Part shown: positions 1-64,000 of the stretch, piece after piece
How positions within the stretch are numbered: the first letter of the stretch is position 1
How the letters are laid out: each line of letters starts with the position of its first letter
Assembly: GCA_048539495.1 (NCBI GenBank)
Contig: JBLYPS010000003.1
Span: 31,486-95,485 of the forward strand
DNA: 64,000 nt
Direction of reading: 5' to 3'
From: Dehalococcoidia bacterium
Lineage (GTDB): Bacteria; Chloroflexota; Dehalococcoidia; SZUA-161; SpSt-899
Program-made: the position numbers and the translations under genes
Notes under the pieces: generated by a model
The model's database searches: none
Seen by the model: the letters and a program-made list of their open reading frames with translations, nothing else
Told to the model about the DNA's origin: nothing

Positions 1-171
1 TACTACTCTGGACGGGCTTACGCGGAGCGGCCGGATTCCTTCCTGTGGCAGAGGAAGGTTCAGGGGGTGATGAATGGTCGATAGTCAAGTGTGATACCTA
101 GTGGGAGGTTCCTGATAAGGCAACTATTTCATTTACCAGAGTAGCCTGGTCCTTGGTCAAGGAGGTGATCC

Positions 172-855
172 ATGCCTGGTTTTGAAGGAGTCTACGAACT
201 AGCTGAGGCCAGCCGATATCTCCATGCCACAGCTCCGCAAAAGCCGCCCCATTACTCAACCTTCCGTCGGTGGGTCAGAAGCGGACTGACTGTTCCTGAG
301 GCTCCCCCTATCCCGGCAAAGGGGCTGTTCATCACATTTGAAGATCTGGTCTCACTTCGAATGGTAGTTGCTCTCAGGGTGGCCGGATTTAGCCTTCAGC
401 ACATCCGTCGGGTTCACCGATGGCTTAAAGACACTACAGGTTATCCGCGACCTTTTGCCCTAAGGGATTTGTGGATTAGCGAGACCGATATTTTCATTGA
501 GATGGAAAACCTGCTCTCTGTGACACGAGGGGGCCAATACGCCATGGAATTCATAAAAGAGTGGCTCTCCCGCTTGCGCCGTCCATTAGCTGGCTCTCTT
601 GACCTTGCCTTCAGGAGAGTCGATGGGAAAGAGGTGGCATGCAGTTGGATGCCCCATTCCCACGTTTCGCTAAATCCCCTAATACATTTCGGGGCACCAT
701 GCATTGAGGGAACGCGTATACCCACCACGGCGGTGTGGGCTATGTTTTTGGGGGGCGATAAACCCGAAGCCATTGCCAGAGATTATGGTCTGCCACTTAT
801 CAAGGTGCAGTCTAGCTTGGAATGGGAGAAGAAGATTGCAAACCTCGTTTCTTGA
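172..855 (+). CDS. DUF433-domain protein with an N-terminal extension (antitoxin-like)
   Basis: The C-terminal 'HFGAPCIEGTRIPTTAVWAMFLGGDKPEAIARDYGLPLIKVQSSLEW' matches the DUF433 pattern. It is followed by a DUF5615-like ORF, as in known DUF433/DUF5615 pairs. Confidence 0.5.
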   Translation: MPGFEGVYELAEASRYLHATAPQKPPHYSTFRRWVRSGLTVPEAPPIPAKGLFITFEDLVSLRMVVALRVAGFSLQHIRRVHRWLKDTTGYPRPFALRDLWISETDIFIEMENLLSVTRGGQYAMEFIKEWLSRLRRPLAGSLDLAFRRVDGKEVACSWMPHSHVSLNPLIHFGAPCIEGTRIPTTAVWAMFLGGDKPEAIARDYGLPLIKVQSSLEWEKKIANLVS

Positions 856-901
856 GAATCAAAAACCTCTCCTCCTGATAGATGAAAGCCTCGCAGATTA
901 T

Positions 902-1252
902 ATGCTTGCTCAAGTGCTCAGGCTTGTTGATTGCAATGCTGTGGCGGTTAGGGAGCAATTTGGGGAAGGAGCCCAAGACCCTATTCTCATTCGATGGCTC
1001 GGATTGCAGAGGGGAGTATGGATTACAAGCGATGAAAGAGCGAAATGGGAACACTCTCACGAGATCAAGGATGCCGGTATTCACATTCTGTGGGTTCGAC
1101 GCCCGAAAAACCTCCGTTTCGGCAAGAAAGCTCAACTCCTGCTTATTCTCTGGGTTATTGACCCTGTCTTGCAGGAGATAGTTAACGCCAGGGGACCAGC
1201 ACAATTTCGGGCCCGCTACAGTGGCGAAAGGCCAAGGTGGGAGCGACTCTAG
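902..1252 (+). CDS. DUF5615-like (PIN-like) protein, putative partner of DUF433
   Basis: The '(LLLIDESL)ADYMLAQVLRLVDCNAVAVREQFGEGAQDPILIRWL...VWITSDERAKW' segment resembles DUF5615. The true start may lie upstream of the ATG at 902, because the motif begins around 866 without a canonical start. Confidence 0.4.
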   Translation: MLAQVLRLVDCNAVAVREQFGEGAQDPILIRWLGLQRGVWITSDERAKWEHSHEIKDAGIHILWVRRPKNLRFGKKAQLLLILWVIDPVLQEIVNARGPAQFRARYSGERPRWERL

Positions 1253-1344
1253 AGAATAGAGAGGATAAATGCACTCTCACTTGGCCTGCGTCCTCCTTCG
1301 CAGGGCTTCCTTGCCCCCCTATTTTGCGGTATAATCAAAGAGCA

Positions 1345-3834
1345 ATGACCGAGAAATATAATCCTCCAGAAATCGAAAAGAAATGGCAATCAAGGTGGGA
1401 AAAGACCCGACTCTACGCCACAAGCGAAGATAGCGACCGCCCCAAGCTCTACGAGCTGACCATGTTCCCCTATACCTCTGGTGACCTCCACATCGGACAC
1501 TGGTACGCTATGGCCCCGGCAGATGTCCATGCCAGATTCATGCGGATGAAAGGCTATAACGTGCTGCACCCGATGGGCTTCGATGCCTTCGGCCTCCCCG
1601 CGGAGAATGCGGCCATCGATCGGGATATCCATCCGCATACCTGGACGATGAAAAACGTAGAGAACATGCGTCGCCAGTTTCACACTATGGGAGCGGTCTA
1701 CGATTGGGATCGGGAGGTGGTTACCTGCTCACCGGACTACTACCGCTGGACGCAGTGGCTGTTTCTCAAGTTACATGAAGCGGGTCTGACCTATCGGGCT
1801 AAAGCCCCGGCCAACTGGTGCTCCAGATGCCAGACGGTGCTTGCCAATGAGCAAGTCACCGCCGAAGGCCGATGTGAGCGCTGCGGCACGGCGGTGATCA
1901 GGAAGGACTTAGAGCAATGGTTCTTCCGCATCACCAGGTATGCCGATGAGCTTATGCAGCATGAGGGTCTCGATTGGCCGGAGCAGGTCAAGACGATGCA
2001 GCGCAACTGGGTCGGACGGAGTGAGGGGGCTGAGATTTCCTTCAGCATCGAGGAATACGGTCTCGATGAAAAAGAGATTCGGGTATTCACCACCCGACCC
2101 GACACCACCTACGGTGTTACCTTCATGGTCCTGGCCCCGGAGCATCCCCTGGTGGAAAAACTCACCTCGCCCGAATATAAGGACCGGGTCGATGACTATG
2201 TGAACCGGGCTCGCCGCCAGTCGGAGATCGAGAGGCTCTCCACGGAGCGGGAGAGAACCGGACTCTTCATTGGTGCTTACGCCACCAACAGGCTGAATGG
2301 AGAGAAGGTGCCCATCTGGATCGCCGACTATGCGCTCTTAAGCTATGGCACCGGGGCGGTCATGGGCGTGCCGGCTCATGACCAGCGAGATTTCGAGCTG
2401 GCTAAGGAGTTTGGCATTCCGATAAAAGTAGTCGTTGCGCCTGATAGATGGAGTGGTGAGGAACTGGAGGAGGCCTACGAAGAGCCGGGCACAATGGTCA
2501 ATTCCGGCCCCTTTGATGGTCAGCCCAGCGAAGAGGGCAAGGATGCGATTGTCGCTTTCATGGAGGAAAACGGCTATGGCAAGAAGGCTGTAAGTTACCG
2601 GCTGCGCGACTGGCTCATCTCTCGTCAGCGTTACTGGGGTGCGCCGATCCCGATGGTTCATTGTCCCCGGTGCGGCATCGTGCCGGTGCCGGAGAAGGAT
2701 CTGCCGGTGCTCCTCCCCGAGGATGCCGAGTTTAAACCCACCGGAGAATCACCGCTCAAGTATTGCGAGCCCTTCGTCAATACCACCTGCCCCCGTTGCG
2801 GCAAGCCGGCACAGCGCGAGACCGATACCATGGATACCTTCGTGTGTTCTAGTTGGTACTTCCTGCGCTACTGCAGCCCGCAGCATGATGATGGGCCCTT
2901 CGATCCCCAGAGGCTGAAATACTGGCTCCCCGTAGATCTATACACCGGAGGCGTGGAGCATGCCACCATGCATCTGCTCTATGCCCGCTTCTTCATCAAG
3001 GCGCTGCGCGATATGGGGATAGTTGACTTCGGAGAATCCTTCATCAAACTTTTCAATCAAGGGAAGATTATCCGAGGGAGACAGAAGATGAGTAAGTCCC
3101 GCGGCAACGTCGTCAACCCCGATGAATACGTGGCCGAATCGGGGGCCGATGCCATGCGCGCTTATCTGATGTTCATCGGACCCTGGGAGCAGGGGGGAGA
3201 GTGGAACGATAATGGTCTGATCGGCATCACGCGATGGCTCAATAGAATCTGGAATCTGGTACTGGCTGAAACCGAAATCGTGTCCGTGGGCCGTGGCCCG
3301 TGTCCGGACACGGGGGAGGGACACGGGGGACGGACACGGGGGACGGACAAGGAGCTACGGCGCGTGACCCATCAAACCATCAAGAAGGTAAATCAAGACC
3401 TGGAGAGATTCCACTTCAACACCATGCTGGCGGCGCTGATGGAGTTTACCAATTACCTCGCCAGGCTTAAGGAAATATGTGCGGTCAAAGATAGCCCGGC
3501 CTGGAAGGAAGCCATTGATGCCTTGCTTCTGTTGCTGGCGCCGGCTGTCCCTCACCTGGCGGAGGAGCTCTGGGAGCGGACCGGCCACCCCTACAGCATA
3601 CACCATCAGCCATTTCCTGTCTGGCAGGAGGAACTGGTAGCCGAAGAGGAGTTCACCCTGGTGATCCAGATAAACGGGAAAGTTCGCGATAAGGTGTCTG
3701 TCCCGGTTTCTATCTCCGAGGCTGAGGTCAGGGAATTAGTCCTGAGCCGGGAGCGAATTAAGGCTCAAGTAAGGCACCCGATTGTCAGGGTGATATATGT
3801 GACGGGACGTTTGGTGAACATTGTGGTGAAGTAA
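1345..3834 (+). CDS. leuS: Leucyl-tRNA synthetase
   Basis: HIGH-type 'TSGDLHIGH' and 'KMSKS' motifs and a class I LeuS architecture. The start is set at the ATG encoding MTEKYNPPEIEKKWQ. A TATAAT box sits at 1330-1335. Confidence 0.95.
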   Translation: MTEKYNPPEIEKKWQSRWEKTRLYATSEDSDRPKLYELTMFPYTSGDLHIGHWYAMAPADVHARFMRMKGYNVLHPMGFDAFGLPAENAAIDRDIHPHTWTMKNVENMRRQFHTMGAVYDWDREVVTCSPDYYRWTQWLFLKLHEAGLTYRAKAPANWCSRCQTVLANEQVTAEGRCERCGTAVIRKDLEQWFFRITRYADELMQHEGLDWPEQVKTMQRNWVGRSEGAEISFSIEEYGLDEKEIRVFTTRPDTTYGVTFMVLAPEHPLVEKLTSPEYKDRVDDYVNRARRQSEIERLSTERERTGLFIGAYATNRLNGEKVPIWIADYALLSYGTGAVMGVPAHDQRDFELAKEFGIPIKVVVAPDRWSGEELEEAYEEPGTMVNSGPFDGQPSEEGKDAIVAFMEENGYGKKAVSYRLRDWLISRQRYWGAPIPMVHCPRCGIVPVPEKDLPVLLPEDAEFKPTGESPLKYCEPFVNTTCPRCGKPAQRETDTMDTFVCSSWYFLRYCSPQHDDGPFDPQRLKYWLPVDLYTGGVEHATMHLLYARFFIKALRDMGIVDFGESFIKLFNQGKIIRGRQKMSKSRGNVVNPDEYVAESGADAMRAYLMFIGPWEQGGEWNDNGLIGITRWLNRIWNLVLAETEIVSVGRGPCPDTGEGHGGRTRGTDKELRRVTHQTIKKVNQDLERFHFNTMLAALMEFTNYLARLKEICAVKDSPAWKEAIDALLLLLAPAVPHLAEELWERTGHPYSIHHQPFPVWQEELVAEEEFTLVIQINGKVRDKVSVPVSISEAEVRELVLSRERIKAQVRHPIVRVIYVTGRLVNIVVK
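3279..3352. repeat. In-frame intragenic tandem-unit palindromic insertion in leuS
   Basis: The sequence 'gtgtccgtgggccgtggcccgtgtccggacacgggggagggacacgggggacggacacgggggacggacaagg' encodes VSVGRGPCPDTGEGHGGRTRGTDKE. It lies between conserved LeuS segments and has the G-rich-core-plus-repeated-unit architecture. Confidence 0.6.
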
Positions 3835-3837
3835 CTT

Positions 3838-4101
3838 GACATTGTCACATTTCAATGTCATTGCGAGGAGCGTAAGCGACGAAGCAATCTCCAATGAAGA
3901 GATTGCTTTGCTTCGCTCGCAATGACAGAAAGAAGGTGATTGGTTACACTTTATCGGATGTTCCATTTTTAAGGGCTTGCTAGATTCGGAAATAAATGCC
4001 TACACAGTGAATTTTATAAGGGTTGAAAAGGCAAATTCGTATCTGTTTTTAGTGATTTTCACGGATAACGGGTGGAACATCCGCTTTAATGTGACAATGT
4101 C
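3838..4101. mobile_element. MITE-like element with 14-bp terminal inverted repeats and a central ~30-bp hairpin
   Basis: The terminal inverted repeats are 'gacattgtcacatt' (3838-3851) and 'aatgtgacaatgtc' (4088-4101). The internal hairpin pairs 'gtcattgcgaggagcgtaagcgacgaagcaatctc' with 'gagattgctttgcttcgctcgcaatgac'. A related copy is at 58921-59040. Confidence 0.55.
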
Positions 4102-4120
4102 AGGGTAATAAGGAGGTTTG

Positions 4121-4372
4121 ATGCGTTCTGACCTGATTGGTAAGATTGAGAAGGCTCATCGCTACGCCGGGGAGCGAGATCGAATCACCATCCGGGATTT
4201 CAATGTGGATTTCCGAGGGGAGCATGGCACCTACATAACCGGTTATAACGGCGAGAAATGGCATTGTGCCTGTAACTTCTTCGCCAAATGGGAGACCTGC
4301 AGCCACGTCATGGCATTGCAGAAGATCCTCGGAATTATGCTCCCCGAGGAAGCTCGCTCCTCGTTTGAGTAG
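4121..4372 (+). CDS. Small SWIM-type zinc-finger protein (hypothetical)
   Basis: A CxC...CxH pattern 'WHCACNFFAKWETCSHV' is present. An AGGAGG ribosome-binding site sits 4 nt upstream of the ATG. Confidence 0.5.
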   Translation: MRSDLIGKIEKAHRYAGERDRITIRDFNVDFRGEHGTYITGYNGEKWHCACNFFAKWETCSHVMALQKILGIMLPEEARSSFE

Positions 4373-4417
4373 GGTCATAGGGATACAAACAGTACGTAGA
4401 GGGCGCTTGCATAGAAA

Positions 4418-4470
4418 GGCGGGGGACAAGCCCCCGCGCTGCGTAGCGCCGAGGTTTGTCCTCGGCAACC
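4418..4470. repeat. Double-hairpin REP-like element (family G) between convergent genes
   Basis: It contains the palindromes 'gggggacaagccccc' and 'gccgaggtttgtcctcggc'. An inverted copy is at 33235-33300. It may act as a bidirectional terminator. Confidence 0.5.
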
Positions 4471-4484
4471 TGAAAGGCGCTTAC

Positions 4485-5729
4485 TTAAAACCTCCGGAAA
4501 ACCAGACAGGCGTTCTGCCCCCCAAACCCAAAGCTATTGGAAAGTACTACCCTAACATCCCTCTTGCTAGCCACATTAGGCACGTAATCGAGGTCGCATT
4601 CCGGGTCAGGGGTTTCGTAGTTGATGGTTGGATGGACAATTCCCTCGTTGAGCGTCTTCACACAGGCAATGGCCTCCACTCCCCCGGCAGCCCCCAGGAG
4701 ATGCCCGATCATAGACTTGGTGGAACTGATGGATACTTTATAGGCATGGTCCCCAAAGAGTCTCTTTATTGCCCGAGTCTCGGAGACATCATTTAGAGGA
4801 GTTGATGTTCCGTGAGCATTGATGTAATCAATATCGCTGGGGGCCAGCCCGGCATCTTCAATCGCCGATCGCATGGCTCTCATGGCCCCATCGGAGTCGA
4901 TAGCCACCGCATGATAGGCATCGGAGGAGATGCCGAAACCTGCTAGCTCAGCCAGAATCGGAGCGCCGCGACTGGTGGCGTGTTCAAGGCTTTCTAAGAC
5001 AAGAACCCCTGCCCCCTCGGCAGGAACGAACCCATCCCGGTTGGCATCGAAGGGACAGCTGGCTTTAGTGGGTTCTTCGTTGCGGCTGGTCAGCGCCTTC
5101 ATCACGGCAAAACCGGCGATACCGATCGCCGTTATTCCCGCCTCGGTGCCTCCGGCGACCATCACCTCAGCGCTGCCCCGTCGAATTACCTCCGCGGCCT
5201 CGCCGATGGCCTGAGTAGCGGCAGCACACGCCGTTGACACCGTAGAGGTGTATCCCTTAAGTCCGAATGCAATGCTTACGTGACCGGCAGCCAGGTTGGT
5301 CAGAATTATAGGCATGAAGAAGGGGTTGAGCCGCATCCCGCCTCTGGTAGTCAATGTCCGGCAGCCATCTTCGATCTCAGGTAGCCCTCCGATACCGTTG
5401 CCCAGGTACACGCCCAGCCGTTCCGGGTCCTCCTTTAGCAGATTGAGCTCGGCATCCTCTACAGCCATCCCCACAGCGGCTATTGCAAACTGACTGAACC
5501 GACCCATGTGTCGTGCCTCTTTACGCTCCATGAAATTCACCGGGTCGAAGCCTTTCACCTCGCCAGCGACCTTGCAGGAGAGGTTAGAAGGGTCGAAATG
5601 GGTGATTCGCCCGATACCAGACCTTCCCTCTACCAGGCCCTGCCAGTATTGGTCAACGTTGAGTCCCAGAGGCGTTATTGCCCCGAGTCCGGTGACGACA
5701 ACGCGATTGCGATTCCTTGCATCCTTCAT
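4485..5729 (-). CDS. fabF: 3-oxoacyl-ACP synthase II
   Basis: The 414-aa product has a KAS II N-terminus 'RVVVTGLGAITPLG' and the C-terminal 'GHLLGAAG...NSFGFGGQNA' motifs. Confidence 0.9.
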   Translation of the reverse strand: MKDARNRNRVVVTGLGAITPLGLNVDQYWQGLVEGRSGIGRITHFDPSNLSCKVAGEVKGFDPVNFMERKEARHMGRFSQFAIAAVGMAVEDAELNLLKEDPERLGVYLGNGIGGLPEIEDGCRTLTTRGGMRLNPFFMPIILTNLAAGHVSIAFGLKGYTSTVSTACAAATQAIGEAAEVIRRGSAEVMVAGGTEAGITAIGIAGFAVMKALTSRNEEPTKASCPFDANRDGFVPAEGAGVLVLESLEHATSRGAPILAELAGFGISSDAYHAVAIDSDGAMRAMRSAIEDAGLAPSDIDYINAHGTSTPLNDVSETRAIKRLFGDHAYKVSISSTKSMIGHLLGAAGGVEAIACVKTLNEGIVHPTINYETPDPECDLDYVPNVASKRDVRVVLSNSFGFGGQNACLVFRRF

Positions 5730-5743
5730 TGAATCCCCCTTTT

Positions 5744-5822
5744 TAGGCTGAAGCCTGTTAGGCTATTAGTAGGCTATTAGGCTCCTTCAGCCTTCAGCCT
5801 AATAACCTTCAGCCTAATACTG
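5744..5822. repeat. Family B palindromic repeat (GGCTGAAGG...TTAGGCTATTAGGC...CCTTCAGCC)
   Basis: The sequence is 'aggctgaagcctgttaggctattagtaggctattaggctccttcagccttcagcctaataaccttcagcc'. It overlaps the folC stop codon. Confidence 0.5.
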
Positions 5823-7182
5823 TTGGCTGTATGCTAAACTTGGGATAGCGCTCACCGGATATACCTCGGGCCTTTTCGATGACTTCGGCAACGACGAAGA
5901 GCGATCCGGTGGCGCAGATAAGGTCTCGCTTCCCGGCCTGCGCCAGCGCCGCGGAGACCGCCTGGGCGACGTTTTCCACTGCTTGAGCTTCCACTCCCTG
6001 TCGCTCAAATTCCTGGGCCAGTGCCTTTGCGGCAACGGCGCGAGGGTGCTGGGCGGCGGTAGTTATTACCTTATCGAAGAACGGCGCCAACTCGGCTATT
6101 ATCGCCGAGCAATCCTTGTCGCCAGAAATCCCGATGATCAGAATCGCCCGATCAAAGCGGAAGTATCGCTGGAGCGCCTCTCTGAGCCTCCTGGCCGAGT
6201 CGTCATTATGGGCGCCGTCGGCGATCAGGAGAGGTTCACGCTGTAGAATTTCGATTCTCCCCGGCCAGCGAACATTGGCCAGCCCGGAGATAATGTGGTG
6301 TTTCTCGATATCAAGAGTTTCCAATGCAGCGACGGCGGTGGCCGCATTCTCGAGCTGGTGCTCACCAAGTAATGGGATGGTGAGGTCGTACTGACTTTTT
6401 CGCCCTCTTATATTCACTGTTTGGGACTCTAAACTGAAGTCTTTTCCCTGCCAGGTTATCTCCTCTCCCACCATGATGAGTTTGGCCTCTTTCTTGAGGC
6501 AAATCTCGCGGATTACATCTGCTGCTTCGTCAACCTGGGGAGAGCTGATCACCGTGACACCGGGCTTTATGATTCCGGCCTCTTCGGCTGCTATCTGCGG
6601 GATGGTATCGCCGAGAACAGCGGTGTGGTCCCGGCTTATCGAGGTGACAACACACACCTCTGTGCGTGCCACGTTGGTAGCATCGAGTCGCCCTCCAAGG
6701 CCCGCCTCCACCACCAGAAAGGCCGCCTCTTGCTTCTGGAAATAGTGGAAGGCCATGGCGGTAAGAATCTCAAAGGTGCTCAGTTCCTCTGACTGGCCTC
6801 TATTTGTTGCCTCGATCTCAGGCTTTATCTCAGAGAGAAGCTCGGCAAACTCGTGCTCCGCGATGAGCTGCCCATCGATTCTTATCCGCTCGCGCATAGT
6901 GTGCAGATGTGGGGAGGTGTAGAATCCGGTGCGGAACCCCGCAACGCTGAGAGTTGAAGCGATCATCGCCGCCGTGCTGCCCTTTCCCTTTGACCCGGCG
7001 ATATGGACCGTCCTTGTTCTTAGATGGGGGGAACCCAATCGCCGAAGCAGATCCTCCATGCGCCGCAGGTCGAACCGGGCAGCATACCCAAATCCAGGCC
7101 AGCGCTCATAATCGGTAAAGCTCAAGATATAATCGAGGGCTGCTTGATAATTCATTGGACTCTTAAACCACCATAAACTCAA
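5809..7182 (-). CDS. folC: Folylpolyglutamate synthase / dihydrofolate synthase
   Basis: Mur-ligase P-loop 'GSKGKGSTAAMIASTL' and a FolC-like domain order. The start could be M1 or M10. Confidence 0.85.
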   Translation of the reverse strand: MSLWWFKSPMNYQAALDYILSFTDYERWPGFGYAARFDLRRMEDLLRRLGSPHLRTRTVHIAGSKGKGSTAAMIASTLSVAGFRTGFYTSPHLHTMRERIRIDGQLIAEHEFAELLSEIKPEIEATNRGQSEELSTFEILTAMAFHYFQKQEAAFLVVEAGLGGRLDATNVARTEVCVVTSISRDHTAVLGDTIPQIAAEEAGIIKPGVTVISSPQVDEAADVIREICLKKEAKLIMVGEEITWQGKDFSLESQTVNIRGRKSQYDLTIPLLGEHQLENAATAVAALETLDIEKHHIISGLANVRWPGRIEILQREPLLIADGAHNDDSARRLREALQRYFRFDRAILIIGISGDKDCSAIIAELAPFFDKVITTAAQHPRAVAAKALAQEFERQGVEAQAVENVAQAVSAALAQAGKRDLICATGSLFVVAEVIEKARGISGERYPKFSIQPTVLG

Positions 7183-7235
7183 CTTTCTATCTACGGGAGA
7201 TCACTTTTAATTTCCCGTTAACTGCCGGGCGTCAA

Positions 7236-7802
7236 TTATGCTGTTTCCGCTTCGTTCGTTAACCGTTTCCATAATGATTCAATGTCTAATGTCTTTACCC
7301 AATGTTTCAAGTAATCTATATCTAATTGCCCATACTGCACTTCATAAACTCGTAGGGCATCGGTAAATTGCTTTTCACTTCCACCAGAAAGTTTTGCCCA
7401 TCTCAATTTGGCTAAAATTGTGTCCTCTGGGGTTGAAACTTGCATTTCTACGCCCATAAATTGTTCACTAATCTTGCGTGAAAAACGTACCTGGTCAAAA
7501 GGTTCGTCGGTTAATATCCAAAAATCAACTTTATCTCCGGCGGTTACATCAATTAGATTAAACATACTCTGCTTGTTGATTGCCTCAAAAATACTATCTT
7601 CATCTAAATAAAAAACGGGTGCTGGAAAAGCTTCGATCAATTTCTTTACTGCTGATATTTGAATAGCAATGACCATATCTATATCATGGGTAGACCGCGG
7701 TTCACCTTGTAAGCTTGAGACAATAGAACCGGTTATCATATATTGGATTCCAGCTTGATCGAGTGCTTGAATGACCTTTTTTAATAATTCCTGTTGTGAC
7801 AT
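7236..7802 (-). CDS. Nucleotidyltransferase-fold protein (MNT-like), low GC
   Basis: The minimal nucleotidyltransferase motif 'ITGSIVSSLQGEPRSTHDIDMVIAI' is present. The region is AT-rich relative to its flanks and overlaps the upstream HEPN-like ORF. Confidence 0.45.
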   Translation of the reverse strand: MSQQELLKKVIQALDQAGIQYMITGSIVSSLQGEPRSTHDIDMVIAIQISAVKKLIEAFPAPVFYLDEDSIFEAINKQSMFNLIDVTAGDKVDFWILTDEPFDQVRFSRKISEQFMGVEMQVSTPEDTILAKLRWAKLSGGSEKQFTDALRVYEVQYGQLDIDYLKHWVKTLDIESLWKRLTNEAETA

Positions 7803-8107
7803 TTATCCAGACGCTTCAAAAGTATTTTTTGGAATTCTTCATCTTGAAGATTCGGAAATCTCTCGTGTAATCCATGAATAAAAAGTTGCCTGGCAAATTC
7901 AGATAACTCAAATGCCTTAAGCAACCTTTTTTCAGGCGACATTTGACGAAGTACTTGAAGGTATATCTTATGATTGGGACGGTTTTTAATATTCATAAAT
8001 CCCTCACAATTCTCATTGAATGTGTTATATACGATTTTAAGATTCCTATTCTTCATTATATCATATTGCAGCCAGAGCAAGACCACTATTGCCATATGGG
8101 ATTCCAA
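7781..8107 (-). CDS. HEPN-like small protein (putative toxin partner of the nucleotidyltransferase)
   Basis: An Rx4H motif 'ARQLFIH' is present. The 108-aa product overlaps the nucleotidyltransferase gene by 22 nt, and the region is AT-rich. Confidence 0.4.
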   Translation of the reverse strand: MESHMAIVVLLWLQYDIMKNRNLKIVYNTFNENCEGFMNIKNRPNHKIYLQVLRQMSPEKRLLKAFELSEFARQLFIHGLHERFPNLQDEEFQKILLKRLDKCHNRNY

Positions 8108-8127
8108 TGGTTTATACTAAAGGCAAT

Positions 8128-9048
8128 ATGAAAAGTAAGGATTTACTCTCCGTAGCCGACCTCAGCGGCGGTGATCTCCAGCGCATCCTGGATAGTGCAC
8201 TGGCCATGAAGCGAAAGGGCACTGAGCCCTTATTGGCAGGTCAAACCCTGGCGATGATCTTCGAGAAACCGTCGCTACGCACAAGGGTTAGCTTTGATGT
8301 GGCGATGTATCAACTTGGCGGCCATGCCATCTACCTCGCCGGGGGGGAAGTCGGTTTGGGCACAAGGGAGCCCATGAAGGATATCGCTCAGGTGCTCAGC
8401 CGCTATGCCAACTTGATTCTGGCGCGGACCTTTGCCCACAGCACTGTCGAGTCCCTGGCACACTACTCCACCGTGCCGGTAATCAATGGCCTCTCCGATC
8501 GCGAGCATCCCTGTCAGGCCATCTCCGATCTCCTGACGATCTATGAGAAGAAAGGCGAACTTGAGGGCCTGATGGTGGCCTATATCGGGGATGGCAACAA
8601 TGTGGCGGCAAGCCTTCTCTTAGCCTGCGCTCTGGCCGGAAGCAATTTTAAATTCGCCTCTCCCAGGGGTTATGAGATTGAGAACGAGATCATGGGCGCT
8701 GCGAGGCAAATCGCTGCCACGAGCAAAGCTGAAGTGGTCGTTGCCAAAAGTCCGCAGGCTGCCGCTAGAGGGGCTGATGTGGTCTACACCGATGTCTGGA
8801 CCAGCATGGGGCAGGAGGCCGAGCGCGAGAAGCGCCGCCGGGATTTCGCCGCTTACCAGGTCACCGCCGAGCTTCTGGCTCAGGCGAAGCCCGACGCCAT
8901 CCTGATGCACCCCATGCCGGTGCATCACGGCGAGGAGTTGGCTGAGAGACTCATCGACTGCCCCCAGTCGGTGCTCATTGACCAGGCGGAGAATCGTCTG
9001 CATGCCCAGAAGGCGATTCTGGTGGAGATGGCGCGCAAGGGGGAATAA
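8128..9048 (+). CDS. argF: Ornithine carbamoyltransferase
   Basis: Motifs 'STRTRVSF', 'HPCQ' and the 'DVWTSMGQE' region match ornithine carbamoyltransferase. The start is at MKSKDLL. Confidence 0.9.
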   Translation: MKSKDLLSVADLSGGDLQRILDSALAMKRKGTEPLLAGQTLAMIFEKPSLRTRVSFDVAMYQLGGHAIYLAGGEVGLGTREPMKDIAQVLSRYANLILARTFAHSTVESLAHYSTVPVINGLSDREHPCQAISDLLTIYEKKGELEGLMVAYIGDGNNVAASLLLACALAGSNFKFASPRGYEIENEIMGAARQIAATSKAEVVVAKSPQAAARGADVVYTDVWTSMGQEAEREKRRRDFAAYQVTAELLAQAKPDAILMHPMPVHHGEELAERLIDCPQSVLIDQAENRLHAQKAILVEMARKGE

Positions 9049-9065
9049 GGCAAAGAGTGTAAGGG

Positions 9066-9398
9066 TTGCCCATAAAACCGGATATACTGCTAAATGATGG
9101 CGATACGATATCATTCGGGAATATAGAACTCCATGTCTTGCACACACCGGGACACACCCCCGGCAGCGTATGTTTCCTGACGGGGAATCACCTGATATCA
9201 GGGGACACCATCTTCCCCAGTGGGCCCGGGAGGACGGGCTCGCCCGATCAACTGCGGCAAATAATCGAATCCATCACCAGCAAGATATTAGTGCTCCCCG
9301 ATGACACCCGAGTTTATCCCGGACACGGCGATTCTACAATGGTGGAGAAGTCGGCTATGTTTGCCCAGTTGAATCTGGCTACCGATCCCCGAATGTAG
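9066..9398 (+). pseudogene. C-terminal fragment of an MBL-fold metallo-hydrolase (glyoxalase II-like)
   Basis: It retains 'HTPGHTPGS' and the distal 'GHGDST' motifs but lacks the N-terminal HxHxDH zinc-binding motif. It starts immediately after argF. Confidence 0.5.
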
Positions 9399-9657
9399 CC
9401 GGCGGGCCTTATGCCGTTGTTCTGACTTGAAAACAGCCTGGCTATCGTATCTGCCAGGATTTGGGGAGCGTTGCCGGCAACTACGTAGCCCGTCTCGCCG
9501 TGCCGTATCACCCTCTCTTTCTGGTGCAATTACGAAGTCCGCATAATCGCAGGTATCCGGGCTGCCGATAAAGGAAGCCCTGTTCCAGAGACATAACTCC
9601 CTCCATGCCGGGGCAAGACTGACAAAGGTCTCCCGGGTAAGGCTATAGCTCATGGGC

Positions 9658-11262
9658 TCAGAGATTGATGTTGGAGTATTTTCTCCAGACCTTCCAGGGG
9701 CAGGTTCCCGGTGTAACGAACTTATTCACCAGCAGGTCGAGAGCCCGATTGATATATTTCCGGGTATCGTGGGGCATGATTATATCGTCGATATACCCTC
9801 GCTCCGCCCCCACGTAGGGGTTTTCGTAAATCTCGCTATACTCTCGAACCCTTCTCGACTTCGTCTCTTCAGGGTTTTCGGCCTCTCTGATTTCCCGGGC
9901 GAAGATAACACTGGCCGCGGTGTCGGCCCCCACGATAGTGACACGCGCCGTGGGCCAGGCGAAGACGAAGTCAGCACCGATGCTCTTGTCCAACATCCCA
10001 TAGTGGGCCCCAGCGTAGGATTTCCTCAGGATGATGGAGACCAGCGGCACCGTGGCGTCCGACCAGGCAAAAAGCATCTTGGCACCGTGGCGCAAGATGC
10101 CGGCCCAATCTGACTGAGAGCCGATCACGAAACCGGGGCAATCCACCAGGGTCACCAGGGGAATATTAAAGAGGTCGCAGAACCGAATAAATCGCGCCCC
10201 TTTGTCCGAAGAATCGATATCCAGTATCCCGGCAGCCCATGTTGGCTGATTGGCCACTATGCCCACGGGGCGGCCGTTAAAGCGAGCAAACCCGGTAATC
10301 AGATTCTTGGCATAAAGTCCCAGCGTTTCCACGAAATGGCCGTCGTCTACCAGCACTTTGATCACCTTTTTCATATCGAAAGGTTTGAAGGGCTCTGCCG
10401 GGACAACGTCATCCAGCTCCGCCACAATGCGCTCGGGCGGGTCATCTGTCTTCGTCTGCGGGGGCCTCTCCCGATTACTTGCGGGGAAGAAATCCAGGAG
10501 CTCCCTGGCCTTATCTATGGCATCCTTGTCGTCTTCAGCCACGATGTGAGTCTGTCCGGACTTAACCGCGTGCGCCCGCCAGCCACTGAGCTCCGGAAGG
10601 CTGATATCTTCGCCTATTTGAGTCTTGACGAAGGCCGGCCCGGCGATGCCCATGAAGCCGGTCTCACGGGTCTGAATGAGGAAGTCCTGCATTATGGGGT
10701 GATATGCCTGCCCACCCAGGCAGGGTCCCAGCAGCAGAGCTATCTGAGGAATCACTCCTGAGGCCAGGTCCTGCATCCGGAATAGCCAGCCATAAGCCTC
10801 CAGAGTGTCCATCCCCTCCTGCAGTCTGGCCCCTCCAGAATCGTTAATGCCAATGACCGGCCATCCCCTTTCCATGGCGAACTGAATGGCGTAGGTCTCT
10901 TTTTTGCCATGGTATTCGCCGAATGACCCGGCCATGGCAGAGAAGTCTTCCGAGAAAGAGACCACCCAGCGACCGTTTACCTTGCCATAGGCAGTAATAA
11001 CCCCCTCGGCCGGAATCCAGGCCTTATCCATCCCGAAATGGACCGTTCTGTTTCTAATGTGCATTCCGATCTCGGTGTAATCCCCCTCGTCGAAGAGGTA
11101 TGCCAGCCTTTCCCGCGCATCGAGCTGCCCCGCCTGGCGACGTCTATCGAGTACCTTTGGGTCGCCCAGTTGCATTATCCGCCGACGTTTCTCTTCCAGC
11201 TCCTGGTATAAATCCTCCCTCGATTTGTATACCCCGCCGGGGTATTCATGCCATTCTGACAT
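9658..11262 (-). CDS. Acyl-CoA carboxylase carboxyltransferase subunit (propionyl-CoA carboxylase beta-like)
   Basis: The 534-aa product has a carboxyltransferase N/C-domain architecture, including 'SGGARLQEG' and 'GGAYSPALTDF-like' regions. Confidence 0.85.
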   Translation of the reverse strand: MSEWHEYPGGVYKSREDLYQELEEKRRRIMQLGDPKVLDRRRQAGQLDARERLAYLFDEGDYTEIGMHIRNRTVHFGMDKAWIPAEGVITAYGKVNGRWVVSFSEDFSAMAGSFGEYHGKKETYAIQFAMERGWPVIGINDSGGARLQEGMDTLEAYGWLFRMQDLASGVIPQIALLLGPCLGGQAYHPIMQDFLIQTRETGFMGIAGPAFVKTQIGEDISLPELSGWRAHAVKSGQTHIVAEDDKDAIDKARELLDFFPASNRERPPQTKTDDPPERIVAELDDVVPAEPFKPFDMKKVIKVLVDDGHFVETLGLYAKNLITGFARFNGRPVGIVANQPTWAAGILDIDSSDKGARFIRFCDLFNIPLVTLVDCPGFVIGSQSDWAGILRHGAKMLFAWSDATVPLVSIILRKSYAGAHYGMLDKSIGADFVFAWPTARVTIVGADTAASVIFAREIREAENPEETKSRRVREYSEIYENPYVGAERGYIDDIIMPHDTRKYINRALDLLVNKFVTPGTCPWKVWRKYSNINL

Positions 11263-11290
11263 CTTGGACTTCCTCCTTTAGTAACTATTC

Positions 11291-11340
11291 AGGGCTATTA
11301 GGCTGTAGGCTATTAGGCTAACAGCCTTCAGCCTAAAAGG
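11291..11340. repeat. Family B palindromic repeat
   Basis: The sequence is 'gggctattaggctgtaggctattaggctaacagccttcagcctaaaagg'. It overlaps the tyrS stop codon. Confidence 0.45.
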
Positions 11341-12602
11341 CTACTTACGGCGTTAACAATCCTCGCCCAGCGGCGCTTGCCTACCCGAATCACACTGCCA
11401 CTACGGAAGATCAACTCCCCTTCCCCTTCTCCGCTTGCAATAAGCATATCATCTCGCTGAACTACTTTCATGTCGCGGGATATTCGCATTCCATCGACCT
11501 CGACCGCCCCTTGAGAAATCAGCCGTTTTGCTTCGCTCTTGCTGCCGGCTAGCTTCAGCTCGCAAATCATCCCTGAAACGGTGGCCGACTCCGACAACCT
11601 TTCAAATGATATCACGTACTCAGGGATTTCATCGGGCTGCTCTTTCAGTTGGACTTGCTTTTCAAAACGAAGTTCCGCTTCCCCTGCCGCCTCTTGCCCG
11701 TGGAACTGGCACACGATCTCACTGGCCAGGCGCTTCTTGAGGGTCATTGGATTCACCAGGCCCGATGCCAGTTGCTGCCTGAATCCCGCTATCTCCTCAT
11801 CGGGAACGTCGGTTATCATCTCAAAATAGTCCATAATCAGATGGTCCGCGACTGACATCAGCTTGCCGAACATTTCGTTGGGGGGATCTTCGACGGTGAT
11901 GTAGTTCCCCAGGCTCTTGGACATCTTCATCCGGCCATCGGTACCCACCAGGAGCGGTGTCATAAAAACCTGCTGGGGACGCTGACCGACTGTCTGCTGG
12001 AGCTCCCGCCCCATGAGGAAGTTGAATTTCTGGTCGGCACCACCGAGCTCGACATCAGCTTCGATCATGACCGAATCATAAGCTTGGAGCAGGGGATACA
12101 GGAGCTCGGTGAGGGCAATGGGGCGTCCCGCTGCCTGCCTGCTGGAGAAGTCCTCCCGTGCCATGATTTGAGCGACGGTGAATTTGCTGGTGAGACGGAT
12201 GACATCAGCCAGGCCGAATTTCCCGAACCATTCGCTCTGCCACTTTACCTCTGTCCTATCGCGGTCAACCACCTTGAAGAACTGCTTCATGTAGGTCTCG
12301 GCATTGGCCCGCACCTCATCTGCGGTAAGCATGGGACGAGTCTGAGATTGACCGCTGGGATCGCCGATCTGAGCTGTCCAGTCACCGACTATGAGAATCA
12401 CCTTATGCCCCAGCTCTTGAAACTGACGCAGTTTTCGGAGTCCAACCACATGGCCGAGATGAATATCGGGACGGCTGGGGTCGAAGCCTTCCTTTAGTCG
12501 CAGCGGTTTGCCCGACTCCAGCATGCGACGGAGTTCCTCCTCGATGATGATCTCGGCGACACCGCGTCTCAACAGGCGATCAAGGTCTTTACTCATGGAC
12601 AT
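11328..12602 (-). CDS. tyrS: Tyrosyl-tRNA synthetase
   Basis: The 'HLGH' region, 'KMSKSLGN' motif and C-terminal S4 domain match TyrS. Confidence 0.9.
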   Translation of the reverse strand: MSMSKDLDRLLRRGVAEIIIEEELRRMLESGKPLRLKEGFDPSRPDIHLGHVVGLRKLRQFQELGHKVILIVGDWTAQIGDPSGQSQTRPMLTADEVRANAETYMKQFFKVVDRDRTEVKWQSEWFGKFGLADVIRLTSKFTVAQIMAREDFSSRQAAGRPIALTELLYPLLQAYDSVMIEADVELGGADQKFNFLMGRELQQTVGQRPQQVFMTPLLVGTDGRMKMSKSLGNYITVEDPPNEMFGKLMSVADHLIMDYFEMITDVPDEEIAGFRQQLASGLVNPMTLKKRLASEIVCQFHGQEAAGEAELRFEKQVQLKEQPDEIPEYVISFERLSESATVSGMICELKLAGSKSEAKRLISQGAVEVDGMRISRDMKVVQRDDMLIASGEGEGELIFRSGSVIRVGKRRWARIVNAVSSLLG

Positions 12603-12613
12603 ACCTTCCTATT

Positions 12614-13537
12614 CTATTCGATTGGCAATGCCCTTGCAATAGTGACATCGCTTTCCATCTGCGCTTTCAGCGCATCTGGTGTCTCAAACTTCATCTCGTC
12701 ACGCAATCTGCTGACGAATTCAATAGTGAGCTCACGCCCATATAGATCGCCATTGAAATCCAGGATGTATGTTTCTATGGTACGCTCTCCAGGATCGAAG
12801 GTGGGCCTAACTCCGATGCTGGTCACTGCTCGGTAGACGGCATTGTTGAGATGAGCTAGGGTGAAGTAGATGCTATCAGCCGGCCGGACGTGACTCTTGG
12901 GTACGCTCAGGTTAGCGGTGGGAAAGCCCAATAGTTTGCCACCGCGATGATTACCAGGCACCACGGTGCCACTCAACCGGAAGCGTCTGCCCAGCATCCT
13001 GGGTATATTCTCTACATCACCCTCAGCCAGGCCCTGGCGAATGGCAGTGCTGCTTACCACTTGCTCCCCAATCATCATCGGAGGAATTACATCTACGGCG
13101 AAGTCAAACTCCTGCCCCAGGGAGCGAAGTACGTCGGCATTTCCCTCCCGACGCTGGCCGAGGGCAAAATCCGGGCCGATTACCAGCCGGCGCATTCCCA
13201 GATATTCCTTGAGCAACCTCACAAACTCCCGGGCGGTAAGCTGAGCTAGCTCGTTGGTGAAGGAAAGAACGACAACGTGATCCACCCCGAGGTCCTGGAT
13301 CAATTCGATTCGCTCCTCCATGCTGGTCAGGTAAGGCAACTCGGCATGTGGAGCGAGCAGGGCTTTGGGATGCCAGTTGAAGGTAACCACCCCGCTGAGG
13401 AGTCCTGCCTCTCTTGATTTCTCTTTCAGCTTGCTCATGAGATGCTGATGACCGAGATGTACCCCATCAAATACCCCGATAGTCAGCACCGTCTCCCGTG
13501 CCGGCAGCGTTTTAGTCAGCTCGTCTCTTATACTCAT
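12614..13537 (-). CDS. ribF: Bifunctional riboflavin kinase / FAD synthetase
   Basis: The FAD-synthetase N-terminus 'LTIGVFDGVHLGHQHL' plus a riboflavin-kinase C-terminus are present. The start is set at MSIRDEL. Confidence 0.85.
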   Translation of the reverse strand: MSIRDELTKTLPARETVLTIGVFDGVHLGHQHLMSKLKEKSREAGLLSGVVTFNWHPKALLAPHAELPYLTSMEERIELIQDLGVDHVVVLSFTNELAQLTAREFVRLLKEYLGMRRLVIGPDFALGQRREGNADVLRSLGQEFDFAVDVIPPMMIGEQVVSSTAIRQGLAEGDVENIPRMLGRRFRLSGTVVPGNHRGGKLLGFPTANLSVPKSHVRPADSIYFTLAHLNNAVYRAVTSIGVRPTFDPGERTIETYILDFNGDLYGRELTIEFVSRLRDEMKFETPDALKAQMESDVTIARALPIE

Positions 13538-13539
13538 CT

Positions 13540-14625
13540 TCAATGGTCCAGCGCTTTCTCTATCTCCTCCCGCCATATCTCCACGCGCCGGGCGAAGGCT
13601 CGCACCAGGCCGAAGCAGCCGGTGAGCATCATGTCCCCATAGGGCACAGCGAAATACGGCTTGAGCTTTGAGCCCACCATTAGATTGCGCTGTGGACCAG
13701 TTACGGTAACGAAGGGCACCTCGCTGCTCTTTTCGATGATGAGGCAGCCATGCCCATCATCGTTATACACCTCTTCGTTGGTGAGCTCTCCTCTGACCAG
13801 CTTCAGGATCAGGTTATCCATCTTTTCCCTGTCGAGGAAGCGGGTGTGGTGCTCAAAGAACCCCATGATCACGTCCTGGTGACAGTGAAAGGCGAGGGTG
13901 TGGAAATTGCCCACATTGACCATCACCCGGTGTGAGTGTCGGGCGACCTCCCGGTCCTCCCCGGCGCCAATGGCAGCAGCCACGGGGGTATCCAGCAAGA
14001 GCAAGGGCAAATCGCGATCCAGTCTCTGGACCACTGCCTTCATTCGAGTAAGGTGAGGCGGAATCTCCTCAGCGAGGTAGGCGAAAGCAATCAGCCCTTT
14101 TCTCTTCTCTGCCACCTGGCGCAGGCAGTGAAACCGAAACCGTCGGTCGCTCATGCCGGGGGGAGCCACCCCGTGGTCCAGGACAGCGACCGCTATGGCA
14201 TCGAGTCTGGCTTCGACATTAAAGGCCTTGAGAGCCTTCTCCACCGCGGCGAGGTCAAGGTCCTTAGTCTCAATTCTCTCGACCTCTTTGCCTTCTGGAG
14301 CCTTATCCTCAGGCACGATGCTCACCCCCCATCTGGCTACCTCTTCGAGGTCGTCATCGAAGGTTGTCGCCGCCTCGGGGGTGGCATAGGCCTCAAGTCC
14401 AGCCTTGAGATGTTCGGCAAGAGCCCTCTTTGAGGGACCACCGCCGGCGTTCACGCCGCTGAAGAAGACAGCGCGTCTTGCTCTCGTTACCGCCCTGATC
14501 TTCTGAGCCAGGATGGAGGTTGGCGACGGCATTATCATCTTGACGCAATTCTCCATCGTCTGCGTGCTATCGAAGAGCAGGATGTCCTGAGTCAGTCCGC
14601 CGATGTCTAAAGCTAAGATTCGCAT
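13540..14625 (-). CDS. ASKHA-superfamily (DUF1786/hydantoinase-like) protein
   Basis: The N-terminus 'MRILALDIGGLTQD' is typical of acetate/sugar kinase-fold proteins. The exact family is uncertain. Confidence 0.4.
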   Translation of the reverse strand: MRILALDIGGLTQDILLFDSTQTMENCVKMIMPSPTSILAQKIRAVTRARRAVFFSGVNAGGGPSKRALAEHLKAGLEAYATPEAATTFDDDLEEVARWGVSIVPEDKAPEGKEVERIETKDLDLAAVEKALKAFNVEARLDAIAVAVLDHGVAPPGMSDRRFRFHCLRQVAEKRKGLIAFAYLAEEIPPHLTRMKAVVQRLDRDLPLLLLDTPVAAAIGAGEDREVARHSHRVMVNVGNFHTLAFHCHQDVIMGFFEHHTRFLDREKMDNLILKLVRGELTNEEVYNDDGHGCLIIEKSSEVPFVTVTGPQRNLMVGSKLKPYFAVPYGDMMLTGCFGLVRAFARRVEIWREEIEKALDH

Positions 14626-14640
14626 TTAAAGAAGACCGAA

Positions 14641-14700
14641 GGCTAAAGGCTGAAGGAGGCTAATAGGCACTTCAGCCTTCAGCCTAACAGCCTAACAAAT
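14641..14700. repeat. Family B palindromic repeat
   Basis: The sequence is 'ggctaaaggctgaaggaggctaataggcacttcagccttcagcctaacagcctaac'. It overlaps the serS stop codon. Confidence 0.45.
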
Positions 14701-15951
14701 TGCATCCACGCCCATGTATGTTCGCAGCACCTCGGGCACCGTTATGCTGCCATCACCCTGCTGATAGTTTTCCAGAACAGCGATGAGGATGCGAGGCAAG
14801 GCCAGCCCGGAGCCGTTCAGGGTGTGGGCAAACTGTGGTTTGGCGCCCACATCGGGGCGATAGCGTACATTGGCCCGTCGTGCCTGGAAATCGGTGCAGT
14901 TGGAGCAGGAGCTTACCTCCAGCCACTCGCCGCACCCAGGGGCCCAGACCTCAATGTCGTAGGATTTCGCGGAGGCAAAGCCGAGGTCAGCGGCGCACAA
15001 CTGCACTATCCGATACGCCAGCCCCAGTTTACCACACACCACTGCGGCATCTTCCACCATTTTCTCCAACTCCTCATCGGAGGTATCTGCTTCGACGAAC
15101 TTGTAGAGTTCAACCTTATCGAACTGATGACCTCGCTTGATCCCGCGGGTGTCTTTCCCGGCCGACATCTTCTCCCGGCGGAAGCAGGCGGTAAAGGCCA
15201 CGTGGTAGATCGGCAGGGTGCCCGGTGGCAGAATCTCACCGCGGTAGAGGTTGGTCAGGGGAACCTCGGCGGTGGGGACGAACCAGAAGTCATCCTGCTG
15301 ATCGTGGTAGAGGTTATCGGCAAACTTGGGCAGATTCCCTGATCCCACCATGCACTCCCGCTTGACCATAAAAGGGGGATATATCTCGGTGTACCCGTGT
15401 TCCTTGATATGCAGATCAAGCATGAAATCGATCAGCGCTCGTTGCAGTCGGGCTCCCAATCCTTTGAGCACATAGAAGCGAGAGCCGGAGAGCTTAACTC
15501 CTCTCTCAAAGTCAATGATTCCCAAAGCCTCACCCAGCTCCCAGTGGGGACGCGGCTTAAAATCGAACTGGCGGCGCTCGCCCCGGGAGCGCACCACTAC
15601 GTTGTCGGCTTCGCCTTCGCCAGGGGGGACGCTGGGATGGGGGATGTTGGGGATGCGCAGGAGGATGTCGGTAAGCTGCTCCGATAGCCTAGTCTCTTCC
15701 TGCTCCAGCGTTTTGATGCGTTCGCCCACCTGCCGCATATCGGCAATGAGGTCAGAGGGCTTCTCTTTCATTCGGCCCAGTTCTCTGCTCACTTCGTTGC
15801 GCCGCGCTCGGAGGGCCTCAATCTCCTGCAAGAGCTTGCGATGCTCCCCATCCAGACGAATAATCTCATCGAGAGGGGCATCATCATGGCGCCTGGCTAA
15901 CGCCTCTCGGAGGATGTCAGGGTTTTGGCGAATGAACTGTATGCTAAGCAT
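14692..15951 (-). CDS. serS: Seryl-tRNA synthetase
   Basis: An N-terminal coiled-coil and a class II catalytic core are present in a 419-aa product. Confidence 0.9.
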   Translation of the reverse strand: MLSIQFIRQNPDILREALARRHDDAPLDEIIRLDGEHRKLLQEIEALRARRNEVSRELGRMKEKPSDLIADMRQVGERIKTLEQEETRLSEQLTDILLRIPNIPHPSVPPGEGEADNVVVRSRGERRQFDFKPRPHWELGEALGIIDFERGVKLSGSRFYVLKGLGARLQRALIDFMLDLHIKEHGYTEIYPPFMVKRECMVGSGNLPKFADNLYHDQQDDFWFVPTAEVPLTNLYRGEILPPGTLPIYHVAFTACFRREKMSAGKDTRGIKRGHQFDKVELYKFVEADTSDEELEKMVEDAAVVCGKLGLAYRIVQLCAADLGFASAKSYDIEVWAPGCGEWLEVSSCSNCTDFQARRANVRYRPDVGAKPQFAHTLNGSGLALPRILIAVLENYQQGDGSITVPEVLRTYMGVDAIC

Positions 15952-15992
15952 GGGTGCGTTTACTCCTTTGTTCTCCTTTGGGACATACCCTG

Positions 15993-18560
15993 CTATATAG
16001 TAGAGATTAATTCTTTAACGCTTTTGAATCTGTACTTTTCAAACTCTTCCTGGTCAACTCTTATGAATGACCACTTATTCCCTGACAAGCCCGTAGCATC
16101 CTTGCACCATTTCTTCATCCTGTTGTCTTTATGCTCAACATCAACATCTTCTCTTCCTTTTGTTTCAATAATTATCTGTTCGCTGTTATCAGTTACTGCT
16201 ACAAAATCAGGGTAGTACAATCTAAGGTTACCCTTCGAGTCTCTATATTCTACAAAGAATCCTATTTTCGGAACGATTTTGCTGAAAGCCGTTACATCAT
16301 CAGCTCTATCCAAAAATTTGGCAAAATCTGCCTCAAAATCATTATCGCAAGGGACGTAGTTAAAGGGGCATCTGTTGGCTGGATAAACCAATTTTGACCA
16401 TACAAACGGTCTTGTATCCGAGACTTTTATGGTGTCCCTCTTTTCGGGTTCTCTTTCGATGAAGGTCATCTCTTTGAACGCATTCACAAATAACTTCATC
16501 AACTGTTCCTGAACATCTGGGGAACTCAATTTGTAAAGTACTTTTGGGTCTTCAAGGTCAATTTGCTGAGTAAACAATTTTTCCACAACATATTTTTTCA
16601 CCAGCGGATAAAAACTCGTAAAAGCACCACCTATCTTCAACCGCTTAAGTATCTGATCGGTATAATAGGCAATTACGCTTTTAGAATCCTGAGGCACAGG
16701 TAAATCCCATTTTCTTTTTATAACTTCCATACCTCTGAGCATATCCACAGCAACATATTCCATTTCTAAGACCTTATTCTCCAGAGGGATGTTCATAGGA
16801 GGCAAGTTATTAACATCCACCTCACTTAAATGAAATTCTCTTATGAAAATTCTTGGACTCAAGATAGGTATTTCAATGTCCCTATCCAATTTATTTTCAT
16901 CTACGAATATGGTGGTTAAATTAAGCGACTTTCCGGTGTCAAACTCAGCAAACTTTATCCCCTCCTGTTTTTCTAATTTTTCAAGAATATCTGTTAACCC
17001 TGGGGGGCCAATCACCTCAAGAACATTTACTGATTTGTCTATTGATGTATCTTCTCCTGGAAACATTTTCCTTAAACCCCGCCCAATGACCTGTTCCGGG
17101 AGCACCTCTCTTTTTGATCCATAGGACCTTAATCCCACAATGACGTTAACATTTCTCACGTCCCAACCCTCGTTTAGCATCATCGTACTGACTATTGCCT
17201 CTACACCATGAGGGAATAACTTTTCCAGCTCTTGATCCAGTGATATCTTCTCAGGGTCATCAATAAGCTTCGCCACCTTTCTCGCCTTGGGCAAGTCTGC
17301 TTTTTTAACCTCTCCGGTGCTATCTGTGTGTATCAGCAATACCTTACCCTTAAGGTCAGGAACAGCAGAAATATATTCAAATACCTCGTCTGCCTCCTCG
17401 TTCTCAGGGCATTGAAAGAACAGCACCGGCTTTTTTGATAATGGTTGTAGTGCCTTTTTGTATTCCCGCCATCTCCTTATCCCGGCATCAATCCATGCCC
17501 TATATCTCTCGACTACATTAGTTGATGCAATCTCTTCAGCATTCTTGACCATCCCCTTCAATGGTAACTTTACGATATTCATTTCAATTGCTTCCTTGAG
17601 CGAGAAGTCCACGATAATCCAGGGGAACAAAGCCCCGGCCTCGGTTTTAGGCGTAGCCGAGAAGTCCAGCTCCATATTTATGCCTTTACCGTGTTCAGAC
17701 ACCAGATTCTTGTTAAGATCAAGAAGTATCTTCTTCCATGCCTTTTCAAAACTGTAGATATGATGTGCTTCATCTTTCAAAATCATTATATTGGGACAGG
17801 AAGTTAAGACCTCCTTTATTCTGTTCTCCTGATAAATATCAGAAACATTATAAACCTCGGGCAATTCCATAACTTTATCTACATATTGTTCTACTTCTTC
17901 CTTTTTGCTCTGTCTTTGTTCCAACTGCTGGATATTGGTCACAAACAGCACACCCTCAGGAATAACATGAATCGGGTCTTCCTTAAGAATTACTTTGAGG
18001 TTAAATTCTTCCTGCCACTCTGGTGGAATAAGTGGCAATTCTCTGAATATTTTCCCATCCTCAAAATCTCTTGTAAGCCTGTCATAAATGATGTTTTTGT
18101 CACCCGCAATAACCAGAAATTTGGGGGTATAACCATCACTGTTTTCTTTTTTGTGATTGAAGTACTGCCATATAATGCTTATTGCCATGACGAAGGTTTT
18201 GCCGGAGCCTGTTGCCATTTTAAAGGCGTAAAGCGGATATTGATCATAAGAAGGGTCATACGCCTGTATAGCTCCTGCTCCGAAATCCCTTGCCATGTCT
18301 ATAAAGTTGCGTTTTTTCATCACTTCATAAACGTAAACCAATGTTTCAATCGCTTCCCTCTGGCAGAACCAGAACTCAAAAGGCTCACCATCTACAATAT
18401 GGTCTTCACTAAACCAGAATTGCAGCAGGCGGCGGGTGGTGTCGGTTGTCTTGGGATAGCCCTGTTCTCGCCAGGCGAAAACTGCCTTGCGAAGCTCATT
18501 GACTAAATAGGCTTCGCTTGTGCGTCTTTGTTGTGGATACAAAAGTTCGGCCGGTTTCAT
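15993..18560 (-). CDS. res: Type III restriction endonuclease Res subunit (SF2 helicase plus C-terminal PD-(D/E)xK nuclease)
   Basis: Motif I 'MATGSGKTFVMA', a DEAH box 'LKDEAHHIY', and a C-terminal 'YYPDFVAV...IIIETKG' nuclease motif. The gene lies in a low-GC region. Confidence 0.85.
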   Translation of the reverse strand: MKPAELLYPQQRRTSEAYLVNELRKAVFAWREQGYPKTTDTTRRLLQFWFSEDHIVDGEPFEFWFCQREAIETLVYVYEVMKKRNFIDMARDFGAGAIQAYDPSYDQYPLYAFKMATGSGKTFVMAISIIWQYFNHKKENSDGYTPKFLVIAGDKNIIYDRLTRDFEDGKIFRELPLIPPEWQEEFNLKVILKEDPIHVIPEGVLFVTNIQQLEQRQSKKEEVEQYVDKVMELPEVYNVSDIYQENRIKEVLTSCPNIMILKDEAHHIYSFEKAWKKILLDLNKNLVSEHGKGINMELDFSATPKTEAGALFPWIIVDFSLKEAIEMNIVKLPLKGMVKNAEEIASTNVVERYRAWIDAGIRRWREYKKALQPLSKKPVLFFQCPENEEADEVFEYISAVPDLKGKVLLIHTDSTGEVKKADLPKARKVAKLIDDPEKISLDQELEKLFPHGVEAIVSTMMLNEGWDVRNVNVIVGLRSYGSKREVLPEQVIGRGLRKMFPGEDTSIDKSVNVLEVIGPPGLTDILEKLEKQEGIKFAEFDTGKSLNLTTIFVDENKLDRDIEIPILSPRIFIREFHLSEVDVNNLPPMNIPLENKVLEMEYVAVDMLRGMEVIKRKWDLPVPQDSKSVIAYYTDQILKRLKIGGAFTSFYPLVKKYVVEKLFTQQIDLEDPKVLYKLSSPDVQEQLMKLFVNAFKEMTFIEREPEKRDTIKVSDTRPFVWSKLVYPANRCPFNYVPCDNDFEADFAKFLDRADDVTAFSKIVPKIGFFVEYRDSKGNLRLYYPDFVAVTDNSEQIIIETKGREDVDVEHKDNRMKKWCKDATGLSGNKWSFIRVDQEEFEKYRFKSVKELISTI

Positions 18561-18562
18561 AG

Positions 18563-18943
18563 CTATACCGCCGCTATTTGTTGTAGTTTTTCTAAAGTCC
18601 TTTTGGATAAATCAAGTGCAGTTTTTGCTCTCTGGGCATCAATACTCGCCTCACCTTCGTAATCAGCATCTTTTCTTTCCTTCCATAAGCGACGCAGGTT
18701 CTTGGCTATCTTCTTCTCCACATTACGTGATAATCCTTGGTATCTCTCCCTTACAAACTTGTGAGTGTCAACCCTTGGAATGGGTATGTTTTTAGCAATA
18801 AGATGATTCCTTGCAATACAAAATATGCCGTAATAAGAGCGACTCATTGCCGAACGCAGATAGGCTTCTCGCAAATCTACTTTTTCTTGGCAGGATATAA
18901 GTTCGTCAGCCAATTGGATATACAACTCCCAATTAAAACTCAT
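18563..18943 (-). CDS. Hypothetical protein in the restriction-modification operon
   Basis: The 126-aa ORF shows the usual operon coupling, with 3 nt between its stop and the res start. It is low GC. 'SRSYYGIFCIARNHL' is vaguely HEPN-like. Confidence 0.4.
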   Translation of the reverse strand: MSFNWELYIQLADELISCQEKVDLREAYLRSAMSRSYYGIFCIARNHLIAKNIPIPRVDTHKFVRERYQGLSRNVEKKIAKNLRRLWKERKDADYEGEASIDAQRAKTALDLSKRTLEKLQQIAAV

Positions 18944-19353
18944 CTTGGTCTCACCATTATTTCAAGTATATTACTAATATCGTCATCTACATAAAGCCAC
19001 CACTCCTCATCCAATCTATCTAAAAGATTCAGGGAGTCTTCAGGTGATAAGTTAGTTTTTATGATAATAAAAAGTCCTTCGAAATCTTCCTCGTGGTCGT
19101 GGTGAAGTTCTAACTCAAGAACAATATCATTACCAAACACACGTCTAATTTGCCAAAAGGCCTCTAACAAGACAGCCAATAATTCATGCTCTATAATGAA
19201 ACTTATAATTTCTGCTTCAGGATTGATAAAACTATATAATTGAAAGAGAGAGCTGACATTATCGGGCATAAAAAGTTCATTTTCTGTCAATGCTTCCGGG
19301 AAAGTCAAGGTTGTCATTTCTTTTCCTCTCCCTACCGCATTCTCACTACTCAT
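18940..19353 (-). CDS. Hypothetical acidic protein in the restriction-modification operon
   Basis: The 137-aa ORF has 4-nt overlaps with both neighbours and is low GC. Confidence 0.4.
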   Translation of the reverse strand: MSSENAVGRGKEMTTLTFPEALTENELFMPDNVSSLFQLYSFINPEAEIISFIIEHELLAVLLEAFWQIRRVFGNDIVLELELHHDHEEDFEGLFIIIKTNLSPEDSLNLLDRLDEEWWLYVDDDISNILEIMVRPR

Positions 19354-19356
19354 ACC

Positions 19357-20160
19357 TCACACCTCTATTTTTATTATCTTATTCGTATCGTTCCCAAATA
19401 CATCCACTACTTTAACCATTAGCTGATATTCCCCTGCCTCATCGTATGTGTGCATGGCTTCATAATCTACTTTCGGATTCTTTTTCACCCTGAAACTCTG
19501 CCACTGATTGTGGAAGGTGTCGCCTTTATAATCCCAATCAACCGCCCAGTAATCTATGAGTTCCCTTGAATCCTTTACCCTGCTGGCAATCTCTGCAAGC
19601 TCTGCGGTTGGTGCAAGTTGAAAGTCGGTGATTTTTAACGTTACTTCATTATCTTTAACTTTAGTTTCAATCTCCAGATAGGCAACCTCCGGGAATTTTA
19701 CATATTTCGAGAGTTCCTTTGCAACAACGTCATCCCTTATTTTCAGTAGTTGCAGGTCTAAACCTACTAAAGAGGATTTGATTTCATTCACGGATGGTAT
19801 CTGGATGAGTTTCAAATCAACGCTGTTCTTCTTTGCCAGGTCTTTCGCCAGTTCATTGACGTCATAACTCCACTCCCAGCCCAATATATCTGCTTTGTTG
19901 AAGTTATTTGCCCGGCACTCAATTACTACTTTTTCAACTTCGCCCATCGTCACAGGGGCATTCAACGGGCCAACATGAACCGCCCTGTTCCCCATCCTGC
20001 CATGCAGATATCTGAAGTCTCTTAATGGTTGCGCTTGATAGAGTTTAAGCATAAAGGCAAGGTATTCATCCTCTCTTTCCTGCCAGTAAACCGTTTCATA
20101 ATTGCCGATATTCCAGAGCTCAAAGGGTCTTGCGGGTTTATCATACTTTCTAGCGCTCAT
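19357..20160 (-). CDS. Hypothetical protein with an Ig-like C-terminus in the restriction-modification operon
   Basis: The 267-aa ORF has a 4-nt overlap with the upstream small ORF. Its C-terminus 'YQLMVKVVDVFGNDTNKIIKIEV' looks beta-sandwich-like. Confidence 0.45.
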   Translation of the reverse strand: MSARKYDKPARPFELWNIGNYETVYWQEREDEYLAFMLKLYQAQPLRDFRYLHGRMGNRAVHVGPLNAPVTMGEVEKVVIECRANNFNKADILGWEWSYDVNELAKDLAKKNSVDLKLIQIPSVNEIKSSLVGLDLQLLKIRDDVVAKELSKYVKFPEVAYLEIETKVKDNEVTLKITDFQLAPTAELAEIASRVKDSRELIDYWAVDWDYKGDTFHNQWQSFRVKKNPKVDYEAMHTYDEAGEYQLMVKVVDVFGNDTNKIIKIEV

Positions 20161-20372
20161 GGTTCATTTTTCCTACTATGTTCTTTATGTGATTGGCTCA
20201 AAAAATCTTCCATACCTATCCCAAATTTATTTTCAAAGCCCTTCTTTGCAATATCTTCATATTCACTGAAATTGGCAATAAACAAATCTAATAGGCTGGA
20301 AACACAATATTTACAACCACCGTCACACTCAAAAATTATCTCAATTACTTTTTGAGCTTCATCTTTTCTCAT
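20157..20372 (-). CDS. Small Cys-containing hypothetical protein
   Basis: The 71-aa ORF has the motif 'CDGGCKYC' and is translationally coupled to mod and the next ORF. Confidence 0.3.
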   Translation of the reverse strand: MRKDEAQKVIEIIFECDGGCKYCVSSLLDLFIANFSEYEDIAKKGFENKFGIGMEDFLSQSHKEHSRKNEP

Positions 20373-21483
20373 TTTCCGTCAAATCCTTTGAATTATGAAT
20401 GTCTAAAAGCCTTTTTCTGGTAACCTGAATGGCAAACTTGGATAAATCAGAGCCTATCCATTTTCTGCCTAATTTCTCTGCTGTTGCTAAGGTTGTGCCT
20501 GAGCCACAGAAGAAATCTGCAACGATGTCGCCGGGGTCCGTTGTAGCCATTAATAAAACTTGCAAAAGTCCCTCGGATTTTTGGGTCAGAAAGTTTAGAC
20601 ACTCAGCAGAAACATTTATGACAGGTTTTACATTAACTGTTAGTAGTTTGCTGTTATTCAAAACTAATGTGATTTTGTCCTGTAGCACATCTCGCAAAAG
20701 CACATCCGCATAATATCTTCCACTTGCATCCCTAAGAGAAGTAAAAAACGGTTTTTCGTAATAAACTCTTTCTTTTAGTTTATTAAATTTAGGGTTTGCA
20801 TTTTTAGAATAGAATAAAATAATATCATGCTTCTTAGGAAAATCGGCTTCTTTACTCGGGGCGCCCCCTGTTCTATAACACCATGATATCTCATTTCTAA
20901 AACCTAGCTTATTTTCTCCACCCGGTCCGAAAACTTCGTCCATCATCACCTTAACATAATGTCCCGCATGCCAGTCAAGGTGCACATAGATAGAACCATT
21001 TTCAGCCAATAATTCCCTCATCAAAACCAACCGCTCATACATATATTCGAGATAAGAAGCAATCCCACCGCTCCAGGTATCCTTATAAGCCCGCTCTTCT
21101 ATGATAGATGGCTCCTTTTCTATTGCTTCGTCTCCAATTTTTGTTCTTATCGTAAAATCTGAACCTGTGAAAAACGGCGGGTCAATGTAAATCAGATTTA
21201 TCTTCCCAACCCAGCCCTGTTTAATCAGAGAACTCATCACTAATTTGTTATCGCCCCAGATAAGAAGATTCTTCCAGTCCTTTGAATAATTGGCGGGATA
21301 CTCGTCTTCGGGGAAAAATGAAATCGTATATCCACCCTTAATTCTGGGCTTGTTTACTGTTTCAACAACCTGAAATGGGAGATTGGGTTTTTCTATCGGT
21401 TTCTTCTCCCCTTTTTCGTATCGGTCGTATTTTTCTGCCCAGAGCAGCTCTACGTACTTCTTGTTATCAGGCATCTTTATCAC
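20359..21483 (-). CDS. mod: Beta-class N6-adenine/N4-cytosine DNA methyltransferase (Type III Mod-like, compact)
   Basis: Motif IV 'IYIDPPFFTG' comes before motif I 'DFFCGSGTTLATAEKLGRKWIGSDL', which is the beta-class order. At 374 aa it is short for a Type III Mod. Confidence 0.8.
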   Translation of the reverse strand: MIKMPDNKKYVELLWAEKYDRYEKGEKKPIEKPNLPFQVVETVNKPRIKGGYTISFFPEDEYPANYSKDWKNLLIWGDNKLVMSSLIKQGWVGKINLIYIDPPFFTGSDFTIRTKIGDEAIEKEPSIIEERAYKDTWSGGIASYLEYMYERLVLMRELLAENGSIYVHLDWHAGHYVKVMMDEVFGPGGENKLGFRNEISWCYRTGGAPSKEADFPKKHDIILFYSKNANPKFNKLKERVYYEKPFFTSLRDASGRYYADVLLRDVLQDKITLVLNNSKLLTVNVKPVINVSAECLNFLTQKSEGLLQVLLMATTDPGDIVADFFCGSGTTLATAEKLGRKWIGSDLSKFAIQVTRKRLLDIHNSKDLTENEKR

Positions 21484-21611
21484 CCCTTAGCCTACCTGCA
21501 AAGATTATTGCACAATTCCTCCTGTTATTGCGAGCAAAGTGAAGCAAGATCATCAGGGGGATTCTCGCCCTGAAACCCCCTAAAGCGGTTGACGGTTCTG
21601 TTCGTTTGTGC

Positions 21612-21640
21612 TTGACATAGGGTTTCCCCTTCCTTATAAT
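21612..21640 (+). promoter_or_regulatory. Consensus sigma70 promoter (TTGACA-17-TATAAT)
   Basis: 'ttgaca' at 21612-21617 and 'tataat' at 21635-21640 are separated by a 17-nt spacer. The promoter sits upstream of the HNH gene start at 21667. Confidence 0.5.
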
Positions 21641-21666
21641 TACAGTAAATAGGTTGGGGGTGAAAG

Positions 21667-21906
21667 ATGGGACAATTTCCTGAGTCAGTTAAGGATGATG
21701 CTTTCAAACGAAGTCGTGGCCGATGCGAATGTTGGCGTAAAACTCATAAGTGGCATAAAGGTAGATGTAAAACTATTATTAAGCGTAATAAGAATATGCA
21801 TTACCATCATATTCGTTCCAAAGGCCCTGATACTCTTGCAAATTGTGAGGTCCTTTGTATTGAGTGTCATGAGAAAACTCGCTCCTATGGTCGCTCAGAA
21901 TTCTAA
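21667..21906 (+). CDS. HNH endonuclease-domain small protein
   Basis: The 'CECW...HKGRC...HYHHIRSKGPDTLANCEVLCIECH' pattern matches an HNH/zinc-finger nuclease motif. Confidence 0.6.
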   Translation: MGQFPESVKDDAFKRSRGRCECWRKTHKWHKGRCKTIIKRNKNMHYHHIRSKGPDTLANCEVLCIECHEKTRSYGRSEF

Positions 21907-21974
21907 AAACTAAACCCGTTTGACTGCTTTATGCCCTGGAGTCATAAAGGGGCTTCGCTTCCGTCAATCCTGGC

Positions 21975-23492
21975 TTAGCCGGGGACTGTCCTTAACTGTG
22001 GAAACAGGATCACCTCCCGAATGGACTGGTGTCCAGTGAGGAGCATCACCAGCCGGTCGACCCCCATCCCCAACCCGCCCGTCGGGGGCATGCCGTGTTC
22101 TAAGGCCAGAAGGAAGTCCTCATCGATCCTCTCTGCCTCTTCATCGCCGAAGAGAGCTCTCACTCTTTCCTGTTCCTCGAAGCGCTCTCGCTGTTCCAGA
22201 GGGTCGTTGAGCTCACTGAAGGCATTGGCGATTTCCATTCCTCCGGCGAAGGCTTCGAATCGCTCCACCAGGTGGTCGCATCCCGGCTTTCTCTTGGCCA
22301 GGGGCGATAGCTTCACCGGGTAATCCATGAGGAATGTCGGCTGGATCAGGTTGGGCTCGACCGTATGGGAAAGTAAGTAATCAACGAGCTTGCCCCAACT
22401 CATTCCTTCCTCGACGCGGAGGCCGGTTTTCCTTATCTCTGCCTCGAGCGAGCGTGCGTCGGGGAAAGCCTCGAAATCGACCCCGCTTCCTTCTTTGATC
22501 GCCTCGCGCAGGGTGAGGCGCTGCCAGGGTGGAGAGAGGTCCACTGTCAGCTCGCCAAAGCTGATTCTCATCGTCCCCAAAACCTCCTTGGCGATGAAGG
22601 AGACCATTTGCTCGACCATCTCCATCACATCGTGGTAATCGGCATAGGCCTGGTAGCTCTCCAGAGTAGTGAATTCGGGATTATGTTTGGTAGAGATGCC
22701 TTCGTTGCGGAATATCCGCCCGATCTCGTAGACCCTGTCGAAGCCCCCGATAATGAGCCGTTTCAGATGAAGTTCGGTGGCGATGCGCAGATAGAGGTCG
22801 CTATCGAGGGCATGATGATGGGTAGCAAAAGGCCTGGCTAAAGCCCCGGCGGCAAGCGACTGCAACACCGGCGTTTCCACTTCGATGAATCCGCGCTTCT
22901 CAAGGAAACGTCGCATGGCCGAAATCGCCTGACTGCGCACCTCAAATGTGCGCCTTACCTGCTCGTTAGAGAGGAGATCGAGATATCGTTGGCGGTAGCG
23001 CTTCTCGACATCGGCAAGCCCATGCCACTTCTCGGGCAGAGGCTGCAGTGACTTCGACAGCATCGTGAAGTCGGATACCTTAACGGTGATCTCCCCGGCC
23101 CGAGTCTCGAAGAGCTCTCCTTCAACACCGATGAAATCGCCGATGTCGAAGTCTTGAAGCAGGCTATACTTCTCTTCGCCTATGGCATCCCGCTGGAGAT
23201 AGGCCTGAACCTTGCCCGATCCATCCCTGATATCCAGAAAGATAGCCTTGCCCATGGAGCGCATGGCTGTAATACGACCGGCGAGCTTCAGAGTCTGGAG
23301 ACGCTTCGCTCTGGAGACGATTTGCTCTGGAATCCCACTCCCCTCGACTCTCGACTCTCGATAGAGAGTGATGGCTTCCTGCGTAGTATGGCTACATAAG
23401 TATCGGGCAGGGTATGGATTGACACCGCGACTGCGGATTCTCTGGAGCTTGTCCAAGCGGCTTTGGATTAACTCTGCTTTTCTTTGTGCCAT
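21975..23492 (-). CDS. lysS: Lysyl-tRNA synthetase (class II)
   Basis: An OB-fold N-domain 'GRITAMRSMGKAIFLDIRDGSGKVQ' and a class II core are present. The gene lies downstream of greA, as in many bacteria. Confidence 0.9.
   Translation of the reverse strand: MAQRKAELIQSRLDKLQRIRSRGVNPYPARYLCSHTTQEAITLYRESRVEGSGIPEQIVSRAKRLQTLKLAGRITAMRSMGKAIFLDIRDGSGKVQAYLQRDAIGEEKYSLLQDFDIGDFIGVEGELFETRAGEITVKVSDFTMLSKSLQPLPEKWHGLADVEKRYRQRYLDLLSNEQVRRTFEVRSQAISAMRRFLEKRGFIEVETPVLQSLAAGALARPFATHHHALDSDLYLRIATELHLKRLIIGGFDRVYEIGRIFRNEGISTKHNPEFTTLESYQAYADYHDVMEMVEQMVSFIAKEVLGTMRISFGELTVDLSPPWQRLTLREAIKEGSGVDFEAFPDARSLEAEIRKTGLRVEEGMSWGKLVDYLLSHTVEPNLIQPTFLMDYPVKLSPLAKRKPGCDHLVERFEAFAGGMEIANAFSELNDPLEQRERFEEQERVRALFGDEEAERIDEDFLLALEHGMPPTGGLGMGVDRLVMLLTGHQSIREVILFPQLRTVPG
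23288..23372. repeat. Tandem-unit repeat inside the lysS N-terminal region
   Basis: The sequence 'ctggagacgcttcgctctggagacgatttgctctggaatcccactcccctcgactctcgactctcgatagagagtg' contains repeated ctctggagacg and actctcg units around a 'cccactcccctcg' core. Confidence 0.4.
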
Positions 23493-23496
23493 GAGT

Positions 23497-23973
23497 TCAT
23501 TCCCAAGAAATGGCTGATATCTTCAGCCTTATGAGTCCCTTTGGAGCCTGTATCTCAACTTCCTCACCCACATGTTTGCCCAGCAGGGCCTTCCCCACAG
23601 GGGATTCGTTGGATATTTTCCCTTCAGTGGGATTGCTCTCCGTGCCTCCCACAATGACGTATGTTCTTTCCCCTCCATCGGAGTCCCGCACCTTGACTCT
23701 GGACCCGAACCTAACATACGCCGGACGCGACTTCTCCACCGGAATGACTTCGGCATGTTTGATCATCCTCTCCAGGGTCATGATGCGGCCCTCGACAAAT
23801 GCCTGCTCATTCTTCGCCTCATCGTATTCGGCGTTATCAACGGTATCGCTCAGTTCCTTTGCTCGCTGAAGCCTCTCCAGAACTTCGGGGCGATGCACTT
23901 CGCGCAGATGTTCCAATTCACTCTTGAGTTTCTCTAATCCCTCGGTTGTTAGCAAGACCTTCTCTTCAGCCAT
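23497..23973 (-). CDS. greA: Transcription elongation factor GreA
   Basis: An N-terminal coiled-coil and a C-terminal FKBP-like domain are present. The start is set at MAEEKVLLT. Confidence 0.85.
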   Translation of the reverse strand: MAEEKVLLTTEGLEKLKSELEHLREVHRPEVLERLQRAKELSDTVDNAEYDEAKNEQAFVEGRIMTLERMIKHAEVIPVEKSRPAYVRFGSRVKVRDSDGGERTYVIVGGTESNPTEGKISNESPVGKALLGKHVGEEVEIQAPKGLIRLKISAISWE

Positions 23974-24197
23974 AGTCCCTTCCTCCCCTAAAATAATCAA
24001 AAAACTGAGAGTCCCCGACTCTCAGTCAGACACTGTTTTTCTCTGAGCACTCAGCCCCGTGTACTGATCCGGGCTGAGCGCAATTCGAGTTCTACTTTGC
24101 AGCGAGGGAAATCCGAAGCTCGAGGCTTCCTTAATTCTATATTATACTACGGAACGGTTAACTGTTCAACGTTGAACCTCGAACTTTGAACCTTTCC

Positions 24198-27101
24198 TTA
24201 CTCCATTTCGCCCCAATTCTGGCCCAGTTTGGTCTCCACCTTAAGAGACACGCTAAGCTCCATTGCCGCTGACATGATCTCCTGTACTAGTCGTTTCATC
24301 AACTCGATCTCTGCCTGCGGCACCTCAAAAAGAAGCTCGTCATGCACCTGAAGGATCATCTTGCTCTTGAGACTCCTAATATCTATCTCGTTCTGGATGT
24401 TGATCATCGCCAGCTTTATGATGTCGGCAGCGGTGCCCTGGACCGGCATGTTTATGGCCATCCGCTCCGCCGCTTGCCGCACTTGATAATTGGAGGAATT
24501 AATCTCCGGGATATACCGCCTTCTTCCCATCACCGTTTGAACGTATCCTTTTTCAACCGCGTGCTGCTTGGTCAAGTTAACATAATCCCTGACGCCGCGG
24601 TATCTTTCGAAGTAGGCGTTAATAAAATCGGTCGCTTTCTGGCGGGAGAGCCCGGTGGCCTGTTCCAGGCCATAATCGCCCATACCGTAGATCACACCGA
24701 AATTCACCACCTTGGCTATTCGTCTCATCTCTGAGGTCACCTCGTATGTCTCCACGCCGAAGACCTGCGAGGCGGTGGCGGCATGGATATCCTCGTCGTG
24801 GGCGAAAGCGGCCAGGAGCCCGGGATCCTGCGATAGATGCGCCATAACGCGGAGCTCGATCTGGGAGTAATCCGCACTCAACAGCCAAGAGTCGAGAGTC
24901 GAGAGTCGAGAGTCGAGAGTCCCCCTCGCCCCCCGACTCCAGACTCCAGACTCCCGACTCCAGACTCCCTTTGGGGCGACGAAAGCCTGTCTGATCCGAT
25001 TTCCTATCTCAGTACGCACGGGGATATTCTGCAGATTGGGATCGCTCGATGATAAACGCCCGGTAGCGGTGACGGTCTGATTGAAATTGGTATGCACCCT
25101 TCCGGTCTCCGGATCGATGAGGGCTGGGAGGGCATCAACATAGGTTGATTTGAGCTTGGCGAGCTGGCGATACTCGATGATGTGCTCAATAGCGGGGTGC
25201 TCGCCCCGTAGCCCCTCCAGGACTGAGATATCCGTGGAGTAACCGCTCTTGGTCTTGCGCCCCGGGGTCAGCTTAAGCTCATCGAAAAGAATCCTCCCCA
25301 GTTGTTGGGTGGAGTTTATATTGAACTTATACCCCACCGACTCGTAAATCTCACCCTCGATCCTGGCCATCTCCATAAACATGACCTGCGACATATCCCG
25401 AAGCAAGCTAGTATCCAGAGCTATCCCATTCCTCTCCATCCGATATAAGACCGGAACCAGCGGCATCTCAACCTCGACGAAAAGATCCCACAACCCCTCT
25501 CTCTTCAGTTCTGCCTCCAGAAGTTGGCTTAGTCTACCCGTCATATCGGCATCGGCGCAGGCGTAATCGGCGGCTAGTGCAATGCTGACATCGGCCATAG
25601 AACCCTGTTTCGGTCCCGACCCGATGAGGGCGCTTATGGGGGTCATCTCAATGCCCAGTTTGCCGAAAGTGAGCTGCTTCAACCCTAGAGACTTCTCCCC
25701 CAGAAGATGCGCCGCGATCATGGTATCGAAGTTGATATGCTGCAATTCCAACCCGTGTTGCCAGAGAACGGTCATATCATACTTGGCATTGTGGGCTATC
25801 TTCGAAATAGCGGGGTCTATCATGATAGGCTTGAGTCTGGTAGTGATCTCGGATAGAGAGAGTTGACTAGTTGATAGTTGATAGTTGATAGTCGCTGGTC
25901 CCTCCCCACCCCAGACTGCCGACTGCTGACTGCTGACTGCCGACTGCCTGTGCCCGACGGGGATATACCAGGCCTTCGCCGGAGTCATCGAAAGAGAGAT
26001 GCCTACCAATGTCGTGTGTCTTGCCTCTTTGCCGGAGGTCTCCGTATCCACCACTAATGCCCCGGCTGTGGAGAGTTCCTCCACCAGTTCATTAAGGGCT
26101 TCGGAGGTAGCCACTATTTCATAAAAAGTCGAGAGTTCAGAAGGACGGGTATCTTGCCCGTCATCTCCAGTCAAGGGGAGGGGGACTCCAGACTCCAGAC
26201 TCCAAACTCCAGACTCGGATGTTGTCCCCGGCAGTTTGTCCAGGAGACTGAAGAACTCCAGCTCTCGAAACAGCGCGGTAACCGTGTCCCGCTTATAGCT
26301 GCTCACGCGGCAGGATGAGAGGTCGAGGCTTACCGGGACATCGGTGACGATGGTGGCTAACTTTTTGCTCTGTCGTGCCACTTCTTCATTGGACCGTAGG
26401 ATCTTTTGAATCCTGAGCGGGCTCACCTCGTCGATTCGTCGGTAGATTCCTTCCAGGCTGTCAAATTGCTGGATAAGCTTGACGGCGATCTTCTCTCCGA
26501 TACCGGCTACTCCAGGGATATTATCCGTCTGATCGCCTTTGAGGCCCTTCAGGTCGGCAAGCTGCTGTGGTCGGAGGCTGTATCGCTGCTGTACCGCTGC
26601 TTCATCGTAAAGTTGAGTGTCACTGAACGGGCGCCGGGGCCGGGGAAGAAGCACCTCGACACCGGGGGAGACAAGCTGCAGGGTATCGGTATCGCCGGTT
26701 ACGATGATAGAATAGATCCCCTGTGCGCTGGCCTGCTGGCTGAGAGCACCAAGAATATCGTCGGCCTCGTAGCCTTCCACCTCAAAGGCGAGGACGCCGA
26801 GGGCCTGGACCAGTTGGCGAACGACGGCGAATTGTGAGATGAGCTCGTCAGGCGCTTTGGGACGGTGCGCCTTATAATCCTGAAACTGAATATGCCTGAA
26901 GGTGGGAGCGGCGGTGTCGAAGGCGATTGCCCAGTGTGAGGGCTTAAACTCTTCGAGTGTCTTCAGGAGCATGCTTGCGAAGCCATAAACAGCCCCCGTT
27001 GGTTTTCCCTCCTTGGTCGAAAGTGCCGGCAGGGCATGGAAGGCGCGATGGATAAGGGCATGTCCGTCGAATAGGAGAAGCAGCGGTCTTTCTGTTGACA
27101 T
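24198..27101 (-). CDS. polA: DNA polymerase I
   Basis: A 5'-nuclease N-terminus, a 3'-5' exonuclease region and polymerase motifs ('DYSQIELR', 'QVHDEL') are present. At 967 aa it is enlarged by three in-frame repeat insertions. Confidence 0.9.
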   Translation of the reverse strand: MSTERPLLLLFDGHALIHRAFHALPALSTKEGKPTGAVYGFASMLLKTLEEFKPSHWAIAFDTAAPTFRHIQFQDYKAHRPKAPDELISQFAVVRQLVQALGVLAFEVEGYEADDILGALSQQASAQGIYSIIVTGDTDTLQLVSPGVEVLLPRPRRPFSDTQLYDEAAVQQRYSLRPQQLADLKGLKGDQTDNIPGVAGIGEKIAVKLIQQFDSLEGIYRRIDEVSPLRIQKILRSNEEVARQSKKLATIVTDVPVSLDLSSCRVSSYKRDTVTALFRELEFFSLLDKLPGTTSESGVWSLESGVPLPLTGDDGQDTRPSELSTFYEIVATSEALNELVEELSTAGALVVDTETSGKEARHTTLVGISLSMTPAKAWYIPVGHRQSAVSSQQSAVWGGEGPATINYQLSTSQLSLSEITTRLKPIMIDPAISKIAHNAKYDMTVLWQHGLELQHINFDTMIAAHLLGEKSLGLKQLTFGKLGIEMTPISALIGSGPKQGSMADVSIALAADYACADADMTGRLSQLLEAELKREGLWDLFVEVEMPLVPVLYRMERNGIALDTSLLRDMSQVMFMEMARIEGEIYESVGYKFNINSTQQLGRILFDELKLTPGRKTKSGYSTDISVLEGLRGEHPAIEHIIEYRQLAKLKSTYVDALPALIDPETGRVHTNFNQTVTATGRLSSSDPNLQNIPVRTEIGNRIRQAFVAPKGVWSRESGVWSRGARGTLDSRLSTLDSWLLSADYSQIELRVMAHLSQDPGLLAAFAHDEDIHAATASQVFGVETYEVTSEMRRIAKVVNFGVIYGMGDYGLEQATGLSRQKATDFINAYFERYRGVRDYVNLTKQHAVEKGYVQTVMGRRRYIPEINSSNYQVRQAAERMAINMPVQGTAADIIKLAMINIQNEIDIRSLKSKMILQVHDELLFEVPQAEIELMKRLVQEIMSAAMELSVSLKVETKLGQNWGEME
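24889..24970. repeat. In-frame heptamer-array palindromic insertion in polA (immediately before motif A)
   Basis: '(gagtcga)n' and 'ccccctcgcccccc' and '(gactcca)n' encode SRESGVWSRESGVWSRGARG just upstream of LLSADYSQIELR. Confidence 0.65.
25856..25950. repeat. In-frame tandem-heptamer insertion in the polA 3'-5' exonuclease region
   Basis: '(agttgat)n' and 'gctggtccctccccacccca' and '(gactgcc/gactgct)n' encode SAVSSQQSAVWGGEGPATINYQLSTSQLSL. Confidence 0.6.
26165..26217. repeat. In-frame repeat in the polA inter-domain linker
   Basis: 'ggggagggggactccagactccagactccaaactccagactc' encodes SGVWSLESGVPLPLTG. Confidence 0.55.
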
Positions 27102-27146
27102 AGATTATCCTTCCTGATTTTGAGTGTCCGTAACTATGAAATCTGC

Positions 27147-27410
27147 TCATCCGCCGGCGGTGGGGAGGAAAACGTGGAGGATGTCCCCCTCTTTCAGCCT
27201 GGTCTGCTTCAGGTTTCGAAGGTTGAGGCCATTAAGTAAAAAAAGGCAGGACTCCCTCATCTTTTCGTTGGCACCGAACTCCTGTCGAAATTGATGGCCG
27301 AATTTCTGCTCCAGGTGCTCAATCACTTCCATTACATCGGTCGCCTCTACATGCAAAGGGTCTGTAGACAGTCTGAGGCGCAGAAGTGCATAAAACCGGA
27401 CAGTAACCAA
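27147..27410 (-). CDS. MoaD/ThiS-family sulfur-carrier-like protein
   Basis: The C-terminus '...EGDILHVFLPTAGG' ends in Gly-Gly. The start is uncertain and may be a GTG near VTVRFYALLR. Confidence 0.45.
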   Translation of the reverse strand: MVTVRFYALLRLRLSTDPLHVEATDVMEVIEHLEQKFGHQFRQEFGANEKMRESCLFLLNGLNLRNLKQTRLKEGDILHVFLPTAGG

Positions 27411-27631
27411 TGCCACGCGTTCCTCTAACCACACACATTGATCCAGCAAGGTGGGGATAATCAAGTTGTATCATGATCAGGCCGAGATGTCAACACTTCG
27501 CTTCGGCTCGACGCGGTCGATTAGGGCAACTGGTCGGTTCAATTATCATTCGTGTTTGTAGCCCATCAGTGCGAGATTGACACGGGAGGGCACGCACTAT
27601 ATACTATATACAATGCGAGAAGAGGAAGTAG

Positions 27632-28222
27632 ATGATTCCTGAAGAGCGTGTTCCACCGGGCCAGCACCTCACTGATCATCTGCCGGTGCTGCACGAAGGT
27701 CCCGTTCCCAGCTTTGATCCAGCGACTTGGAGCCTGAGGCTCTTTGGGCTGGTGGAGGAAAAAGTCGTCTTTAGCTATGAACAAATCACGTCCTTGCCGC
27801 GGGTAAGGGTCGTGGCCGACATCCACTGTGTCACCACCTGGAGTAAATTAGACACGGTATGGGAGGGGGTATCGTTTCGCCAGTTGATGAACCACGTTCG
27901 CCTTTTGCCTCAGGCCAGGTACGTGCTGGTTCATTGTGAGCACGGATATACCACTAACCTGCCTCTGGAAGCGCTGATGGACGATGATGTGCTGCTGGCT
28001 TATCGCTACGACGAGGTGCCCCTGACCCCCGAACACGGCTATCCCTTGCGCCTGGTGGTGCCAAAACGATATTTCTGGAAGAGCGCCAAGTGGGTGCGAG
28101 GTTTGGAATTCATGTCTGGGGACCGGCCGGGTTTCTGGGAGCAACGCGGCTATCATAACGAGGGCGACCCCTGGAGGGAAGAGCGGTACAGCCGCTCATT
28201 GCCGACTGCGAGGCCAAAATGA
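27632..28222 (+). CDS. Molybdopterin-binding oxidoreductase domain protein (sulfite oxidase/YedY-like)
   Basis: The segments '[12 protein letters not shown]', '[10 protein letters not shown]' and '[26 protein letters not shown]' are typical of the SUOX-fold Mo domain. A promoter-like TTGACA...TATACT lies at 27578-27606. Confidence 0.6.
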
Positions 28223-28476
28223 AGCAATACGAGTACGCTATCACAGTCCATAAAGCGGGTGAAATACTTGCCAGGGTTCCAGACCTCCTGGCAGAGGAGA
28301 CACCGCCCCTGGTATATTGCGATTACCAGGGTAAGTGTTTCTTTGATGATGCTCCCAGTCCCTATATGACAGCCATCGTCGAAATACTCAACGCCCAGGG
28401 CGAACAAGGTTGGGTATTGGCTCAAATCGTGCTGCGCCAGCAGGACATGATCTGCTTCTGGCGGCGCAACCGATAA
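28219..28476 (+). CDS. DUF4177-like small protein
   Basis: The '[10 protein letters not shown]...[15 protein letters not shown]' pattern is present. Its start overlaps the stop of the upstream gene by 4 nt. Confidence 0.5.
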
Positions 28477-28549
28477 GGGGATTGGGAAGTGTGAAATCAT
28501 CCTGTTTGAGAGGGGAGAGCACATTTCTTTTGCGAACTGTGTATTGCCC

Positions 28550-28750
28550 TAACCCGGACGAGCCGGAACCAACAAGGCATATTGTCGTTTAAATTCGAAA
28601 TTCGAAGCACGAAATACTAAACAAATCCCAAAGTTCAAATGTTCAAAACTGCCCCATATTTGGAATTTTCCTATTTGGATTTGTTTAGTGCTTAGAAATT
28701 AGGATTTAGGATTTTTCCATTTTGCGCAAGACTTTAGACTTAAGGGACTA
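28550..28750 (+). repeat. ~200-bp direct repeat, copy 1 (island boundary or noncoding element)
   Basis: It is about 93% identical to 44690-44889 in the same orientation. It contains the internal inverted repeat 'cgaagcacgaaatactaaacaaatcc' / 'ggatttgtttagtgcttag'. Confidence 0.7.
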
Positions 28751-28765
28751 TTATATCGGGGAGGT

Positions 28766-29068
28766 GTGGGTGGCGCACCCATAGACTATGAAATGGCTTC
28801 CCCGGTGCACGGACATCTCCGGGAAAAGGGTGTTGAATTGCACCTCGGTGATGGTATAGAAGCGATACACCATGACCGGAAATATTCGACGGTTGACTTA
28901 AGTAGCGGTGAGAGAATTGAAACAGATATGATTGTGCTCGGTATTGGGGTGCGTCCTGAAAAGGAAATGGCCGAAGATGCCGGGTTGGAATTGGGCGAAC
29001 GCGGTGTTCATTTATCCTATTGGAACCGCGATGGCTTTGGCACACGTGCTACGCCGCGCAATGGATAA
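28766..29068 (+). pseudogene. Internal fragment of an FAD/NAD(P)-dependent pyridine nucleotide-disulfide oxidoreductase
   Basis: 'GERIETDMIVLGIGVRPEKEMAEDAGLELGERG' is the typical second NAD-binding segment. There is no N-terminal FAD fold and no proper start. Confidence 0.45.
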
Positions 29069-29641
29069 TATCCATGTCTATGAGATGGAGAACCTGCCCG
29101 CAACAAGCGCATAACACGCCGTTGACGGCTGATGCCCAAACCCGCCGCTTGCCATCTAAGTCCGCAGGTGTTATACTCGTTGTGTAAACACAATTTTTGT
29201 GTCATAACGCCAGTATTGCCCAAGCAAAACTGTATATGGAACTGAATATTGCGCTCTTCACCACTCAAACACTTCTCACCCAATTCTGCCAATTCCGTTC
29301 CATAGGTATTGCATGCCTCGCCCCCCCTCGGGGTCGCCAGCACCTGGCAATCCTTTCGTTGAGAAGGCAGCCACCCGCTCTCAGGAAAAATCGACCTGCG
29401 CGAGATTTAAAAGAGTTGGGGGTGATCGACCGCTCAACCCTCAGTGGCAAAAAATGCCGTTATAGGGGGGCAGGGTGAGTTTGGGGCATCTAATCCAACG
29501 GACTGCGCACTGCCAGCCTTCCGCGATTGAGCAAGTCTTGGTCGCCAAGTAGCAGGTCAGCAAGCCATGTCTTCCTAGCCCCGCGTGGGCGACTGAGTCG
29601 CAACCCGTTGGGCCAGTAACACTATCGGCAAAGAATAGCTA

Positions 29642-30130
29642 ATGAAAACGACGAATTACTTCACAACCAGCGTCACGGTGCGTCGTCCTTATCTCAAGAT
29701 GAAATGGATCGAATATGTGCTCAATAGTCCTATCTGCACAGAGGTGCAAGCTAATGGACGTATTCGTCATTGGGCACTGATAGTAGAAACTGGTAAGTAC
29801 CTGCGAGTGGTTACAGAACCAGACGGAAAAACAATACATAATGCTTTTTTGATCGCCGTTTTAAGCCCTAAAAGAGGAGGAGGTAGGAAAAAGATGGTTT
29901 TTCAATACCACCCGGATACTGATATGCTTTACCTAAAACTTGTCGAGGGGGTAAGTACGGAGTCTGAAGAAGTTACGCCTGGCATTGTGCTTGACTTCGA
30001 CGAACACAATCGGGTTATCGGCATTGAGATTGAGGACGCCAGCAACTTTGTTGATTTATCTCGTTTAGAAGTCTTAGCCTTGCCTGTCGCTAACCTGATA
30101 CTCAGTGAGCGAGTGTCTGCAAAGGTGTAG
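29642..30130 (+). CDS. DUF4258-DUF2283 fusion protein (normally a two-gene toxin-antitoxin-like pair)
   Basis: The C-terminal half 'MVFQYHPDTDMLYLKLVEG...GIVLDFDEHNRVIGIEIEDAS' resembles DUF2283. The N-terminal half resembles DUF4258. No stop codon separates them. Confidence 0.45.
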   Translation: MKTTNYFTTSVTVRRPYLKMKWIEYVLNSPICTEVQANGRIRHWALIVETGKYLRVVTEPDGKTIHNAFLIAVLSPKRGGGRKKMVFQYHPDTDMLYLKLVEGVSTESEEVTPGIVLDFDEHNRVIGIEIEDASNFVDLSRLEVLALPVANLILSERVSAKV

Positions 30131-30382
30131 TATAGTCAGTATTATCAACAGCGGTGGCCTAACAAGCGATTGCAGCCGACCGCCCTCGGCCCGGGTAGGC
30201 GTGGCGTGTCTTGCCATCAATCCTTCTGGTTATTAGAGCGAGTCTTGCCAGAGTCGGCGGCGGCTGAACCGCGTGCCGTTAGGCTTTCTTCTACAGACAG
30301 GGATATGTCTGAAATAGTTCAGGTATATTCCCCAAAACGGCGGGATATGCGAACTTGGCTCCGATAGGAACGAGAGAAGTTA

Positions 30383-30469
30383 ATGAGTCAAAAAGCTTTC
30401 TTAGCAAGGCTCGTAGCAAAGTTGGAGCATTCTGGGATTCCCTATATGATTTCAGGGTCATTAGGCTGA
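30383..30469 (+). pseudogene. N-terminal remnant of a nucleotidyltransferase, paralogous to the 7236-7802 gene
   Basis: It encodes 'MSQKAFLARLVAKLEHSGIPYMISGSLG*', which parallels 'MSQQELLKKVIQALDQAGIQYMITGSIVSS' in the 7236-7802 gene. Confidence 0.4.
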
Positions 30470-30628
30470 GAAATTACAGCTTCCTGAATAAAGTGGAAGA
30501 ATCGTGACGGCAGATAACCCATGGTTCACGGCTCCGCTTCGCACCGCCCAACTCAGCTTTGCTGAGTTCGTGAACCCCGAAACCGTTAGACGACGTGCAC
30601 GGTTCCGCACTAAACAAAAAGGAGGGAT

Positions 30629-30949
30629 TTGTCAATGTCGTTAGTTAAAACCGGATACGAGCACGTCACCATTGATGAAGTTGGCGTGCCAATTATTACA
30701 GGCACTACGATGAAGGTGGTCGAACTTGTGATTGAGAGAACAGCATACGGCTGGAGTCCGGAAGAACTCCACTTCCAACACCCATATTTGACCTTGGGGC
30801 AAATCCATTCAGCCCTGGCATACTATTGGGACCATGTGGAGGAACTAGGGCAGGACATTGAACGTCGCCTGCACCACGTCGAACAGGTATGCCAAAAAGT
30901 CGGGCCCTCGCCGTTGGTGGCCCGACTGAAAGCCAAAGGATTGCTATAA
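30629..30949 (+). CDS. DUF433 protein (antitoxin-like)
   Basis: The 'VPIITGTTMKVVELVIERTAYGWSPEEL...LTLGQIHSALAYY' segment resembles DUF433. Its stop overlaps the partner gene's start as TAATG. Confidence 0.6.
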   Translation: MSMSLVKTGYEHVTIDEVGVPIITGTTMKVVELVIERTAYGWSPEELHFQHPYLTLGQIHSALAYYWDHVEELGQDIERRLHHVEQVCQKVGPSPLVARLKAKGLL

Positions 30950-31296
30950 TGGCGATTGCCTTTTATATGGACACCCATATTCCCAGGGTCATTACGATTG
31001 GGTTGCGCCTCCGTGGAGTTGAGGTCATCACAGCGCAAGAGGACAATGCAACCGATCTGTCTGATCCTGGGCTACTTGATCGGGCCACGGGTCTGCGACG
31101 GGTGCTGTTTACCTTTGACGACGACTTGTTGGCTGAGGCCACACGACGCCAATTAGAGGGTATTCCTTTTGCAGGTGTGATTTATGCTCATCCCTTACGC
31201 GTGTCAATTGGAACTTGTGTCAACGATCTAGAACTTATTGCTAGAGTGGGAGAACCTGAAGATCTAGCGAATCGAACGGAGTTCTTGCCGTTTTGA
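30949..31296 (+). CDS. DUF5615 protein (PIN-like toxin-like partner)
   Basis: The 'MAIAFYMDTHIPRVITIGLRLRGVEVITAQE' segment resembles DUF5615. It has a 1-nt overlap with the DUF433 gene. Confidence 0.55.
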   Translation: MAIAFYMDTHIPRVITIGLRLRGVEVITAQEDNATDLSDPGLLDRATGLRRVLFTFDDDLLAEATRRQLEGIPFAGVIYAHPLRVSIGTCVNDLELIARVGEPEDLANRTEFLPF

Positions 31297-31343
31297 GAAC
31301 CCCGTGACGTTTTCGATTGACCAGGCACGTCACCTAACATAGC

Positions 31344-32012
31344 ATGAAAAGGTCGCTAATGTACTTTAAAGCCGTAGTCTTCGATCTCGACGGAACGCTT
31401 CTTGACACGCTGGAAGATATTGCCCACTCCGCAAATACTGTGCTGGCAAGACGCGGCTTCCCCACACACAGCCTGGACGACTACCGTTATTTCGTGGGCG
31501 AAGGGGTGACTACGCTTATTACCCGCGTGCTGCCCGACGAGAAACGGAACGATGACACCATAGCGGAGTGCGTAAGGGCATTTCGGGAAGAGTATGGTCG
31601 TAACTGGAATGTGAAGACGACGCCATATGACGGTGTGCCGCAGATGCTCGATGAGCTGGCGTCGCGCCATCTAAAACTGGCAGTGCTCTCCAACAAGCCG
31701 GATGATTTCACCAAAAAATGTGTCACGGAACTCCTGCCAGACTGGACATTCGAGATAGTTTTGGGCCTCCACAGTGGAATTCCGCCCAAGCCGGACCCAA
31801 CAGGTGCCTCTCAGGTAGCTGAGTACTTGAGTGTCCCGCCGTCACGCATCCTCTACGTGGGGGATTCCGGCATAGATATGAAGACAGCCATCGCTGCCGG
31901 CATGTTCCCGCTAGGGGTACTCTGGGGATTCAGGTCACAAGAGGAGCTCCAGGATAACGGGGCGCAGGCACTGATCTCACGACCACAGGAGATTTTGGCT
32001 GTCTTGTATTAG
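31344..32012 (+). CDS. HAD-superfamily phosphatase (phosphoglycolate phosphatase-like)
   Basis: Motif I 'VVFDLDGTLLDT', 'LSNKP' and 'VGDSGIDMKTA' are present. The 5' 138 bp of this gene are duplicated at 34962-35100. Confidence 0.7.
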   Translation: MKRSLMYFKAVVFDLDGTLLDTLEDIAHSANTVLARRGFPTHSLDDYRYFVGEGVTTLITRVLPDEKRNDDTIAECVRAFREEYGRNWNVKTTPYDGVPQMLDELASRHLKLAVLSNKPDDFTKKCVTELLPDWTFEIVLGLHSGIPPKPDPTGASQVAEYLSVPPSRILYVGDSGIDMKTAIAAGMFPLGVLWGFRSQEELQDNGAQALISRPQEILAVLY

Positions 32013-33061
32013 CTATCAGCTTTCAGAAGGGGAGGGGGACCCCTGACTCTTGACTCTTGACTAAAAGACAGCAGGTCGCACTTGTTGCCCACCACCAGCA
32101 CCGCTCTGCTATCCAGGAGCTCGATGACCTCGAAATCGGCGGCATTAAGCGGTTCGCTGATATCAGTCACCAGCAGGACAAGCGCCGCCTGCTCAATGGC
32201 CTTACGGCTCCGCTCCACGCCCAGGGTCTCGATCACATCTTCGCTGTGAGTGATCCCCGCGGTGTCGATCAGAACGAAAGTCACTCCTTCTAAGTTCACT
32301 ACCTCTTCCAGAGTATCGCGGGTGGTGCCGGGGATGGGGATCACGATGGCCCGATTCTCCCGTAACAACCGATTCAACAAGCTCGACTTCCCCACATTCG
32401 GCCGTCCCACGATGGCCGTCCGCACGCCCTGACGATAGACGATACCGACATCGGCGCCGGCGATGAGTTCATCCAGCTCGAAGTGTGCTTTCTTGATTGG
32501 CTCCAGGGCATCCTGTTCCTCGACCTCGTCCTCGGGGAAATCAATTCTCGCAGTGAGGTAGGCCAGCACGGATAGTAAGTCGTTCCGTATCAACCTAATT
32601 TGCCCGGAGAGCCTTCCCCCCAATCCCTGCACCGCCAGGCGGAGGCTGGCCTGCGTCCTGGCCTGCACGATGTCCAGGACCGACTCCGCCTGCGAGAGGT
32701 CAATCCTGCCGTTCAGGAATGCCCTCAGCGTGAATTCGCCCGGCTCAGCCAGCCGGGCTCCGAGCTTAAGTGTAAGTCCCAGTATATGCTGCAGAGGCAC
32801 AATGCCACCGTGACAGTTGATCTCTACGATGTCCTCCCGGGTATAGGTGTGGGGAGCAGCCATATAGGCCACCAGCACCTCATCAACCACCTCGCAGGTT
32901 CCGGGATCGATTATGTGCCCGTAGCTCAGTCGGCGGTCCGAGAGCCTCTTATCAAAAAGTTTTGTCGCAATCGAGCAGGCGTCCTGCCCGCTGAGACGGA
33001 CGATCCTGATCCCGCCCTCGCCAATGGGGGTAGAGATAGCTGCGATGGTATCTTGATACAT
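32009..33061 (-). pseudogene. mnmE: tRNA modification GTPase MnmE, 3'-truncated
   Basis: The N-domain 'IAAISTPIGEGGIRIVRLSG', 'GEFTLRAFLNGRIDLSQAE', and G-domain motifs G1 to G4 ('GRPNVGKSS', 'DTAG', 'NKCDL') are present. The ORF ends in a repeat-derived tail 'SQESRVRGPPPLLKADS'. It lacks the C-terminal helical domain and the CxGK motif. The 3' end abuts the convergent HAD gene. Confidence 0.55.
32013..32065. repeat. G-rich core plus heptamer array at the mnmE truncation point
   Basis: The sequence is 'ttcagaaggggagggggacccctgactcttgactcttgactaaaag'. Confidence 0.5.
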
Positions 33062-33234
33062 AGCTATCTTACGAGTTTCGAGTTTTGGGTTTAGAGATCT
33101 CCCCCTCTCCCCGCCTCAACACTCAATATTCTATGCTCAACACTTACAGTATAGCTTTTCTAGCGATGGCAAACAAGAAGACGCTATTTGAGTTTCAAAA
33201 ATCGTCTTTTTGGGATAGAATATAAATAAGCGTT

Positions 33235-33300
33235 TGCCGAGGATAAACCTCGGCACTACGTTTTGCTGCGTAGCGCGGGGGCTTGTCCCCCGCCGGTGCC
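33235..33300. repeat. Double-hairpin REP-like element (family G), inverted copy
   Basis: It contains 'gccgaggataaacctcggc' and 'gcgggggcttgtcccccgc', matching the copy at 4418-4470. Confidence 0.5.
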
Positions 33301-33327
33301 CTTGCAGAGGGAATCGAGGTACTGACT

Positions 33328-33891
33328 TTGGATAGGAGATGTATCCTTATACTAGGGGGAGCGCGCAGCGGGAAGAGCCGCTTTGCCGAGAATCTGGCGG
33401 GCACTATCAGCGGCAAGGTTCTCTTCATTGCCACTGCCGAGGCCCTCGATGAGGAAATGAAGACACGGATCGCGGAACACCAGCGCCAGCGTCCAAGCTC
33501 CTGGCAGACTCTGGAGGCACCCACCGATGTGACCAAGGGAATTGCCGCGCGGATCGGCGATGCTGAGATCGTGCTCATCGATTGTCTCACTTTGCTGGTC
33601 TCGAATCTCATGCTGGGCGAAGAACGAGGGCTCTCGGAATCGGGCGGGCTCGACACCAAGGATGCCGAGAATCGCGTCGTGGCGGAAATAGAAACACTGG
33701 CTGAATTCATCCAAAAGACAAGTGCAACCTTCATCATCGTCTCCAACGAGGTCGGACTCGGCCTCGTGTCGGAGAACAGGCTGGGGCGGGTGTATTGTGA
33801 CCTTCTGGGAAGAGCCAACCAACTGATCGCCCGATATGCCAATGAAGTCTATTTCATGGTCGCCGGCATTCCAATGAAGGTGAAAGGATAA
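33328..33891 (+). CDS. cobU: Adenosylcobinamide kinase / adenosylcobinamide-phosphate guanylyltransferase
   Basis: A P-loop '[16 protein letters not shown]' is present. The start is probably the TTG at 33328, because the upstream part of the predicted ORF is occupied by the family G repeat. Confidence 0.7.
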
Positions 33892-33893
33892 CC

Positions 33894-34808
33894 ATGACCG
33901 CCAAAACGCTGATGATCCAGGGTACCGGCTCCTCGGTCGGCAAGAGCATCATTGTTACCGCCCTGTGTCGTATCATGCATCAGGATGGTTTCAACGCAGC
34001 ACCATTCAAGTCGCAAAACATGTCGCTGAACTCCTTTGTGACCCGAGACGGCCTGGAGATGGCACGAGCCCAGGCGGTGCAGGCTGAAGCCGCGGGCATT
34101 GAGCCGTGCGTGGATATGAATCCGGTGCTGCTCAAGCCCGAGGCCGATGCCCGGTCACAGGTGGTGGTTATGGGGAAGCCATGGATGACCATCAGCGCCC
34201 GTGACTACTACCGGCACACGCCCGATCTTTTTCCCATAATCGAAGGGTCCCTGGATCGACTGCGTTCCCGGTACGACATCGTAATAATCGAAGGTGCCGG
34301 GAGCCCGGCGGAGATAAACCTCCGCCGCTTCGAGATGGTGAATATGAGCATCGCCAGGCTGGCTCAGTCACCGGTTCTGCTCGTGGGAGACATTGATAAA
34401 GGCGGGGTTTTCGCCTCCCTCGTAGGAACCATCGTCCTCCTCCAGGACGAGGAAAGGGAGAGAATCAAGGGTTTCATCATCAATAAATTCCGTGGTGATG
34501 TCTCCATTCTCCAACCGGGGCTCGATTACCTGGAGGACCACACCGGCATTGCGGTTCTCGGCGTGGTGCCCTACTATCACAACATCATGATCGATGAAGA
34601 GGACTCCATACATCAACCCTACCTCCACGGGCTCTTCGACAACGAACGCTTTCGACGTGGCTTGCTGCACAATATAAAGCCTGACTGCCCGCTCGAAATG
34701 AAAAGCGAGATGCCTTTCAGAGAGGAGCAATATGATAAACTCGCCATGATCGTGCGGCAGAGTCTTGATATGGAGCGTATCTACACTTTACTATCTCACT
34801 CTCTCTAG
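33894..34808 (+). pseudogene. cobQ: Cobyric acid synthase CobQ/CbiP, N-terminal ATPase half only
   Basis: The CobQ N-domain '[11 protein letters not shown]' and the '[16 protein letters not shown]' junction are present. The ORF stops before the glutamine amidotransferase domain. It is followed by a duplicated fragment of the HAD gene. Confidence 0.5.
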
Positions 34809-34961
34809 CCTGTGATGTAGCAGCGTCATTGCCTTTGATTCAAGCAAACCTAACACTAGGGGTGCTAGTAAGCCGCGGCATGGGACGAGAGATAATTTGT
34901 CCAATCCTTTTCGCTACTGGGTTAATCTATATGCCAAGAAGTTGTGCTTGGCATTACCAGG

Positions 34962-35100
34962 GATCGCTAATGTACTTTAAAGTCGTAGTCTTCGATCTCG
35001 ACGGAACGCTTCTTGACACGCTGGAAGATATTGCCAACTCCGTAAATACTGTCCTGGCAAGACGCGGCTTCCCCACACACAGCCTGGACGACTACCGCTC
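34962..35100 (+). repeat. Segmental duplicate of the 5' end of the HAD phosphatase gene
   Basis: It is about 95% identical to 31352-31490 and encodes 'MYFKVVVFDLDGTLLDTLEDIANSVNTVLARRGFPTHSLDDYR'. It is then interrupted by the family F repeat. Confidence 0.7.
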
Positions 35101-35103
35101 CAA

Positions 35104-35157
35104 AGGGTAGGGGCAAATTTATTCGCCCTGTCGGGGGAGGCTTTAGCCTCCCCTACC
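35104..35157. repeat. Nested-hairpin REP-like element (family F)
   Basis: 'gggtagggg' and 'gggcaaatttattcgccc' and 'gggaggctttagcctccc' and 'ctaccc' form the nested structure. An inverted copy is at 36604-36658. Confidence 0.55.
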
Positions 35158-35794
35158 TGTTTTCGCTGACTGCTGACCGCTGCAGATGGCAGGTGTCATT
35201 CAGCACGATGAACGCCGCTCCATAGGGTGAGGTCTCCATGATGGTGACCGAGGCGCTGCCGAGGCGCACCTGCCACCAGTGCTCCAGGCCAATTCCCAGC
35301 AGCAGGCAGATAAGCACTTGCAGCGAGCCCCCGTGAGCCACCACTAACACCGTTTCCTCGGGTTCATATCCCTTCAGCTCCTCGGCGAACTGGGCCACCC
35401 TGGCGCCAAGTTGAGCTATGCTCTCACCGTTAGGGAGACGAATTTCCGGACTTCTGGTTCGCCAGGCTTGAAGATCGCCGGCGATCCGGGGGTAGTTCTC
35501 CTTGATCTCGTCGAAGGTCATTCCTTCAGCCTGGCCGAAGTCCATCTCCCTCAATAACGCTGTTTGACGGATCTCCGCCATGCCGTGCATCGAGGCGATG
35601 CTCCGAGCAGTTTCACACGCCCGGGAGAGGTCGCTGGAGTAGATAACATCTATCCTCTCACCGGCAAGTCGATCCCTCACCCTTGCCGCCTGTTCGATCC
35701 CATTGTCGTTCAAGTGGATATCGCTGTGGCCCTGATACCGAAACGACTTGTTCCACTCCGTCTCGCCGTGCCTTACAAGTATAAGCCTAGCCAA
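35153..35794 (-). CDS. cobC: Alpha-ribazole phosphatase (histidine phosphatase family)
   Basis: The 'LVRHGETEWN' RHG motif is present. The gene is adjacent to cobS and cobT. Confidence 0.75.
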   Translation of the reverse strand: MARLILVRHGETEWNKSFRYQGHSDIHLNDNGIEQAARVRDRLAGERIDVIYSSDLSRACETARSIASMHGMAEIRQTALLREMDFGQAEGMTFDEIKENYPRIAGDLQAWRTRSPEIRLPNGESIAQLGARVAQFAEELKGYEPEETVLVVAHGGSLQVLICLLLGIGLEHWWQVRLGSASVTIMETSPYGAAFIVLNDTCHLQRSAVSENR

Positions 35795-36567
35795 CTTGTT
35801 CCTCCTAGTTTACCGATTATGATGATCAGAATCAGCGTCGCTACCTCGGAAAGCTCGATTATAGCACCATAGGTATCGCCCGTAAGTCCGCCGAGGCGTG
35901 AGCTGAGAGTTCTCGCCAGCAGAAAGCTGGTAACCCAAACCACAACCACCATCGCTACCCCGGCGTAACTCAGAAAAGCCGCTGCTGCAGCTACGGCGAT
36001 CACCGTTGCCATGCCCATCTTCAGCCAGCTCGCCTGCTTCTTGAACACCTGGCCCAGTCCCTCCTTCTTAGCGGAGGGGAAGGCAGTGATAGCGTAGGTA
36101 GCACTCCATCTACTCAGGGTAGGCATCAGCAGGAGCGCTGCCGCTCTCAACCCCACCGGCATGGTTATCAGCGAGATAACTTTAAGCAGGATGAGGCAGC
36201 ATGCCCCCACCACCCCGAACCCCCCCACCCGGCTATCGGCCATCACCCTGAGCCTTTCGGCCGCGGAGCTCCTCAAGGCAAACCCATCGCAGGTGTCCAT
36301 CAATCCATCGAGATGGAGCGCACCAGTGAAGAGAATAAGCGAAACGACCAGTAAGGCGCTCACGAGCAGCGGAGGCAGGAAGAGTCCCAGTAGCTGGTCG
36401 AGCCCCAACAGGATCGCCCCCAATATAAGCCCCACCAGCGAGAAGTAGCTTATCGAGCGGCCAATCCCGCTCTCACTGAAGCCTCGGCCTCCTGGGGCAG
36501 GGAATACGGTGAGAAACTGCCAGGCAGTCCAGAAACCCAAATCGTCTCCTCTCCGTTCAAGGTTCAA
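35773..36567 (-). CDS. cobS: Adenosylcobinamide-GDP ribazoletransferase (cobalamin synthase)
   Basis: The 264-aa polytopic membrane protein has a CobS-like profile 'LLVSLILFTGALHLDGLMDTCDG'. Confidence 0.8.
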   Translation of the reverse strand: MNLERRGDDLGFWTAWQFLTVFPAPGGRGFSESGIGRSISYFSLVGLILGAILLGLDQLLGLFLPPLLVSALLVVSLILFTGALHLDGLMDTCDGFALRSSAAERLRVMADSRVGGFGVVGACCLILLKVISLITMPVGLRAAALLLMPTLSRWSATYAITAFPSAKKEGLGQVFKKQASWLKMGMATVIAVAAAAAFLSYAGVAMVVVVWVTSFLLARTLSSRLGGLTGDTYGAIIELSEVATLILIIIIGKLGGTSWLGLYL

Positions 36568-36603
36568 GGTTCAAAGTTGCGGCTTGTTCCGAGCGCGGGC
36601 TCT

Positions 36604-36658
36604 AGGGTAGGGGCGAATAAATTCGCCCTGTGGCGGGAGGCTAAAGCCTCCCCTACCC
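36604..36658. repeat. Nested-hairpin REP-like element (family F), inverted copy
   Basis: The sequence is 'gggtaggggcgaataaattcgccctgtggcgggaggctaaagcctcccctaccc'. It lies between cobT and cobS. Confidence 0.55.
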
Positions 36659-37720
36659 AACCTCTTCCGATTCGGAGACCCCGGCCTCCTCAAAGGTGGC
36701 CATCTCGTCCAGGACCTTCGTTGCAGCCTCAGCAATGCTTATTGCTAAGGCTGCCCCAGTGCCTTCCCCAAGGCGCATCCTGAGGTTGAGCAGCGCGGTG
36801 AGCCCCAGGTGCTCCAGTGCCACCCGGTGCCCGGCTTCCACCGATAGATGGGCGGCGATGAAATATTCTCTGGCAGTCGGCGAGAGCCCCGCAGCGATGA
36901 GCGCCGCTGCCCCGGAGATGAAACCATCAATGACCACCGGGATGCGGTTTGCTGCTGCTCCCAGCATAACGCCGGCGAGCCCGCCGATTTCAAATCCCCC
37001 TACCCTGGCCAGCACATCGAGGGGATCATCAGGATTGGGTTGGTTCACCTGGAGCGCTTTTTCAATTACCGCCACTTTGTGGGTCAGTTGCTCATCCCGC
37101 AGACCGGTACCGCGGCCGGTGACCTCGACCACCGGCTTGCCGGTCATCACGGCACAGACGGCACTTGATGCGGTGGTGTTGCCAATCCCCATATCGCCGG
37201 TGCCCACTATATCCAATCCTTTGGCGATCTCCGACTCAAGCACCTCGATCCCCGCCTCAATGGCATCCAGCGCCTGCTGCCGGCTCATAGCCGGTTCGCG
37301 GGCGATGTTTTTGGTGCCGAAATCAATCATCTTACAGAGAAGCCCGGAATGGGGTTCGCATCCACCGATAACGCCCATATCCACCACCACAACCCTTGCC
37401 CCCACATGGCGGGCGAGGACATTGATACCCGCCCCTCCTCCCAGAAAGTTGAGCACCATCTGCCCGGTTACCTCCTGGGGATAGAGGCTTATCCCCTCGG
37501 CTGCCACGCCGTGATCAGCAGCCATAGTGATGATGGCCTTGTGCCGAATCTTCGGCCGGGGATTCCCCGTTATCCCGGCGATAAGGATGGCAAGGTCTTC
37601 AAGCTGTCCCAGGCTGCCCTGAGGCTTGGTGAGTGTATCCTGGCGCCTTCTGGCGGTCTCCATTGCCTCCAAATTCAGAGGCTTTATTGCCCCAAGTGTT
37701 TCGGTTAGGGATTTGGTCAT
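36653..37720 (-). CDS. cobT: Nicotinate-nucleotide--dimethylbenzimidazole phosphoribosyltransferase
   Basis: 'GDMGIGNTT', 'GGGAGINV' and the overall CobT fold are present in a 355-aa product. Confidence 0.85.
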   Translation of the reverse strand: MTKSLTETLGAIKPLNLEAMETARRRQDTLTKPQGSLGQLEDLAILIAGITGNPRPKIRHKAIITMAADHGVAAEGISLYPQEVTGQMVLNFLGGGAGINVLARHVGARVVVVDMGVIGGCEPHSGLLCKMIDFGTKNIAREPAMSRQQALDAIEAGIEVLESEIAKGLDIVGTGDMGIGNTTASSAVCAVMTGKPVVEVTGRGTGLRDEQLTHKVAVIEKALQVNQPNPDDPLDVLARVGGFEIGGLAGVMLGAAANRIPVVIDGFISGAAALIAAGLSPTAREYFIAAHLSVEAGHRVALEHLGLTALLNLRMRLGEGTGAALAISIAEAATKVLDEMATFEEAGVSESEEVG

Positions 37721-37882
37721 CGCATTATCCTCCTAATATATACAGTCTTACCGCAACTGCGCAAGTCCTGCCTATCTGAAACCAGAGTAAATTTCTCCGG
37801 CCGAGCGTATCCTTTAAGACAAGTCCTGTTCTCAAAGACGCTCAAATCGGATCTCGTCCAAAAGGTACCGCCAGTTCCTAAA

Positions 37883-37971
<89 letters not shown>

Positions 37972-38022
37972 CATGTATCCTGCTCGGCAATTGTATCCAG
38001 GGATATACTCAGCCGCTCGAAA

Positions 38023-38108
38023 GCGGAGGGGGTGGGATTCGAACCCACGGTCACCAGAGATGACACCGCTTTTCGAGAGCGGCACCTTAAGCCACTCGGT
38101 CACCCCTC
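38023..38108 (-). tRNA. tRNA-Ser (anticodon CGA)
   Basis: The reverse complement reads GGAGGGGTGACCGAGTGGCTTAAGGTGCCGCTCTCGAAAAGCGGTGTCATCTCTGGTGACCGTGGGTTCGAATCCCACCCCCTCCG. It has a CCGCT/AGCGG anticodon stem with the loop CTCGAAA, a long variable arm, and no encoded CCA. Confidence 0.85.
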
Positions 38109-38813
38109 CGGGCCTGTTCTTGAAGCTAAATTAGCGATTGTAAGCACTTACCCCATTAGACATAACAAGGTTTTGCTGATAATTTGCTAATAATGATTTT
38201 GAACGGCTTCTTTTTCACACCTGCCATTAAGCAGTTTATCAAAACTCTGGGCTGCCTCCTCTTGAAGTCCAGGAGCAACGTGGGAGTAGGTGTCGAAGGT
38301 TATCTGAATAACTGGCATAGCCTAACCGATCCTGGACTATCTTGGGGTGTACTCCCTACTTCAGCATTAGTGAGACGCGGGTGCGGATTTCGCTCAAAGC
38401 CACCCGGTTCGCCAAACCGGCCACCTTCTCGGTCGAAACCGGCCACCTGCCCTAGAAGTAGCCGGGGGTCGGAGCGACACTAGGCTTATTTCAGTTTAGC
38501 TCAAGTTGGTGTCAATTGCAAATCCCTCCTTTCGCTCGTTTTTCTGATTTGCCACCGGGGTGGGGGGGGTGAGGGAAAAGCGTCAGATTGACATTGCGAT
38601 GGCTGCGTAGCTCATTATGAGGATTCTAGGGCTTTCTTGTTGCCCAGCTCTACTCCAGCTCCTCTCCGAGTCCTCTTCGACTAATTGGGCTCCATCTAGA
38701 AGTGGCCGATTTGCTCCGTGAAGGTGGCCGATTAACTCCGAAAAACGCACGCTGCACGCACACTCGGACGAACCGGAACCAGATTTTCATTCTCCACATT
38801 AGCTTTAGTAGAA

Positions 38814-40097
38814 TCAAGGGCTTCTTCTCGGGTCATTTCCACTTCCGCCAGTACTAGCTGGTTTCAACAACGAGGTCAATATAATAGTTATGACACTGAT
38901 TGTTGCACAGATTAAGAAAGCTAGTTGATAGCTACCAGTCATATCAAATATACTACCAGCCACGACCGGACCAATAGCTCCCCCAATTGCAAAGCCAAAC
39001 GCAAGAATCCCCATGATTGCACCGAGTGAACTTAGTCCAAATAACTCAGCGGTTACTGGTGACTCTAGCGCTGCTATACCACCATAGGCAAACCCAAAGA
39101 TAAGGGCAAACAGATACAACATCCACACCTCTCTGGCTGCTAACAGCCACAATAAAGCAACTGATATCAGAATAAAGTTAATAATAAGAGCTGACTTATT
39201 ACCAATTCGATCACCACCGCTACCCATTGTAATCCTCCCGGCTATACTTAGCCCACCAATAATAGGTAGAATATTGGCAGCACCGGTGGCTGAAATTCCA
39301 AGCTCAGTGGCGTGGGGGACAATATGCACCATGATAATATTTAAGAATATACCGAAACAGAACATCATAGCAAAAAACATCCAGAATTGGCTCATATGAA
39401 CTGCTTCCTTAAGAGAAAACCCCCTAGCCTGTAAACCTAAACCTTTCTCCTCTAACCCATTCTCACCATATGGCAACCGCGCCATCTGACCGGGGTCACG
39501 CTTTAAAAACTGCGCTACCGGTACAAGCAATACTAAAGTTATGATACCTACAATAATATAAGAGGTTCTCCAGCCATAGCTAGCGATGAGCCAACTAGTT
39601 ATCGGGGGTATAGTCATTATGCCTACACCTATGCCAGCTACAACAATACCGGTCATTATTCCCCTTCTCTTGGCAAACCACCTAGCTACTGTAGATACCA
39701 GCGGGACGAATCCGCCACTCATCCCAATACCCATCATCACCCCATAGAACAGATATAGCTGCCAAATAGCACCAATCTGAGACATCAATAGATGGCCCAA
39801 TCCTAAAATGAAGCCACAAGCTGTCACAACAATCTTCGGACCAAACCTATCACTTAATCTCCCGGTGATAATGCTCAGAAAACCGAATAAGAGCAAACAC
39901 AATGAGAAGGCACCTGATGTGATTGCTCTAGTCCAGCCAAACTCTGCTGACAACGGCTTAAAAAAGATACCAAAGCTATAAAATGTGCCGAACATTACCA
40001 CCAAGATAAGGAAGGTAACCCCAACCACAATATAACCATAGAACAACTTAGGTTTTCTATGTCCAGCTAAGTGAAAATCACCTGTCTCCTTAATCAA
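38814..40097 (-). CDS. MFS transporter (oxalate/formate antiporter-like)
   Basis: The product has 12 predicted transmembrane segments and the 'GRLSDRFGPK' loop motif. Confidence 0.8.
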   Translation of the reverse strand: MIKETGDFHLAGHRKPKLFYGYIVVGVTFLILVVMFGTFYSFGIFFKPLSAEFGWTRAITSGAFSLCLLLFGFLSIITGRLSDRFGPKIVVTACGFILGLGHLLMSQIGAIWQLYLFYGVMMGIGMSGGFVPLVSTVARWFAKRRGIMTGIVVAGIGVGIMTIPPITSWLIASYGWRTSYIIVGIITLVLLVPVAQFLKRDPGQMARLPYGENGLEEKGLGLQARGFSLKEAVHMSQFWMFFAMMFCFGIFLNIIMVHIVPHATELGISATGAANILPIIGGLSIAGRITMGSGGDRIGNKSALIINFILISVALLWLLAAREVWMLYLFALIFGFAYGGIAALESPVTAELFGLSSLGAIMGILAFGFAIGGAIGPVVAGSIFDMTGSYQLAFLICATISVITIILTSLLKPASTGGSGNDPRRSP

Positions 40098-40253
40098 AAT
40101 AACAAAACCCCCTTCAAACTACCCATACATAGCGCGGCCTCCTGCCGCAACCAAAATATTCGCGGTGGGCATAGTTTTTTCAGAGTAATATGCGCTAAAT
40201 CTGACCTAGCCGACTTGTCTCACAGCAACAAAGACTCCCGCTTCGACTTGTCA

Positions 40254-41093
40254 TCAAGATTTAGTCTCTTCCAAAGACATGCAGGGAGCTACAAGCTTGT
40301 TAAGCATACCTTGTAACTCGTCGAGCACCTCCTCAAGAGGCAGCAATGATTCAACTTGCTGCTTCAAATCCTTTTCCCAGTAGCTCTTCAGTACCCCTGG
40401 GTCTCCCGGAAGAAAATCGCTCATAGATCGGAGGCAAAGGCCCTTATGTGCAAGCTTCTCGGCCAGCACTGCCCCCAGAAGCTCGAAGTTAAGCTGGGAA
40501 GAGTGCTCCCTTAATACTCTCCATACGTCGTAATAATCTCTGGATTTACCGCGTTCAAGCAAGCTTCGCATCTTCTCAGCAAGCAACTCTTCCAGTGGGT
40601 AGACCAGTACCTCTCGTTGCTGATCAGTAAAGGGGTCAGTTAACACTCTCCGATATTCAGGCTCAAGGCATAATGGTTCGTCAAAGCTCAAGTCCATATA
40701 AATCATACCCGGGTAGGACAAGGGGCCCAGGAACTGACTTCGGATGCGAGCATAACCATCTGTCTTATGAAGCATCTTAGTCGTAAGCTGTATCTGGGAC
40801 TCCTGTTCTACCTGGCGATACCATCCGTCAAGAGATTGCCTTAGCTCTTCTTTAGCCATGTCATGTCTCACCGTAAAGTCCAGGTCTTCCGAGTAACGCC
40901 AGTGCGAGAAATAGACTTTACGTAGGGCAGTACCTCCCTTGAATACCATCACCTCATTCAGCACTGGCACCTGTGATAGAGTTTTAAGCACCTCTGTAAG
41001 CACGTAGTCTTTTTCCAATATGCCTAAAGCTACTTTTTCGTGTTGGGCCATCCTCTGCAATTCGGCCTTGGATAACACTACTGCTCCTTCCAC
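40254..41093 (-). CDS. abiEii: AbiEii-family nucleotidyltransferase toxin (type IV toxin-antitoxin)
   Basis: The 'VFKGGTALRKVYFSHWRYSEDLDF' nucleotidyltransferase motif (DUF1814) is present. Confidence 0.75.
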   Translation of the reverse strand: MEGAVVLSKAELQRMAQHEKVALGILEKDYVLTEVLKTLSQVPVLNEVMVFKGGTALRKVYFSHWRYSEDLDFTVRHDMAKEELRQSLDGWYRQVEQESQIQLTTKMLHKTDGYARIRSQFLGPLSYPGMIYMDLSFDEPLCLEPEYRRVLTDPFTDQQREVLVYPLEELLAEKMRSLLERGKSRDYYDVWRVLREHSSQLNFELLGAVLAEKLAHKGLCLRSMSDFLPGDPGVLKSYWEKDLKQQVESLLPLEEVLDELQGMLNKLVAPCMSLEETKS

Positions 41094-41899
41094 TGTAAGA
41101 GTTCATTCTCCGAAACATTTACGATGATTTTCCATCGGTCAAGATATCTACCCTCGGTATTTGCCAGGGTATCAAGCGGGGCATATCCACTACTCATGCC
41201 ATCACGGAGAATGACAATAGCCTCATCTCTATCGGGGCTTAGCGTCTCCAGAAGGTAGCCTAACCGCTGGCTTACAGCTCTGTTTCCGCTCTTCCGTGCA
41301 TACTCAGCCAATTTCACAAAATCAAGCTCGTCGCGCCCATACCACAGTGCCTTAGCTACTTCTGCTACGCCGCCACAGTACCGTAATCGGTCAAGGCAAT
41401 CTACTATTGTTTTTTCAGGTTCGGAGATGTTAACCCCATGTTTATCCAAAATCACTTCGGTTTCTCCAAAGAATTTATGCTCAGACATATACACAAAGCG
41501 GTATGTTACTCCGGAAATCTCCAGAGCTGGCTTTGACTTGCGACGAGTTGAAGCTATGAAGACAGTCCGACTAACTTGTTCCGTATAGCCATAGTAATTG
41601 AGGGCACTGCGGAATCCAATATAGTAGGGGTTGATAAGATAGGAGGCAATTATGAATTCATGTTCAGTCCACTCACCTTCGCGTCCGGCTTCAAAGGGTA
41701 ATATGAGATATTTACCCCGCTCCATGCGTTGAAGCCAGCGTCGCTTAACCAGTCTGGATAACAGTCCGTGCAGTCCACTATTGCTAGTACCGTAGATTTT
41801 AGCAGCATCATCGAAGGTGAAAAGGCGCTTACCTTGACGGGTCAGCTCTGTCAAGAGATTGCTCCCTGTATCGCCAAGAGTTCTTATGTTTTGTGCCAT
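41078..41899 (-). CDS. abiEi: AbiEi-family antitoxin/transcriptional regulator
   Basis: The N-terminal wHTH region '...RLVKRRWLQRMERGKYLI' is typical of AbiEi. It overlaps abiEii by 16 nt. The start is probably MAQNIRTLG. Confidence 0.65.
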   Translation of the reverse strand: MAQNIRTLGDTGSNLLTELTRQGKRLFTFDDAAKIYGTSNSGLHGLLSRLVKRRWLQRMERGKYLILPFEAGREGEWTEHEFIIASYLINPYYIGFRSALNYYGYTEQVSRTVFIASTRRKSKPALEISGVTYRFVYMSEHKFFGETEVILDKHGVNISEPEKTIVDCLDRLRYCGGVAEVAKALWYGRDELDFVKLAEYARKSGNRAVSQRLGYLLETLSPDRDEAIVILRDGMSSGYAPLDTLANTEGRYLDRWKIIVNVSENELLQWKEQ

Positions 41900-42164
41900 A
41901 ATAGTTACCTCCGCCGTCATTATTATAGCACAAAACATCAACCATCATGGATGCTAAATGGGAGAAAGCTTAAACTAGCCCCTTGTCAGGGTGAACAATC
42001 CGTCATTTTGTTACCCCACCGAGTGCATTTGCTGCCTTGCAAGCCAAACGCTTTGATGCTAGAATCATTTTTGATAGTGACAGTTGCGTTAGATAGTTAG
42101 ACTAGAGGCCATTTTAAAAGTTCTACCTATTATAACCCCAACTCCAGAGGGAAGGAAGTTAAGC

Positions 42165-44621
42165 CTATTTCTTTTCCTCTCCCGGGGCATAGAATTGTTT
42201 TAACTTTGCCGCCATTTCCTTTAATTTTTGGTCCACTTTATAGTTGACCGTCCCTTCGGGATAGGTGCCGTCTTCCCCTCTCTTAGCGGCCTCAACCCCG
42301 GTAAGGATTTCGATGCCCTCATCAATGGTATTAACAGCATAGATGTGGAACTTCCCTTGCCGCACAGCTTCAACCACTTCCTGGCGCAGCATCAGGTTGC
42401 TAAGATTATGGTGCGGCATTAGTATCCCTTGGTCTGCGGTAAGCCCATTAGCCTGACAAACCTTGAAGAAACCCTCGACTTTCTCGTTTATGCCACCTAC
42501 CGGCTGGAGTTCTCCCTTCTGATTCACCGAGCCAGTAACGGCGATATTCTGTTTTATCCCCAAGCCCGATAGGCTAGAGAGCAAGGCATAGAGCTCGGCT
42601 GAAGAGGCGCTATCCCCCTCCACACCTTCATAGGACTGCTCAAAACATAGACTAGCCGACAAAGAGAGGGGATTATCCTGGGCATACTTCCAGCCCATAT
42701 AGCCACTAAGGATGAGAACGCCTTTATCATGGATTCGACCACTGAGCTGGGACTCCCTCTCAATATTAATAACGCCTCCCCGCCCCAAGAAGGTTTTGCA
42801 GGTGATGCGGGATGGCTTGCCAAAGGTGATGTCCCCCAGATTGTAGGTGCTGAGTCCATTCACTTGCCCCACTACCTCCCCTTGGGTATCTATCATGATA
42901 GTGCCCCGATTAATCAACTCCCTGATTCGCTCATCAGGCAGGTTATGGCGGAAGTGCCTTTCCTCAATGGCTCTTTCTACATGCTGTGCCGATACCACTG
43001 AAGCCCCGTCCTGGCAAGCCCAGTATTCTGCCTCCTCCACCAGCTCCTTAACCTGGGCAAACCTGGAGGATAGCTTTTCCTGGTTAGCCACCATTCGTGC
43101 CGCAAACTCGGCTACCCTGGCGACCCCAGTAGTATCGAAATGGTGTAGCTCACCTTCCTCACAACAGCCAGCAATGAAGGCTGCAAAAGCCATCAGGTTA
43201 TCCTGGCTCCTTTCCACCTGAAAGTCAAAGTCAGCCTTTACCCTAAAGGTCTCCCAGAAGTCTTCATCACGGATTGATAATAGTTGATAAAGCAGGCTAT
43301 CACCAATAAGGATTACCTTGACAGAGATAGGTATTGGTTGTGGCCTTAACCCCTGTGGTGCTATGTGGCCAAACTGTTCTAAAAGGTCTTCAATACGAGC
43401 TTCCTTAGTCTTAATCGCTCGCTTTAAGGCTTGCCAAACGCCAGGGTTGCTCAATACCTCATTGGTGCTGAGCAGGAGATAGCCCCCGTTAGCTAAGTGA
43501 AGAGCCCCCGGTTTCAACATGGTGTGGTCGCTGAGATATCCCCCCAGCAGGAAGCGCCGCTCAATCTTGCCCAACAGATTGGAGTAGGTAGGATTGGACT
43601 CGATGATTATCGGTGGTCCTTCAGTGGTGCTATTGTCAACAAAGACATTAACCTGGAAGGGGAGGAAAGGATCCCGCCAGTGCGTCGCATAGCTAATGGG
43701 GACACCCATGGCTGGGGGTGCTGGCTCCTCGCTTTCCTTGAAAATGCTTAAATTGCTCAGGGTATAGTTCTTAAGGTCGGCCAGATACTGGATAACCTTT
43801 GGCAGGTCTTTATATTCCCGCAGAAGGTAGTCCAGGAAGCGGGAAACAGTAAAATCAGCTATAGCTTTGTCGGTACTCTGTAATTTTTCCCCAGTTTGCT
43901 TCTCTATCTCATGCACCCGTTCTAGAACTGCTTTCAGCTTTTTTAGCAGGTCAGAGCGTTTTGCCTCCAATTCTTTCTGTTCTGTCTCCGCTAAAGCCAA
44001 GTAATCCGCCTGAGATAGGGGTTTCCCATCAGCCAAAGGATATAGCATTACTCCTGTGGTTGCCATCTCAAAGAGGAAACCTTGGCGTTGGGCTTCCTCA
44101 TTTATTTCTTGGAGAAGCTTCTGCTGGGCAGCGCGGCTTTCCTCTACGGTCCTTTTCCTTTGGGCTTTGTATTCTTCGCTGGAGAAGGCTTTAGCTAGCT
44201 CTTCTTTAAGCCCCAGTAAGAGGTTACTTATTTGGTCTTTGAACACTTTACCCATTCCGTGAGGCAGGTTCAGGACTTGCGGGTGGTCGGGGTCGGCATA
44301 GTTGTAGAGATAACACCAATCTTCGGGGTGATACTGTAGCTCTGTCTTTCTCTTCTCCGCCAGCTTTTTAATATAACTCTTCACCACTGAAGTCTTGCCG
44401 GTTCCGGTTAGCCCGGCGACGTAGATGTTATAGCCATCACGGTTCATGGACAGTCCAAACTCAATTGCCCGTATAGCTCGGTCTTGCCCGATAAACTCCC
44501 CCAACGGCGCCAAATCTTTAGTGGTGTTGAAGTCAAAAATAGACGGGTCGCAGTGCCAGTATAATCTATCTGCCGGAACTTCATATTTGGTGATGTCCAT
44601 AGTTCCTCCCTTCAGGGTCAT
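42165..44621 (-). CDS. Lon-like AAA+ ATP-dependent protease (LonB/BrxL-like family)
   Basis: A Walker A 'VAGLTGTGKTS', a central coiled-coil, and a C-terminal Lon S16 domain are present. The S16 domain contains a catalytic Ser in 'EGDSASSAELYALLSSL' and a Lys in 'GGINEKVEG'. Confidence 0.7.
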   Translation of the reverse strand: MTLKGGTMDITKYEVPADRLYWHCDPSIFDFNTTKDLAPLGEFIGQDRAIRAIEFGLSMNRDGYNIYVAGLTGTGKTSVVKSYIKKLAEKRKTELQYHPEDWCYLYNYADPDHPQVLNLPHGMGKVFKDQISNLLLGLKEELAKAFSSEEYKAQRKRTVEESRAAQQKLLQEINEEAQRQGFLFEMATTGVMLYPLADGKPLSQADYLALAETEQKELEAKRSDLLKKLKAVLERVHEIEKQTGEKLQSTDKAIADFTVSRFLDYLLREYKDLPKVIQYLADLKNYTLSNLSIFKESEEPAPPAMGVPISYATHWRDPFLPFQVNVFVDNSTTEGPPIIIESNPTYSNLLGKIERRFLLGGYLSDHTMLKPGALHLANGGYLLLSTNEVLSNPGVWQALKRAIKTKEARIEDLLEQFGHIAPQGLRPQPIPISVKVILIGDSLLYQLLSIRDEDFWETFRVKADFDFQVERSQDNLMAFAAFIAGCCEEGELHHFDTTGVARVAEFAARMVANQEKLSSRFAQVKELVEEAEYWACQDGASVVSAQHVERAIEERHFRHNLPDERIRELINRGTIMIDTQGEVVGQVNGLSTYNLGDITFGKPSRITCKTFLGRGGVINIERESQLSGRIHDKGVLILSGYMGWKYAQDNPLSLSASLCFEQSYEGVEGDSASSAELYALLSSLSGLGIKQNIAVTGSVNQKGELQPVGGINEKVEGFFKVCQANGLTADQGILMPHHNLSNLMLRQEVVEAVRQGKFHIYAVNTIDEGIEILTGVEAAKRGEDGTYPEGTVNYKVDQKLKEMAAKLKQFYAPGEEKK

Positions 44622-44689
44622 CCTATCTTTATTTATATACTAATTCGTTATATGGTTCAAGCTAAACATCTGTGAGGCTTTATTTACGC

Positions 44690-44889
44690 CAACCCAGACA
44701 AGCCGGAACCAACAAGGCATATTGTCGTTTAAATTCGAAATCCGAAGCACGAAATACTAAACAAATCCCAAATCCCAATGTTCAAATGTTCAAAACTGCC
44801 TCATATTTGGAATTTTGCTATTTGGATTTGTTTAGTGCTTAGAAATTAGGATTTAGGATTTTCCATTTTACGCAAGACTTTAGATTTAA
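44690..44889 (+). repeat. ~200-bp direct repeat, copy 2
   Basis: It matches 28550-28750. It lies between the mutL 3' end and the Lon-like gene's 5' end, and it may carry that gene's promoter. Confidence 0.7.
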
Positions 44890-44921
44890 GGGACTAACCT
44901 GTCTTGTTCTATTCCCGAACT

Positions 44922-46619
44922 TCAACGCCTCCCAAATTCCCGGTCTAACTGGGAAGCACTCAGATGAATCATGGTTGGCCTACCGTGCGGACAGGTGCGG
45001 GGGGACTGCGTCTGTTCTAGTTGATGCACCAGCTCCTCCATCTCCTGAAGGCTTAGAGACTGCCCTGTTGGAATCGCACCGTGGCAGGCTAAGGAAACAG
45101 CAATGCTTTCCTGCCACTCGCCTTTTTGCAGCCCTCCCAGCGAATCGAGTATCTCCGCAAGCACCCTGGTTATATCCTGCTTCCTGAGCACAGCAGGCAC
45201 CGAACGCAGTAGATATGTTCGTTCCCCAAATTGCTCCAGATAGAAGCCGCTTCCATAGAGAACCTCCTGCTGGGATTCCAGAAGTTCCTGCTGCTGCGCC
45301 GTGAGATCGATCGCCATTGGCTCGAGCAATCCTTGAACCTCTATCGCTCGACTTAGCTGTTGCTCTCGCGCCCTCTCAAAAATGACCCTCTCATGTGCTG
45401 CATGCTGCTCGATGAGGTACATGCCGTCAGGACCCTCGGCAACGATGTAGGCGTTCTGGAGCTGACCTACAACCCGCAGAATCGGCAATTGCGAGCGGGG
45501 CTCCGGGCCCTCACGCTCCTCGGTGACCAGAGAGGTCGACTTGTCGCCAGGTGGCGTGGCGAAGAGTGGTGATGTGAAAGCACTTGGTGGAAGGGGTGAT
45601 ATCCTCATGCTGGGCAGCGGCGCAGAACCAACCAGGGCATTTCTGACCGCCTTCTGCACCGCAACGAAGACATGGCGCTCATGGAGAAACTTAATCTCAT
45701 TCTTGGTGGGATGTACATTGACGTCTATCTCCTGCGGAGGTAAGGAGATGTTGATCACCACTATCGGGTGTCTGCCGGTCATCAACATCCCTTGATAGGC
45801 TTCTTGAACAGCATAAGTCAACATCCGACTCTGCACACAGCGGCGATTGACGAAGAAGCTGAGGTAGTTACGATTAGAGCGGAAGAGGGAAGAGGGGCTG
45901 ACAAAGCCATGAATGCAAAGGACTGCCCCCTCGACACCCTCATTTGCCCCCAGTTCCAACATCGCTTGCGCTGTCTCCAGACCATAAACCTCGACAAGTA
46001 CGTCTCTCAGGCTGCCGTTGCCTGGCGAACGAAAACTGGTTCGACCATTGATGATGAGATTGAATTTCACTTCCGGGAAAGCCAAGCTGAACTGGGTCAC
46101 CAGATGGCTGATATGGCCATTCTCGGTAGAGGGTGATTTCAGAAACTTGAGGCGAGCCGGGACATTGCGGAACAGGTCTCGAATGGTGACAGTGGTTCCC
46201 CGGGGACACCCTTGCTTACCCTTGCTGGTGATAGCTCCATTCTTCAGCTTGATAGCCGTACCGACGACATCATCCCGATATCGGGTGACCATCGACACCT
46301 CGGCGACGGCGGCAATCGAGGGCAGAGCCTCCCCACGGAAGCCGAGGGTCGAGACGGCCTCAAGGTCAATCTCCGAGGTGATCTTTCCGGTGGCGTGCCT
46401 CTCGAAGGCAAGCTCCACTTCATCAGCAGGAATGCCCACCCCATTATCGGTTACGCGGATGATATCTATCCCACCCCCGCTGGCCTCCACGGTGATCTGG
46501 GTGGCCCCGGCATCCAGTGAGTTTTCCACTAGTTCCTTCACCACTGAGGCCGGCCTTTCGACTATCTCACCGGCAGCAATCTTGGAGATGACATCGGGGC
46601 AGAGAACTTTGATCGACAT
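44922..46619 (-). CDS. mutL: DNA mismatch repair protein MutL
   Basis: A GHKL ATPase N-terminus 'IAAGEIVERPASVVKELVENSLDAG' and a C-terminal dimerization domain are present. Confidence 0.9.
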   Translation of the reverse strand: MSIKVLCPDVISKIAAGEIVERPASVVKELVENSLDAGATQITVEASGGGIDIIRVTDNGVGIPADEVELAFERHATGKITSEIDLEAVSTLGFRGEALPSIAAVAEVSMVTRYRDDVVGTAIKLKNGAITSKGKQGCPRGTTVTIRDLFRNVPARLKFLKSPSTENGHISHLVTQFSLAFPEVKFNLIINGRTSFRSPGNGSLRDVLVEVYGLETAQAMLELGANEGVEGAVLCIHGFVSPSSLFRSNRNYLSFFVNRRCVQSRMLTYAVQEAYQGMLMTGRHPIVVINISLPPQEIDVNVHPTKNEIKFLHERHVFVAVQKAVRNALVGSAPLPSMRISPLPPSAFTSPLFATPPGDKSTSLVTEEREGPEPRSQLPILRVVGQLQNAYIVAEGPDGMYLIEQHAAHERVIFERAREQQLSRAIEVQGLLEPMAIDLTAQQQELLESQQEVLYGSGFYLEQFGERTYLLRSVPAVLRKQDITRVLAEILDSLGGLQKGEWQESIAVSLACHGAIPTGQSLSLQEMEELVHQLEQTQSPRTCPHGRPTMIHLSASQLDREFGRR

Positions 46620-46853
46620 TGTCCCACCTCGAAGACTATTGTACCAGATTGCCCTGCCGCTCTACAAAGCAGGCTGGACAAATCCAACGTTTTCTGCTAA
46701 TATCATTGAGGGTAACTACTAAGACTCAAAGTTCCAAGGTTCACGGTTCAAGGTTAGAGAGCGATGAAGATTGAAATATGGAGAGCGCAAAGCAGACAAT
46801 CGTGAACCCGACAGCCTAAAATAGTTATTGGGTAAGAACAATGACCACGACAC

Positions 46854-46882
46854 TTGACAATGCCGGCTAGAAATGCTTTAAT
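46854..46882 (+). promoter_or_regulatory. Putative sigma70 promoter of the str operon (TTGACA-17-TTTAAT)
   Basis: 'ttgaca' at 46854-46859 and 'tttaat' at 46877-46882 sit about 45 nt upstream of the rpsL ATG. Confidence 0.45.
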
Positions 46883-46926
46883 AGAAAGTTGTTGCCCATT
46901 AGTGGTGCGAGAAGGAGGAAAAGGCT

Positions 46927-47349
46927 TTGCCGACCGTAAGTCAGTTGGTGCGTAAGGGGCGCCGGGAAATAAAAAAGAAGTCAAAGGTACCAGCTTTGCG
47001 GGTTTCCTATAGCTCCCTGAAGGGCAGGGTGACGCGGGGTAAGGGATCCCCACAAAAGCGCGGGGTGTGCGTTCAGGTTAAAACGGTAACGCCCAAGAAG
47101 CCCAATTCGGCACTGCGCAAGGTAGCGCGGGTTCGACTGACCAATGGTATAGAGGTGACGGCCTACATCCCCGGTGAAGGACATAACCTGCAGGAACACT
47201 CGGTAGTGCTGATTCGCGGGGGACGGGTGAAGGACTTACCCGGTGTCCGCTACCATATTGTTCGTGGCACCCTGGATACCGAAGGCGTGGTTGATCGGAA
47301 GAGTAGCCGGAGCAAGTACGGGGCAAAAAAACCTAAGGCTCGAAGCTAG
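46927..47349 (+). CDS. rpsL: 30S ribosomal protein S12
   Basis: '[11 protein letters not shown]...[11 protein letters not shown]' matches S12. Confidence 0.95.
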
Positions 47350-47413
47350 GTCCAACGGTTCAAGGTTCAACGGTTCAACAGTTACAAGTCCCAACCGTGA
47401 ACCATGAACCGTC
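47350..47413. repeat. Family D palindromic repeat (GGTTCAA-type units vs GAACCGT)
   Basis: The sequence is 'ggtccaacggttcaaggttcaacggttcaacagttacaagtcccaaccgtgaaccatgaaccgtc'. It lies between rpsL and rpsG. Confidence 0.55.
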
Positions 47414-47462
47414 TTTATGATAGAAGCGGTTGAAATTAAGTTTTCGGATAGGGTACAGAAAA

Positions 47463-47933
47463 ATGCCAAGACGAGGTAAAGTAGTCAAGAGAATAGCACC
47501 GCCGGATGTGAGATATCACAGCGAGAAGATAACCCGGCTTGTCAATCGGATCATGATCGATGGCAAGAAGAGCAAGGCCGAGCGGATTGTCTACACGGCA
47601 CTGGACATAATAAAGGAGCGAGTCGAGAGGGATCCTCTGGAGGTCTTCGAGGAGGCGATCAAGAATACCACACCGCTCCTGGCAGTTAAGCCGCGCCGCA
47701 TCGGGGGAGCCACCTATCAGGTTCCGGTTGAGGTACCTCCGGAGCGAGGTCTGTTTCTCGCGATGCGCTGGCTGGTGACCACCGCCAGGGCACATAAAGG
47801 CAAGCCAATGGCAGAGAGGCTGGCAGCGGAGATAATGGATGCCTCTCGCAGTGAGGGCATCACTGTTAAGAAGCGTATAGATACCCACAAGATGGCGGAG
47901 GCGAACCGGGCTTTTGCTCACTATCGATGGTAA
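47463..47933 (+). CDS. rpsG: 30S ribosomal protein S7
   Basis: '[10 protein letters not shown]...' matches S7. The start is at the internal ATG of the predicted ORF. Confidence 0.95.
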
Positions 47934-48011
47934 CGAGTATTGAGTATCGAGGAGGGGAGAGGGGGGAGGTGGGTGGCCTCAGAACTCAGAACTCGAAACA
48001 CTGAGGAAGGA

Positions 48012-50093
48012 ATGATGTCACGCACAATCCCCCTGGAACGCATTCGTGATATCGGGATCATCGCTCATATCGATGCGGGGAAGACCACCATAACTGAGAT
48101 GATCCTTCATCACAGCGGGCGAACCTACAAGATCGGCCGGGTGGATGATGGGACCGCAGAGATGGATTGGATGGATCAGGAACGAGAGCGAGGGATTACC
48201 ATTACTGCTGCGGCAACCAGTTGCGACTGGCAAGACCATCGGATCAACATTATCGACACCCCCGGCCATGTGGACTTCACCGCCGAGGTGGAGCGAAGCC
48301 TCCGTGTCCTCGACGGTGGGGTGATGATCTTCGATGGCGTAGCCGGCGTTGAATCTCAATCGGAGATGGTGTGGCGTCAGGCAAACAAGTACAGGGTTCC
48401 AAGAATTTGCTTCGTGAATAAGATGGACCGAATGGGTGCCGACCTCTGGCGCACCGTTGACATGATGAAAAAGCGGTTGAATGCTAACGTTGGGCTTACT
48501 CAATTACCACTTGGGGAAGAATCTTCATTAACCGGGGTCATCGATATCATTGAGGAAAAGGCTTATAAGTTCTCGGGGGAATTGAATTCGGAGCTAACAG
48601 AGATCCCCATTCCCGATGAATACCGGGATAACGCAGCCCGGTATCGGCGGGCACTGATCGAGAATCTGGCTGAGGCCGACGATGAGATCATGCTTGCCTA
48701 TGTCGCCGATGAGAAGATCGACGTTGCGGCTATCAAAGCGGGCCTGCGCCGGGCCACCATCTCTGCCAGGATTGTTCCGGTCCTGTGCGGCAGTGCCCTG
48801 AGGAACATCGGCATTCAGCCAGTCCTCAACGCCATTGTAGATTATTTGCCTTCCCCCCTGGATATGCCCCCAATTCGGGGGTCAGGGGTCATAGAAGAGT
48901 TGCGTTACCCCGATGATGACGCCCCATTCTCTGCTTTAGCCTTCAAGATAGTCACCGACCCGTTCATCGGCCGCCTGGTATATCTCAGGGTATATTCCGG
49001 GAGGATCAAGTCCGGGGCGGTAGTTTATAACGCTGTTACGGGAAAAAAGGAACGGATCGGGCGTCTGTACCAGATGCACGCCAACAATCGGGTGGAAATC
49101 CCAGAAATTGACAGCGGCAGCATCGCGGCCGCTGTCGGGTTGAGGAATACCTCCACCGGTGATACGATTTGCGACGCCGAACATCCGATCATTTTGGAAT
49201 CAATTACCTTCCCTGAGCCGGTAATCTCGGTTGCCATCGAGCCCATGTCCAGAGGTGATCAGGACCGGATAGTGGATGCCCTTACAAAGCTCGCTGAAGA
49301 AGACCCGACATTCAAGGTGCAGTATAATCAGGAAACCGGACAAACACTCATCTCCGGCATGGGAGAACTTCAGTTAGAGGTTATCGTAGTTCGCTTATTG
49401 CGCGAGTTCAGGGTGAAAGCAAAGGTAAGCAGACCCCGTGTGGCTTACAAGGAAACCATAACTATCCCTGCCAGGGCTGAGGGTCGCTTCGTTCGCCAGA
49501 CCGGCGGGAGGGGTCAATACGGGCACGTGTGGCTCGAGATCGAGCCAATGGAGCCCGGCACGGGATTCGAATTTGTGAATCGCATCCAGGGCGGGGTTGT
49601 ACCCCGCGAATATATCCCGGCGGTGCAGACTGGGATCAAGCAAACCTTCGCCGAAGGGGTTATCGCCGGCTATCCGGTGGTTGACGTCCGGGCGACCATT
49701 GTGGACGGCAGCTATCATGAGGTGGACTCCTCCGAGCCAGCCTTCAAGATGGCCGGTGCCATAGCAGCGAGGGAATGTGTGCGGAAGGCCGCACCGGTCA
49801 TCCTTGAGCCCATCATGAAACTAGAGGTAGTCACACCCCAGGAATTCCTCGGCGATGTGATCGGCGGCCTCAATGCGAGGAGGGGAAACATCGATGGGAT
49901 TGAGCCACGTGAGGCGCTCACCGTAATCCAGTGTTTTCTTCCATTGGCGGAGAGCTTTGGTTATGCCACTGACTTGAGGTCGATAAGTCAGGGCCGGGCG
50001 AGTTTTTTCATGGGGTTTGATCGCTACCAGGCGGTTTCTAAGGAACTGGCTGATAGCATTATCGGAAAATACCGGTCTGGAAATAGCGGATAA
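48012..50093 (+). CDS. fusA: Elongation factor G
   Basis: 'IRDIGIIAHIDAGKTT' and 'DTPGHVDF' motifs are present. The 694-aa product starts at MMSRTIPL. Confidence 0.95.
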   Translation: MMSRTIPLERIRDIGIIAHIDAGKTTITEMILHHSGRTYKIGRVDDGTAEMDWMDQERERGITITAAATSCDWQDHRINIIDTPGHVDFTAEVERSLRVLDGGVMIFDGVAGVESQSEMVWRQANKYRVPRICFVNKMDRMGADLWRTVDMMKKRLNANVGLTQLPLGEESSLTGVIDIIEEKAYKFSGELNSELTEIPIPDEYRDNAARYRRALIENLAEADDEIMLAYVADEKIDVAAIKAGLRRATISARIVPVLCGSALRNIGIQPVLNAIVDYLPSPLDMPPIRGSGVIEELRYPDDDAPFSALAFKIVTDPFIGRLVYLRVYSGRIKSGAVVYNAVTGKKERIGRLYQMHANNRVEIPEIDSGSIAAAVGLRNTSTGDTICDAEHPIILESITFPEPVISVAIEPMSRGDQDRIVDALTKLAEEDPTFKVQYNQETGQTLISGMGELQLEVIVVRLLREFRVKAKVSRPRVAYKETITIPARAEGRFVRQTGGRGQYGHVWLEIEPMEPGTGFEFVNRIQGGVVPREYIPAVQTGIKQTFAEGVIAGYPVVDVRATIVDGSYHEVDSSEPAFKMAGAIAARECVRKAAPVILEPIMKLEVVTPQEFLGDVIGGLNARRGNIDGIEPREALTVIQCFLPLAESFGYATDLRSISQGRASFFMGFDRYQAVSKELADSIIGKYRSGNSG

Positions 50094-50128
50094 GGTCGCC
50101 CCCACGCGGGGACGTGGATTGAAAAAAG

Positions 50129-50437
50129 ATGCCAAAACAAAAAATCAGGATCAAACTAAGGTCTTACGATTATCGGGCACTGGATCAATCGGCGGCTCAT
50201 ATAGTTGAGGCGGCGGAAAGCACCGGGGCTGCGGTGGTGGGGCCTGTGCCTCTACCCACCCATATCAAGAAGTTCTGCGTTATCCGCTCGCCGGTGATTG
50301 ATAAGGACTCTCGGGAGGAGTTCGAGATCCGCACTCATAAGCGATTGATAGATATACTCGATCCGACATCGAAGACGGTCGATTCCCTCACCCGCCTCAA
50401 TCTGCCCGCCGGCGTGAGCATCGAGATAAAGGTCTAA
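50129..50437 (+). CDS. rpsJ: 30S ribosomal protein S10
   Basis: '[18 protein letters not shown]' matches S10. It follows fusA directly, with no tuf in between. Confidence 0.95.
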
Positions 50438-50512
50438 TGGGTAGTGGGTAATGGGTAATGGGGGCTACGGGGTACCCCTATAACCTATGACCTATCACCT
50501 ATTACCCAGGAT
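50438..50512. repeat. Family C palindromic repeat ((GGGTAAT)n - GGGGTACCCC - (CTATNACC)n)
   Basis: The sequence is 'tgggtagtgggtaatgggtaatgggggctacggggtacccctataacctatgacctatcacctattaccc'. The rpsJ TAA stop lies in the adjacent 'ctaatggg'. Confidence 0.6.
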
Positions 50513-50516
50513 TAAT

Positions 50517-51146
50517 ATGTTCTCTGGAATTTTAGGTAAAAAGATAGGCATGACCCAAATCTTTGCCGAGGACGGCACCGTGGTGCCGGTTACGGCCATC
50601 GAAGCGGGTCCCTGTATGGTGACGCAGGTCAAGAGCATGGATACCGACGGATATAATGCCGTCCAGCTTGGATTTGGAGAGTCCAGGCGATTGAACAGAC
50701 CTGAGATGGGACATCTCAAAAAGTTGGGGGCATTCCGGCACCTGCGTGAATTCAGATTCGAGGATATCTCCGCAATCGCGCCTGGACAGAAGGTAAATGC
50801 CGATATATTCCAGTCCGGCGACATCGTTGATGTAATCGGCACTTCGAAGGGAAGGGGATTTGCCGGGGTAGTAAAACGACATCATTTCAGCGGCGGGCCG
50901 AAAACGCACGGACAGTCCGATCGACACCGTGCCCCTGGATCCGTCGGGAGTGGTACCGATCCCGGTAAGGTATGGAAAGGACAGCGCATGGCCGGACATA
51001 TGGGCAATGCCTGGGTCACAGTCAGAAACCTTAAGGTGATAATGGCCGACCCCGACCGAAATCTGCTTCTCGTTCGAGGGGCAGTGCCCGGGGCCAGAAA
51101 TGGTTTGTTGATTATCAAGAAATCAACGAGAGGCAGATCAACATGA
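50517..51146 (+). CDS. rplC: 50S ribosomal protein L3
   Basis: 'MFSGILGKKIGMTQIF' matches L3. Confidence 0.95.
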   Translation: MFSGILGKKIGMTQIFAEDGTVVPVTAIEAGPCMVTQVKSMDTDGYNAVQLGFGESRRLNRPEMGHLKKLGAFRHLREFRFEDISAIAPGQKVNADIFQSGDIVDVIGTSKGRGFAGVVKRHHFSGGPKTHGQSDRHRAPGSVGSGTDPGKVWKGQRMAGHMGNAWVTVRNLKVIMADPDRNLLLVRGAVPGARNGLLIIKKSTRGRST

Positions 51147-51188
51147 CCAAAGCGGCCAATTATCTTGTCTTAGGCGTGGGGTGACATA

Positions 51189-51851
51189 ATGCAAGTTTCA
51201 GTGTATAATACTCAAGGGGCAGTAGTAGGACAGCTTGATCTAGATGAGAGGGTCTTTGCCGTGCCCATGAATGAGGCCATCGTTCACCAGGCACTGGTGA
51301 GACAGCAAGCTAACGCACGCGTGGGCACTGCCAGCACTAAGACGCGCAGCAACGTGTCCGGAAGTGGTCGCAAGCTGTATCGCCAGAAGCATACTGGCCG
51401 GGCGCGAGCGGGGGACTTAAGGTCGCCACTGCGTCGTCATGGAGGCATAACATTTGGACCCCACCCCCGGAGTTACCGGCAACAAATGCCCAAGAAGATG
51501 CGTCGCCTGGCGATAAGGTGCCTGCTCTCAGCAAAGGTATCGGACGGGGAACTGAAGGTGATAGATAAACTGGAGATGAGCGAACCCAAAACCAGGGACA
51601 TGATCAGCATGTTGCAAACATTAGGGATTGACCGCTCGGCGCTCATCGCTTTATCCTCACCGAATGCCAGCGTGGTCAGGTCGGCGAGCAATGTCAAGGG
51701 AGCCAAGATAATTCAAGCTCGACTACTAAACGTGCTTGACCTGCTAACGTATGGCGGTCTAATAATCACCGCCGATGCCGTGCGTGTGGTGGAAGGACTT
51801 TGGGGAGGTGAATCGAGATGCATATCTACGAAGTGCTCCGCCGACCGGTGA
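51189..51851 (+). CDS. rplD: 50S ribosomal protein L4
   Basis: The L4 pattern is present. The 3' end overlaps the rplW start by 34 nt. Confidence 0.9.
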
Positions 51852-52096
51852 TCACCGAGAAGAACACCGACCTGATGACCCGGAACAAGTACGTTTTTGA
51901 GGTTATGAAAAGTGCTAATAAGGATCAGGTCAAAGCCGCAGTGGAGAAAGCCTTCAAGGTCACGGTTGTCTCGGTAAACACGGTCATGGTTCACAGCAAG
52001 CCCAGGGGCTACGGGAGGCTTAAAGGACACCGTCCATCCTGGAAGAAGGCCATTGTCACCCTTATGGAGGGAGATAAGATCGAGATATTTGGGTAA
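51818..52096 (+). CDS. rplW: 50S ribosomal protein L23
   Basis: '[14 protein letters not shown]' matches L23. The terminal Gly and TAA stop are encoded by the first GGGTAA unit of the downstream repeat. Confidence 0.95.
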   Translation: MHIYEVLRRPVITEKNTDLMTRNKYVFEVMKSANKDQVKAAVEKAFKVTVVSVNTVMVHSKPRGYGRLKGHRPSWKKAIVTLMEGDKIEIFG

Positions 52097-52172
52097 TGGG
52101 CAATGGGTAATGGGGTGTTACGCGGTACCCCTATAACCTATGACCTATAACCTATAACCTCGGATAAACATG
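52090..52172. repeat. Family C palindromic repeat
   Basis: The sequence is 'gggtaatgggcaatgggtaatggggtgttacgcggtacccctataacctatgacctataacctataacctcgg'. Confidence 0.6.
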
Positions 52173-52997
52173 GGAGTCAAGATATATAAGCCAACATCGC
52201 CAGGCAGAAGGGACATGACTGGCCAAAGCTTCAGTGAGCTGACTAGAAAGAAGCCAGAGAAATCGCTCGTGGTGCCCATGCGCAAGAAAGGCGGCCGCAA
52301 TAACCAGGGGCGGATAACGGTACGGCACCGCGGTGGGGGTGCGAAGAGAAACTACCGCATTATTGATTTCAAGCGAGATAAATTTGACATTCCCGGCAAA
52401 GTGGCTGCCATAGAGTATGATCCCAACCGCTCGGCGCACATCGCCCTTATCCACTATGTTGATGGCGAAAAGCGATATATCCTCGCTCCACTGAAGCTCA
52501 AGGTCGGAGCGGAGATTATGTCAGGCAGAAATGCGGAGATCATGGTGGGAAATGCCTTGCCGCTCCGACTCATTCCCGCAGGCACCCCGATCCATAATAT
52601 TGAACTTCAACCGGGCCGGGGGGGACAACTGGTGCGAAGCGCGGGAACATCAGCACAGCTCATGGCAAAGGAGAATGACTATGCCCTGGTACGACTCCCT
52701 TCGAAGGAGATTCATCGTATTCGAGTGGAGTGCATGGCAACCGTTGGGCAAGTGGGAAGCGTTGACCATGATAGCATCAGCCTGGGCAAAGCGGGCAGGA
52801 AGCGACTCATGGGTTGGCGCCCGACCGTGCGGGGTTCGGCCATGTCACCACGTGACCACCCCCATGGTGGTGGTGAGGGAAGAGTAGGGGTAGGTCTCCC
52901 TGGCCCCAAGACCCCCTGGGGTAAGCCCGCCCGCGGTGTCAAGACCAGAAAGAACAAACGTAGCGACAATATGATCGTTAAGAAGTCGAGAGTCTAG
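52170..52997 (+). CDS. rplB: 50S ribosomal protein L2
   Basis: '[16 protein letters not shown]' and 'HGGGEG' motifs match L2. Confidence 0.95.
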
Positions 52998-53031
52998 ACT
53001 CCAGATCAGAGCTAATACGGAGGAAGTTAAC

Positions 53032-53325
53032 TTGGGAAGATCCACGAAAAAAGGCCCATTCGTCGATGTCAAGTTGATGAAGAAGGTGAATGCCCTCAGA
53101 GAGAGCGGGCAGAAAGCGGTGATCAAGACCTGGGCTCGGAGTTCAATGGTCATACCCCAAATGGTTGGGATTACTATGGCCGTTCATGACGGCAGGAGAC
53201 ACGTTCCTATTTTTATCACCGAAAATATGGTAGGGCACAAACTCGGAGAATTCGTCCCCACACGGACTTATCGCGGACACAGCTCCAAGGCAGAGCGAAT
53301 GTCTCGTGGGGGCAAGGGAAAATAG
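53032..53325 (+). CDS. rpsS: 30S ribosomal protein S19
   Basis: 'STKKGPFVD' and '[24 protein letters not shown]' match S19. The gene uses a TTG start. Confidence 0.9.
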
Positions 53326-53370
53326 AGCAAGGGATAAGGGATAGGGGATAACCCCTAACCCATAGCTATG
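53326..53370. repeat. Family C' repeat ((GGGATAA/GGGATAG)n ... CCCCTAACCC)
   Basis: The sequence is 'gcaagggataagggataggggataacccctaacccatagctatgg'. The rplV ATG lies inside its last unit. Confidence 0.5.
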
Positions 53371-53700
53371 GAAGTAAGAGCAACAGCAAAGGGAGTGCGG
53401 GTTTCGCCACAGAAAGCGCGGCGTATTGTCAATTCGGTGCGGGGAAAGATGCCCGATGAGGCTCTGGCTATTCTGAGATTCATGCCTAGCCCGACGGCTC
53501 GCATCGTGGCGCGGGTGGTGAAATCGGCCGCTGCCAATGCAGAGAACAACTTCAAGATGTTGCCGTCAGAGATTAGAATCGTAAGAGCGTTTGTCGACGA
53601 AGGGTTGAGGATGAAGAGAATCCGTTTTAAGGCCCGCGGAAGGGTAAACCCGATTCTCAAACGCCTCAGCCATATTACCATCGTGGTTGAGGAGAGATAG
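53368..53700 (+). CDS. rplV: 50S ribosomal protein L22
   Basis: 'VRVSPQKARRIVNSVRGK' matches L22. Confidence 0.95.
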   Translation: MEVRATAKGVRVSPQKARRIVNSVRGKMPDEALAILRFMPSPTARIVARVVKSAAANAENNFKMLPSEIRIVRAFVDEGLRMKRIRFKARGRVNPILKRLSHITIVVEER

Positions 53701-54381
53701 ATGGGGCAGAAGGTTCATCCTGTGGGATTCCGACTCGGTTCCTATAAGACCTGGCTATCCAGGTGGCACGACGAAGGGAACTATGCTGACCTATTGCACC
53801 AGGATCTGACCATTCGCAGTACTATTGAATCTCAATATCAAAGGGCCGGCATCTCCCGAGTGGAGATCGAGCGCGGCACCGGTGAAATCACCGTCATCAT
53901 CAATACCTCCAGGCCAGGGATAGTCATCGGACGTGGTGGGCAGAGGGTTGACGAGATGAGAGGGCTCTTGCAAAAACTGACTATGAAGAAGATTCATCTG
54001 AATATTCAAGAGATTCGAGAGCCAGACCTCGATGCTTACCTGGTAGCCAGAAATATCGCCGACCAACTTGAGAGAAGAATCTCTTATCGCCGGGCGGTAA
54101 AGCGGGCTATCTCCCAAACTATGGAGGCTGGGGCCAGGGGAATAAAAGTCAGGATCGGCGGGAGGCTTGGGGGGCATGAGATCGCTCGACGCGTAACGGA
54201 GCACCAGGGCAGCGTTCCGCTTCACACCCTGTGCGCCAACATTGACTACGGTCTTGCAGAGGCGCTCACTAATACGGGCAAGATTGGGGTGAAGGTCTGG
54301 ATTTATAAAGGCAATTTTATCCCCGAGTCCCGCCGCGTAGCCGAGGTAGGAGTATTGGAACCCGCCCAAGAAGGCAGTTAG
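53701..54381 (+). CDS. rpsC: 30S ribosomal protein S3
   Basis: 'GQKVHPVGFRLG' and KH/S3-C domains are present. Confidence 0.95.
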   Translation: MGQKVHPVGFRLGSYKTWLSRWHDEGNYADLLHQDLTIRSTIESQYQRAGISRVEIERGTGEITVIINTSRPGIVIGRGGQRVDEMRGLLQKLTMKKIHLNIQEIREPDLDAYLVARNIADQLERRISYRRAVKRAISQTMEAGARGIKVRIGGRLGGHEIARRVTEHQGSVPLHTLCANIDYGLAEALTNTGKIGVKVWIYKGNFIPESRRVAEVGVLEPAQEGS

Positions 54382-54416
54382 ACTGAAGGCTGAAGACTGT
54401 TAGATTACTTCAGCCC
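54381..54416. repeat. Family B palindromic repeat
   Basis: The sequence is 'gactgaaggctgaagactgttagattacttcagccc'. The rpsC stop is embedded. Confidence 0.45.
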
Positions 54417-54426
54417 ATCTAGAAAA

Positions 54427-54903
54427 ATGTTGCAGCCAAAGAGAGTAAAATTTCGTAAGAGCCAGCGTGGCCGTCGCAGGGGCAAGGCATACTCGGGCAA
54501 CATGGTGGACTTCGGCGAGTTCGGATTGCAGGCTCTCGAGCCAGCCTGGATCACCAGTCGCCAGATCGAGGCCGCCAGGCGGGCCATCGTGCACCATATC
54601 AAGCGCGGAGGTCAGGTTTGGATTCGTATCTTCCCGGACAAACCGGTCAGCGCCCGGCCGCCAGAGACTAGAATGGGCAAGGGTAAGGGGCCGGTGGATC
54701 ACTGGGTGGCAGTGGTGAAACCGGGCAGAGTGCTATTTGAGATCGCCGGCATTCGCGAGGACACGGCACGAGAGGCGCTGCGCCTAGCCTCACATAAACT
54801 TCCTATTTCTACCCGGATGATTACAAAAGAACAAAGGATAGCCACAGAGGTCACAGAGAAAATGAATCAAAAGAATCTCTCTGTGTGCTCTGTGGCTGAA
54901 TAA
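54427..54903 (+). CDS. rplP: 50S ribosomal protein L16 with a repeat-encoded C-terminal tail
   Basis: '[16 protein letters not shown]' matches L16. The last ~20 residues '[21 protein letters not shown]' are encoded by the family E hairpin. Confidence 0.9.
54836..54903. repeat. Family E hairpin (GGATAGCCACAGAG ... CTCTGTGTGCTCTGTGGCTGAATAA)
   Basis: The sequence is 'ggatagccacagaggtcacagagaaaatgaatcaaaagaatctctctgtgtgctctgtggctgaataa'. A copy is at 62943-63017. Each sits immediately upstream of a small r-protein gene start. Confidence 0.6.
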
Positions 54904-54907
54904 AAGA

Positions 54908-55105
54908 GTGCGAATAAGCGAGATTCGGAAACTGAGTTACCAAGAGTTGACGCGAGAGCTTGAGAGCTCCCACCGGGAGCTTTTTAATCTGCGATTCAGG
55001 GCAGCTACCAGGCAATTGACAAACTATCGTGAGATCAATAAGGTGAAGAAGGATATCGCCAGACTCAAGACGGTGATCCGGGAAACGGAGCTATCGGGGA
55101 GTTAG
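54908..55105 (+). CDS. rpmC: 50S ribosomal protein L29
   Basis: '[25 protein letters not shown]' matches L29. The gene uses a GTG start. Confidence 0.9.
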
Positions 55106-55110
55106 ATGTT

Positions 55111-55368
55111 ATGGGGAACAGACGAACCCTTGTGGGCAACGTGGTGAGCAATAAGATGGATAAGACCGTCGTGGTGATGGTTACCAGACGCCATCAACAC
55201 CCCCACTATAAGAAGTACATTGAGGAGAGCAAGAAATTCAAGGCCCATGACGAGACTAACGCCTGCAATGTCGGTGATAGGGTAAAAATCATCGAAACGC
55301 GACCCCTATCCCGGGAAAAGCGTTGGAGAGTGGCCGAGGTCCTGGCTAAAAAGGCTGAAGGAGGCTAA
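55111..55368 (+). CDS. rpsQ: 30S ribosomal protein S17
   Basis: '[16 protein letters not shown]' matches S17. The C-terminal 'AEGG' and the stop are encoded by the family B repeat. Confidence 0.95.
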
Positions 55369-55391
55369 TAGCCTAACAGTCTTCAGCCTAT
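55352..55391. repeat. Family B palindromic repeat
   Basis: The sequence is 'aggctgaaggaggctaatagcctaacagtcttcagcct'. Confidence 0.5.
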
Positions 55392-55412
55392 CCGCCTACG
55401 AAATGAGGAATC

Positions 55413-55781
55413 ATGATTCAGATATACACCAGACTTAAAGTTGCGGACAACACCGGCGCGCGGGAAATCATGTGTTTCAACATCCCCGGAGGTACGAAGA
55501 GAAGATATGCGACGGTGGGGGATTTGATCGTGGCCTCAGTTAAGGAGACCGTACCCGGTTCTGCAGTCAAGAAAGGGGAGGTAGTGCGAGCGGTGGTGGT
55601 CCGCGTGGTGAAGACATATGGCCGTCGCGATGGCTCGCATATCCGGTTCGACGAGAATGCCGCGGTTATCTTAGACGAAAGAGGAAATCCCAAAGGTAGC
55701 CGCATATTTGGTCCCGTAGCGCGAGAGCTTCGGGAGAAGAATTTCATGAAGATTGTCTCGCTGGCCCCCGAGGTACTGTGA
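55413..55781 (+). CDS. rplN: 50S ribosomal protein L14
   Basis: '[17 protein letters not shown]' matches L14. Confidence 0.95.
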
Positions 55782-55806
55782 CGGGCAAGATGCCCGTCCT
55801 ACGAAG

Positions 55807-56121
55807 ATGAGAAAAATACGAAAGAATGACGAGGTGGTGGTAATCTTGGGAAGGGATCGGGGAAAGAAAGGGAAGGTTCTGATCTCTACCCCGGACGCCG
55901 ATCGTCTGATAGTCGAAGGGGTCAACATGATCAAGCGCCATACGAAACCCGGGCGTACCATGAGACAAGCCGGAATCATCGAGCGAGAAGCGACGCTGCA
56001 CATCTCCGATGTGAAGTTGATCTGCAAGAAGTGTAACCAGCCTAGCCGGGTTGGGTTTCGTCTCCTGGAAGACAGGAGCAAGGTCAGATTTTGCAAGAAA
56101 TGCCATGAGGTGATCGATTAA
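55807..56121 (+). CDS. rplX: 50S ribosomal protein L24
   Basis: '[24 protein letters not shown]' matches the KOW motif of L24. The start is at the internal ATG. Confidence 0.9.
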
Positions 56122-56669
56122 TGGCTCAGATGCCACGACTTAGGCAGAGGTACCTCCAGGAAATAGCCCCTCAGATGATGAAGGAGCAGGGATACCGAAG
56201 CATAATGAGAGTGCCACGTCTGGAGAAGATCGTGCTCAACATAGGTCTGGGCGAAGCTATCCAGAACCCTAAAGCTCTGGAAGCAGCCTCTAACGACCTG
56301 GCGACAATCTCGGGACAACGCCCGGTGACTACCCGCGCCAGGAAGTCGATAGCTGGCTTCAAGCTGCGCCAGGGCATGGCTATCGGACTGTCCGTGACCC
56401 TAAGGAATAGGAGGATGTACGATTTCCTGGATCGGTTGGTTAATGCAGTCCTCCCTCGTATAAGGGACTTTCATGGCGTCTCCCAAGATTCCTTCGACGG
56501 CCGAGGTAACTACTCTTTAGGAATAAAGGAGCAGATTATCTTCCCCGAGATAAACTATGCTAAAATAGATAAGATTCGAGGTTTACAGGTTTCTATCGTG
56601 ACTACGGCACGCACCGATGAGGAAGGGAGGCGTCTTCTGGAGCTCATGGGCATGCCCTTTGCTAGATAA
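56121..56669 (+). CDS. rplE: 50S ribosomal protein L5
   Basis: '[15 protein letters not shown]' matches L5. Confidence 0.95.
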
Positions 56670-56743
56670 ACAAGTACTCTGGGTCGTCTCTGACCCAGAG
56701 TACCATCTTCGAGGTCAGGAACGACCTCGAATACGGAGATAAT

Positions 56744-56929
56744 GTGGCGAAGACTTCTCAAATAGTAAAATCACAGAAAACCCCCAAATATGCGGTGAGG
56801 CATAGGAATCGCTGCCGCCTCTGTGGCCGACCCCGGGCCTACCTGCGCTATTTTGAGCTCTGCCGCATTTGCTTCCGAAAGCTGGCCAACGAGGGACTCC
56901 TCCCCGGGGTGAGGAAGTCCAGTTGGTAA
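56744..56929 (+). CDS. rpsN: 30S ribosomal protein S14 type Z (zinc-binding)
   Basis: The 61-aa product has 'CRLCGR...CRICFR' motifs. Confidence 0.95.
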
Positions 56930-56944
56930 TCCAGGAGAGCAACC

Positions 56945-57346
56945 ATGAGTACAACTGATGTTATAGCCGATATGTTAACCAGAGTAAGGAACGCCAATAT
57001 GGTTGGCGCTGATTTCACCCTGGTTCCTTCCTCTAAGATCAAGATCGCCATCGCCGAGGTGATCAAGGATCAGGGATTCATCAAAAATTACGAGATATTG
57101 ATGAGCAATACACCACAGCGGGTCATAAAGATACACCTTAAGTATACTGCGGAAAAGAAGCCGATACTGAAAGGCCTTAAGCGTGTAAGTAAACCCGGTA
57201 TGAGGGTGTATGCAGGAAAAGGGGAAATCCCGCGAGTATATGGCGGATTAGGGATCGCCATTCTCTCTACTCCCCAGGGGATAATGGTGGGAAAAGAGGC
57301 ATGGAGGAAAGGCATTGGCGGGGAGATTCTATGCTATGTATGGTAA
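56945..57346 (+). CDS. rpsH: 30S ribosomal protein S8
   Basis: 'TDVIADMLTRVRNA' matches S8. Confidence 0.95.
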   Translation: MSTTDVIADMLTRVRNANMVGADFTLVPSSKIKIAIAEVIKDQGFIKNYEILMSNTPQRVIKIHLKYTAEKKPILKGLKRVSKPGMRVYAGKGEIPRVYGGLGIAILSTPQGIMVGKEAWRKGIGGEILCYVW

Positions 57347-57352
57347 GAGACG

Positions 57353-57898
57353 ATGTCGAGAGTAGGTAGAAAGCCGATACCAGTACCTGAAGGGGTTGAG
57401 GTGAACTTTAAGAGAGGCGAGATTTTCGCCAGAGGACCCCGGGGAACGCTCAGCCGTTCCATACCCCCCGATATGTTGATTGAACTTAGTAATGGGGTTC
57501 TCACAGTATCAAGGCCTACAGACAATAAGATCCACCGCTCCCTTCACGGCCTCACCAGGACGCTTATCGCCAACATGGTTCAAGGGGTAAGCGAGGGATT
57601 TCAAAAGGGTCTGGAGGTCATGGGAGTGGGATACCGAGTCCAGATTTCGGGAGAGAAACTGATCTTCCAACTGGGTTATTCCCGTCCTGTCGAGATCTCG
57701 GCTCCAGCAGGTATATCATTTAGTGTCGAAGGAACCAATAAAGTGATAGTCTCAGGGATCGATAAGGAGCTGGTGGGTAAGGCATCAGCGCAGATTAGAG
57801 CGCTGAGATCACCCGACCATTACAAAGGTAAGGGCATACGTTATTCCGGCGAGCGAGTGCGTCTCAAGGCAGGCAAATCAGGGAAGGCGAGAGAATAG
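57353..57898 (+). CDS. rplF: 50S ribosomal protein L6
   Basis: 'MSRVGRKPIPVPEGVEV' matches L6. Confidence 0.95.
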   Translation: MSRVGRKPIPVPEGVEVNFKRGEIFARGPRGTLSRSIPPDMLIELSNGVLTVSRPTDNKIHRSLHGLTRTLIANMVQGVSEGFQKGLEVMGVGYRVQISGEKLIFQLGYSRPVEISAPAGISFSVEGTNKVIVSGIDKELVGKASAQIRALRSPDHYKGKGIRYSGERVRLKAGKSGKARE

Positions 57899-57976
57899 GC
57901 ATTCAGCCATCAGTCAGTAGGTCGATTTTCCAAAGCGACGTTTTTGTCGAGATATGAACCTCGACCCAACAATATT

Positions 57977-58345
57977 ATGACAAGTGCGATAGACACCAGA
58001 GCTAACCGAAGGAAGCGGCATCTGCGGACTCGAAGGAAGGTCCGGGGTACGGCTATCAGGCCTCGTCTTTGCGTTTTCCGCAGCCTGAAGTATGTCTATG
58101 CCCAGCTTCTGGATGATACATCGGGGCAGACACTGACGTCAGCTTCCTCGATTGATCCCGAGTTGAGGGCACATACTCAATCTAAGACCAAGACCGAGGA
58201 TGCTAGACTCGTGGGCGCATTATTGGGCCGGCGAGCCCAGGATAAGGGAATTGAGCAGGTTGCCTTCGACCGTGGGGGATACAAGTATCACGGCCGGGTT
58301 AAAGTACTGGCAGAGGCAGTTAGAGAAACGGGACTAAAATTCTAG
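57977..58345 (+). CDS. rplR: 50S ribosomal protein L18
   Basis: '[26 protein letters not shown]' matches L18. A TTG at 57944 is an alternative start. Confidence 0.9.
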
Positions 58346-58395
58346 GGATAAGGGATAGGGGATAACCCATAACACTTAACCCCTAGCGGATTGAA
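58346..58395. repeat. Family C' repeat (GGGATAA units)
   Basis: The sequence is 'gggataagggataggggataacccataacacttaacccctagcgg'. The rplR TAG stop lies in the leading 'ctaggg'. Confidence 0.5.
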
Positions 58396-58401
58396 ACAAA
58401 G

Positions 58402-58938
58402 ATGAATGAAAGAATTGATCCAGAGGGACTAAGCCTGACTGAGACGTTGGTTCATGTCAGACGAGTGGCCAAGACGGTGGGCGGAGGGCGAAAACTTTCC
58501 TTCAGTGCCCTGGTAGTGGTTGGCGATAATCAGGGTCATGTAGGCTCCGGCCTTGGCAAGGGCAAAGAAATTCCGGTGGCCATCGGAAAGGGGACAGCCG
58601 CAGCCAAGAAGAACCTTATTCGGGTGCCGATGAATGGGAGCACTATTACTCACGAGATAACTGCCAAGTTTGGCGCTGCTAAGGTCTTGCTCAAACCAGC
58701 AGCCCCTGGAACCGGAGTGATTGCCGGCAAGGCAGTCCGATCCGTGATTGAGTCCGCCGGGATAAAGGATATCCTGAGTAAATCGCTGGGCAGCACTAAT
58801 CCTATCAATGTAGTTCAGGCGACTATACGCGCGCTGAGCGAGCTAAAGGATCCGAAACGAGAGTCAAGAGTCCAGACTCCAGAGTCGAGAGTCAAGGAGG
58901 GAGGGGAACTCCAGAATCCACTTGACATTGTCAGATGA
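58402..58938 (+). CDS. rpsE: 30S ribosomal protein S5 with a repeat-derived C-terminal extension
   Basis: An S5 dsRBD and C-terminal domain are present. The tail '[28 protein letters not shown]' is encoded by a heptamer array (58858-58900) and the end of the MITE-like element. Confidence 0.9.
58858..58900. repeat. Heptamer array with G-rich core inside the rpsE 3' end
   Basis: The sequence is 'gagtcaagagtccagactccagagtcgagagtcaaggagggagggg'. Confidence 0.55.
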
Positions 58939-59040
58939 GGTGGTAACGATGAATTTCTTTCTGTCATTGCGAGCGAAGCGAAGCAATCTCGGTGGCAGGG
59001 AGGAGATTGCTTCGTCGCCTTCGGCTCCTCGCAATGACAT
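58921..59040. mobile_element. Partial copy of the MITE-like element (family A hairpin plus one terminal inverted repeat)
   Basis: 'cttgacattgtcag' matches the left terminal repeat of the 3838-4101 element. The hairpin pairs 'gtcattgcgagcgaagcgaagcaatctc' with 'gattgcttcgtcgccttcggctcctcgcaatgac'. It supplies the rpsE stop codon. Confidence 0.55.
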
Positions 59041-59060
59041 GGGAATGGGGCAAGAGAAGA

Positions 59061-59264
59061 ATGGAGATATCTAAACTGCGCATTACCTGGAAGAGGAGCG
59101 CTATCGGTTATCCCAGCAATCAAAGGAGGGTGGTCAAGGCCCTAGGATTTCGCTTGTTGAACGACGTAGTTGAGCATAATGATTCGGCACAAATTCGCGG
59201 CATGATCAGGAAGATCCGGCATCTGGTCGAGGTGGAAGAAATCGGACGGGAAGGTGAGGCTTGA
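59061..59264 (+). CDS. rpmD: 50S ribosomal protein L30
   Basis: 'LRITWKRSAIGYPSNQRRVVKALGFRLLND' matches L30. The start is at the ATG at 59061, immediately after the hairpin. Confidence 0.9.
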   Translation: MEISKLRITWKRSAIGYPSNQRRVVKALGFRLLNDVVEHNDSAQIRGMIRKIRHLVEVEEIGREGEA

Positions 59265-59707
59265 AACAGAACGAGTTGCGTCCCGCGGCAGGGTCCAAAC
59301 ATAAACGGAAGAGGGTGGGCCGTGGCCCCGGCAGCGGCCACGGCACCTATTCCTGCCGTGGCATCAAGGGACAGAAGTCTCGATCTGGGGGCGGGGTTCG
59401 CCCACTCTTTGAAGGGGGACAGAATCCCCTGGCTAAGCGATTGCCCTACAAGAGAGGTTTTACCAATATCTTCCGTACGGAATATGCCATCGTTAATGTA
59501 GAGCGATTAAATGTCTTTCCTGAGGGTGCGGAGGTAACCCCACAGGAGCTGGTATCCGCCGGGATCCTCAAAGGGCTCAGTGACCCAATCAAGATTCTGG
59601 GGCAGGGTGAGCTCACTCACCAGTTAGTGGTCAAGGCCAACAAGTTCTCACAGGCGGCTAAGAATAAGATAGAGGGTGCTGGGGGAAGAGTGGAGGTGAT
59701 CACCTGA
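59261..59707 (+). CDS. rplO: 50S ribosomal protein L15
   Basis: 'KRVGRGPGSGHGTYSCRGIKGQKSRSGGG' matches L15. Confidence 0.95.
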   Translation: MKQNELRPAAGSKHKRKRVGRGPGSGHGTYSCRGIKGQKSRSGGGVRPLFEGGQNPLAKRLPYKRGFTNIFRTEYAIVNVERLNVFPEGAEVTPQELVSAGILKGLSDPIKILGQGELTHQLVVKANKFSQAAKNKIEGAGGRVEVIT

Positions 59708-59733
59708 TGCAACGTTCAGGAGGAGGGGGCGGG

Positions 59734-61056
59734 ATGCCCAAATTACTGCAGGCCGTGATGGACTCCCTCCGTCACCCCGAATTGAGGCGGAAGCTACTTT
59801 TCACCTTCGGCATTCTGGTGATTTTTCGCTTTATGGCCCATATTCCGCTGCCGGGGGTGGATGCAGTGGCACTCCGTAAGCTTTTCGATGCGGGGGATAT
59901 GCCACTCTTAGGTATGCTCGACCTCTTCACAGGGGGGGCATTACGGAACTTCAGCATAGTCGCCGTGGGGATTTTCCCCTACATAACTGCCTCGATCATA
60001 ATGCAGCTTCTGGTGCCGGTGATTCCCCAACTTCAGGCGCTGTCTAAAGAAGGAGAGGGCGGGAAAAACAAACTGAAGCAGTATACTCTCTGGCTGACTG
60101 TCCCCCTGGCTATGCTTTCGGGGTATGGGCAATTGGTCCTCTTCAGTCGGCCCCTGGTGGCGGGGATAGAGCCTGCCATCAGAGACGTCGGCTTCCAACT
60201 CCCCACGATATCAATGGTGCTTTCTCTCACGGCGGGCACGATGCTGCTCGTATGGCTCGGGGAACGCATCACCGAGAGCGGCATCGGTAATGGCATCTCG
60301 ATAATCATTTTCGGCGGGATCGTGGCCGGGATGCCCGAGCAAATGATGCTCACACACGAGGTTGCTCGGATCGGCGGCCTGCTGAGCCTGATTATATTGA
60401 TGGTTGTCATTGCCCTGTTGATAGTGTTTGTGACTGAGGCCAGCCGGCGCGTTCCGGTTCAGTATTCACGAAGCACCTTCCGTGGCGGAAGGGTTTATCG
60501 TCAGAGCGGGGGGACGCACATTCCCCTTAAGGTAAACTCCACCGGCATGATCCCCATCATCTTTGCTTTCGCCATAATAATGTTTCCCCCAACGATAGCC
60601 AGCTACTTTGCTAATCCCGTGGGGCAAGATCCCAACCTTGCTAATTGGATTCAAGATGCCTTCAACCCCGCAGGAGACTATTGGTGGGCTTACTATGGAT
60701 TTCTTTTCCTCCTTGTCGTTGGCTTTACCTTCTTCTACACGATAGTTACCTTCGAGCAGCAGAATATCCCCGAGACTTTACAGAAACAAGGGGGTTTTAT
60801 TCCGGGTATTCGCCCCGGGAGGTCAACGGCAGAGTACGTTAATGGAGTTCTTATGCGAATAACCTGGGGCGGGGCGATATTTCTGGGGTTCATAGCGATC
60901 TCGCCGGTGGTTGCCCAGTGGGCTGCCGGTGTCGACGTCCCCGTTATGATTATCGGGGGGGTGGGATTGCTCATTGCGGTCGGGGTGATTCTCGATACCA
61001 TGAGGCAAATGGAGGCGCAGCTCCTGATGCGTCATTACGAAGGATTCATTAAGTGA
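59734..61056 (+). CDS. secY: Preprotein translocase subunit SecY
   Basis: A 10-transmembrane SecY profile is present. The start is probably MPKLLQAV, preceded by an AGGAGG site. The ORF in the track extends to 59707. Confidence 0.9.
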   Translation: MPKLLQAVMDSLRHPELRRKLLFTFGILVIFRFMAHIPLPGVDAVALRKLFDAGDMPLLGMLDLFTGGALRNFSIVAVGIFPYITASIIMQLLVPVIPQLQALSKEGEGGKNKLKQYTLWLTVPLAMLSGYGQLVLFSRPLVAGIEPAIRDVGFQLPTISMVLSLTAGTMLLVWLGERITESGIGNGISIIIFGGIVAGMPEQMMLTHEVARIGGLLSLIILMVVIALLIVFVTEASRRVPVQYSRSTFRGGRVYRQSGGTHIPLKVNSTGMIPIIFAFAIIMFPPTIASYFANPVGQDPNLANWIQDAFNPAGDYWWAYYGFLFLLVVGFTFFYTIVTFEQQNIPETLQKQGGFIPGIRPGRSTAEYVNGVLMRITWGGAIFLGFIAISPVVAQWAAGVDVPVMIIGGVGLLIAVGVILDTMRQMEAQLLMRHYEGFIK

Positions 61057-61127
61057 ACGGGTTCAAGGCTCAGAGTTCAAGGTTCAAGGTTGAACCGTGA
61101 ACCGTGAACCGTAAACCGTGAACCGCA
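61054..61127. repeat. Family D palindromic repeat ((GGTTCAA)n / (TGAACCG)n)
   Basis: The sequence is 'tgaacgggttcaaggctcagagttcaaggttcaaggttgaaccgtgaaccgtgaaccgtaaaccgtgaaccg'. The secY TGA stop is its first unit. Confidence 0.6.
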
Positions 61128-61151
61128 ATAATTATTATGGAGGCTGAATAA

Positions 61152-61802
61152 ATGAACATCATTCTTCTTGGTGCCCCCGGGGCAGGCAAGGGAACTCAAG
61201 CAGAGATAATCTCTAAAGGCTTGGGGCTGGCTCATATCGCATCCGGTGATCTTTTTCGACAGGCACAGAACAGTGGAACGGAGCTGGGGAATATCGCCAG
61301 GTCTTATATGGAGAGAGGCCTCCTGGTTCCCGATGAGGTGACGGTTAAAATGGTTCTGGAACGTATCGCCGCACCCGATTGTGGCCAAGGTTTCATTCTG
61401 GATGGCTTCCCTAGAACCCTGCAGCAGGCTGAGGCGCTGGAGGCAGCCTTGAGAGCGGAGAATAAGGGCATAGACAGAGTGCTTTACGTCAAGGTGTCGA
61501 GGGAGGAGCTGGTCCGGCGACTCTCCGGACGCTGGATTTGCCGCGATTGCCAGGCGCCGTATCATGCAATCGCTAAGCCCCCGAAAGTGGCGGGCAAGTG
61601 CGACCACTGCGGAGGAGAGCTTTACCAGCGTCCTGACGACGCCGAGGAGACCGTACAAAAACGCATAGAGGTCTATCTCTCTCAGACCGCTCCCCTGATC
61701 GGCTATTATGCTGAGAAGGGGAAGCTCCTGGAGGTAGAGGGTGCTCAGAGTGTGGAGAGGGTGAGCCAGGAGGTACTCGCTGCCCTCAGTATGCAGCGTT
61801 AG
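61152..61802 (+). CDS. adk: Adenylate kinase (with a Cys4 LID zinc motif)
   Basis: 'ILLGAPGAGKGTQA' and 'CRDCQAPYH...CDHCGG' motifs are present. Confidence 0.95.
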   Translation: MNIILLGAPGAGKGTQAEIISKGLGLAHIASGDLFRQAQNSGTELGNIARSYMERGLLVPDEVTVKMVLERIAAPDCGQGFILDGFPRTLQQAEALEAALRAENKGIDRVLYVKVSREELVRRLSGRWICRDCQAPYHAIAKPPKVAGKCDHCGGELYQRPDDAEETVQKRIEVYLSQTAPLIGYYAEKGKLLEVEGAQSVERVSQEVLAALSMQR

Positions 61803-61889
61803 GAATTTAGGCTTTAGCCTTTCACTGAGCCGAGTGAAACCCTGAAGGGTTAATTCCAGAGCATAAAGCTGAAGTAGCCCCGACTAACA

Positions 61890-62636
61890 ATGGGTATCAT
61901 AATTAAGTCGCCAAACGAAATAAATATAATGCGCCAGGCAGGACGGATCGTAGCAACTATTCTCGCTGCCTTGAAAAGCGAGGTGAGGTCGGGCATAAGC
62001 ACCGGGATGCTGGATGCTATTGCCACACGGATGTTTCAAGAGTACGGGGCACGGGCGTCGTTCAATGGGTACCGAGGTTTTCCGGCCTCTATCTGCACAT
62101 CAGTGAACGAAGAGGTGGTTCATGGCCGGCCGGGGGGGAGAGTCCTTCAAGAAGGCGATCTGATTGCCATCGATGTGGGAGCGATATATAATGGTTTTCA
62201 GGGAGATGCGGCGATAACCGTGGGAGTGGGCCAGATAAGCCCCGAGGCGGAAAGTCTCATTGATACCACTCGCCGGTCTCTGGAAGCGGGTATCGCGGCA
62301 GCCCGCGAAGGGGCTCGTCTGAGCGACATTTCAGCGGCGATCCAGTTATGTGCCGAGTCCAATGGTTTCTCGCCGGTAAGACAATATGTGGGGCACGGGA
62401 TCGGTCGACAGATGCACGAAAAACCGGAGATTCCCAATTTCGGGCCGCCAGGCAAAGGGCCGATATTGAAACGAGGCATGACTCTGGCCCTGGAACCAAT
62501 GATCAACGCCGGCGGCTGGGCCACCAAGGTGCTCCCCGATCGCTGGACGGTGGTCACGGCCGATGGCAGCCTTTCGGCACATTTCGAGCATACCATCGCT
62601 ATCACCAATGGTGCAGCGGAGATACTGACTGTGTGA
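61890..62636 (+). CDS. map: Methionine aminopeptidase type I
   Basis: 'CTSVNEEVVHG' and 'DIGAIYNGFQGD' match metal-binding motifs of the enzyme. Confidence 0.9.
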   Translation: MGIIIKSPNEINIMRQAGRIVATILAALKSEVRSGISTGMLDAIATRMFQEYGARASFNGYRGFPASICTSVNEEVVHGRPGGRVLQEGDLIAIDVGAIYNGFQGDAAITVGVGQISPEAESLIDTTRRSLEAGIAAAREGARLSDISAAIQLCAESNGFSPVRQYVGHGIGRQMHEKPEIPNFGPPGKGPILKRGMTLALEPMINAGGWATKVLPDRWTVVTADGSLSAHFEHTIAITNGAAEILTV

Positions 62637-62716
62637 TGGGTGATGGGTAATAGGTAATGGGTGATGGGGGTTACGGGGTGCCCCTATAACCTATAACCTA
62701 TGACCTATAACAAGGA
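62634..62716. repeat. Family C palindromic repeat
   Basis: The sequence is 'tgatgggtgatgggtaataggtaatgggtgatgggggttacggggtgcccctataacctataacctatgacctataacaagg'. The map TGA stop is its first unit. Confidence 0.6.
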
Positions 62717-62719
62717 TTT

Positions 62720-62938
62720 ATGGCGAAAAAGGAAGCTATTGAGGTTGAGGGCACGGTGGTCGAACCCTTGCCCAATGGCATGTTCCGCGTGGAGTTGCCC
62801 AACGGGCACCTGGTATTAGCCCATGCATCGGGGAAAATGAGGCGCTATTTCATCAAGGTCGTGCGGGGGGATCGGGTTTTGGTGGAACTCTCGCCTTACG
62901 ATCTCTCACGAGGACGCATTACCTACCGTTTTAAGTAA
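62720..62938 (+). CDS. infA: Translation initiation factor IF-1
   Basis: '[21 protein letters not shown]' matches the S1-like IF-1 fold. Confidence 0.95.
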
Positions 62939-62942
62939 CAGA

Positions 62943-63017
62943 GGATAGCCACAGAGATCACGAATCAGAAGTAGGCAATCTTTAAGGAGTCGCTCTGTGT
63001 GCTCTGTGGCTGAATAA
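62943..63017. repeat. Family E hairpin, second copy (upstream of rpmJ)
   Basis: The sequence is 'ggatagccacagagatcacgaatcagaagtaggcaatctttaaggagtcgctctgtgtgctctgtggctgaataa'. Confidence 0.6.
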
Positions 63018-63022
63018 ATGAA

Positions 63023-63136
63023 ATGAAAGTCCGAGCTTCGGTTAAGCCCCGCTGTAACAAATGCAAGATTGTGAAACGTAAGGGCGTGGTGCGGGTTATT
63101 TGCTCTAATCCCAGGCATAAGCAGAGCCAAGGATGA
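63023..63136 (+). CDS. rpmJ: 50S ribosomal protein L36
   Basis: It encodes [37 protein letters not shown] (37 aa). It is not in the ORF track because it is under 60 aa. Confidence 0.9.
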
Positions 63137-63235
63137 TAGGTGATAGGTGATAGGTGATGGGTGATGGGTGATGGGGGTTACGCCGTACCCCTATTACCTA
63201 TTACCTATGACTTCTGGGGTAATGGGTAAAAGGAG
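63134..63235. repeat. Family C palindromic repeat ((GGTGATA)n/(GGTGATG)n ... GGGGTTACGCCGTACCCC ... (CTATTACC)n)
   Basis: The sequence is 'tgataggtgataggtgataggtgatgggtgatgggtgatgggggttacgccgtacccctattacctattacctatgac'. The rpmJ TGA stop is its first unit. Confidence 0.6.
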
Positions 63236-63240
63236 TAGAA

Positions 63241-63630
63241 ATGGCACGTATTGCAGGCGTTGACATTCCAGCGAACAAACAAGTCGAGATATCCCTTCGC
63301 TATATCTATGGAATTGGGCCTACGTTGAGCAAGAGGATACTAACCCAGACCGGCATTAATGCCAGCACCAGGGTTAGAGACCTTAGCGACGAGGAACTCA
63401 ATCGCCTCCGTGAAGTCATCAATAAACAATACAAGGTCGAGGGTGACTTAAGGAAAGAAGTCACCTTCAATATCAAGCGCTTCATTGAAATGGGGAGTTA
63501 CCGGGGGTTAAGACACCGGAGAGGACTTCCCGTTCGTGGTCAGAGGACCAAGACCAATGCTCGAACCAAGCGCGGGCCGGCCAAGACCGTGGCTGGCAGA
63601 GGTCGGCGACGGGGCATGACGAAGAAATAA
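63241..63630 (+). CDS. rpsM: 30S ribosomal protein S13
   Basis: '[18 protein letters not shown]' matches S13. Confidence 0.95.
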
Positions 63631-63700
63631 GGAGGTGATTGGTGATTAGTGATTGGTGATTGGGGTTACGAGGCTCTAATTACCAATCACTAATTACCTT
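63631..63700. repeat. Family C-like palindromic repeat ((GGTGATT)n ... (TAATTACC)n)
   Basis: The sequence is 'aggaggtgattggtgattagtgattggtgattggggttacgaggctctaattaccaatcactaattacc'. Confidence 0.55.
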
Positions 63701-63706
63701 GTAACG

Positions 63707-64000
63707 ATGGCAGTAAAAAAGAAGAGCGCAGGGATCAGAAAACGTGAGCGCAAGGGGGTAGTGAAAGGTCGCGCTTACATACAGTCAACCTTCAACAATA
63801 CCATGATCACCCTGACTGATGAGAGCGGAAATGTAATCACCTGGGGCAGCTCGGGCACCGTTGGATTTAAGGGATCACGCAAAGGAACCGCCTTCGCCGC
63901 GCAAAGAGCTGCCACCGAGGTGGCACGGCGAGGGATAGAGCACGGTTTACGCCAGATTGACGTGTACTTAAAGGGTCCCGGTAGCGGGCGTGAGGCTGCT
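63707..64000 (+). CDS. rpsK: 30S ribosomal protein S11 (partial, continues beyond the window)
   Basis: '[28 protein letters not shown]' matches S11. Confidence 0.9.

Follow-up and report, generated by a model that had tools for sequence, protein, structure and literature searches.

The window analysed in this study, a 64-kb stretch of DNA from a Dehalococcoidia bacterium, carries an intact leuS gene whose product is 100% identical to P0001, 'leucine--tRNA ligase [Dehalococcoidia bacterium]', and is matched by the T. thermophilus leucyl-tRNA synthetase (LeuRS) 1h3n with E = 8e-269. The gene and the features of the repeat segment within it are as follows.

1345..3834, + strand: leuS, leucine--tRNA ligase, 829 aa, intact (ORF and translation).
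3275..3345, + strand: leuS segment without homology to relatives, 71 nt vs. 23 nt in L001, net +48 nt or 16 codons (blastn and MAFFT against L001, L010, L011 and L012; protein alignment).
3279..3305, + strand: left arm, holding the 13-nt unit about twice in inverted orientation (inverted-repeat search; sequence inspection).
3297..3314, + strand: perfect 18-nt palindrome, CCCGTGTCC followed directly by GGACACGGG, at the hairpin centre with no spacer (9 + 9 nt, 100% complementary, 0 nt between the arms).
3305..3349, + strand: right arm, 3.5 copies of the tandem 13-nt unit GGACACGGGGGAS (Tandem Repeats Finder; direct-repeat search).
3312..3342, + (sense) strand: G-quadruplex consensus match with runs of G5, G3, G5 and G5 and loops of ≤8 nt (regex scan, predicted motif only).

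The 73-nt repeat string lies in frame at window positions 3280–3352, one base later than the start at 3279 given in the original prediction, and is translated as VSVGRGPCPDTGEGHGGRTRGTDKE. Alignment of LeuRS orthologues showed that the segment is lineage-specific, as the five closest relatives (82–88% identity) carry no insertion and have a linker of only nine residues. This Gly-rich ancestral linker, GGASPVDEE, was replaced by the repeat segment and not merely interrupted, so the net gain is 16 codons (48 nt); the addition of about 25 residues proposed earlier holds for the length of the non-homologous segment only. Rfam and tRNA scans gave no match at the leuS locus.

No stop codon occurs in the segment in any frame, and the 829-aa reading frame is continuous. 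As it contains no stop and adds a whole number of codons (+48 nt), the segment is readable straight through as a Gly/Arg/Thr-rich loop of ~25 residues. It is very improbable that the segment, including VSVGRGPCPDTGEGHGGRTRGTD, is instead left untranslated, as a coding gap that is bypassed by the ribosome or cut from the RNA. Byp elements are reportedly GC-rich hairpins in essential genes too, but all six comparable insertions (five in the window, of +48, +72, +69, +48 and +36 nt, and one of +69 nt in the close strain L031) are multiples of three and the sense frames are stop-free, neither of which would be required of a gap that is bypassed or excised.

Tandem Repeats Finder resolved the right arm into 3.5 copies of the 13-nt unit CGGACACGGGGGA at 3305–3349 (93% matches, score 83). 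Three of these units (39 nt) use all three reading frames, DTGE/GHGG/RTRGT, and the unit holds no stop triplet in any of the six frames. In the left arm, 11 of the 13 positions of the proximal copy agree with the unit in reverse complement and the distal copy is weak; the repeat search placed the inverted arms at 3279–3299 and 3318–3338. The arms of the unit read GTGTCC/GGACAC, and a G5 run lies inside each 13-nt unit; the segment has no separate G-rich core (GGGGnGGGG), its centre being a palindrome without a loop. The RNA fold of the hairpin reached −45.5 kcal/mol vs. −33.7 ± 2.9 kcal/mol for 200 dinucleotide-preserving shuffles (z = −4.0), none of which folded as well as the leuS segment. 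The repeat search found no target-site duplication, flanking direct repeat, or terminal repeats apart from the array at this element.

The placement of the segment in the protein was then evaluated by AlphaFold2. A full-length model built from 19 sequences had a mean pLDDT of 42.7 and was set aside in favor of one covering the C-terminal 252 residues, which had a mean pLDDT of 86 and agreed with LeuRS crystal structures. In the latter, the segment forms a coil (pLDDT 56–73) between two helices (>90), in line with a putative surface-loop location, which had been put forward for checking. Linker lengths ranged from 37 to 54 residues among homologues; among the 106 Chloroflexota LeuRS with a measurable linker that of the present leuS is the longest, the other 105 having 37–52 residues. 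Together with the lack of the insertion in the five closest relatives, this bears out the predicted in-frame insertion between conserved LeuRS segments. At the same site, the T. thermophilus LeuRS carries a longer linker of its own. On the model, the insertion site is a low-confidence, length-variable loop joining two helices of the anticodon-binding domain, and appears permissive to length change.

The exact 74-nt leuS string was present in all nine further loci that encode an identical LeuRS (L002–L009 and L029). Its carriers comprise The Cedars samples GPS1 2011, GPS1 2012 and BS5 2011, and other genome or read assemblies with the identical gene. The Cedars is a serpentinizing alkaline spring system, and the three samples span two springs and two years. 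Although hairpins and repeats are easily mis-assembled, an assembly or sequencing artefact is hardly credible for a segment that is identical in nine further loci, three samples and the output of several assemblers, and that keeps the reading frame between intact flanks. Where assemblies seemed to differ in structure downstream of leuS, the cause proved to be N-filled scaffold gaps. The copy number of the array is constant across the nine further loci, from strains >99.6% identical overall, and neither these loci nor a metagenome search for a degenerate pattern of the leuS flank yielded intermediate or unit-number alleles; the 17 loci matched by the flank scan were leuS of the same strain (one locus) and chance matches (the others). 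Because no intermediate or copy-number variants were found, the stepwise history of the array proposed below is one that we infer.

Selection might have kept the segment, either as an mRNA hairpin or G-quadruplex that tunes translation or stability, or as a useful new LeuRS loop. The sense RNA of leuS folds better than the antisense (−41.2 vs. −32.9 kcal/mol, with three G-U pairs), as is also the case for polA-1 (sense fold, −57.8 kcal/mol; see the list below) and for five of the six intergenic hairpins of the ribosomal-protein operon; the predicted G4 motif is on the sense strand, and the sequence is invariant in every assembly with the allele, including the three Cedars samples. However, this invariance says little since the carrier assemblies are 99.6–99.97% identical overall, Gly/Arg/Glu codons also give sense-strand G-richness, the fold is not significant in several other in-ORF elements, and the close relatives all manage with the nine-residue linker. 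A selected function is therefore considered improbable, and the segment presumably has no role of its own.

Other repeat arrays occur inside genes of the window, as follows.

23292..23361, − strand: lysS, N-terminal region, +36 nt.
24886..24973, − strand: polA-1, (GGAGTCT)5 - GGGGGGCGAGGGGG - (GACTCTC)5, +72 nt.
25861..25949, − strand: polA-2, in the 3′-5′ exonuclease domain, (GCAGTCR)5 - TGGGGTGGGGAGGGA - (CTATCAA)n, +69 nt.
26148..26216, − strand: polA-3, in a linker, (GGAGTCT)n - CCCCTCCCC - ..., +48 nt.
32015..32066, − strand: mnmE (truncated), 3′ end, (AGTCAAG)n - GGGGTCCCCCTCCCC (class by architecture).
58856..58925, + strand: rpsE, C-terminal tail, (AGAGTCN)5 then GGAGGGAGGGGAA (class by architecture).

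When eight genes were compared with their relatives, all five internal lineage-specific insertions (three in polA, one each in lysS and leuS) proved to be repeat arrays, and the relatives had no internal array insertions in these genes. The polA-1 insertion lies between the residues matching G603 and W604 of Taq Pol I, six residues before the motif A aspartate. The G-rich 'core' of lysS aligns to ancestral DGSGGLPQ codons, and much of the 'core' in lysS and polA-2 is ancestral Gly-coding sequence, not imported DNA. In the close strain L031, polA-2 has three fewer left-arm heptamers (exactly 3 × 7 nt), polA-3 is absent, and an extra complete element (+69 nt) with polA-2 arm units and a core that is not ancestral lies 45 nt from polA-2, so that polA displays gain, loss and copy-number change among close strains. 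Across the 64 kb, 29 period-7 arrays were counted vs. 0–1 in Markov shuffles, and the two copies of a 150-nt dispersed repeat are one heptamer apart. The ribosomal-protein operon contains (GGGTAAT)n and (GGGATAA)n arrays. None of the 12 intragenic arrays has a stop triplet in its sense unit, compared with 15 of the 24 intergenic arrays (read on the + strand). A restriction or nickase target was considered for GAGTC and discarded, with an observed/expected ratio of 1.03 (neither enriched nor depleted) and no GAGTC in leuS.

These results indicated that the leuS element is one of many repeats that have inserted into essential genes of the genome and left them intact. The architecture that it was said to share with the insertions in polA, lysS, rpsE and mnmE is found there as hairpin arrays, except that leuS lacks the separate G-rich core. 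Likewise, the proposal of one element family is partly supported: it holds for the architecture or the generating process, all five insertions being arrays, but is not borne out for a single mobile sequence, as leuS has no sequence in common with the other insertions, its unit being 13 nt long and not 7, with different arms and no sibling in the window.

Copying from elsewhere is the main rival explanation, in which a non-autonomous mobile palindromic element (RPE/REPIN/SDR-like) was brought into leuS by a trans-acting enzyme working on DNA hairpins. Such an origin is possible, though rather unlikely. It would accord with the clean presence or absence of the segment between close relatives, with the GAGTC/GACTC arms and GGGGnGGGG cores that recur in the other in-ORF elements across loci, with the complete second element gained near polA-2 in L031, and with the conserved apical sequence common to the intergenic hairpins of the ribosomal-protein operon. 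It would also accord with an intergenic array of an unrelated actinobacterium, Nocardioides insulae, in which a 41-nt block is identical to the leuS array, variant order included. On the other hand, the 13-mer has no second copy in the 64-kb window, and the two-unit 13-mer scan of 185,579 reference genomes (a collection without this species) and the searches of viral contigs and plasmids gave no match save the Nocardioides array. A periodic-translation peptide search returned 59 word-sharing candidates, none with E ≤ 10, its sensitivity being low as it missed the LeuRS of origin too. The Pfam scan of 20 window ORFs detected no transposase or RAYT gene. Moreover, the element shows no target-site duplication and no terminal inverted repeats other than the array itself, it took the place of the ancestral linker instead of simply splitting it, and the repeat unit differs from locus to locus in the window.

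We therefore favor, with somewhat more confidence than doubt, the reading that hairpin-forming tandem repeats were recently inserted in frame into leuS in this lineage, as a tolerated passenger that was most likely made in place. The generator would be the repeat-forming process that filled the genome with short-unit hairpin arrays. A small G/C-rich palindrome already present in the ancestral leuS linker, such as the CCGGGG..CCCCGG of L010, may have served as the seed; an inverted copy may have arisen by fold-back or template switching; 13-nt units may then have been added by replication slippage; and only frame-preserving, stop-free outcomes within the permissive loop would have survived, the smallest frame-preserving step for a 13-nt unit being three units (39 nt). 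The insertion would be tolerated because it is in frame and stop-free.

A local origin is judged most likely on sequence comparisons, namely that the window holds no other copy of the 13-mer, that target-site duplications and terminal repeats are missing, that the L010 linker resembles the first unit read in reverse complement (CCTCCCCGGTG vs. CCTCCCCCGTG; p = 0.003 relative to shuffles in a local alignment, a short similarity and one of eight tests), and that the L011 alignment puts a 13-residue (39-nt) gap, equal to three units, at the segment. A genome-wide process is likewise the most likely generator, given the period-7 excess, the locus-specific units, the 3 × 7-nt change in polA-2, the one-heptamer difference in the dispersed repeat, and the five out of five insertions that are arrays. 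The frequencies of stop-containing units (0/12 vs. 15/24) most likely reflect a selection filter against them inside genes. Two observations count against a purely local origin: the extra polA element of L031 and the ribosomal-operon hairpins look copied between sites, and the 41-nt identity with N. insulae is not predicted by it.

More speculatively, and with less likelihood than either local formation or a mobile element, a dedicated or G-run-biased mechanism may be seeding undescribed hairpin elements in frame into essential genes, the Nocardioides 41 nt then reflecting a shared template or inter-phylum transfer. If so, the elements would be tandem short-unit arms around G-rich centres in a Dehalococcoidia lineage of a serpentinizing spring, and the seeded genes would include those of LeuRS, LysRS, S5 and Pol I, the Pol I element being six residues from the catalytic aspartate. 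With five events found in about 4,600 codons, extrapolation would put the number of elements at several hundred per genome.

Should the class prove real, it would add to the Rickettsia RPEs a second, independent case of large-scale in-frame repeat entry into essential proteins, in a free-living uncultured bacterium where gains, losses and unit-number changes are visible between close strains. It opens questions on the origin and spread of short hairpin repeats, the birth of protein loops, and the insertion tolerance of Pol I and aminoacyl-tRNA synthetases. In practical terms, the inserted segments inflate protein lengths and, having no stop in any of the six frames, create long spurious antisense ORFs, both of which can mislead the annotation and alignment of metagenome-assembled genomes.

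Among known systems, the RPEs (Ogata et al., 2000, 2002) are described in the account of PMC10969869 as palindromic DNA lying in frame in unrelated housekeeping genes, translated as an extra peptide at fold-compatible sites, and present or absent between close relatives; they measure about 100–150 bp and form many-copy families, each having its own conserved consensus and peptide. Like them, the leuS element lies in frame in an intact ORF (+48 nt), is palindromic and hairpin-forming, and sits in a predicted loop tolerated by the fold. It differs in being 71 nt long, in its 13-nt tandem unit and in replacing ancestral codons, and within the 64-kb window it has neither a sibling nor a multi-copy family consensus or peptide.

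Cyanobacterial STRR arrays are comparable short-unit tandem arrays. Long simple-sequence repeats, especially heptanucleotide arrays, are attributed to polymerase slippage in the work of Mrazek and co-workers, as outlined in PMC4679880. The present arrays resemble both in their head-to-tail short units (13 nt × 3.5 in leuS), the dominance of heptamers in the genome, the copy-number changes between strains, and the keeping of stop-containing units out of ORFs. However, the known arrays are mainly intergenic and unpaired, whereas the present ones are complementary hairpin arms in essential genes, with a unit length that is not a multiple of three; the copy-number variation of a VNTR is seen at polA-2 and not at the leuS array (strains >99.6% identical). 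The GGGNATC heptamer repeats of Xanthomonas and Nostoc, which are G-rich with G4 potential and follow ORFs closely on the sense strand (PMC4692102), are similar to the (GGGTAAT)n and (GGGATAA)n repeats found in the ribosomal-protein operon.

For hairpin-type elements, the comparison is as follows. The SDRs of cyanobacteria are reportedly very small, possibly mobile sequences within otherwise conserved sequence. SDR4–6 of Nostoc punctiforme (Elhai et al., 2008, as cited in PMC5861425 and PMC3116915) belong to conserved 21–27-nt sequences of Nostocaceae, while the arrays reported here have no common conserved sequence. REP/REPIN elements are short hairpin-forming repeats scattered over the genome and associated with RAYT transposases (PMC3116915). 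REPINs are extragenic, sequence-conserved and RAYT-linked, whereas the leuS element lies inside a gene and its sequence is unique; nor does it have the terminal inverted repeats and target-site duplication of MITEs, as the whole element is a palindrome. Mitochondrial byp elements, as Lang and colleagues are said to have described in 2014, are GC-rich hairpins inside essential genes. Unlike the gaps of T4 gene 60 and these byps, which a stop codon or frame shift makes untranslatable and which have take-off and landing codons that match, the leuS segment is in frame and stop-free. Compared with the heptamer hairpins of its own genome, the leuS element lacks the 7-nt GAGTC arms and the separate G-rich core, but it shares with them complementary tandem arrays that form a hairpin, are lineage-specific and in frame, and lie at a Gly-rich loop.

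The in-frame repeat insertion predicted originally for leuS (1345..3834, + strand), a gene whose product is 100% identical to the Dehalococcoidia LeuRS P0001 and matches the T. thermophilus LeuRS with an E value of 8e-269, was confirmed. The quoted sequence was found at 3280–3352, the predicted start of 3279 being one base too early, and is translated in frame as VSVGRGPCPDTGEGHGGRTRGTDKE. Its repeat structure is as follows:

3297–3314, central perfect palindrome of 18 nt, spacer 0
ahead of the tandem array, about two inverted copies of the 13-nt unit
3305–3349, tandem array of the 13-nt unit GGACACGGGGGAS, 3.5 copies, 93% matches (TRF)

The RNA of the segment folded at -45.5 kcal/mol, compared with -33.7 +/- 2.9 for shuffles (z = -4; 0 of 200 shuffles equal), and the sense strand matched the G-quadruplex consensus motif. 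No stop triplet was found in the 13-nt unit when six frames were checked. A 128-aa antisense ORF (2938–3324, - strand) crosses the insertion and owes its continuity there solely to a repeat free of stops in six frames; spurious gene calls can arise from elements of this kind.

The exact 74-nt leuS string was present in all nine further loci encoding an identical LeuRS, three of them from metagenome assemblies (GPS1 2011, GPS1 2012 and BS5 2011) of the serpentinizing, alkaline spring system at The Cedars, so an assembly artefact was ruled out. The proposed alignment of LeuS orthologues showed that the insertion is missing from the five closest relatives (P0002–P0005 and P0008, 82–88% identity), which carry a 9-residue linker instead, GGASPVDEE or a near variant. 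At the DNA level, 71 nt in the window correspond to 23 nt at the same place in the relative's locus L001, which makes a net gain of 16 codons (48 nt); the linker codons of the ancestor were replaced, not merely split. The linker between WLNRIW and FNT spans 37 to 52 residues in 105 other measurable Chloroflexota homologues, while that of the window LeuRS, at 54 residues, is the longest among them, with a peptide found in no other; at the same place, T. thermophilus LeuRS carries a longer linker of its own. An AlphaFold2 model of the full-length protein was unusably poor; that of the C-terminal 252 residues, built on 62 sequences, was good (mean pLDDT 86) and matched solved LeuRS–tRNA structures with a probability of 1.0 and a TM-score of ~0.6. 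In this model the segment is coil (pLDDT 56–73) between two helices with pLDDT > 90, and therefore, as the suggested structure check foresaw, the insertion is predicted to lie in a permissive loop of the anticodon-binding domain.

TRF detected 60 arrays in the 64 kb, 29 of which have a period of 7 with at least 2.5 copies (0–1 in Markov shuffles), and complementary arrays paired into a hairpin are a common form. Similar elements occur in lysS, the rpsE tail, the mnmE 3′ end and the fusA 5′ end, besides three in polA. Hairpin elements of the window include:

24886–24973, - strand, polA-1, (GGAGTCT)5 - GGGGGGCGAGGGGG - (GACTCTC)5
25861–25949, - strand, polA-2, in the 3′–5′ exonuclease domain
polA-3, in the linker
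47925–48000, fusA element, G-rich core between short arrays, right where the EF-G ORF begins
58856–58925, rpsE element, G-rich core between short arrays, in a C-terminal S5 extension of ~26 residues
50432–50510, 52088–52162, 62630–62713, 63132–63212 and 63632–63695, intergenic hairpins of the ribosomal-protein operon

The polA-1 insertion (24–25 residues) falls between residues matching G603 and W604 of Taq Pol I, six residues ahead of the motif A catalytic aspartate. In a comparison of eight genes (about 4,600 residues, sites not preselected) with the relatives' loci L032 and L011, all internal insertions of at least 3 residues in the window lineage were hairpin-array elements (three in polA, one each in lysS and leuS), and no internal element insertions were found in the relatives. 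The net insertion lengths are all multiples of three (48, 72, 69, 48 and 36 nt for the window insertions; an extra element in the close strain described below adds 69 nt). Stop triplets were absent from the sense unit of all 12 intragenic arrays, compared with 15 of 24 intergenic arrays (+ strand) that contain one, the pattern that a selection filter would produce.

The polA locus of a close strain (L031, GCA_018725445), about 90% identical to window polA, provided direct evidence of element gain, loss and unit-number change. polA-1 is common to both with 1 nt differing, polA-2 has exactly three heptamers fewer in L031, and polA-3 is missing from L031 polA. An extra element (L031 1529–1601) lies 45 nt upstream of polA-2 and shares its arm units, with a core, CGGGGGGCGGGGGG, unlike that of polA-2. 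None of these four elements was found in relatives of ~80–85% identity. The hairpin-array elements thus turn over quickly.

The leuS element had been tentatively assigned with those of polA, lysS, rpsE and mnmE to one family, an interpretation that was partly supported. Paired arrays forming a hairpin, sense G-runs, a Gly-rich-loop site and recent, in-frame, stop-free insertion are shared. However, the unit is 13 nt vs. 7 nt in the other elements, the arms are GTGTCC/GGACAC vs. GAGTC/GACTC elsewhere, a separate core is absent, and no second copy was found within the window. The "core" of lysS, and partly that of polA-2, aligns with ancestral Gly codons and is there local sequence, not imported DNA, in contrast to the extra L031 element, whose core is its own; the class therefore looks as if elements both arose locally and were copied from site to site. 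The interest lies mainly in this genome-wide class and less in the leuS copy by itself.

For leuS, the ancestral linker in the relative's locus L010, CCGGGGGTGCCTCCCCGG, contains a palindrome of 6 bp around a 6-nt loop; within this linker, CCTCCCCGGTG matches the first leuS unit in reverse complement, CCTCCCCCGTG (local alignment, p = 0.003 against shuffles, one of eight tests). The alignment gap to L011, at 13 residues, is as long as three 13-nt units, and no smaller number of such units would preserve the frame. An in-situ origin is therefore favoured: fold-back or template switching on the small ancestral palindrome may have founded the array, slippage would then have added to it, and frame and stop constraints would have filtered the outcomes in a permissive loop. 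No intermediate alleles were found in the nine identical-LeuRS loci and a metagenome scan, and no transposase among 20 window ORFs scanned with Pfam. Translational bypass or excision of the segment is unlikely, given that the elements all keep to the frame and stop constraints.

A scan of 185,579 reference genomes for two 13-mer units gave a single locus. It was not the organism's own, whose genome therefore lies outside the collection. This locus, in Nocardioides insulae DSM 17944 (L013 5307–5347), holds 3.2 copies of a 13-nt unit in the intergenic spacer that separates an isochorismatase-like ORF from one for an MFS transporter; over 41 nt the array does not differ from window 3306–3346, and the GAG/GAC/GAC order of the variants is also the same. 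By a rough estimate under our own assumptions, ~1 array of the same consensus unit is expected by chance in such a database; given the identical variant pattern, an exact match by chance would be unlikely (roughly, of the order of 1–2%), and either chance or a shared origin may lie behind it. No match was found in viral contigs or plasmids.

As to function, the sense RNA of the leuS segment forms a more stable fold than its antisense counterpart (-41.2 vs. -32.9 kcal/mol), and the same holds for polA-1 and five of six intergenic ribosomal-protein operon hairpins. The operon hairpins have arms of the (GGGTAAT)n/(CCTATAA)n type in common, as well as an apical sequence, GGGG(G)YTACGnnGTRCCCC, which is conserved. 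G-U pairs make their sense fold far stronger than the antisense one, in keeping with hairpins that serve as RNA structures, and suggest that they act at the RNA level and form a genuine dispersed family. The leuS difference may reflect mere G-rich codons, and the segment is treated as a presumably tolerated passenger, since close relatives manage without it.

Several other features were observed in the window. mnmE (32009–33061, - strand) ends at 350 residues, right after the NKCD motif. The point of truncation coincides exactly with an (AGTCAAG)n-GGGGTCCCCCTCCCC element, which is abutted by a HAD hydrolase gene (31344..32012, +), and no downstream frame codes for the ~100 residues with which a normal MnmE ends. 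An AT-rich dispersed repeat of ~150 nt, which looks MITE-like, has two copies (28590–28740 and 44730–44885) that are about 95% identical and one 7-nt unit apart. A scaffolded segment of L003 (7400–7640, vs. window 5740–5830), one of the loci with an identical LeuRS, carries a ~93%-identical end of the ketoacyl-synthase gene (window 4485..5729), followed by a hairpin of wholly different repeat units; if this is the same spacer of another strain, the structure was kept and the sequence replaced. A low-GC island (16000–22000, GC 0.40 vs. about 0.55) lies as an insertion between serS and lysS when set against the L032 gene order, with a type III-like restriction-modification pair (Res, 15993..18560; N6/N4 methylase, 20359..21483).

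A literature search found no report of this phenomenon for Chloroflexota. The window heptamer arrays resemble slippage-prone heptanucleotide repeats (PMC4679880) and G-rich GGGNATC repeats (PMC4692102) of other phyla, which are mainly intergenic and are described without paired hairpins. The nearest analogue of the leuS element is the Rickettsia palindromic elements, in-frame palindromes of housekeeping genes, although longer than the leuS element and with sequence-conserved families (PMC10969869).

Follow-up and report, generated by a model that had tools for sequence, protein, structure and literature searches.

A probable MITE with a REP-like hairpin and a nested second MITE between leuS and a small conserved gene in a Dehalococcoidia bacterium

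The segment that separates leuS from a conserved 83-aa gene in the 64,000-nucleotide stretch of Dehalococcoidia DNA analysed here (the window) very probably consists of two MITEs, MITE-A and a second element, MITE-B, nested in it, both non-autonomous DNA transposons. In the same reading a copy between rpsE and rpmD is an older MITE-A. MITE-A is an ordinary small non-coding transposon of a family common in Chloroflexota. Since MITEs are well known, the main value of the analysis lies in the annotation and in the explanation of three local oddities. The spacer downstream of leuS is long because two mini-transposons are stacked in it, the elements lie exactly at gene ends because their target can include a stop codon, and the abnormal tail of ribosomal protein S5, with rpsE and rpmD spread apart, is encoded by repeat DNA. 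MITE-A further shows, in a specific instance, that a transposon generating target duplications can carry REP-like doublets, a finding relevant to the spread of CGTC-type REPs.

MITE-A and its insertion site at leuS

A preliminary description, made from the sequence alone, had placed an element of 264 bp at 3838-4101 with perfect 14-bp terminal inverted repeats. The two repeats, gacattgtcacatt (3838-3851) and aatgtgacaatgtc (4088-4101), are exact reverse complements. Exact complementarity covers 14-15 nt and was extended by a repeat finder to 20 nt at 90% (3832-3851 / 4088-4107). By our estimate, ~0.07 perfect 14-nt inverted pairs within 300 nt of each other are expected by chance in 64 kb. The core of each terminal repeat, TGACA-T-TGTCA, is a palindrome in its own right. 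A scan of the window for TTGACATTGTCA returned exact matches at 3836 and 58922, and a minus-strand match at 4092 that differs at 1 position.

The MITE nature of the segment was upheld, and its limits were revised. MITE-A extends from 3835 to 4104 on the plus strand (270 bp with the nested MITE-B, 135 bp without it), excluding the duplications, and has the termini CTTGACATTGTCA(CATT) and (AATG)TGACAATGTCAGG. A search for target-site duplications, which the preliminary description had proposed, identified a perfect 4-bp GTAA at both ends. The left GTAA (3831-3834) contains the leuS stop codon TAA (3832-3834), in keeping with the earlier placement of a full copy exactly at the leuS 3' end. Immediately after the right GTAA (4105-4108) come the Shine-Dalgarno sequence AAGGAGG and the ATG (4121) with which the conserved 83-aa gene begins. 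When 3835-4108 was taken out, the remaining sequence read GTGAAGTAATAAGGAGGTTTGATG, which comprises stop codon, Shine-Dalgarno sequence and start codon. The only ORFs in MITE-A are one of 43 aa and one of 76 aa that runs on the opposite strand through the hairpin. No Rfam family was identified for the region, either at the gathering threshold or at permissive E-values. An assembly artefact is excluded because three other assemblies carry the window sequence (L001 and L002 at 100%, L265 at 99.9%).

Empty sites were sought in relatives. In four relatives, with LeuS proteins 88, 84, 82 and 77% identical, the same small gene still lies downstream of leuS, and the spacers measure 28, ~10-25, 57 and 60 nt, compared with 286 nt from the leuS end (3834) to the start of the 83-aa gene (4121) in the window. 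The hairpin word and TGACAnTGTCA were absent from 52 kb of DNA from these four relatives. The nearest empty site belongs to a relative whose LeuS is only 88% identical and whose spacer sequence is different, and no exact pre-insertion allele was seen. The target duplication, the empty sites in relatives and the copies with the same termini at unrelated sites elsewhere all support the classification of the segment as a MITE.

A locus in which the small protein is 92% identical (L271, BBPF01003615.1) was considered as a closer empty-site allele and rejected, as it carries a different insertion at the same junction. There (212-905), ~600 bp encode a small ORF (~355-495) and a PIN_3 protein, possibly a toxin-antitoxin pair, and ~100 nt from the 3' end of leuS are repeated after the insertion. 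The leuS|83-aa-gene junction is an insertion hot spot. Within leuS, a 13-nt tandem repeat (CGGACACGGGGGA x3.5, 45 nt) at 3305-3349 corresponds to 15 extra LeuS residues (829 aa vs ~814 in relatives). This suggests that a repeat has expanded in frame within an essential gene.

In the sequence of events that we propose, MITE-A would have inserted into a GTAA holding the leuS stop, and a 4-nt staggered cut followed by repair would have duplicated the GTAA. Because of this duplication leuS keeps its stop codon and the 83-aa gene keeps its ribosome-binding site. Later, MITE-B, with CGGATGTTCCA ends, would have inserted into the right subterminal part of MITE-A with duplication of 6 bp (CTTTAA). We infer that the insertions are tolerated passengers here and not functional parts. 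They are predicted to add a very stable RNA/DNA hairpin between co-oriented genes.

MITE-A relatives in other genomes

Contigs of one genome per species were scanned with the pattern TGACANTGTCA-N5-35-GTCATTGCGAG, which matched at least 116 loci compared with ~8 expected by chance. The preliminary description had allowed for a one-off palindrome with no additional copies in the genome; besides these family loci elsewhere, the 64-kb window itself holds two MITE-A copies. Among the 116 loci listed, 92 were from Chloroflexota and 4 from Acetothermia. The Chloroflexota matches listed include 32 contigs from one Anaerolineales MAG, 14 from another, 10 from an Anaerolinea MAG, 11 from a Chloroflexota MAG and 4 from Dehalococcoidia. 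Most matches outside the Chloroflexota and Acetothermia, e.g. those in Bradyrhizobium, look like chance co-occurrence. For many of the matches listed the distance to a contig end is ~90-130 nt, a pattern characteristic of an assembly-breaking repeat, and the family is abundant enough to break the assemblies of Anaerolineales MAGs.

The matches listed include 33 complete copies of 121-359 bp with the structure NTAN | (C/T)TTGACA(A/T)TGTCA ... TGACA(A/T)TGTCAA(A/G) | NTAN, where the bars separate element and duplication. The duplication is a perfect 4-bp one in 17 copies, matches at 3/4 positions in 7 and retains the central TA only in 9. With the central TA fixed, a perfect duplication is expected by chance in 1 of 16 cases, compared with 17/33 seen. 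Almost all perfect duplications are CTAN/NTAG, and the GTAA at leuS departs from the CTAN preference. MITE-A copies inside one MAG are up to 98.8% identical, and such near-identical copies reflect recent activity.

The stop codon of a long ORF forms the last three bases of the duplication in 10/34 complete copies, compared with 6.8% of all NTAN sites in the same loci. Elements lie exactly at gene ends because an NTAA or NTAG target holds a stop codon, which the duplication regenerates. Selection against insertion inside genes is enough to explain the enrichment.

Several copies vary internally. In the Chloroflexota MAG Dive96_bin3.112 (L160, L208, L228, L204) a minisatellite with a 20-nt unit, ACCTGTGCCCCGAACGGGGT, is present in 4-7 copies and sits in one REP arm of some MITE-A copies. 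In L228 the terminus together with the REP head (CTTGACAATGTCACATTTGTCATTGCGAG) is repeated four times in tandem. The Anaerolineales MAG H6_556 (L175, L188, L199, L211, L217, L230) has MITE-A variants of 154, 172 and 177 bp, which differ only by extra 18- or 23-nt mini-hairpins at a single site within the long REP unit, flanked by GCGA(CGA) and (CGA)AGCAATC. REP-like units of other phyla vary at the same position.

Literature searches on MITEs in Chloroflexi or on IS5-type MITEs produced nothing specific. Searches by sequence or peptide (GTCATTGCGAG and variants, CHCEERSDEAI, FARNDK) produced unrelated primers or nothing, and RepRanger 2025 held no matching sequence. A description of the MITE-A family was not found in the searchable literature.

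Correia/NEMIS elements of Neisseria are bacterial MITEs mobilised in trans by DDE transposases. Like MITE-A, they are noncoding elements in the 100-300 bp range with terminal inverted repeats, a short TA-containing duplication and many copies; both are mostly intergenic, often co-transcribed, fold as a long hairpin, and can supply stop codons or extend reading frames. Correia elements have 26-bp repeats and a TA duplication, whereas MITE-A has TTGACAWTGTCA ends, each of them a palindrome, and a 4-bp NTAN duplication. MITE-A also differs from them in its Chloroflexota/Acetothermia hosts and in its REP-like doublet core. The proposed mobilising enzyme of MITE-A is a DDE-type transposase acting in trans, which would bind to the palindromic termini and make cuts staggered by 4 nt at (C)TAN.

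The cognate transposase with the same terminal repeats that the preliminary description had suggested looking for was not found in the window, where 20 ORFs were compared with Pfam. Among the 116 family loci listed there were neither terminus pairs 0.6-3.5 kb apart that enclose a transposase nor a recurrent transposase ORF. A scan of viral contigs for the MITE-A terminus gave only chance-level matches. The IS5 family (IS5/IS427 groups), IS701, IS1380 and ISH3 make 4-bp duplications. The IS5 target is a TA-centred YTAR, to be compared with the CTAN/NTAG of MITE-A. Judged by its duplication length and target sites, MITE-A may belong to the IS5 family, an assignment offered as a lead only. No insertion sequence with TTGACAWTGTCA ends was found in the window, the 116 family loci listed or the viral contigs, and we know of no IS5-family-like member with such ends and of no parent insertion sequence. 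The window also encodes an AbiEii/AbiEi toxin-antitoxin pair (40254-41938, minus strand).

The REP-like hairpin and competing explanations

An imperfect hairpin had been described inside the element, and the repeat finder confirmed it at 3856-3927. It forms a REP-like inverted heterodimer on the plus strand, in which a long unit (3856-3891; TGTCATTGCGAG-GAGCGTAAGCGAC-GAAGCAATCTC) and a short inverted unit (3899-3927) are separated by a loop (3892-3898). With up to 1 mismatch, GTCATTGCGAG occurs 5 times in the window (3857, 3916 on the minus strand, 58963, 59028 on the minus strand, and 21524) compared with 1.1 expected, and 0/100 shuffles reached 5. GTCATTGCGAG and GAAGCAATCTC are found on both arms of the hairpins at 3856-3927 and 58962-59039, and both words are far commoner in the window than in shuffles.

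A decayed single unit, GTTATTGCGAGCAAAGTGAAGCAAGATC, is located at 21524-21551 on the plus strand, where 23/28 positions match the unit consensus, just upstream of a DNA methyltransferase start. The weak fragment of the element previously placed at 21505-21545 is related to it, as a lone decayed hairpin unit and not as a MITE copy. An N6/N4 DNA methyltransferase is encoded at 20359-21483 on the minus strand, and a consensus TTGACA-17-TATAAT promoter at ~21603 adjoins the decayed unit.

Units were defined as GTCATTGCGAG and GAAGCAATC separated by 4-24 nt, and viral contigs yielded at least 120 such stretches. In BLASTN against plasmids, only the hairpin part matched, on a few plasmids of cyanobacteria and methanotrophs that carry no annotation for it; BLASTN of the element against phages gave no match. 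Among 178 distinct units, GTC is preceded by T in 94 and by C in 76 (T/C in 170), and the variable insert ends in C in 174. The tail after ...GCAAT is CCAG in 34/178 units and mostly CTC or CCC otherwise. A terminal stem of 4 bp or longer is formed by 20% of the inserts of at least 10 nt, compared with 0.7% of shuffles. All four window units have a TGTC tag, and the tail of the window units is CTC. The stem begins with AT, but only ATTGC/GCAAT pair, and a GA/GAA internal loop and a variable inner mini-hairpin follow. REP-like units occur singly or as inverted pairs, usually of one short and one long unit, as in both window copies and in many viral and genome loci. A hammerhead or K-turn identity was rejected, since only the GA/GAA tandem mismatch is shared and the other core nucleotides are absent.

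In viral contigs L007, L010, L019, L033, L040, L094 and L096, single REP-like units often immediately precede a Shine-Dalgarno sequence with its start codon. There are several units per contig, and L050 has four tandem units with a 33-nt period.

CGTC-tagged REPs, as characterised by Di Nocera, De Gregorio and Rocco (2013, PMC3733652), have a stem of 8-9 bp beginning A-T/T-A, a loop of 4-5 nt and a tail that is usually CCA. The same paper presents them as mostly inverted dimers, often heterodimers, found in many phyla with no dedicated transposase. The hairpin unit is like them in the unpaired CGTC/TGTC, the stem that starts with AT, the unequal inverted dimers and the spread over many phyla, and it may share their short tail, which reads CCA in many copies. 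Their stems are perfect over 8-9 bp with 4-5-nt loops, whereas the unit described here has a 5-bp outer stem and an inner mini-hairpin, often GCGAAGC. Because of this 5-bp outer stem and the internal loop the unit is termed REP-like and not a proven superfamily member. It is a separate cross-phylum module, which we regard as related to the CGTC-tagged REP superfamily. In Bradyrhizobium (L129, L138, L139, L218) a GTCATTGCGAG-type doublet has a canonical CGTC-type unit with a perfect stem, TGTCATTCCCCGCGAAGGCGGGGAATCCAG, ~30 nt away, and the shared head, tail and length suggest that the two are variants of one superfamily. The short form (9+4+9) has the length of the canonical CGTC unit that adjoins it in L129.

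Such a core could also mean that the element is REPIN-like, in which case a RAYT/IS200-type tyrosine (HUH) transposase would mobilise a REP doublet in single-stranded form and the outer repeats would be incidental. The core is an inverted REP-like doublet that also occurs solo or as a doublet in many phyla without outer repeats, such doublets are the mobile unit of REPINs, and CGTC-type REP dimers embedded in longer palindromes are on record in PMC3733652. REPINs and the REP-like core have in common the inverted arrangement of two REP units, the long hairpin that these form and the lack of autonomy. We nevertheless regard this explanation as very unlikely. REPINs have a GTAG tag, no flanking duplication and a single-copy RAYT gene, whereas the tag here is (C/T)GTC and MITE-A has outer terminal repeats and a 4-bp duplication. 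HUH transposition makes no target duplication, but units bounded by the outer repeats have a 4-bp one in most complete copies as well as at leuS, which excludes single-strand HUH transposition for the unit that these repeats delimit. No Y1 transposase domain was detected among the 20 window ORFs scanned, and CGTC-type REPs are reported not to be associated with RAYT genes.

More improbable still is a native cis-regulatory region, in which the palindromes would be operators of a dimeric regulator or hold a TTGACA -35 box and the hairpin would be an attenuator or stabiliser. Each terminus is of the palindrome type bound by dimeric helix-turn-helix proteins and contains a perfect TTGACA, the region folds far better than shuffles (-101.5 kcal/mol, z = -6.6), and both copies lie between co-oriented genes. 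However, relatives that lack the region keep both genes, and many other genomes have the same sequence, flanked by target duplications, beside genes of no relation to these. Scans for promoters and terminators yielded nothing beyond weak matches at chance level. Both TTGACA motifs face inward, and they were rejected as promoters because there is no -10 box at 16-18 nt.

With the element taken as a terminal-repeat MITE, a wider proposal can be made, although we think it rather unlikely to hold. CGTC-type REP doublets, in Chloroflexota and Acetothermia at least, would ride in a DDE-moved terminal-repeat MITE that makes 4-bp duplications. Since the heads of the REPs (TGTCATTG) are similar to the half-sites (TGACATTG / TGTCA) that make up each palindromic terminus, one enzyme might recognise both. 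If true, a shared enzyme would link two bacterial repeat classes that are treated as separate.

MITE-B and the rpsE/rpmD copy

The preliminary description treated the leuS segment as one 264-bp element with an AT-rich interior. The analysis resolved it into a 135-bp MITE with an unrelated 129-bp MITE nested in it, and the AT-rich segment is the nested one. MITE-B (3955-4083, 129 bp, 39% G+C) has perfect 11-bp termini, CGGATGTTCCA starting at 3955 and TGGAACATCCG ending at 4083. Its 6-bp duplications are CTTTAT on the left (3949-3954) and CTTTAA on the right (4084-4089). An intact 135-bp copy in L215, the single-cell genome of Dehalococcoidia SAG AH-958-J08, aligns over its full length with nt 1-128 of the leuS copy at 88%, and the AT-rich 160 nt had no match among the 116 MITE-A loci listed. 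After removal of 3955-4089 the leuS copy measures 143 nt with duplications, the same length as L215, and the two are colinear from end to end. MITE-B is assigned to a nested position in the right subterminal part of MITE-A because it has its own termini and duplications and because its removal restores this colinearity.

A metagenome scan for the MITE-B termini with ends 90-120 nt apart returned 12 loci. AT-rich elements with the same ends account for 10/12, and the remaining two were rejected as GC-rich chance matches. One of the 12, L265, is the window locus itself. L258 contains a 129/129 identical MITE-B copy at a different locus, with TTTCAT on both sides, and other relatives have the perfect 6-bp duplications TTATAA and ATGGAA. 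Two short-read contigs begin inside MITE-B, as expected because it is a repeat. L258 also contains a single REP-like unit (480-515) with a GCAC-GAA-GTGC insert, 40 nt from the identical MITE-B copy, and the contig is probably from the window's organism (same G+C, 0.52).

That the whole segment is one 264-bp MITE to which the AT-rich part belongs is almost certainly wrong, for although the segment folds as a single long hairpin with nested inverted repeats, the AT-rich 129 bp have termini and a flanking 6-bp repeat of their own, recur identically at another locus without MITE-A and in relatives with perfect 6-bp duplications, match none of the MITE-A loci listed, and leave a sequence colinear with intact 135-bp copies when removed.

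A related copy had been described at 58921-59040, at the rpsE stop. Its relationship and position were borne out, but it is not a small partial copy, as it retains 127 of ~135 bp. This second MITE-A copy spans 58921-59047 on the minus strand, and 104/120 aligned positions (87%) are identical to the leuS copy. Only the far terminus is lacking. The intact terminus, CTTGACATTGTCA, is at 58921-58933, and the REP-like heterodimer is at 58962-59039. The other end finishes with ...CATGGGAATG (59047) without a terminal repeat, and this copy was also aligned with L215.

The rpsE stop codon TGA (58936-58938) lies inside the second copy, as had been stated, and the last 5 codons of S5 plus the stop are encoded by it. 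The gene rpmD starts at 59061 or possibly at an in-frame ATG at 59034, in the hairpin arm of MITE-A, which a gene caller chose for rpmD in a near-identical strain. Relatives whose S5 is 87% identical have rpsE and rpmD either overlapping by 8 nt or separated by 1 nt; here the two genes of the ribosomal protein operon have been pulled ~120 nt apart. Alignment with relatives showed that the bases after CATGGGAATG, GGGCAAGAGAAGAA, are what remains of the ancestral 3' end of rpsE. In place of the codons that formerly specified EELAKR there are now 63 nt of a heptamer-repeat element plus the MITE, so that S5 has lost its native last 13-16 residues (13 in L269, 16 in L268) and gained 23 foreign ones. 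The insertion is fixed in strain L270, whose S5 is 99% identical.

The sequence GGGCAAG to the right of the rpsE copy was considered as a decayed terminus and rejected, since it is the relic of the original rpsE 3' end. No target duplication was recognisable around this copy, which points to an old, rearranged insertion. The proposed history would include an older MITE-A between rpsE and rpmD that lost one end and encodes the S5 tail and stop.

The window also contains arrays of 4-5 tandem heptamers, e.g. (TAATGGG)4-GGCTACGGGGTACC-(CCTATAA)4, often as an inverted pair around a G-rich centre. They are located at 5759-5819, 11293-11320, 24888-24968, 25861-25948, 26184-26216, 36555-36578, 47348-47383, 50435-50506, 52090-52160, 58860-58919, 61060-61125, 62633-62711, 63134-63172 and 63634-63663. 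The majority are found between genes for ribosomal proteins and some within a 967-aa ORF, and the array at 58860-58896 accounts for most of the codons of the foreign S5 C-terminus. These arrays look like a further repeat family with heptad arms.

Follow-up and report, generated by a model that had tools for sequence, protein, structure and literature searches.

A Type III-like restriction-modification operon with a methylase gene in two parts and embedded toxin-antitoxin-type genes in a Dehalococcoidia bacterium

Architecture of the island

The window analyzed here, a 64,000-nucleotide stretch of a contig from a Dehalococcoidia bacterium, contains between serS (14692..15951) and lysS (21975..23492) a low-GC island (0.40 versus 0.53-0.56 in the flanks), in which all ORFs of the restriction-modification (R-M) region are encoded on the minus strand, with the sole exception of an HNH-like gene on the plus strand. 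A first-pass annotation had already proposed the ORFs, the low-GC island and the two flanking labels; the ORFs and the island are confirmed, and the labels are consistent with the Pfam calls on the equivalent genes of same-lineage contigs. The features of the locus are the following:

15993..18560, minus strand: Res, 855 aa, SF2 helicase (GSGKT, DEAH) with a C-terminal PD...ETK nuclease
18563..18943, minus strand: HEPN126, 126 aa, HEPN-domain protein
18940..19353, minus strand: orf137, 137 aa, acidic partner of HEPN126
19357..20160, minus strand: ModC, 267 aa, alpha/beta domain followed by a PKD/FN3 beta-sandwich
20157..20372, minus strand: orf71, 71 aa, small conserved protein with a DGGCxYC motif, inside the Mod split
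20359..21483, minus strand: ModN, 374 aa from a GTG, beta-class N6/N4 methyltransferase core and target-recognition domain (TRD)
20539..20916, minus strand: hypervariable segment of ModN (aa ~190-315), probable TRD
21484..21535, minus strand: leader 5' of Mod, the left edge of the island common to L006, moving with the R-M module
21612..21640, plus strand: TTGACA-17-TATAAT, a consensus sigma-70-type promoter ahead of the HNH gene
21667..21906, plus strand: HNH-like nuclease gene of 79 aa, inserted separately and low in GC

The junctions of the operon comprise (i) a 14-nt overlap between Mod and orf71, (ii) an ATGA overlap between orf71 and ModC, (iii) a 3-nt gap between ModC and orf137, (iv) a 4-nt overlap between orf137 and HEPN126 (18940-18943), and (v) a 2-nt gap between HEPN126 and Res. 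The likely start of ModN is the ATG at 21474 (371 aa), which is the start called in sister MAGs, and the probable true start of orf137 is M13, at ~19317. The right edge of the island, shared with the sister genome L006, lies ~20 nt beyond the Res stop codon (~15970); on the other side, the similarity to L006 begins ~60 nt 5' of the Mod ATG and is lost farther out, being patchy at first and near-identical from ~15 nt upstream. The island is a horizontally acquired Type III-like R-M operon, as originally proposed, with the methylase gene in two parts; small toxin-antitoxin-type genes sit in the methylase split and ahead of the Res gene. No inverted repeats were found flanking the genes, which departs from integron-type gene cassettes (attC sites, promoter-less cassettes), and there is no room for attC sites because the genes overlap or stand 2-3 nt apart. 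A self-splicing intron or intein in mod was also rejected, with no Rfam match in 15500..22500 (E<=0.1) and orf71 bearing no Hint or other domain.

The perfect TTGACA-17-TATAAT promoter described ahead of the divergent HNH gene is the sole 12/12 match within 15800..22100, where such matches are expected by chance ~0.002-0.01 times in 6.3 kb (estimate), whereas the HNH match itself is weak (Pfam HNH, 16.8 bits, under the gathering score; PHROG HNH families, E 1e-4; PADLOC ZorE, E 3e-4). The adjacent and divergent position of the gene, its equally low GC (0.396), its very strong promoter and its co-presence in the same-lineage L103 and L105, where the annotators chose an overlapping 72-aa frame, would suit a second nuclease of the system or a homing enzyme mobilizing the island. 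Such a role is nevertheless very unlikely, given that L006 lacks the HNH gene although it carries this R-M (95% identity) at the identical position next to lysS, with 117 bp from lysS to mod, and that neither a tblastn search over L001-L084 nor a search of the phage collection returned a match. The HNH gene and its promoter are an independent neighboring insertion, outside the R-M module.

The Type III-like enzyme and its divided methylase

Type III R-M enzymes carry out ATP-dependent cleavage involving two inversely oriented unmethylated sites, with hemimethylation by Mod. The operon resembles these systems (EcoP15I/EcoP1I; PADLOC MTase_III PDLC03633; NCBIfam BPTD_3080-family) in (i) the Mod-then-Res gene order, (ii) a beta-class N6/N4 methyltransferase with a central variable TRD, and (iii) a Res subunit, encoded 3' of mod, with SF2 helicase motifs and a C-terminal PD-(D/E)xK nuclease. 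The helicase and nuclease assignment of Res made at first sight withstands the profile searches (Pfam ResIII, 56.5 bits; PADLOC REase_III, 51.7 bits; RE_endonuc, 22.6 bits, just below the gathering score of 23.4), and the translation contains GSGKT, DEAH, and YPD...IIIETK, with a mean identity of 74% to 23 close homologues. On the other hand, Res reaches 303.8 bits against the NCBIfam BPTD_3080 family (cutoff 800) and 20.7 against the NCBIfam type III endonuclease PRK15483 (cutoff 564); because it falls far under these equivalog cutoffs, "Type III" is used here to denote resemblance, not membership in a curated family. The operon also differs from Type III systems in the extra genes that it encloses and in an additional conserved ~260-aa C-terminal module of Mod (alpha/beta plus PKD), encoded as a separate polypeptide.

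ModN matches Pfam N6_N4_Mtase (PF01555, 135 bits), positions 19-358 of the PADLOC MTase_III model PDLC03633 (259.7 bits), and the EcoP15I Mod in the PDB (E 3.8e-19), with DPPF preceding FCGSGTT, the motif order of the beta class and of Type III enzymes. The 267-aa ORF, counted by the first-pass annotation among four ORFs of no obvious function between Mod and Res, matches positions 364-615 of the same model; among the four, it was the one for which the HMM search for parts of a split Mod was positive, and for this ORF the original idea is overturned. The homologues of ModN and ModC form one fused protein in most relatives, in which the junction reads ...RKRLLDIHNSKDLQNEGKKYDKPARPFELWNIGNYE..., and ModC is, as judged from these alignments, the C-terminal half of Mod. 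The single Mod polypeptide typical of Type III systems is replaced here by two ORFs, of 374 and 267 aa, that flank orf71. The Ig-like tail attributed to the 267-aa product corresponds to the PKD/FN3 beta-sandwich, with a weak Pfam PKD match, and no solved structure matches the ModC-type module (~260 aa) in sequence.

The break falls in the same Lys-rich inter-domain linker in 18/18 split loci, after which ModC begins with M-x-x-KKY(G/D)KP. The interruption of Mod might be read as the outcome of a junk insertion that left a non-functional system heading for loss, a reading favored by frameshift-like breaks elsewhere in mod in L004/L019 and L032, and by the interrupted res of the same-lineage contig L104, on account of which decay of the R-M system does happen. 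We regard this as unlikely for the operon at hand: the split at that linker recurs in 18 of the ~41 non-redundant close loci, each time with a proper ModC start codon, translational coupling is intact, and the dN/dS of ModC amounts to 0.03-0.07 whether the lineage is split or fused (synonymous sites saturated). Both halves of Mod are under very strong purifying selection despite the split.

A segment of ~125 aa in ModN (aa ~190-315) shows 8-50% identity among 28 close homologues, compared to 80-93% in the flanking catalytic blocks, and 25-58% nucleotide identity to the sister L006, to which the gene is identical over its initial 120 nt; the variation pattern among close relatives is mosaic. 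Placed where the TRD of beta-class enzymes lies, this segment is the probable TRD, which speaks against the notion that a 374-aa Mod is too compact to hold one. The same observation bears on the proposal that the four ORFs encode novel accessory subunits for a TRD-less Mod, which supply specificity or form a single six-component anti-phage machine. The tight, co-directional packing of the six genes and their identical layout in three more contigs favor it, as does the similarity of the ModC alpha/beta domain to restriction-endonuclease-like folds, owing to which ModC may touch DNA. Nevertheless, the 267-aa ORF is no more than the C-terminal portion of Mod, and its uniform conservation leaves it unable to account for specificity differences. 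The remaining three ORFs are weighed below.

Cargo at two positions of the operon

The Type III-like R-M family of this operon extends over many bacterial and archaeal phyla, and the comparison of 84 related loci discloses two recurrent cargo positions, the inter-domain linker of Mod (slot 1) and the Mod-Res junction (slot 2). Slot 1 accommodates MNT+HEPN or MNT+HepT pairs, Fic, and orf71. Slot 2 accommodates (i) orf137+HEPN pairs, directly preceded on the 5' side in L086 by a TIR_2-like gene (156 aa, weak Pfam matches), (ii) AAA+ with an S8 protease, (iii) OLD, (iv) Schlafen, (v) AbiEii, (vi) PycTM with a cyclase (Pycsar), (vii) HTH-M78 with DUF4411, and (viii) ABC ATPases. Cargo genes share the direction and the transcript of the operon and are exchanged among relatives, and a cargo-free form, with a fused Mod followed directly by Res, occurs in L013, L024, and L038.

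In close relatives with 75-95% identical Mod and Res, orf71, orf137, and HEPN126 are missing or replaced, and the three genes are, on these comparative grounds, interchangeable cargo rather than enzyme subunits. The proposed check on whether the six-gene arrangement recurs in public genomes had a mixed outcome: three other contigs share the exact layout, which is confined to Dehalococcoidia MAGs of the same lineage, and outside this lineage the modules recur independently. With the TRD in ModN, ModC uniformly conserved and the other three ORFs exchangeable, a role of the four ORFs in specificity lacks support, and accessory subunits are highly improbable; the operon varies a known theme in modular fashion, that of defense genes embedded in an R-M operon, and is not a new six-subunit enzyme.

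The small protein orf71 belongs, by sequence similarity, to a family (193 representative clusters at E<=1e-3, most of them 55-75 aa long) whose domain is elsewhere joined to MNT antitoxin-type nucleotidyltransferases, being fused N-terminally to NTP_transf_2 in P0204, P0210, P0283, and P0300. In addition, a homologue adjoins an MNT+HEPN pair, on its 3' side, in L006 and L009, and orf71 is present in the L001 operon without any HEPN. Its dN/dS of 0.15-0.43 against the homologues in L001, L008, and L009 indicates purifying selection. As a small, conserved protein encoded always directly 5' of ModC, with zero synonymous differences between the window and L006 while ModC shows a pS of 0.21, and with a relic copy ahead of a different (Type ISP-like) R-M enzyme in L089, orf71 might instead be a controller-like regulator that times ModC and Res expression on entry into a new host. 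This alternative to toxin-antitoxin cargo is rather doubtful, since controller (C) proteins are small HTH regulators encoded 5' of the R-M genes and orf71 displays no HTH and no Pfam, NCBIfam, PADLOC, or PHROG match. Its fusions to MNT nucleotidyltransferases and its position after MNT-HEPN pairs point to the toxin-antitoxin world, and the L089 copy, flanked by ModN and ModC stubs, is thus a relic and no proof of a second association.

The 126-aa product, described at first as vaguely HEPN-like, matches Pfam HEPN (PF05168, 25.5 bits against a gathering score of 22) and PADLOC HEPN_IX. Residues R30, R35, R45-N46, H61, and R90-x2-A-D-Y95 are invariant among six homologues; the canonical Rx4-6H is absent from HEPN126, which preserves R90-K-D-A-D-Y95 (R-x3-D-Y) and the separate H61, fitting the HEPN-T variant described in PMC3710099. 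Because the Rx4-6H motif is absent, RNase activity is not assured, and HEPN126 is best viewed as a putative toxin within the cargo pair, of RNase or RNA-binding type. The acidic orf137 (pI 4.1, compared to 9.5 for HEPN126) has no Pfam, NCBIfam, or PADLOC match as a family, lacks both an NTP_transf_2 match and a GS...DxD motif, and shows a weak fold similarity to nucleotidyltransferases. The partner precedes the putative toxin and is co-translated with it, in the same order in L022, L034, L045, L085, and L086; in L085 the pair stands outside any R-M, which suggests a self-standing module.

A proposed mechanism and its parallels

The best explanation of the locus, which we consider likely, is a Type III-like R-M operon with a split Mod, toxin-antitoxin-type cargo in two slots and a separate HNH gene. 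The operon reads Mod then Res, on the minus strand; ModN, with the catalytic core and the hypervariable TRD, and ModC, with the strongly constrained alpha/beta and PKD-like domains, would reassemble into a working Mod that then acts with Res, like other Type III-like enzymes. Within this arrangement orf71 occupies the Mod split, and orf137 and HEPN126, translationally coupled and in antitoxin-then-toxin order, the space between ModC and Res. The latter pair may constitute a toxin-antitoxin or abortive-infection module, HEPN126 being the toxin and orf137 its neutralizing partner, and could either stabilize the operon or, by analogy with PrrC, act as a second line of defense once restriction fails.

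The embedding of HEPN genes in R-M operons is established, as is the PrrC-EcoprrI paradigm (Anantharaman et al. 2013, PMC3710099), and PF05168-type HEPN-T proteins cluster with R-M operons, for which a second-line or guard role has been proposed (PMC3710099). HEPN126 is likewise encoded between R-M subunit genes; it differs from PrrC as a 126-aa single domain without fusion to an ABC-ATPase N-domain, and from PrrC-EcoprrI in its own acidic partner, its Type III-like rather than Type I host, and a second cargo position inside the mod gene itself. The orf137-HEPN126 pair resembles MNT-HEPN (MntA-HepT) in the 5' partner and 3' HEPN gene with overlapping codons, the acidic and basic products, the conserved Tyr beside the HEPN motif, and the canonical MNT-HEPN/MNT-HepT pairs that fill the same slots in sister operons; the differences are the missing nucleotidyltransferase signature of orf137 and the R-x3-D-Y motif of HEPN126. 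Free-standing mobile genes can break a gene into pieces on insertion, as a homing endonuclease did with the ribonucleotide reductase gene of a phage. In mod, too, an inserted ORF divides the gene between two domains, and selection maintains either half; unlike those cases, the inserts here are toxin-antitoxin-type, and no evidence of homing was found at this locus. Allelic TRD exchange is described for the type III mod genes of Haemophilus influenzae (PMC1557822), with which the operon shares a hypervariable central mod region, conserved flanks and res, and mosaicism between close relatives; in contrast, no phase-variable repeat tract was found here, and the variation reaches whole-gene cargo.

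A broader reading, tentative at best, would regard the R-M family as a cassette platform with two fixed docking positions, inside mod at the inter-domain linker and at the overlapping Mod-stop/Res-start codon, where toxin-antitoxin and abortive-infection modules are captured and exchanged while the split Mod reassembles, the toxins being wired to the R-M state as a guard or back-up, and orf71 and orf137 representing undescribed MNT/HEPN partner families. R-M-embedded defense genes are known mostly from Type I loci, between genes. The family described here, a widespread Type III-like one, tolerates cargo within the methylase gene, always broken at the same domain boundary, and bears a changing set of known defense modules at two fixed positions among the loci compared. 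If functional, the split Mod would be a natural two-piece DNA methyltransferase and would offer a compact system for asking whether embedded toxins sense R-M failure. The orf71 family, with its domain fused elsewhere to MNT, and the orf137 family of HEPN partners merit study. For annotation, the "hypothetical" proteins of 268 aa that occur in dozens of phyla are C-terminal halves of Mod.

Gene layout and the Type III-like core

The restriction-modification (R-M) region comprises the same ORFs recognized in the first-pass annotation, with adjacent island genes overlapping or separated by 2-3 nt:

20359..21483, minus strand, ModN (Mod), 374 aa, from ORF reading
20157..20372, minus strand, orf71, 71 aa, from ORF reading
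19357..20160, minus strand, ModC, 267 aa, from ORF reading
18940..19353, minus strand, orf137, 137 aa, from ORF reading
18563..18943, minus strand, HEPN126, 126 aa, Pfam HEPN
15993..18560, minus strand, Res, Pfam ResIII
21667..21906, plus strand, HNH-like ORF, 79 aa, from ORF reading

The GC content of the island is 0.40 vs 0.53-0.56 in the flanks. Mod matches Pfam N6_N4_Mtase (135 bits) and Res the ResIII helicase (56.5 bits); the Res translation displays GSGKT, DEAH, and YPD...IIIETK, its endonuclease domain being borderline in Pfam. Mod and Res make up the core of the locus, a Type III-like pair in which the target-recognition domain (TRD) is variable. The exact sequences of Res and the HEPN protein are found in public records as MFW0858893.1 and MFW0858894.1, respectively.

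The TTGACA-17-TATAAT element at 21612..21640 is the sole 12/12 promoter match in the region. In addition, the conserved mod leader CTCGCAATAACAGGAGGAATTGTGCAAT (window 21500-21535, minus strand) contains an imperfect palindrome, CGCAAT...ATTGTG, also present in the sister Dehalococcoidia locus L006; it may serve the R-M module as an operator or a promoter element. The plus strand displays two overlapping ORFs, 21667..21906 (79 aa) and 21695..21913 (72 aa). The HNH gene is probably mis-annotated in public records, because HNH matches and the CxC...HH...N...CxxCH pattern occur only in the 79-aa frame, the exact sequence of which is not in the protein collection, yet the 72-aa frame is the one called in same-lineage MAGs (L103, L105).

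A methyltransferase encoded in two pieces

Two proposals of the first-pass annotation, a compact Mod with no room for a typical TRD and a 267-aa extra protein with no obvious function, give way to a different picture. Along the PADLOC Type III methylase model PDLC03633 (616 positions), the 374-aa ORF covers positions 19-358 and the 267-aa ORF positions 364-615, the latter making up the C-terminal half of Mod. Used as query in a genome scan, the 267-aa protein gave >580 matching stretches, the best 80 of which were taken as loci; all window proteins were mapped on 84 loci, comprising these 80 and four fetched earlier. ModN and ModC form a single ORF in 39 of 39 distant relatives (35-41% identity) and in ~23 close relatives, with the fused-form linker reading ...RKRLLDIHNSKDLQNEGKKYDKPARPFELWNIGNYE..., and Mod is broken in this same Lys-rich linker in 18 of ~41 non-redundant close loci, where ModC starts with M-x-x-KKY(G/D)KPARPFELWN.

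Comparison of 28 homologues discloses a hypervariable block at ModN residues 190-315, with 8-50% identity vs 80-93% on either side; it lies at the position of a beta-class TRD and, judging from this pattern, would be its site. Conservation of ModC in the same comparison is uniform, at ~78%. The 80-86% amino acid identity of ModC across phyla might be read as recent inter-phylum transfer; this reading is rejected, since saturation at synonymous positions (pS about 0.7) and a dN/dS of 0.03-0.07 show that the identity reflects constraint. Because these dN/dS values apply to split and fused lineages alike, the split half is, judging by selection, functional. Mod is present in two pieces, both strongly constrained, and ModN and ModC would reassemble. 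As a separate observation, the GC content of the Mod/Res core is 0.36-0.42 in most close loci (L001-L045) despite flanks of 0.29-0.56, and follows the host in the distant group; since synonymous sites are saturated, recent transfer does not by itself account for the low core GC of the close loci.

No convincing nuclease active site was found in ModC; a PD-(D/E)xK site was considered and rejected, D91 being kept family-wide and the candidate E126-x-K128 being absent in the distant group. PDB sequence searches with ModC and Res returned no meaningful match. At the Mod split, neither integron attC sites nor an intron or intein is supported, and no target-site duplication was found there.

Cargo genes at two positions

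Close relatives carry cargo at two positions, (i) the Mod inter-domain linker (slot 1) and (ii) the ModC-Res junction (slot 2).

Cargo found in each slot

Slot 1
MNT+HEPN or MNT+HepT pairs
Fic_N-Fic
424-aa uncharacterised protein
orf71
Slot 2
orf137+HEPN pair, often with a third gene 5' of it
AAA+ with S8 protease
PHP-SMC ATPase with Schlafen/AlbA_2
extra methylase with BrxC/D-like ATPase
OLD (AAA_15 with TOPRIM)
23S-IVP four-helix protein
HTH-M78 with DUF4411
ABC ATPases
AbiEii
PycTM with cyclase
AIG2

The three co-directional cargo genes of the window are of toxin-antitoxin type and lie where relatives have other defence modules. The reading of the extra ORFs as one unit or as specificity subunits is not supported by this comparison, and a three-part system of orf71, orf137, and HEPN is rejected, because orf71 and the orf137+HEPN pair occur independently of one another. 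L086 (2005-9366) has the order ModN, HEPN, MNT, ModC, MNT, HEPN, TIR_2-like, orf137-like, HEPN-like, Res, in which both slots are loaded and a single R-M operon carries three HEPN pairs and a TIR protein.

In cargo-free loci the ModC stop and the Res start overlap (aaaATGAaacc), and the ATGA of this junction is reused by cargo genes. In slot 2 of L035 a ~55-nt piece from the 3' end of ModC is duplicated 5' of Res, and L006 and L029 have a shorter duplication before Res, 'gtgaggataaATGA'; neither type is present in slot 2 of the window. Slot 1 of L014 (1885-3507) displays a tandem duplication of the ModN 3' end (aa 332-373) together with MNT and HEPN, suggesting that one way in which cassettes turn over is by unequal recombination between conserved stretches of Mod.

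orf71 is a real gene: compared with its homologues in L001, L008, and L009 it has a dN/dS of 0.15-0.43, and the DGGCxYC motif is conserved. An exhaustive profile search recovered 193 representative clusters, most of them free-standing proteins 55-75 aa long; in 4 of the 150 representatives listed, the domain is joined to the N-terminus of NTP_transf_2 (MNT). In L006 and L009, orf71 lies 3' of an MNT+HEPN pair within the same Mod split, and a relic in L089 (5960-6310), directly 5' of an unrelated 1027-aa Type ISP/MmeI-like enzyme, comprises a ModN 3' stub, orf71, and the first 17 codons of ModC. These observations place orf71 in the MNT/HEPN toxin-antitoxin neighbourhood rather than among Mod subunits. 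The surroundings of the L089 relic also include AbiEii and a Y1 transposase.

HEPN126, earlier described as vaguely HEPN-like, scores 25.5 against Pfam HEPN (threshold 22); its invariant residues, R90-x2-A-D-Y95 and H61, are of the type of the HEPN-T variant of Anantharaman et al. (PMC3710099). orf137 has about 50 homologues, none annotated. In loci with intact downstream DNA it lies directly 5' of a HEPN126-like gene, both inside R-M operons of the same family (L022, L034, L045, L086) and stand-alone in an archaeal genome (L085). The orf137 product is acidic (pI 4.1) vs a basic HEPN protein (pI 9.5), and its AF2 model (pLDDT 82) gave no significant Foldseek match. The pair would be a divergent, MNT-HEPN-like toxin-antitoxin module with orf137 as a putative partner: HEPN126 would be a toxin kept in check by orf137, and the pair may stabilise the operon or back up restriction, a role suggested for PrrC and further HEPN proteins embedded in R-M operons (PMC3710099; PMC12707154).

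A third, variable gene often lies 5' of orf137-like genes, the window having the two-gene core only. In L006 (10843-12358) and L085 (4935-6824) its product is 354/355 aa long and ends in a RiboL-PSP-HEPN-like region that scores just under the Pfam threshold; in L022, L034, L045, and L087 it is an uncharacterised protein of about 250 aa, and in L086 a TIR_2-like protein.

Local history, precedents, and other features of the window

In two same-lineage contigs, L103 and L105, the lysS-serS interval is laid out exactly as in the window, HNH region included. In a third, L104 (GCA_002583255.1, BBPD01002759.1; 846-3512), res of the same island is interrupted, with a 179-aa opposite-strand ORF (no Pfam match) ahead of a 388-aa C-terminal Res fragment; serS, orf137, and the HEPN gene are retained there. 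L006, with a LysS protein 84% identical to that of the window, carries the same R-M system, again on the side of lysS, and its ModC and Res are 95% identical. Its TRD is different, it has no HNH gene, and its cargo differs, slot 1 containing MNT+HEPN+orf71 and slot 2 AAA+ with S8. Between L006 and the window, synonymous divergence is 0.39 for lysS, 0.21 for ModC, 0.11 for Res, and 0 for orf71; these unequal values mark the locus as a mosaic, exchanged after the hosts diverged, and within Dehalococcoidia the R-M system is younger than the host gene (Res 0.11 vs lysS 0.39). The shared module begins ~60 nt 5' of mod and extends ~20 nt beyond the res stop, to the very position of the ribosome-binding site of serS. 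No convincing terminal direct or inverted repeats or tRNA bound the island, and a viral vehicle was rejected, IMG/VR containing only distant relatives (34-38% identity).

Hypervariable mod TRDs combined with a conserved res are known from type III systems (PMC1557822), and the window R-M shares the hypervariable TRD. The presence of HEPN and other abortive-infection genes within R-M operons is likewise established, with a back-up role proposed for HEPN (PMC3710099). A literature search on toxin-antitoxin insertions in split mod genes returned nothing specific, which, given its incomplete coverage, is weak evidence of novelty. Within this limited search, three aspects appear new: (i) the recurrent, selection-maintained Mod split at one linker, serving as a cargo site, (ii) the two-slot architecture across many phyla, and (iii) the two uncharacterised partner families, orf71 and orf137.

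Elsewhere in the window, the polA (DNA polymerase I) ORF (24198..27101) contains 7-nt tandem-repeat arrays at 24888-24968, 25861-25948, and 26184-26216, across which the frame remains open, giving low-complexity peptide inserts such as SRESGVWSRESGVWS; the L103 polA has the same length, 967 aa. Further 7-nt arrays occur at 52130, 61091, 62633-62711, 63134, and 63634; the arrays are many and short, with 4-5 copies apiece, and the adjacent (AGAGTCG)n and (GACTCCA)n arrays show partial complementarity. Two neighbouring tRNA-Ser genes (anticodons GGA and CGA; 37884-38109, minus strand) are unrelated to the island.
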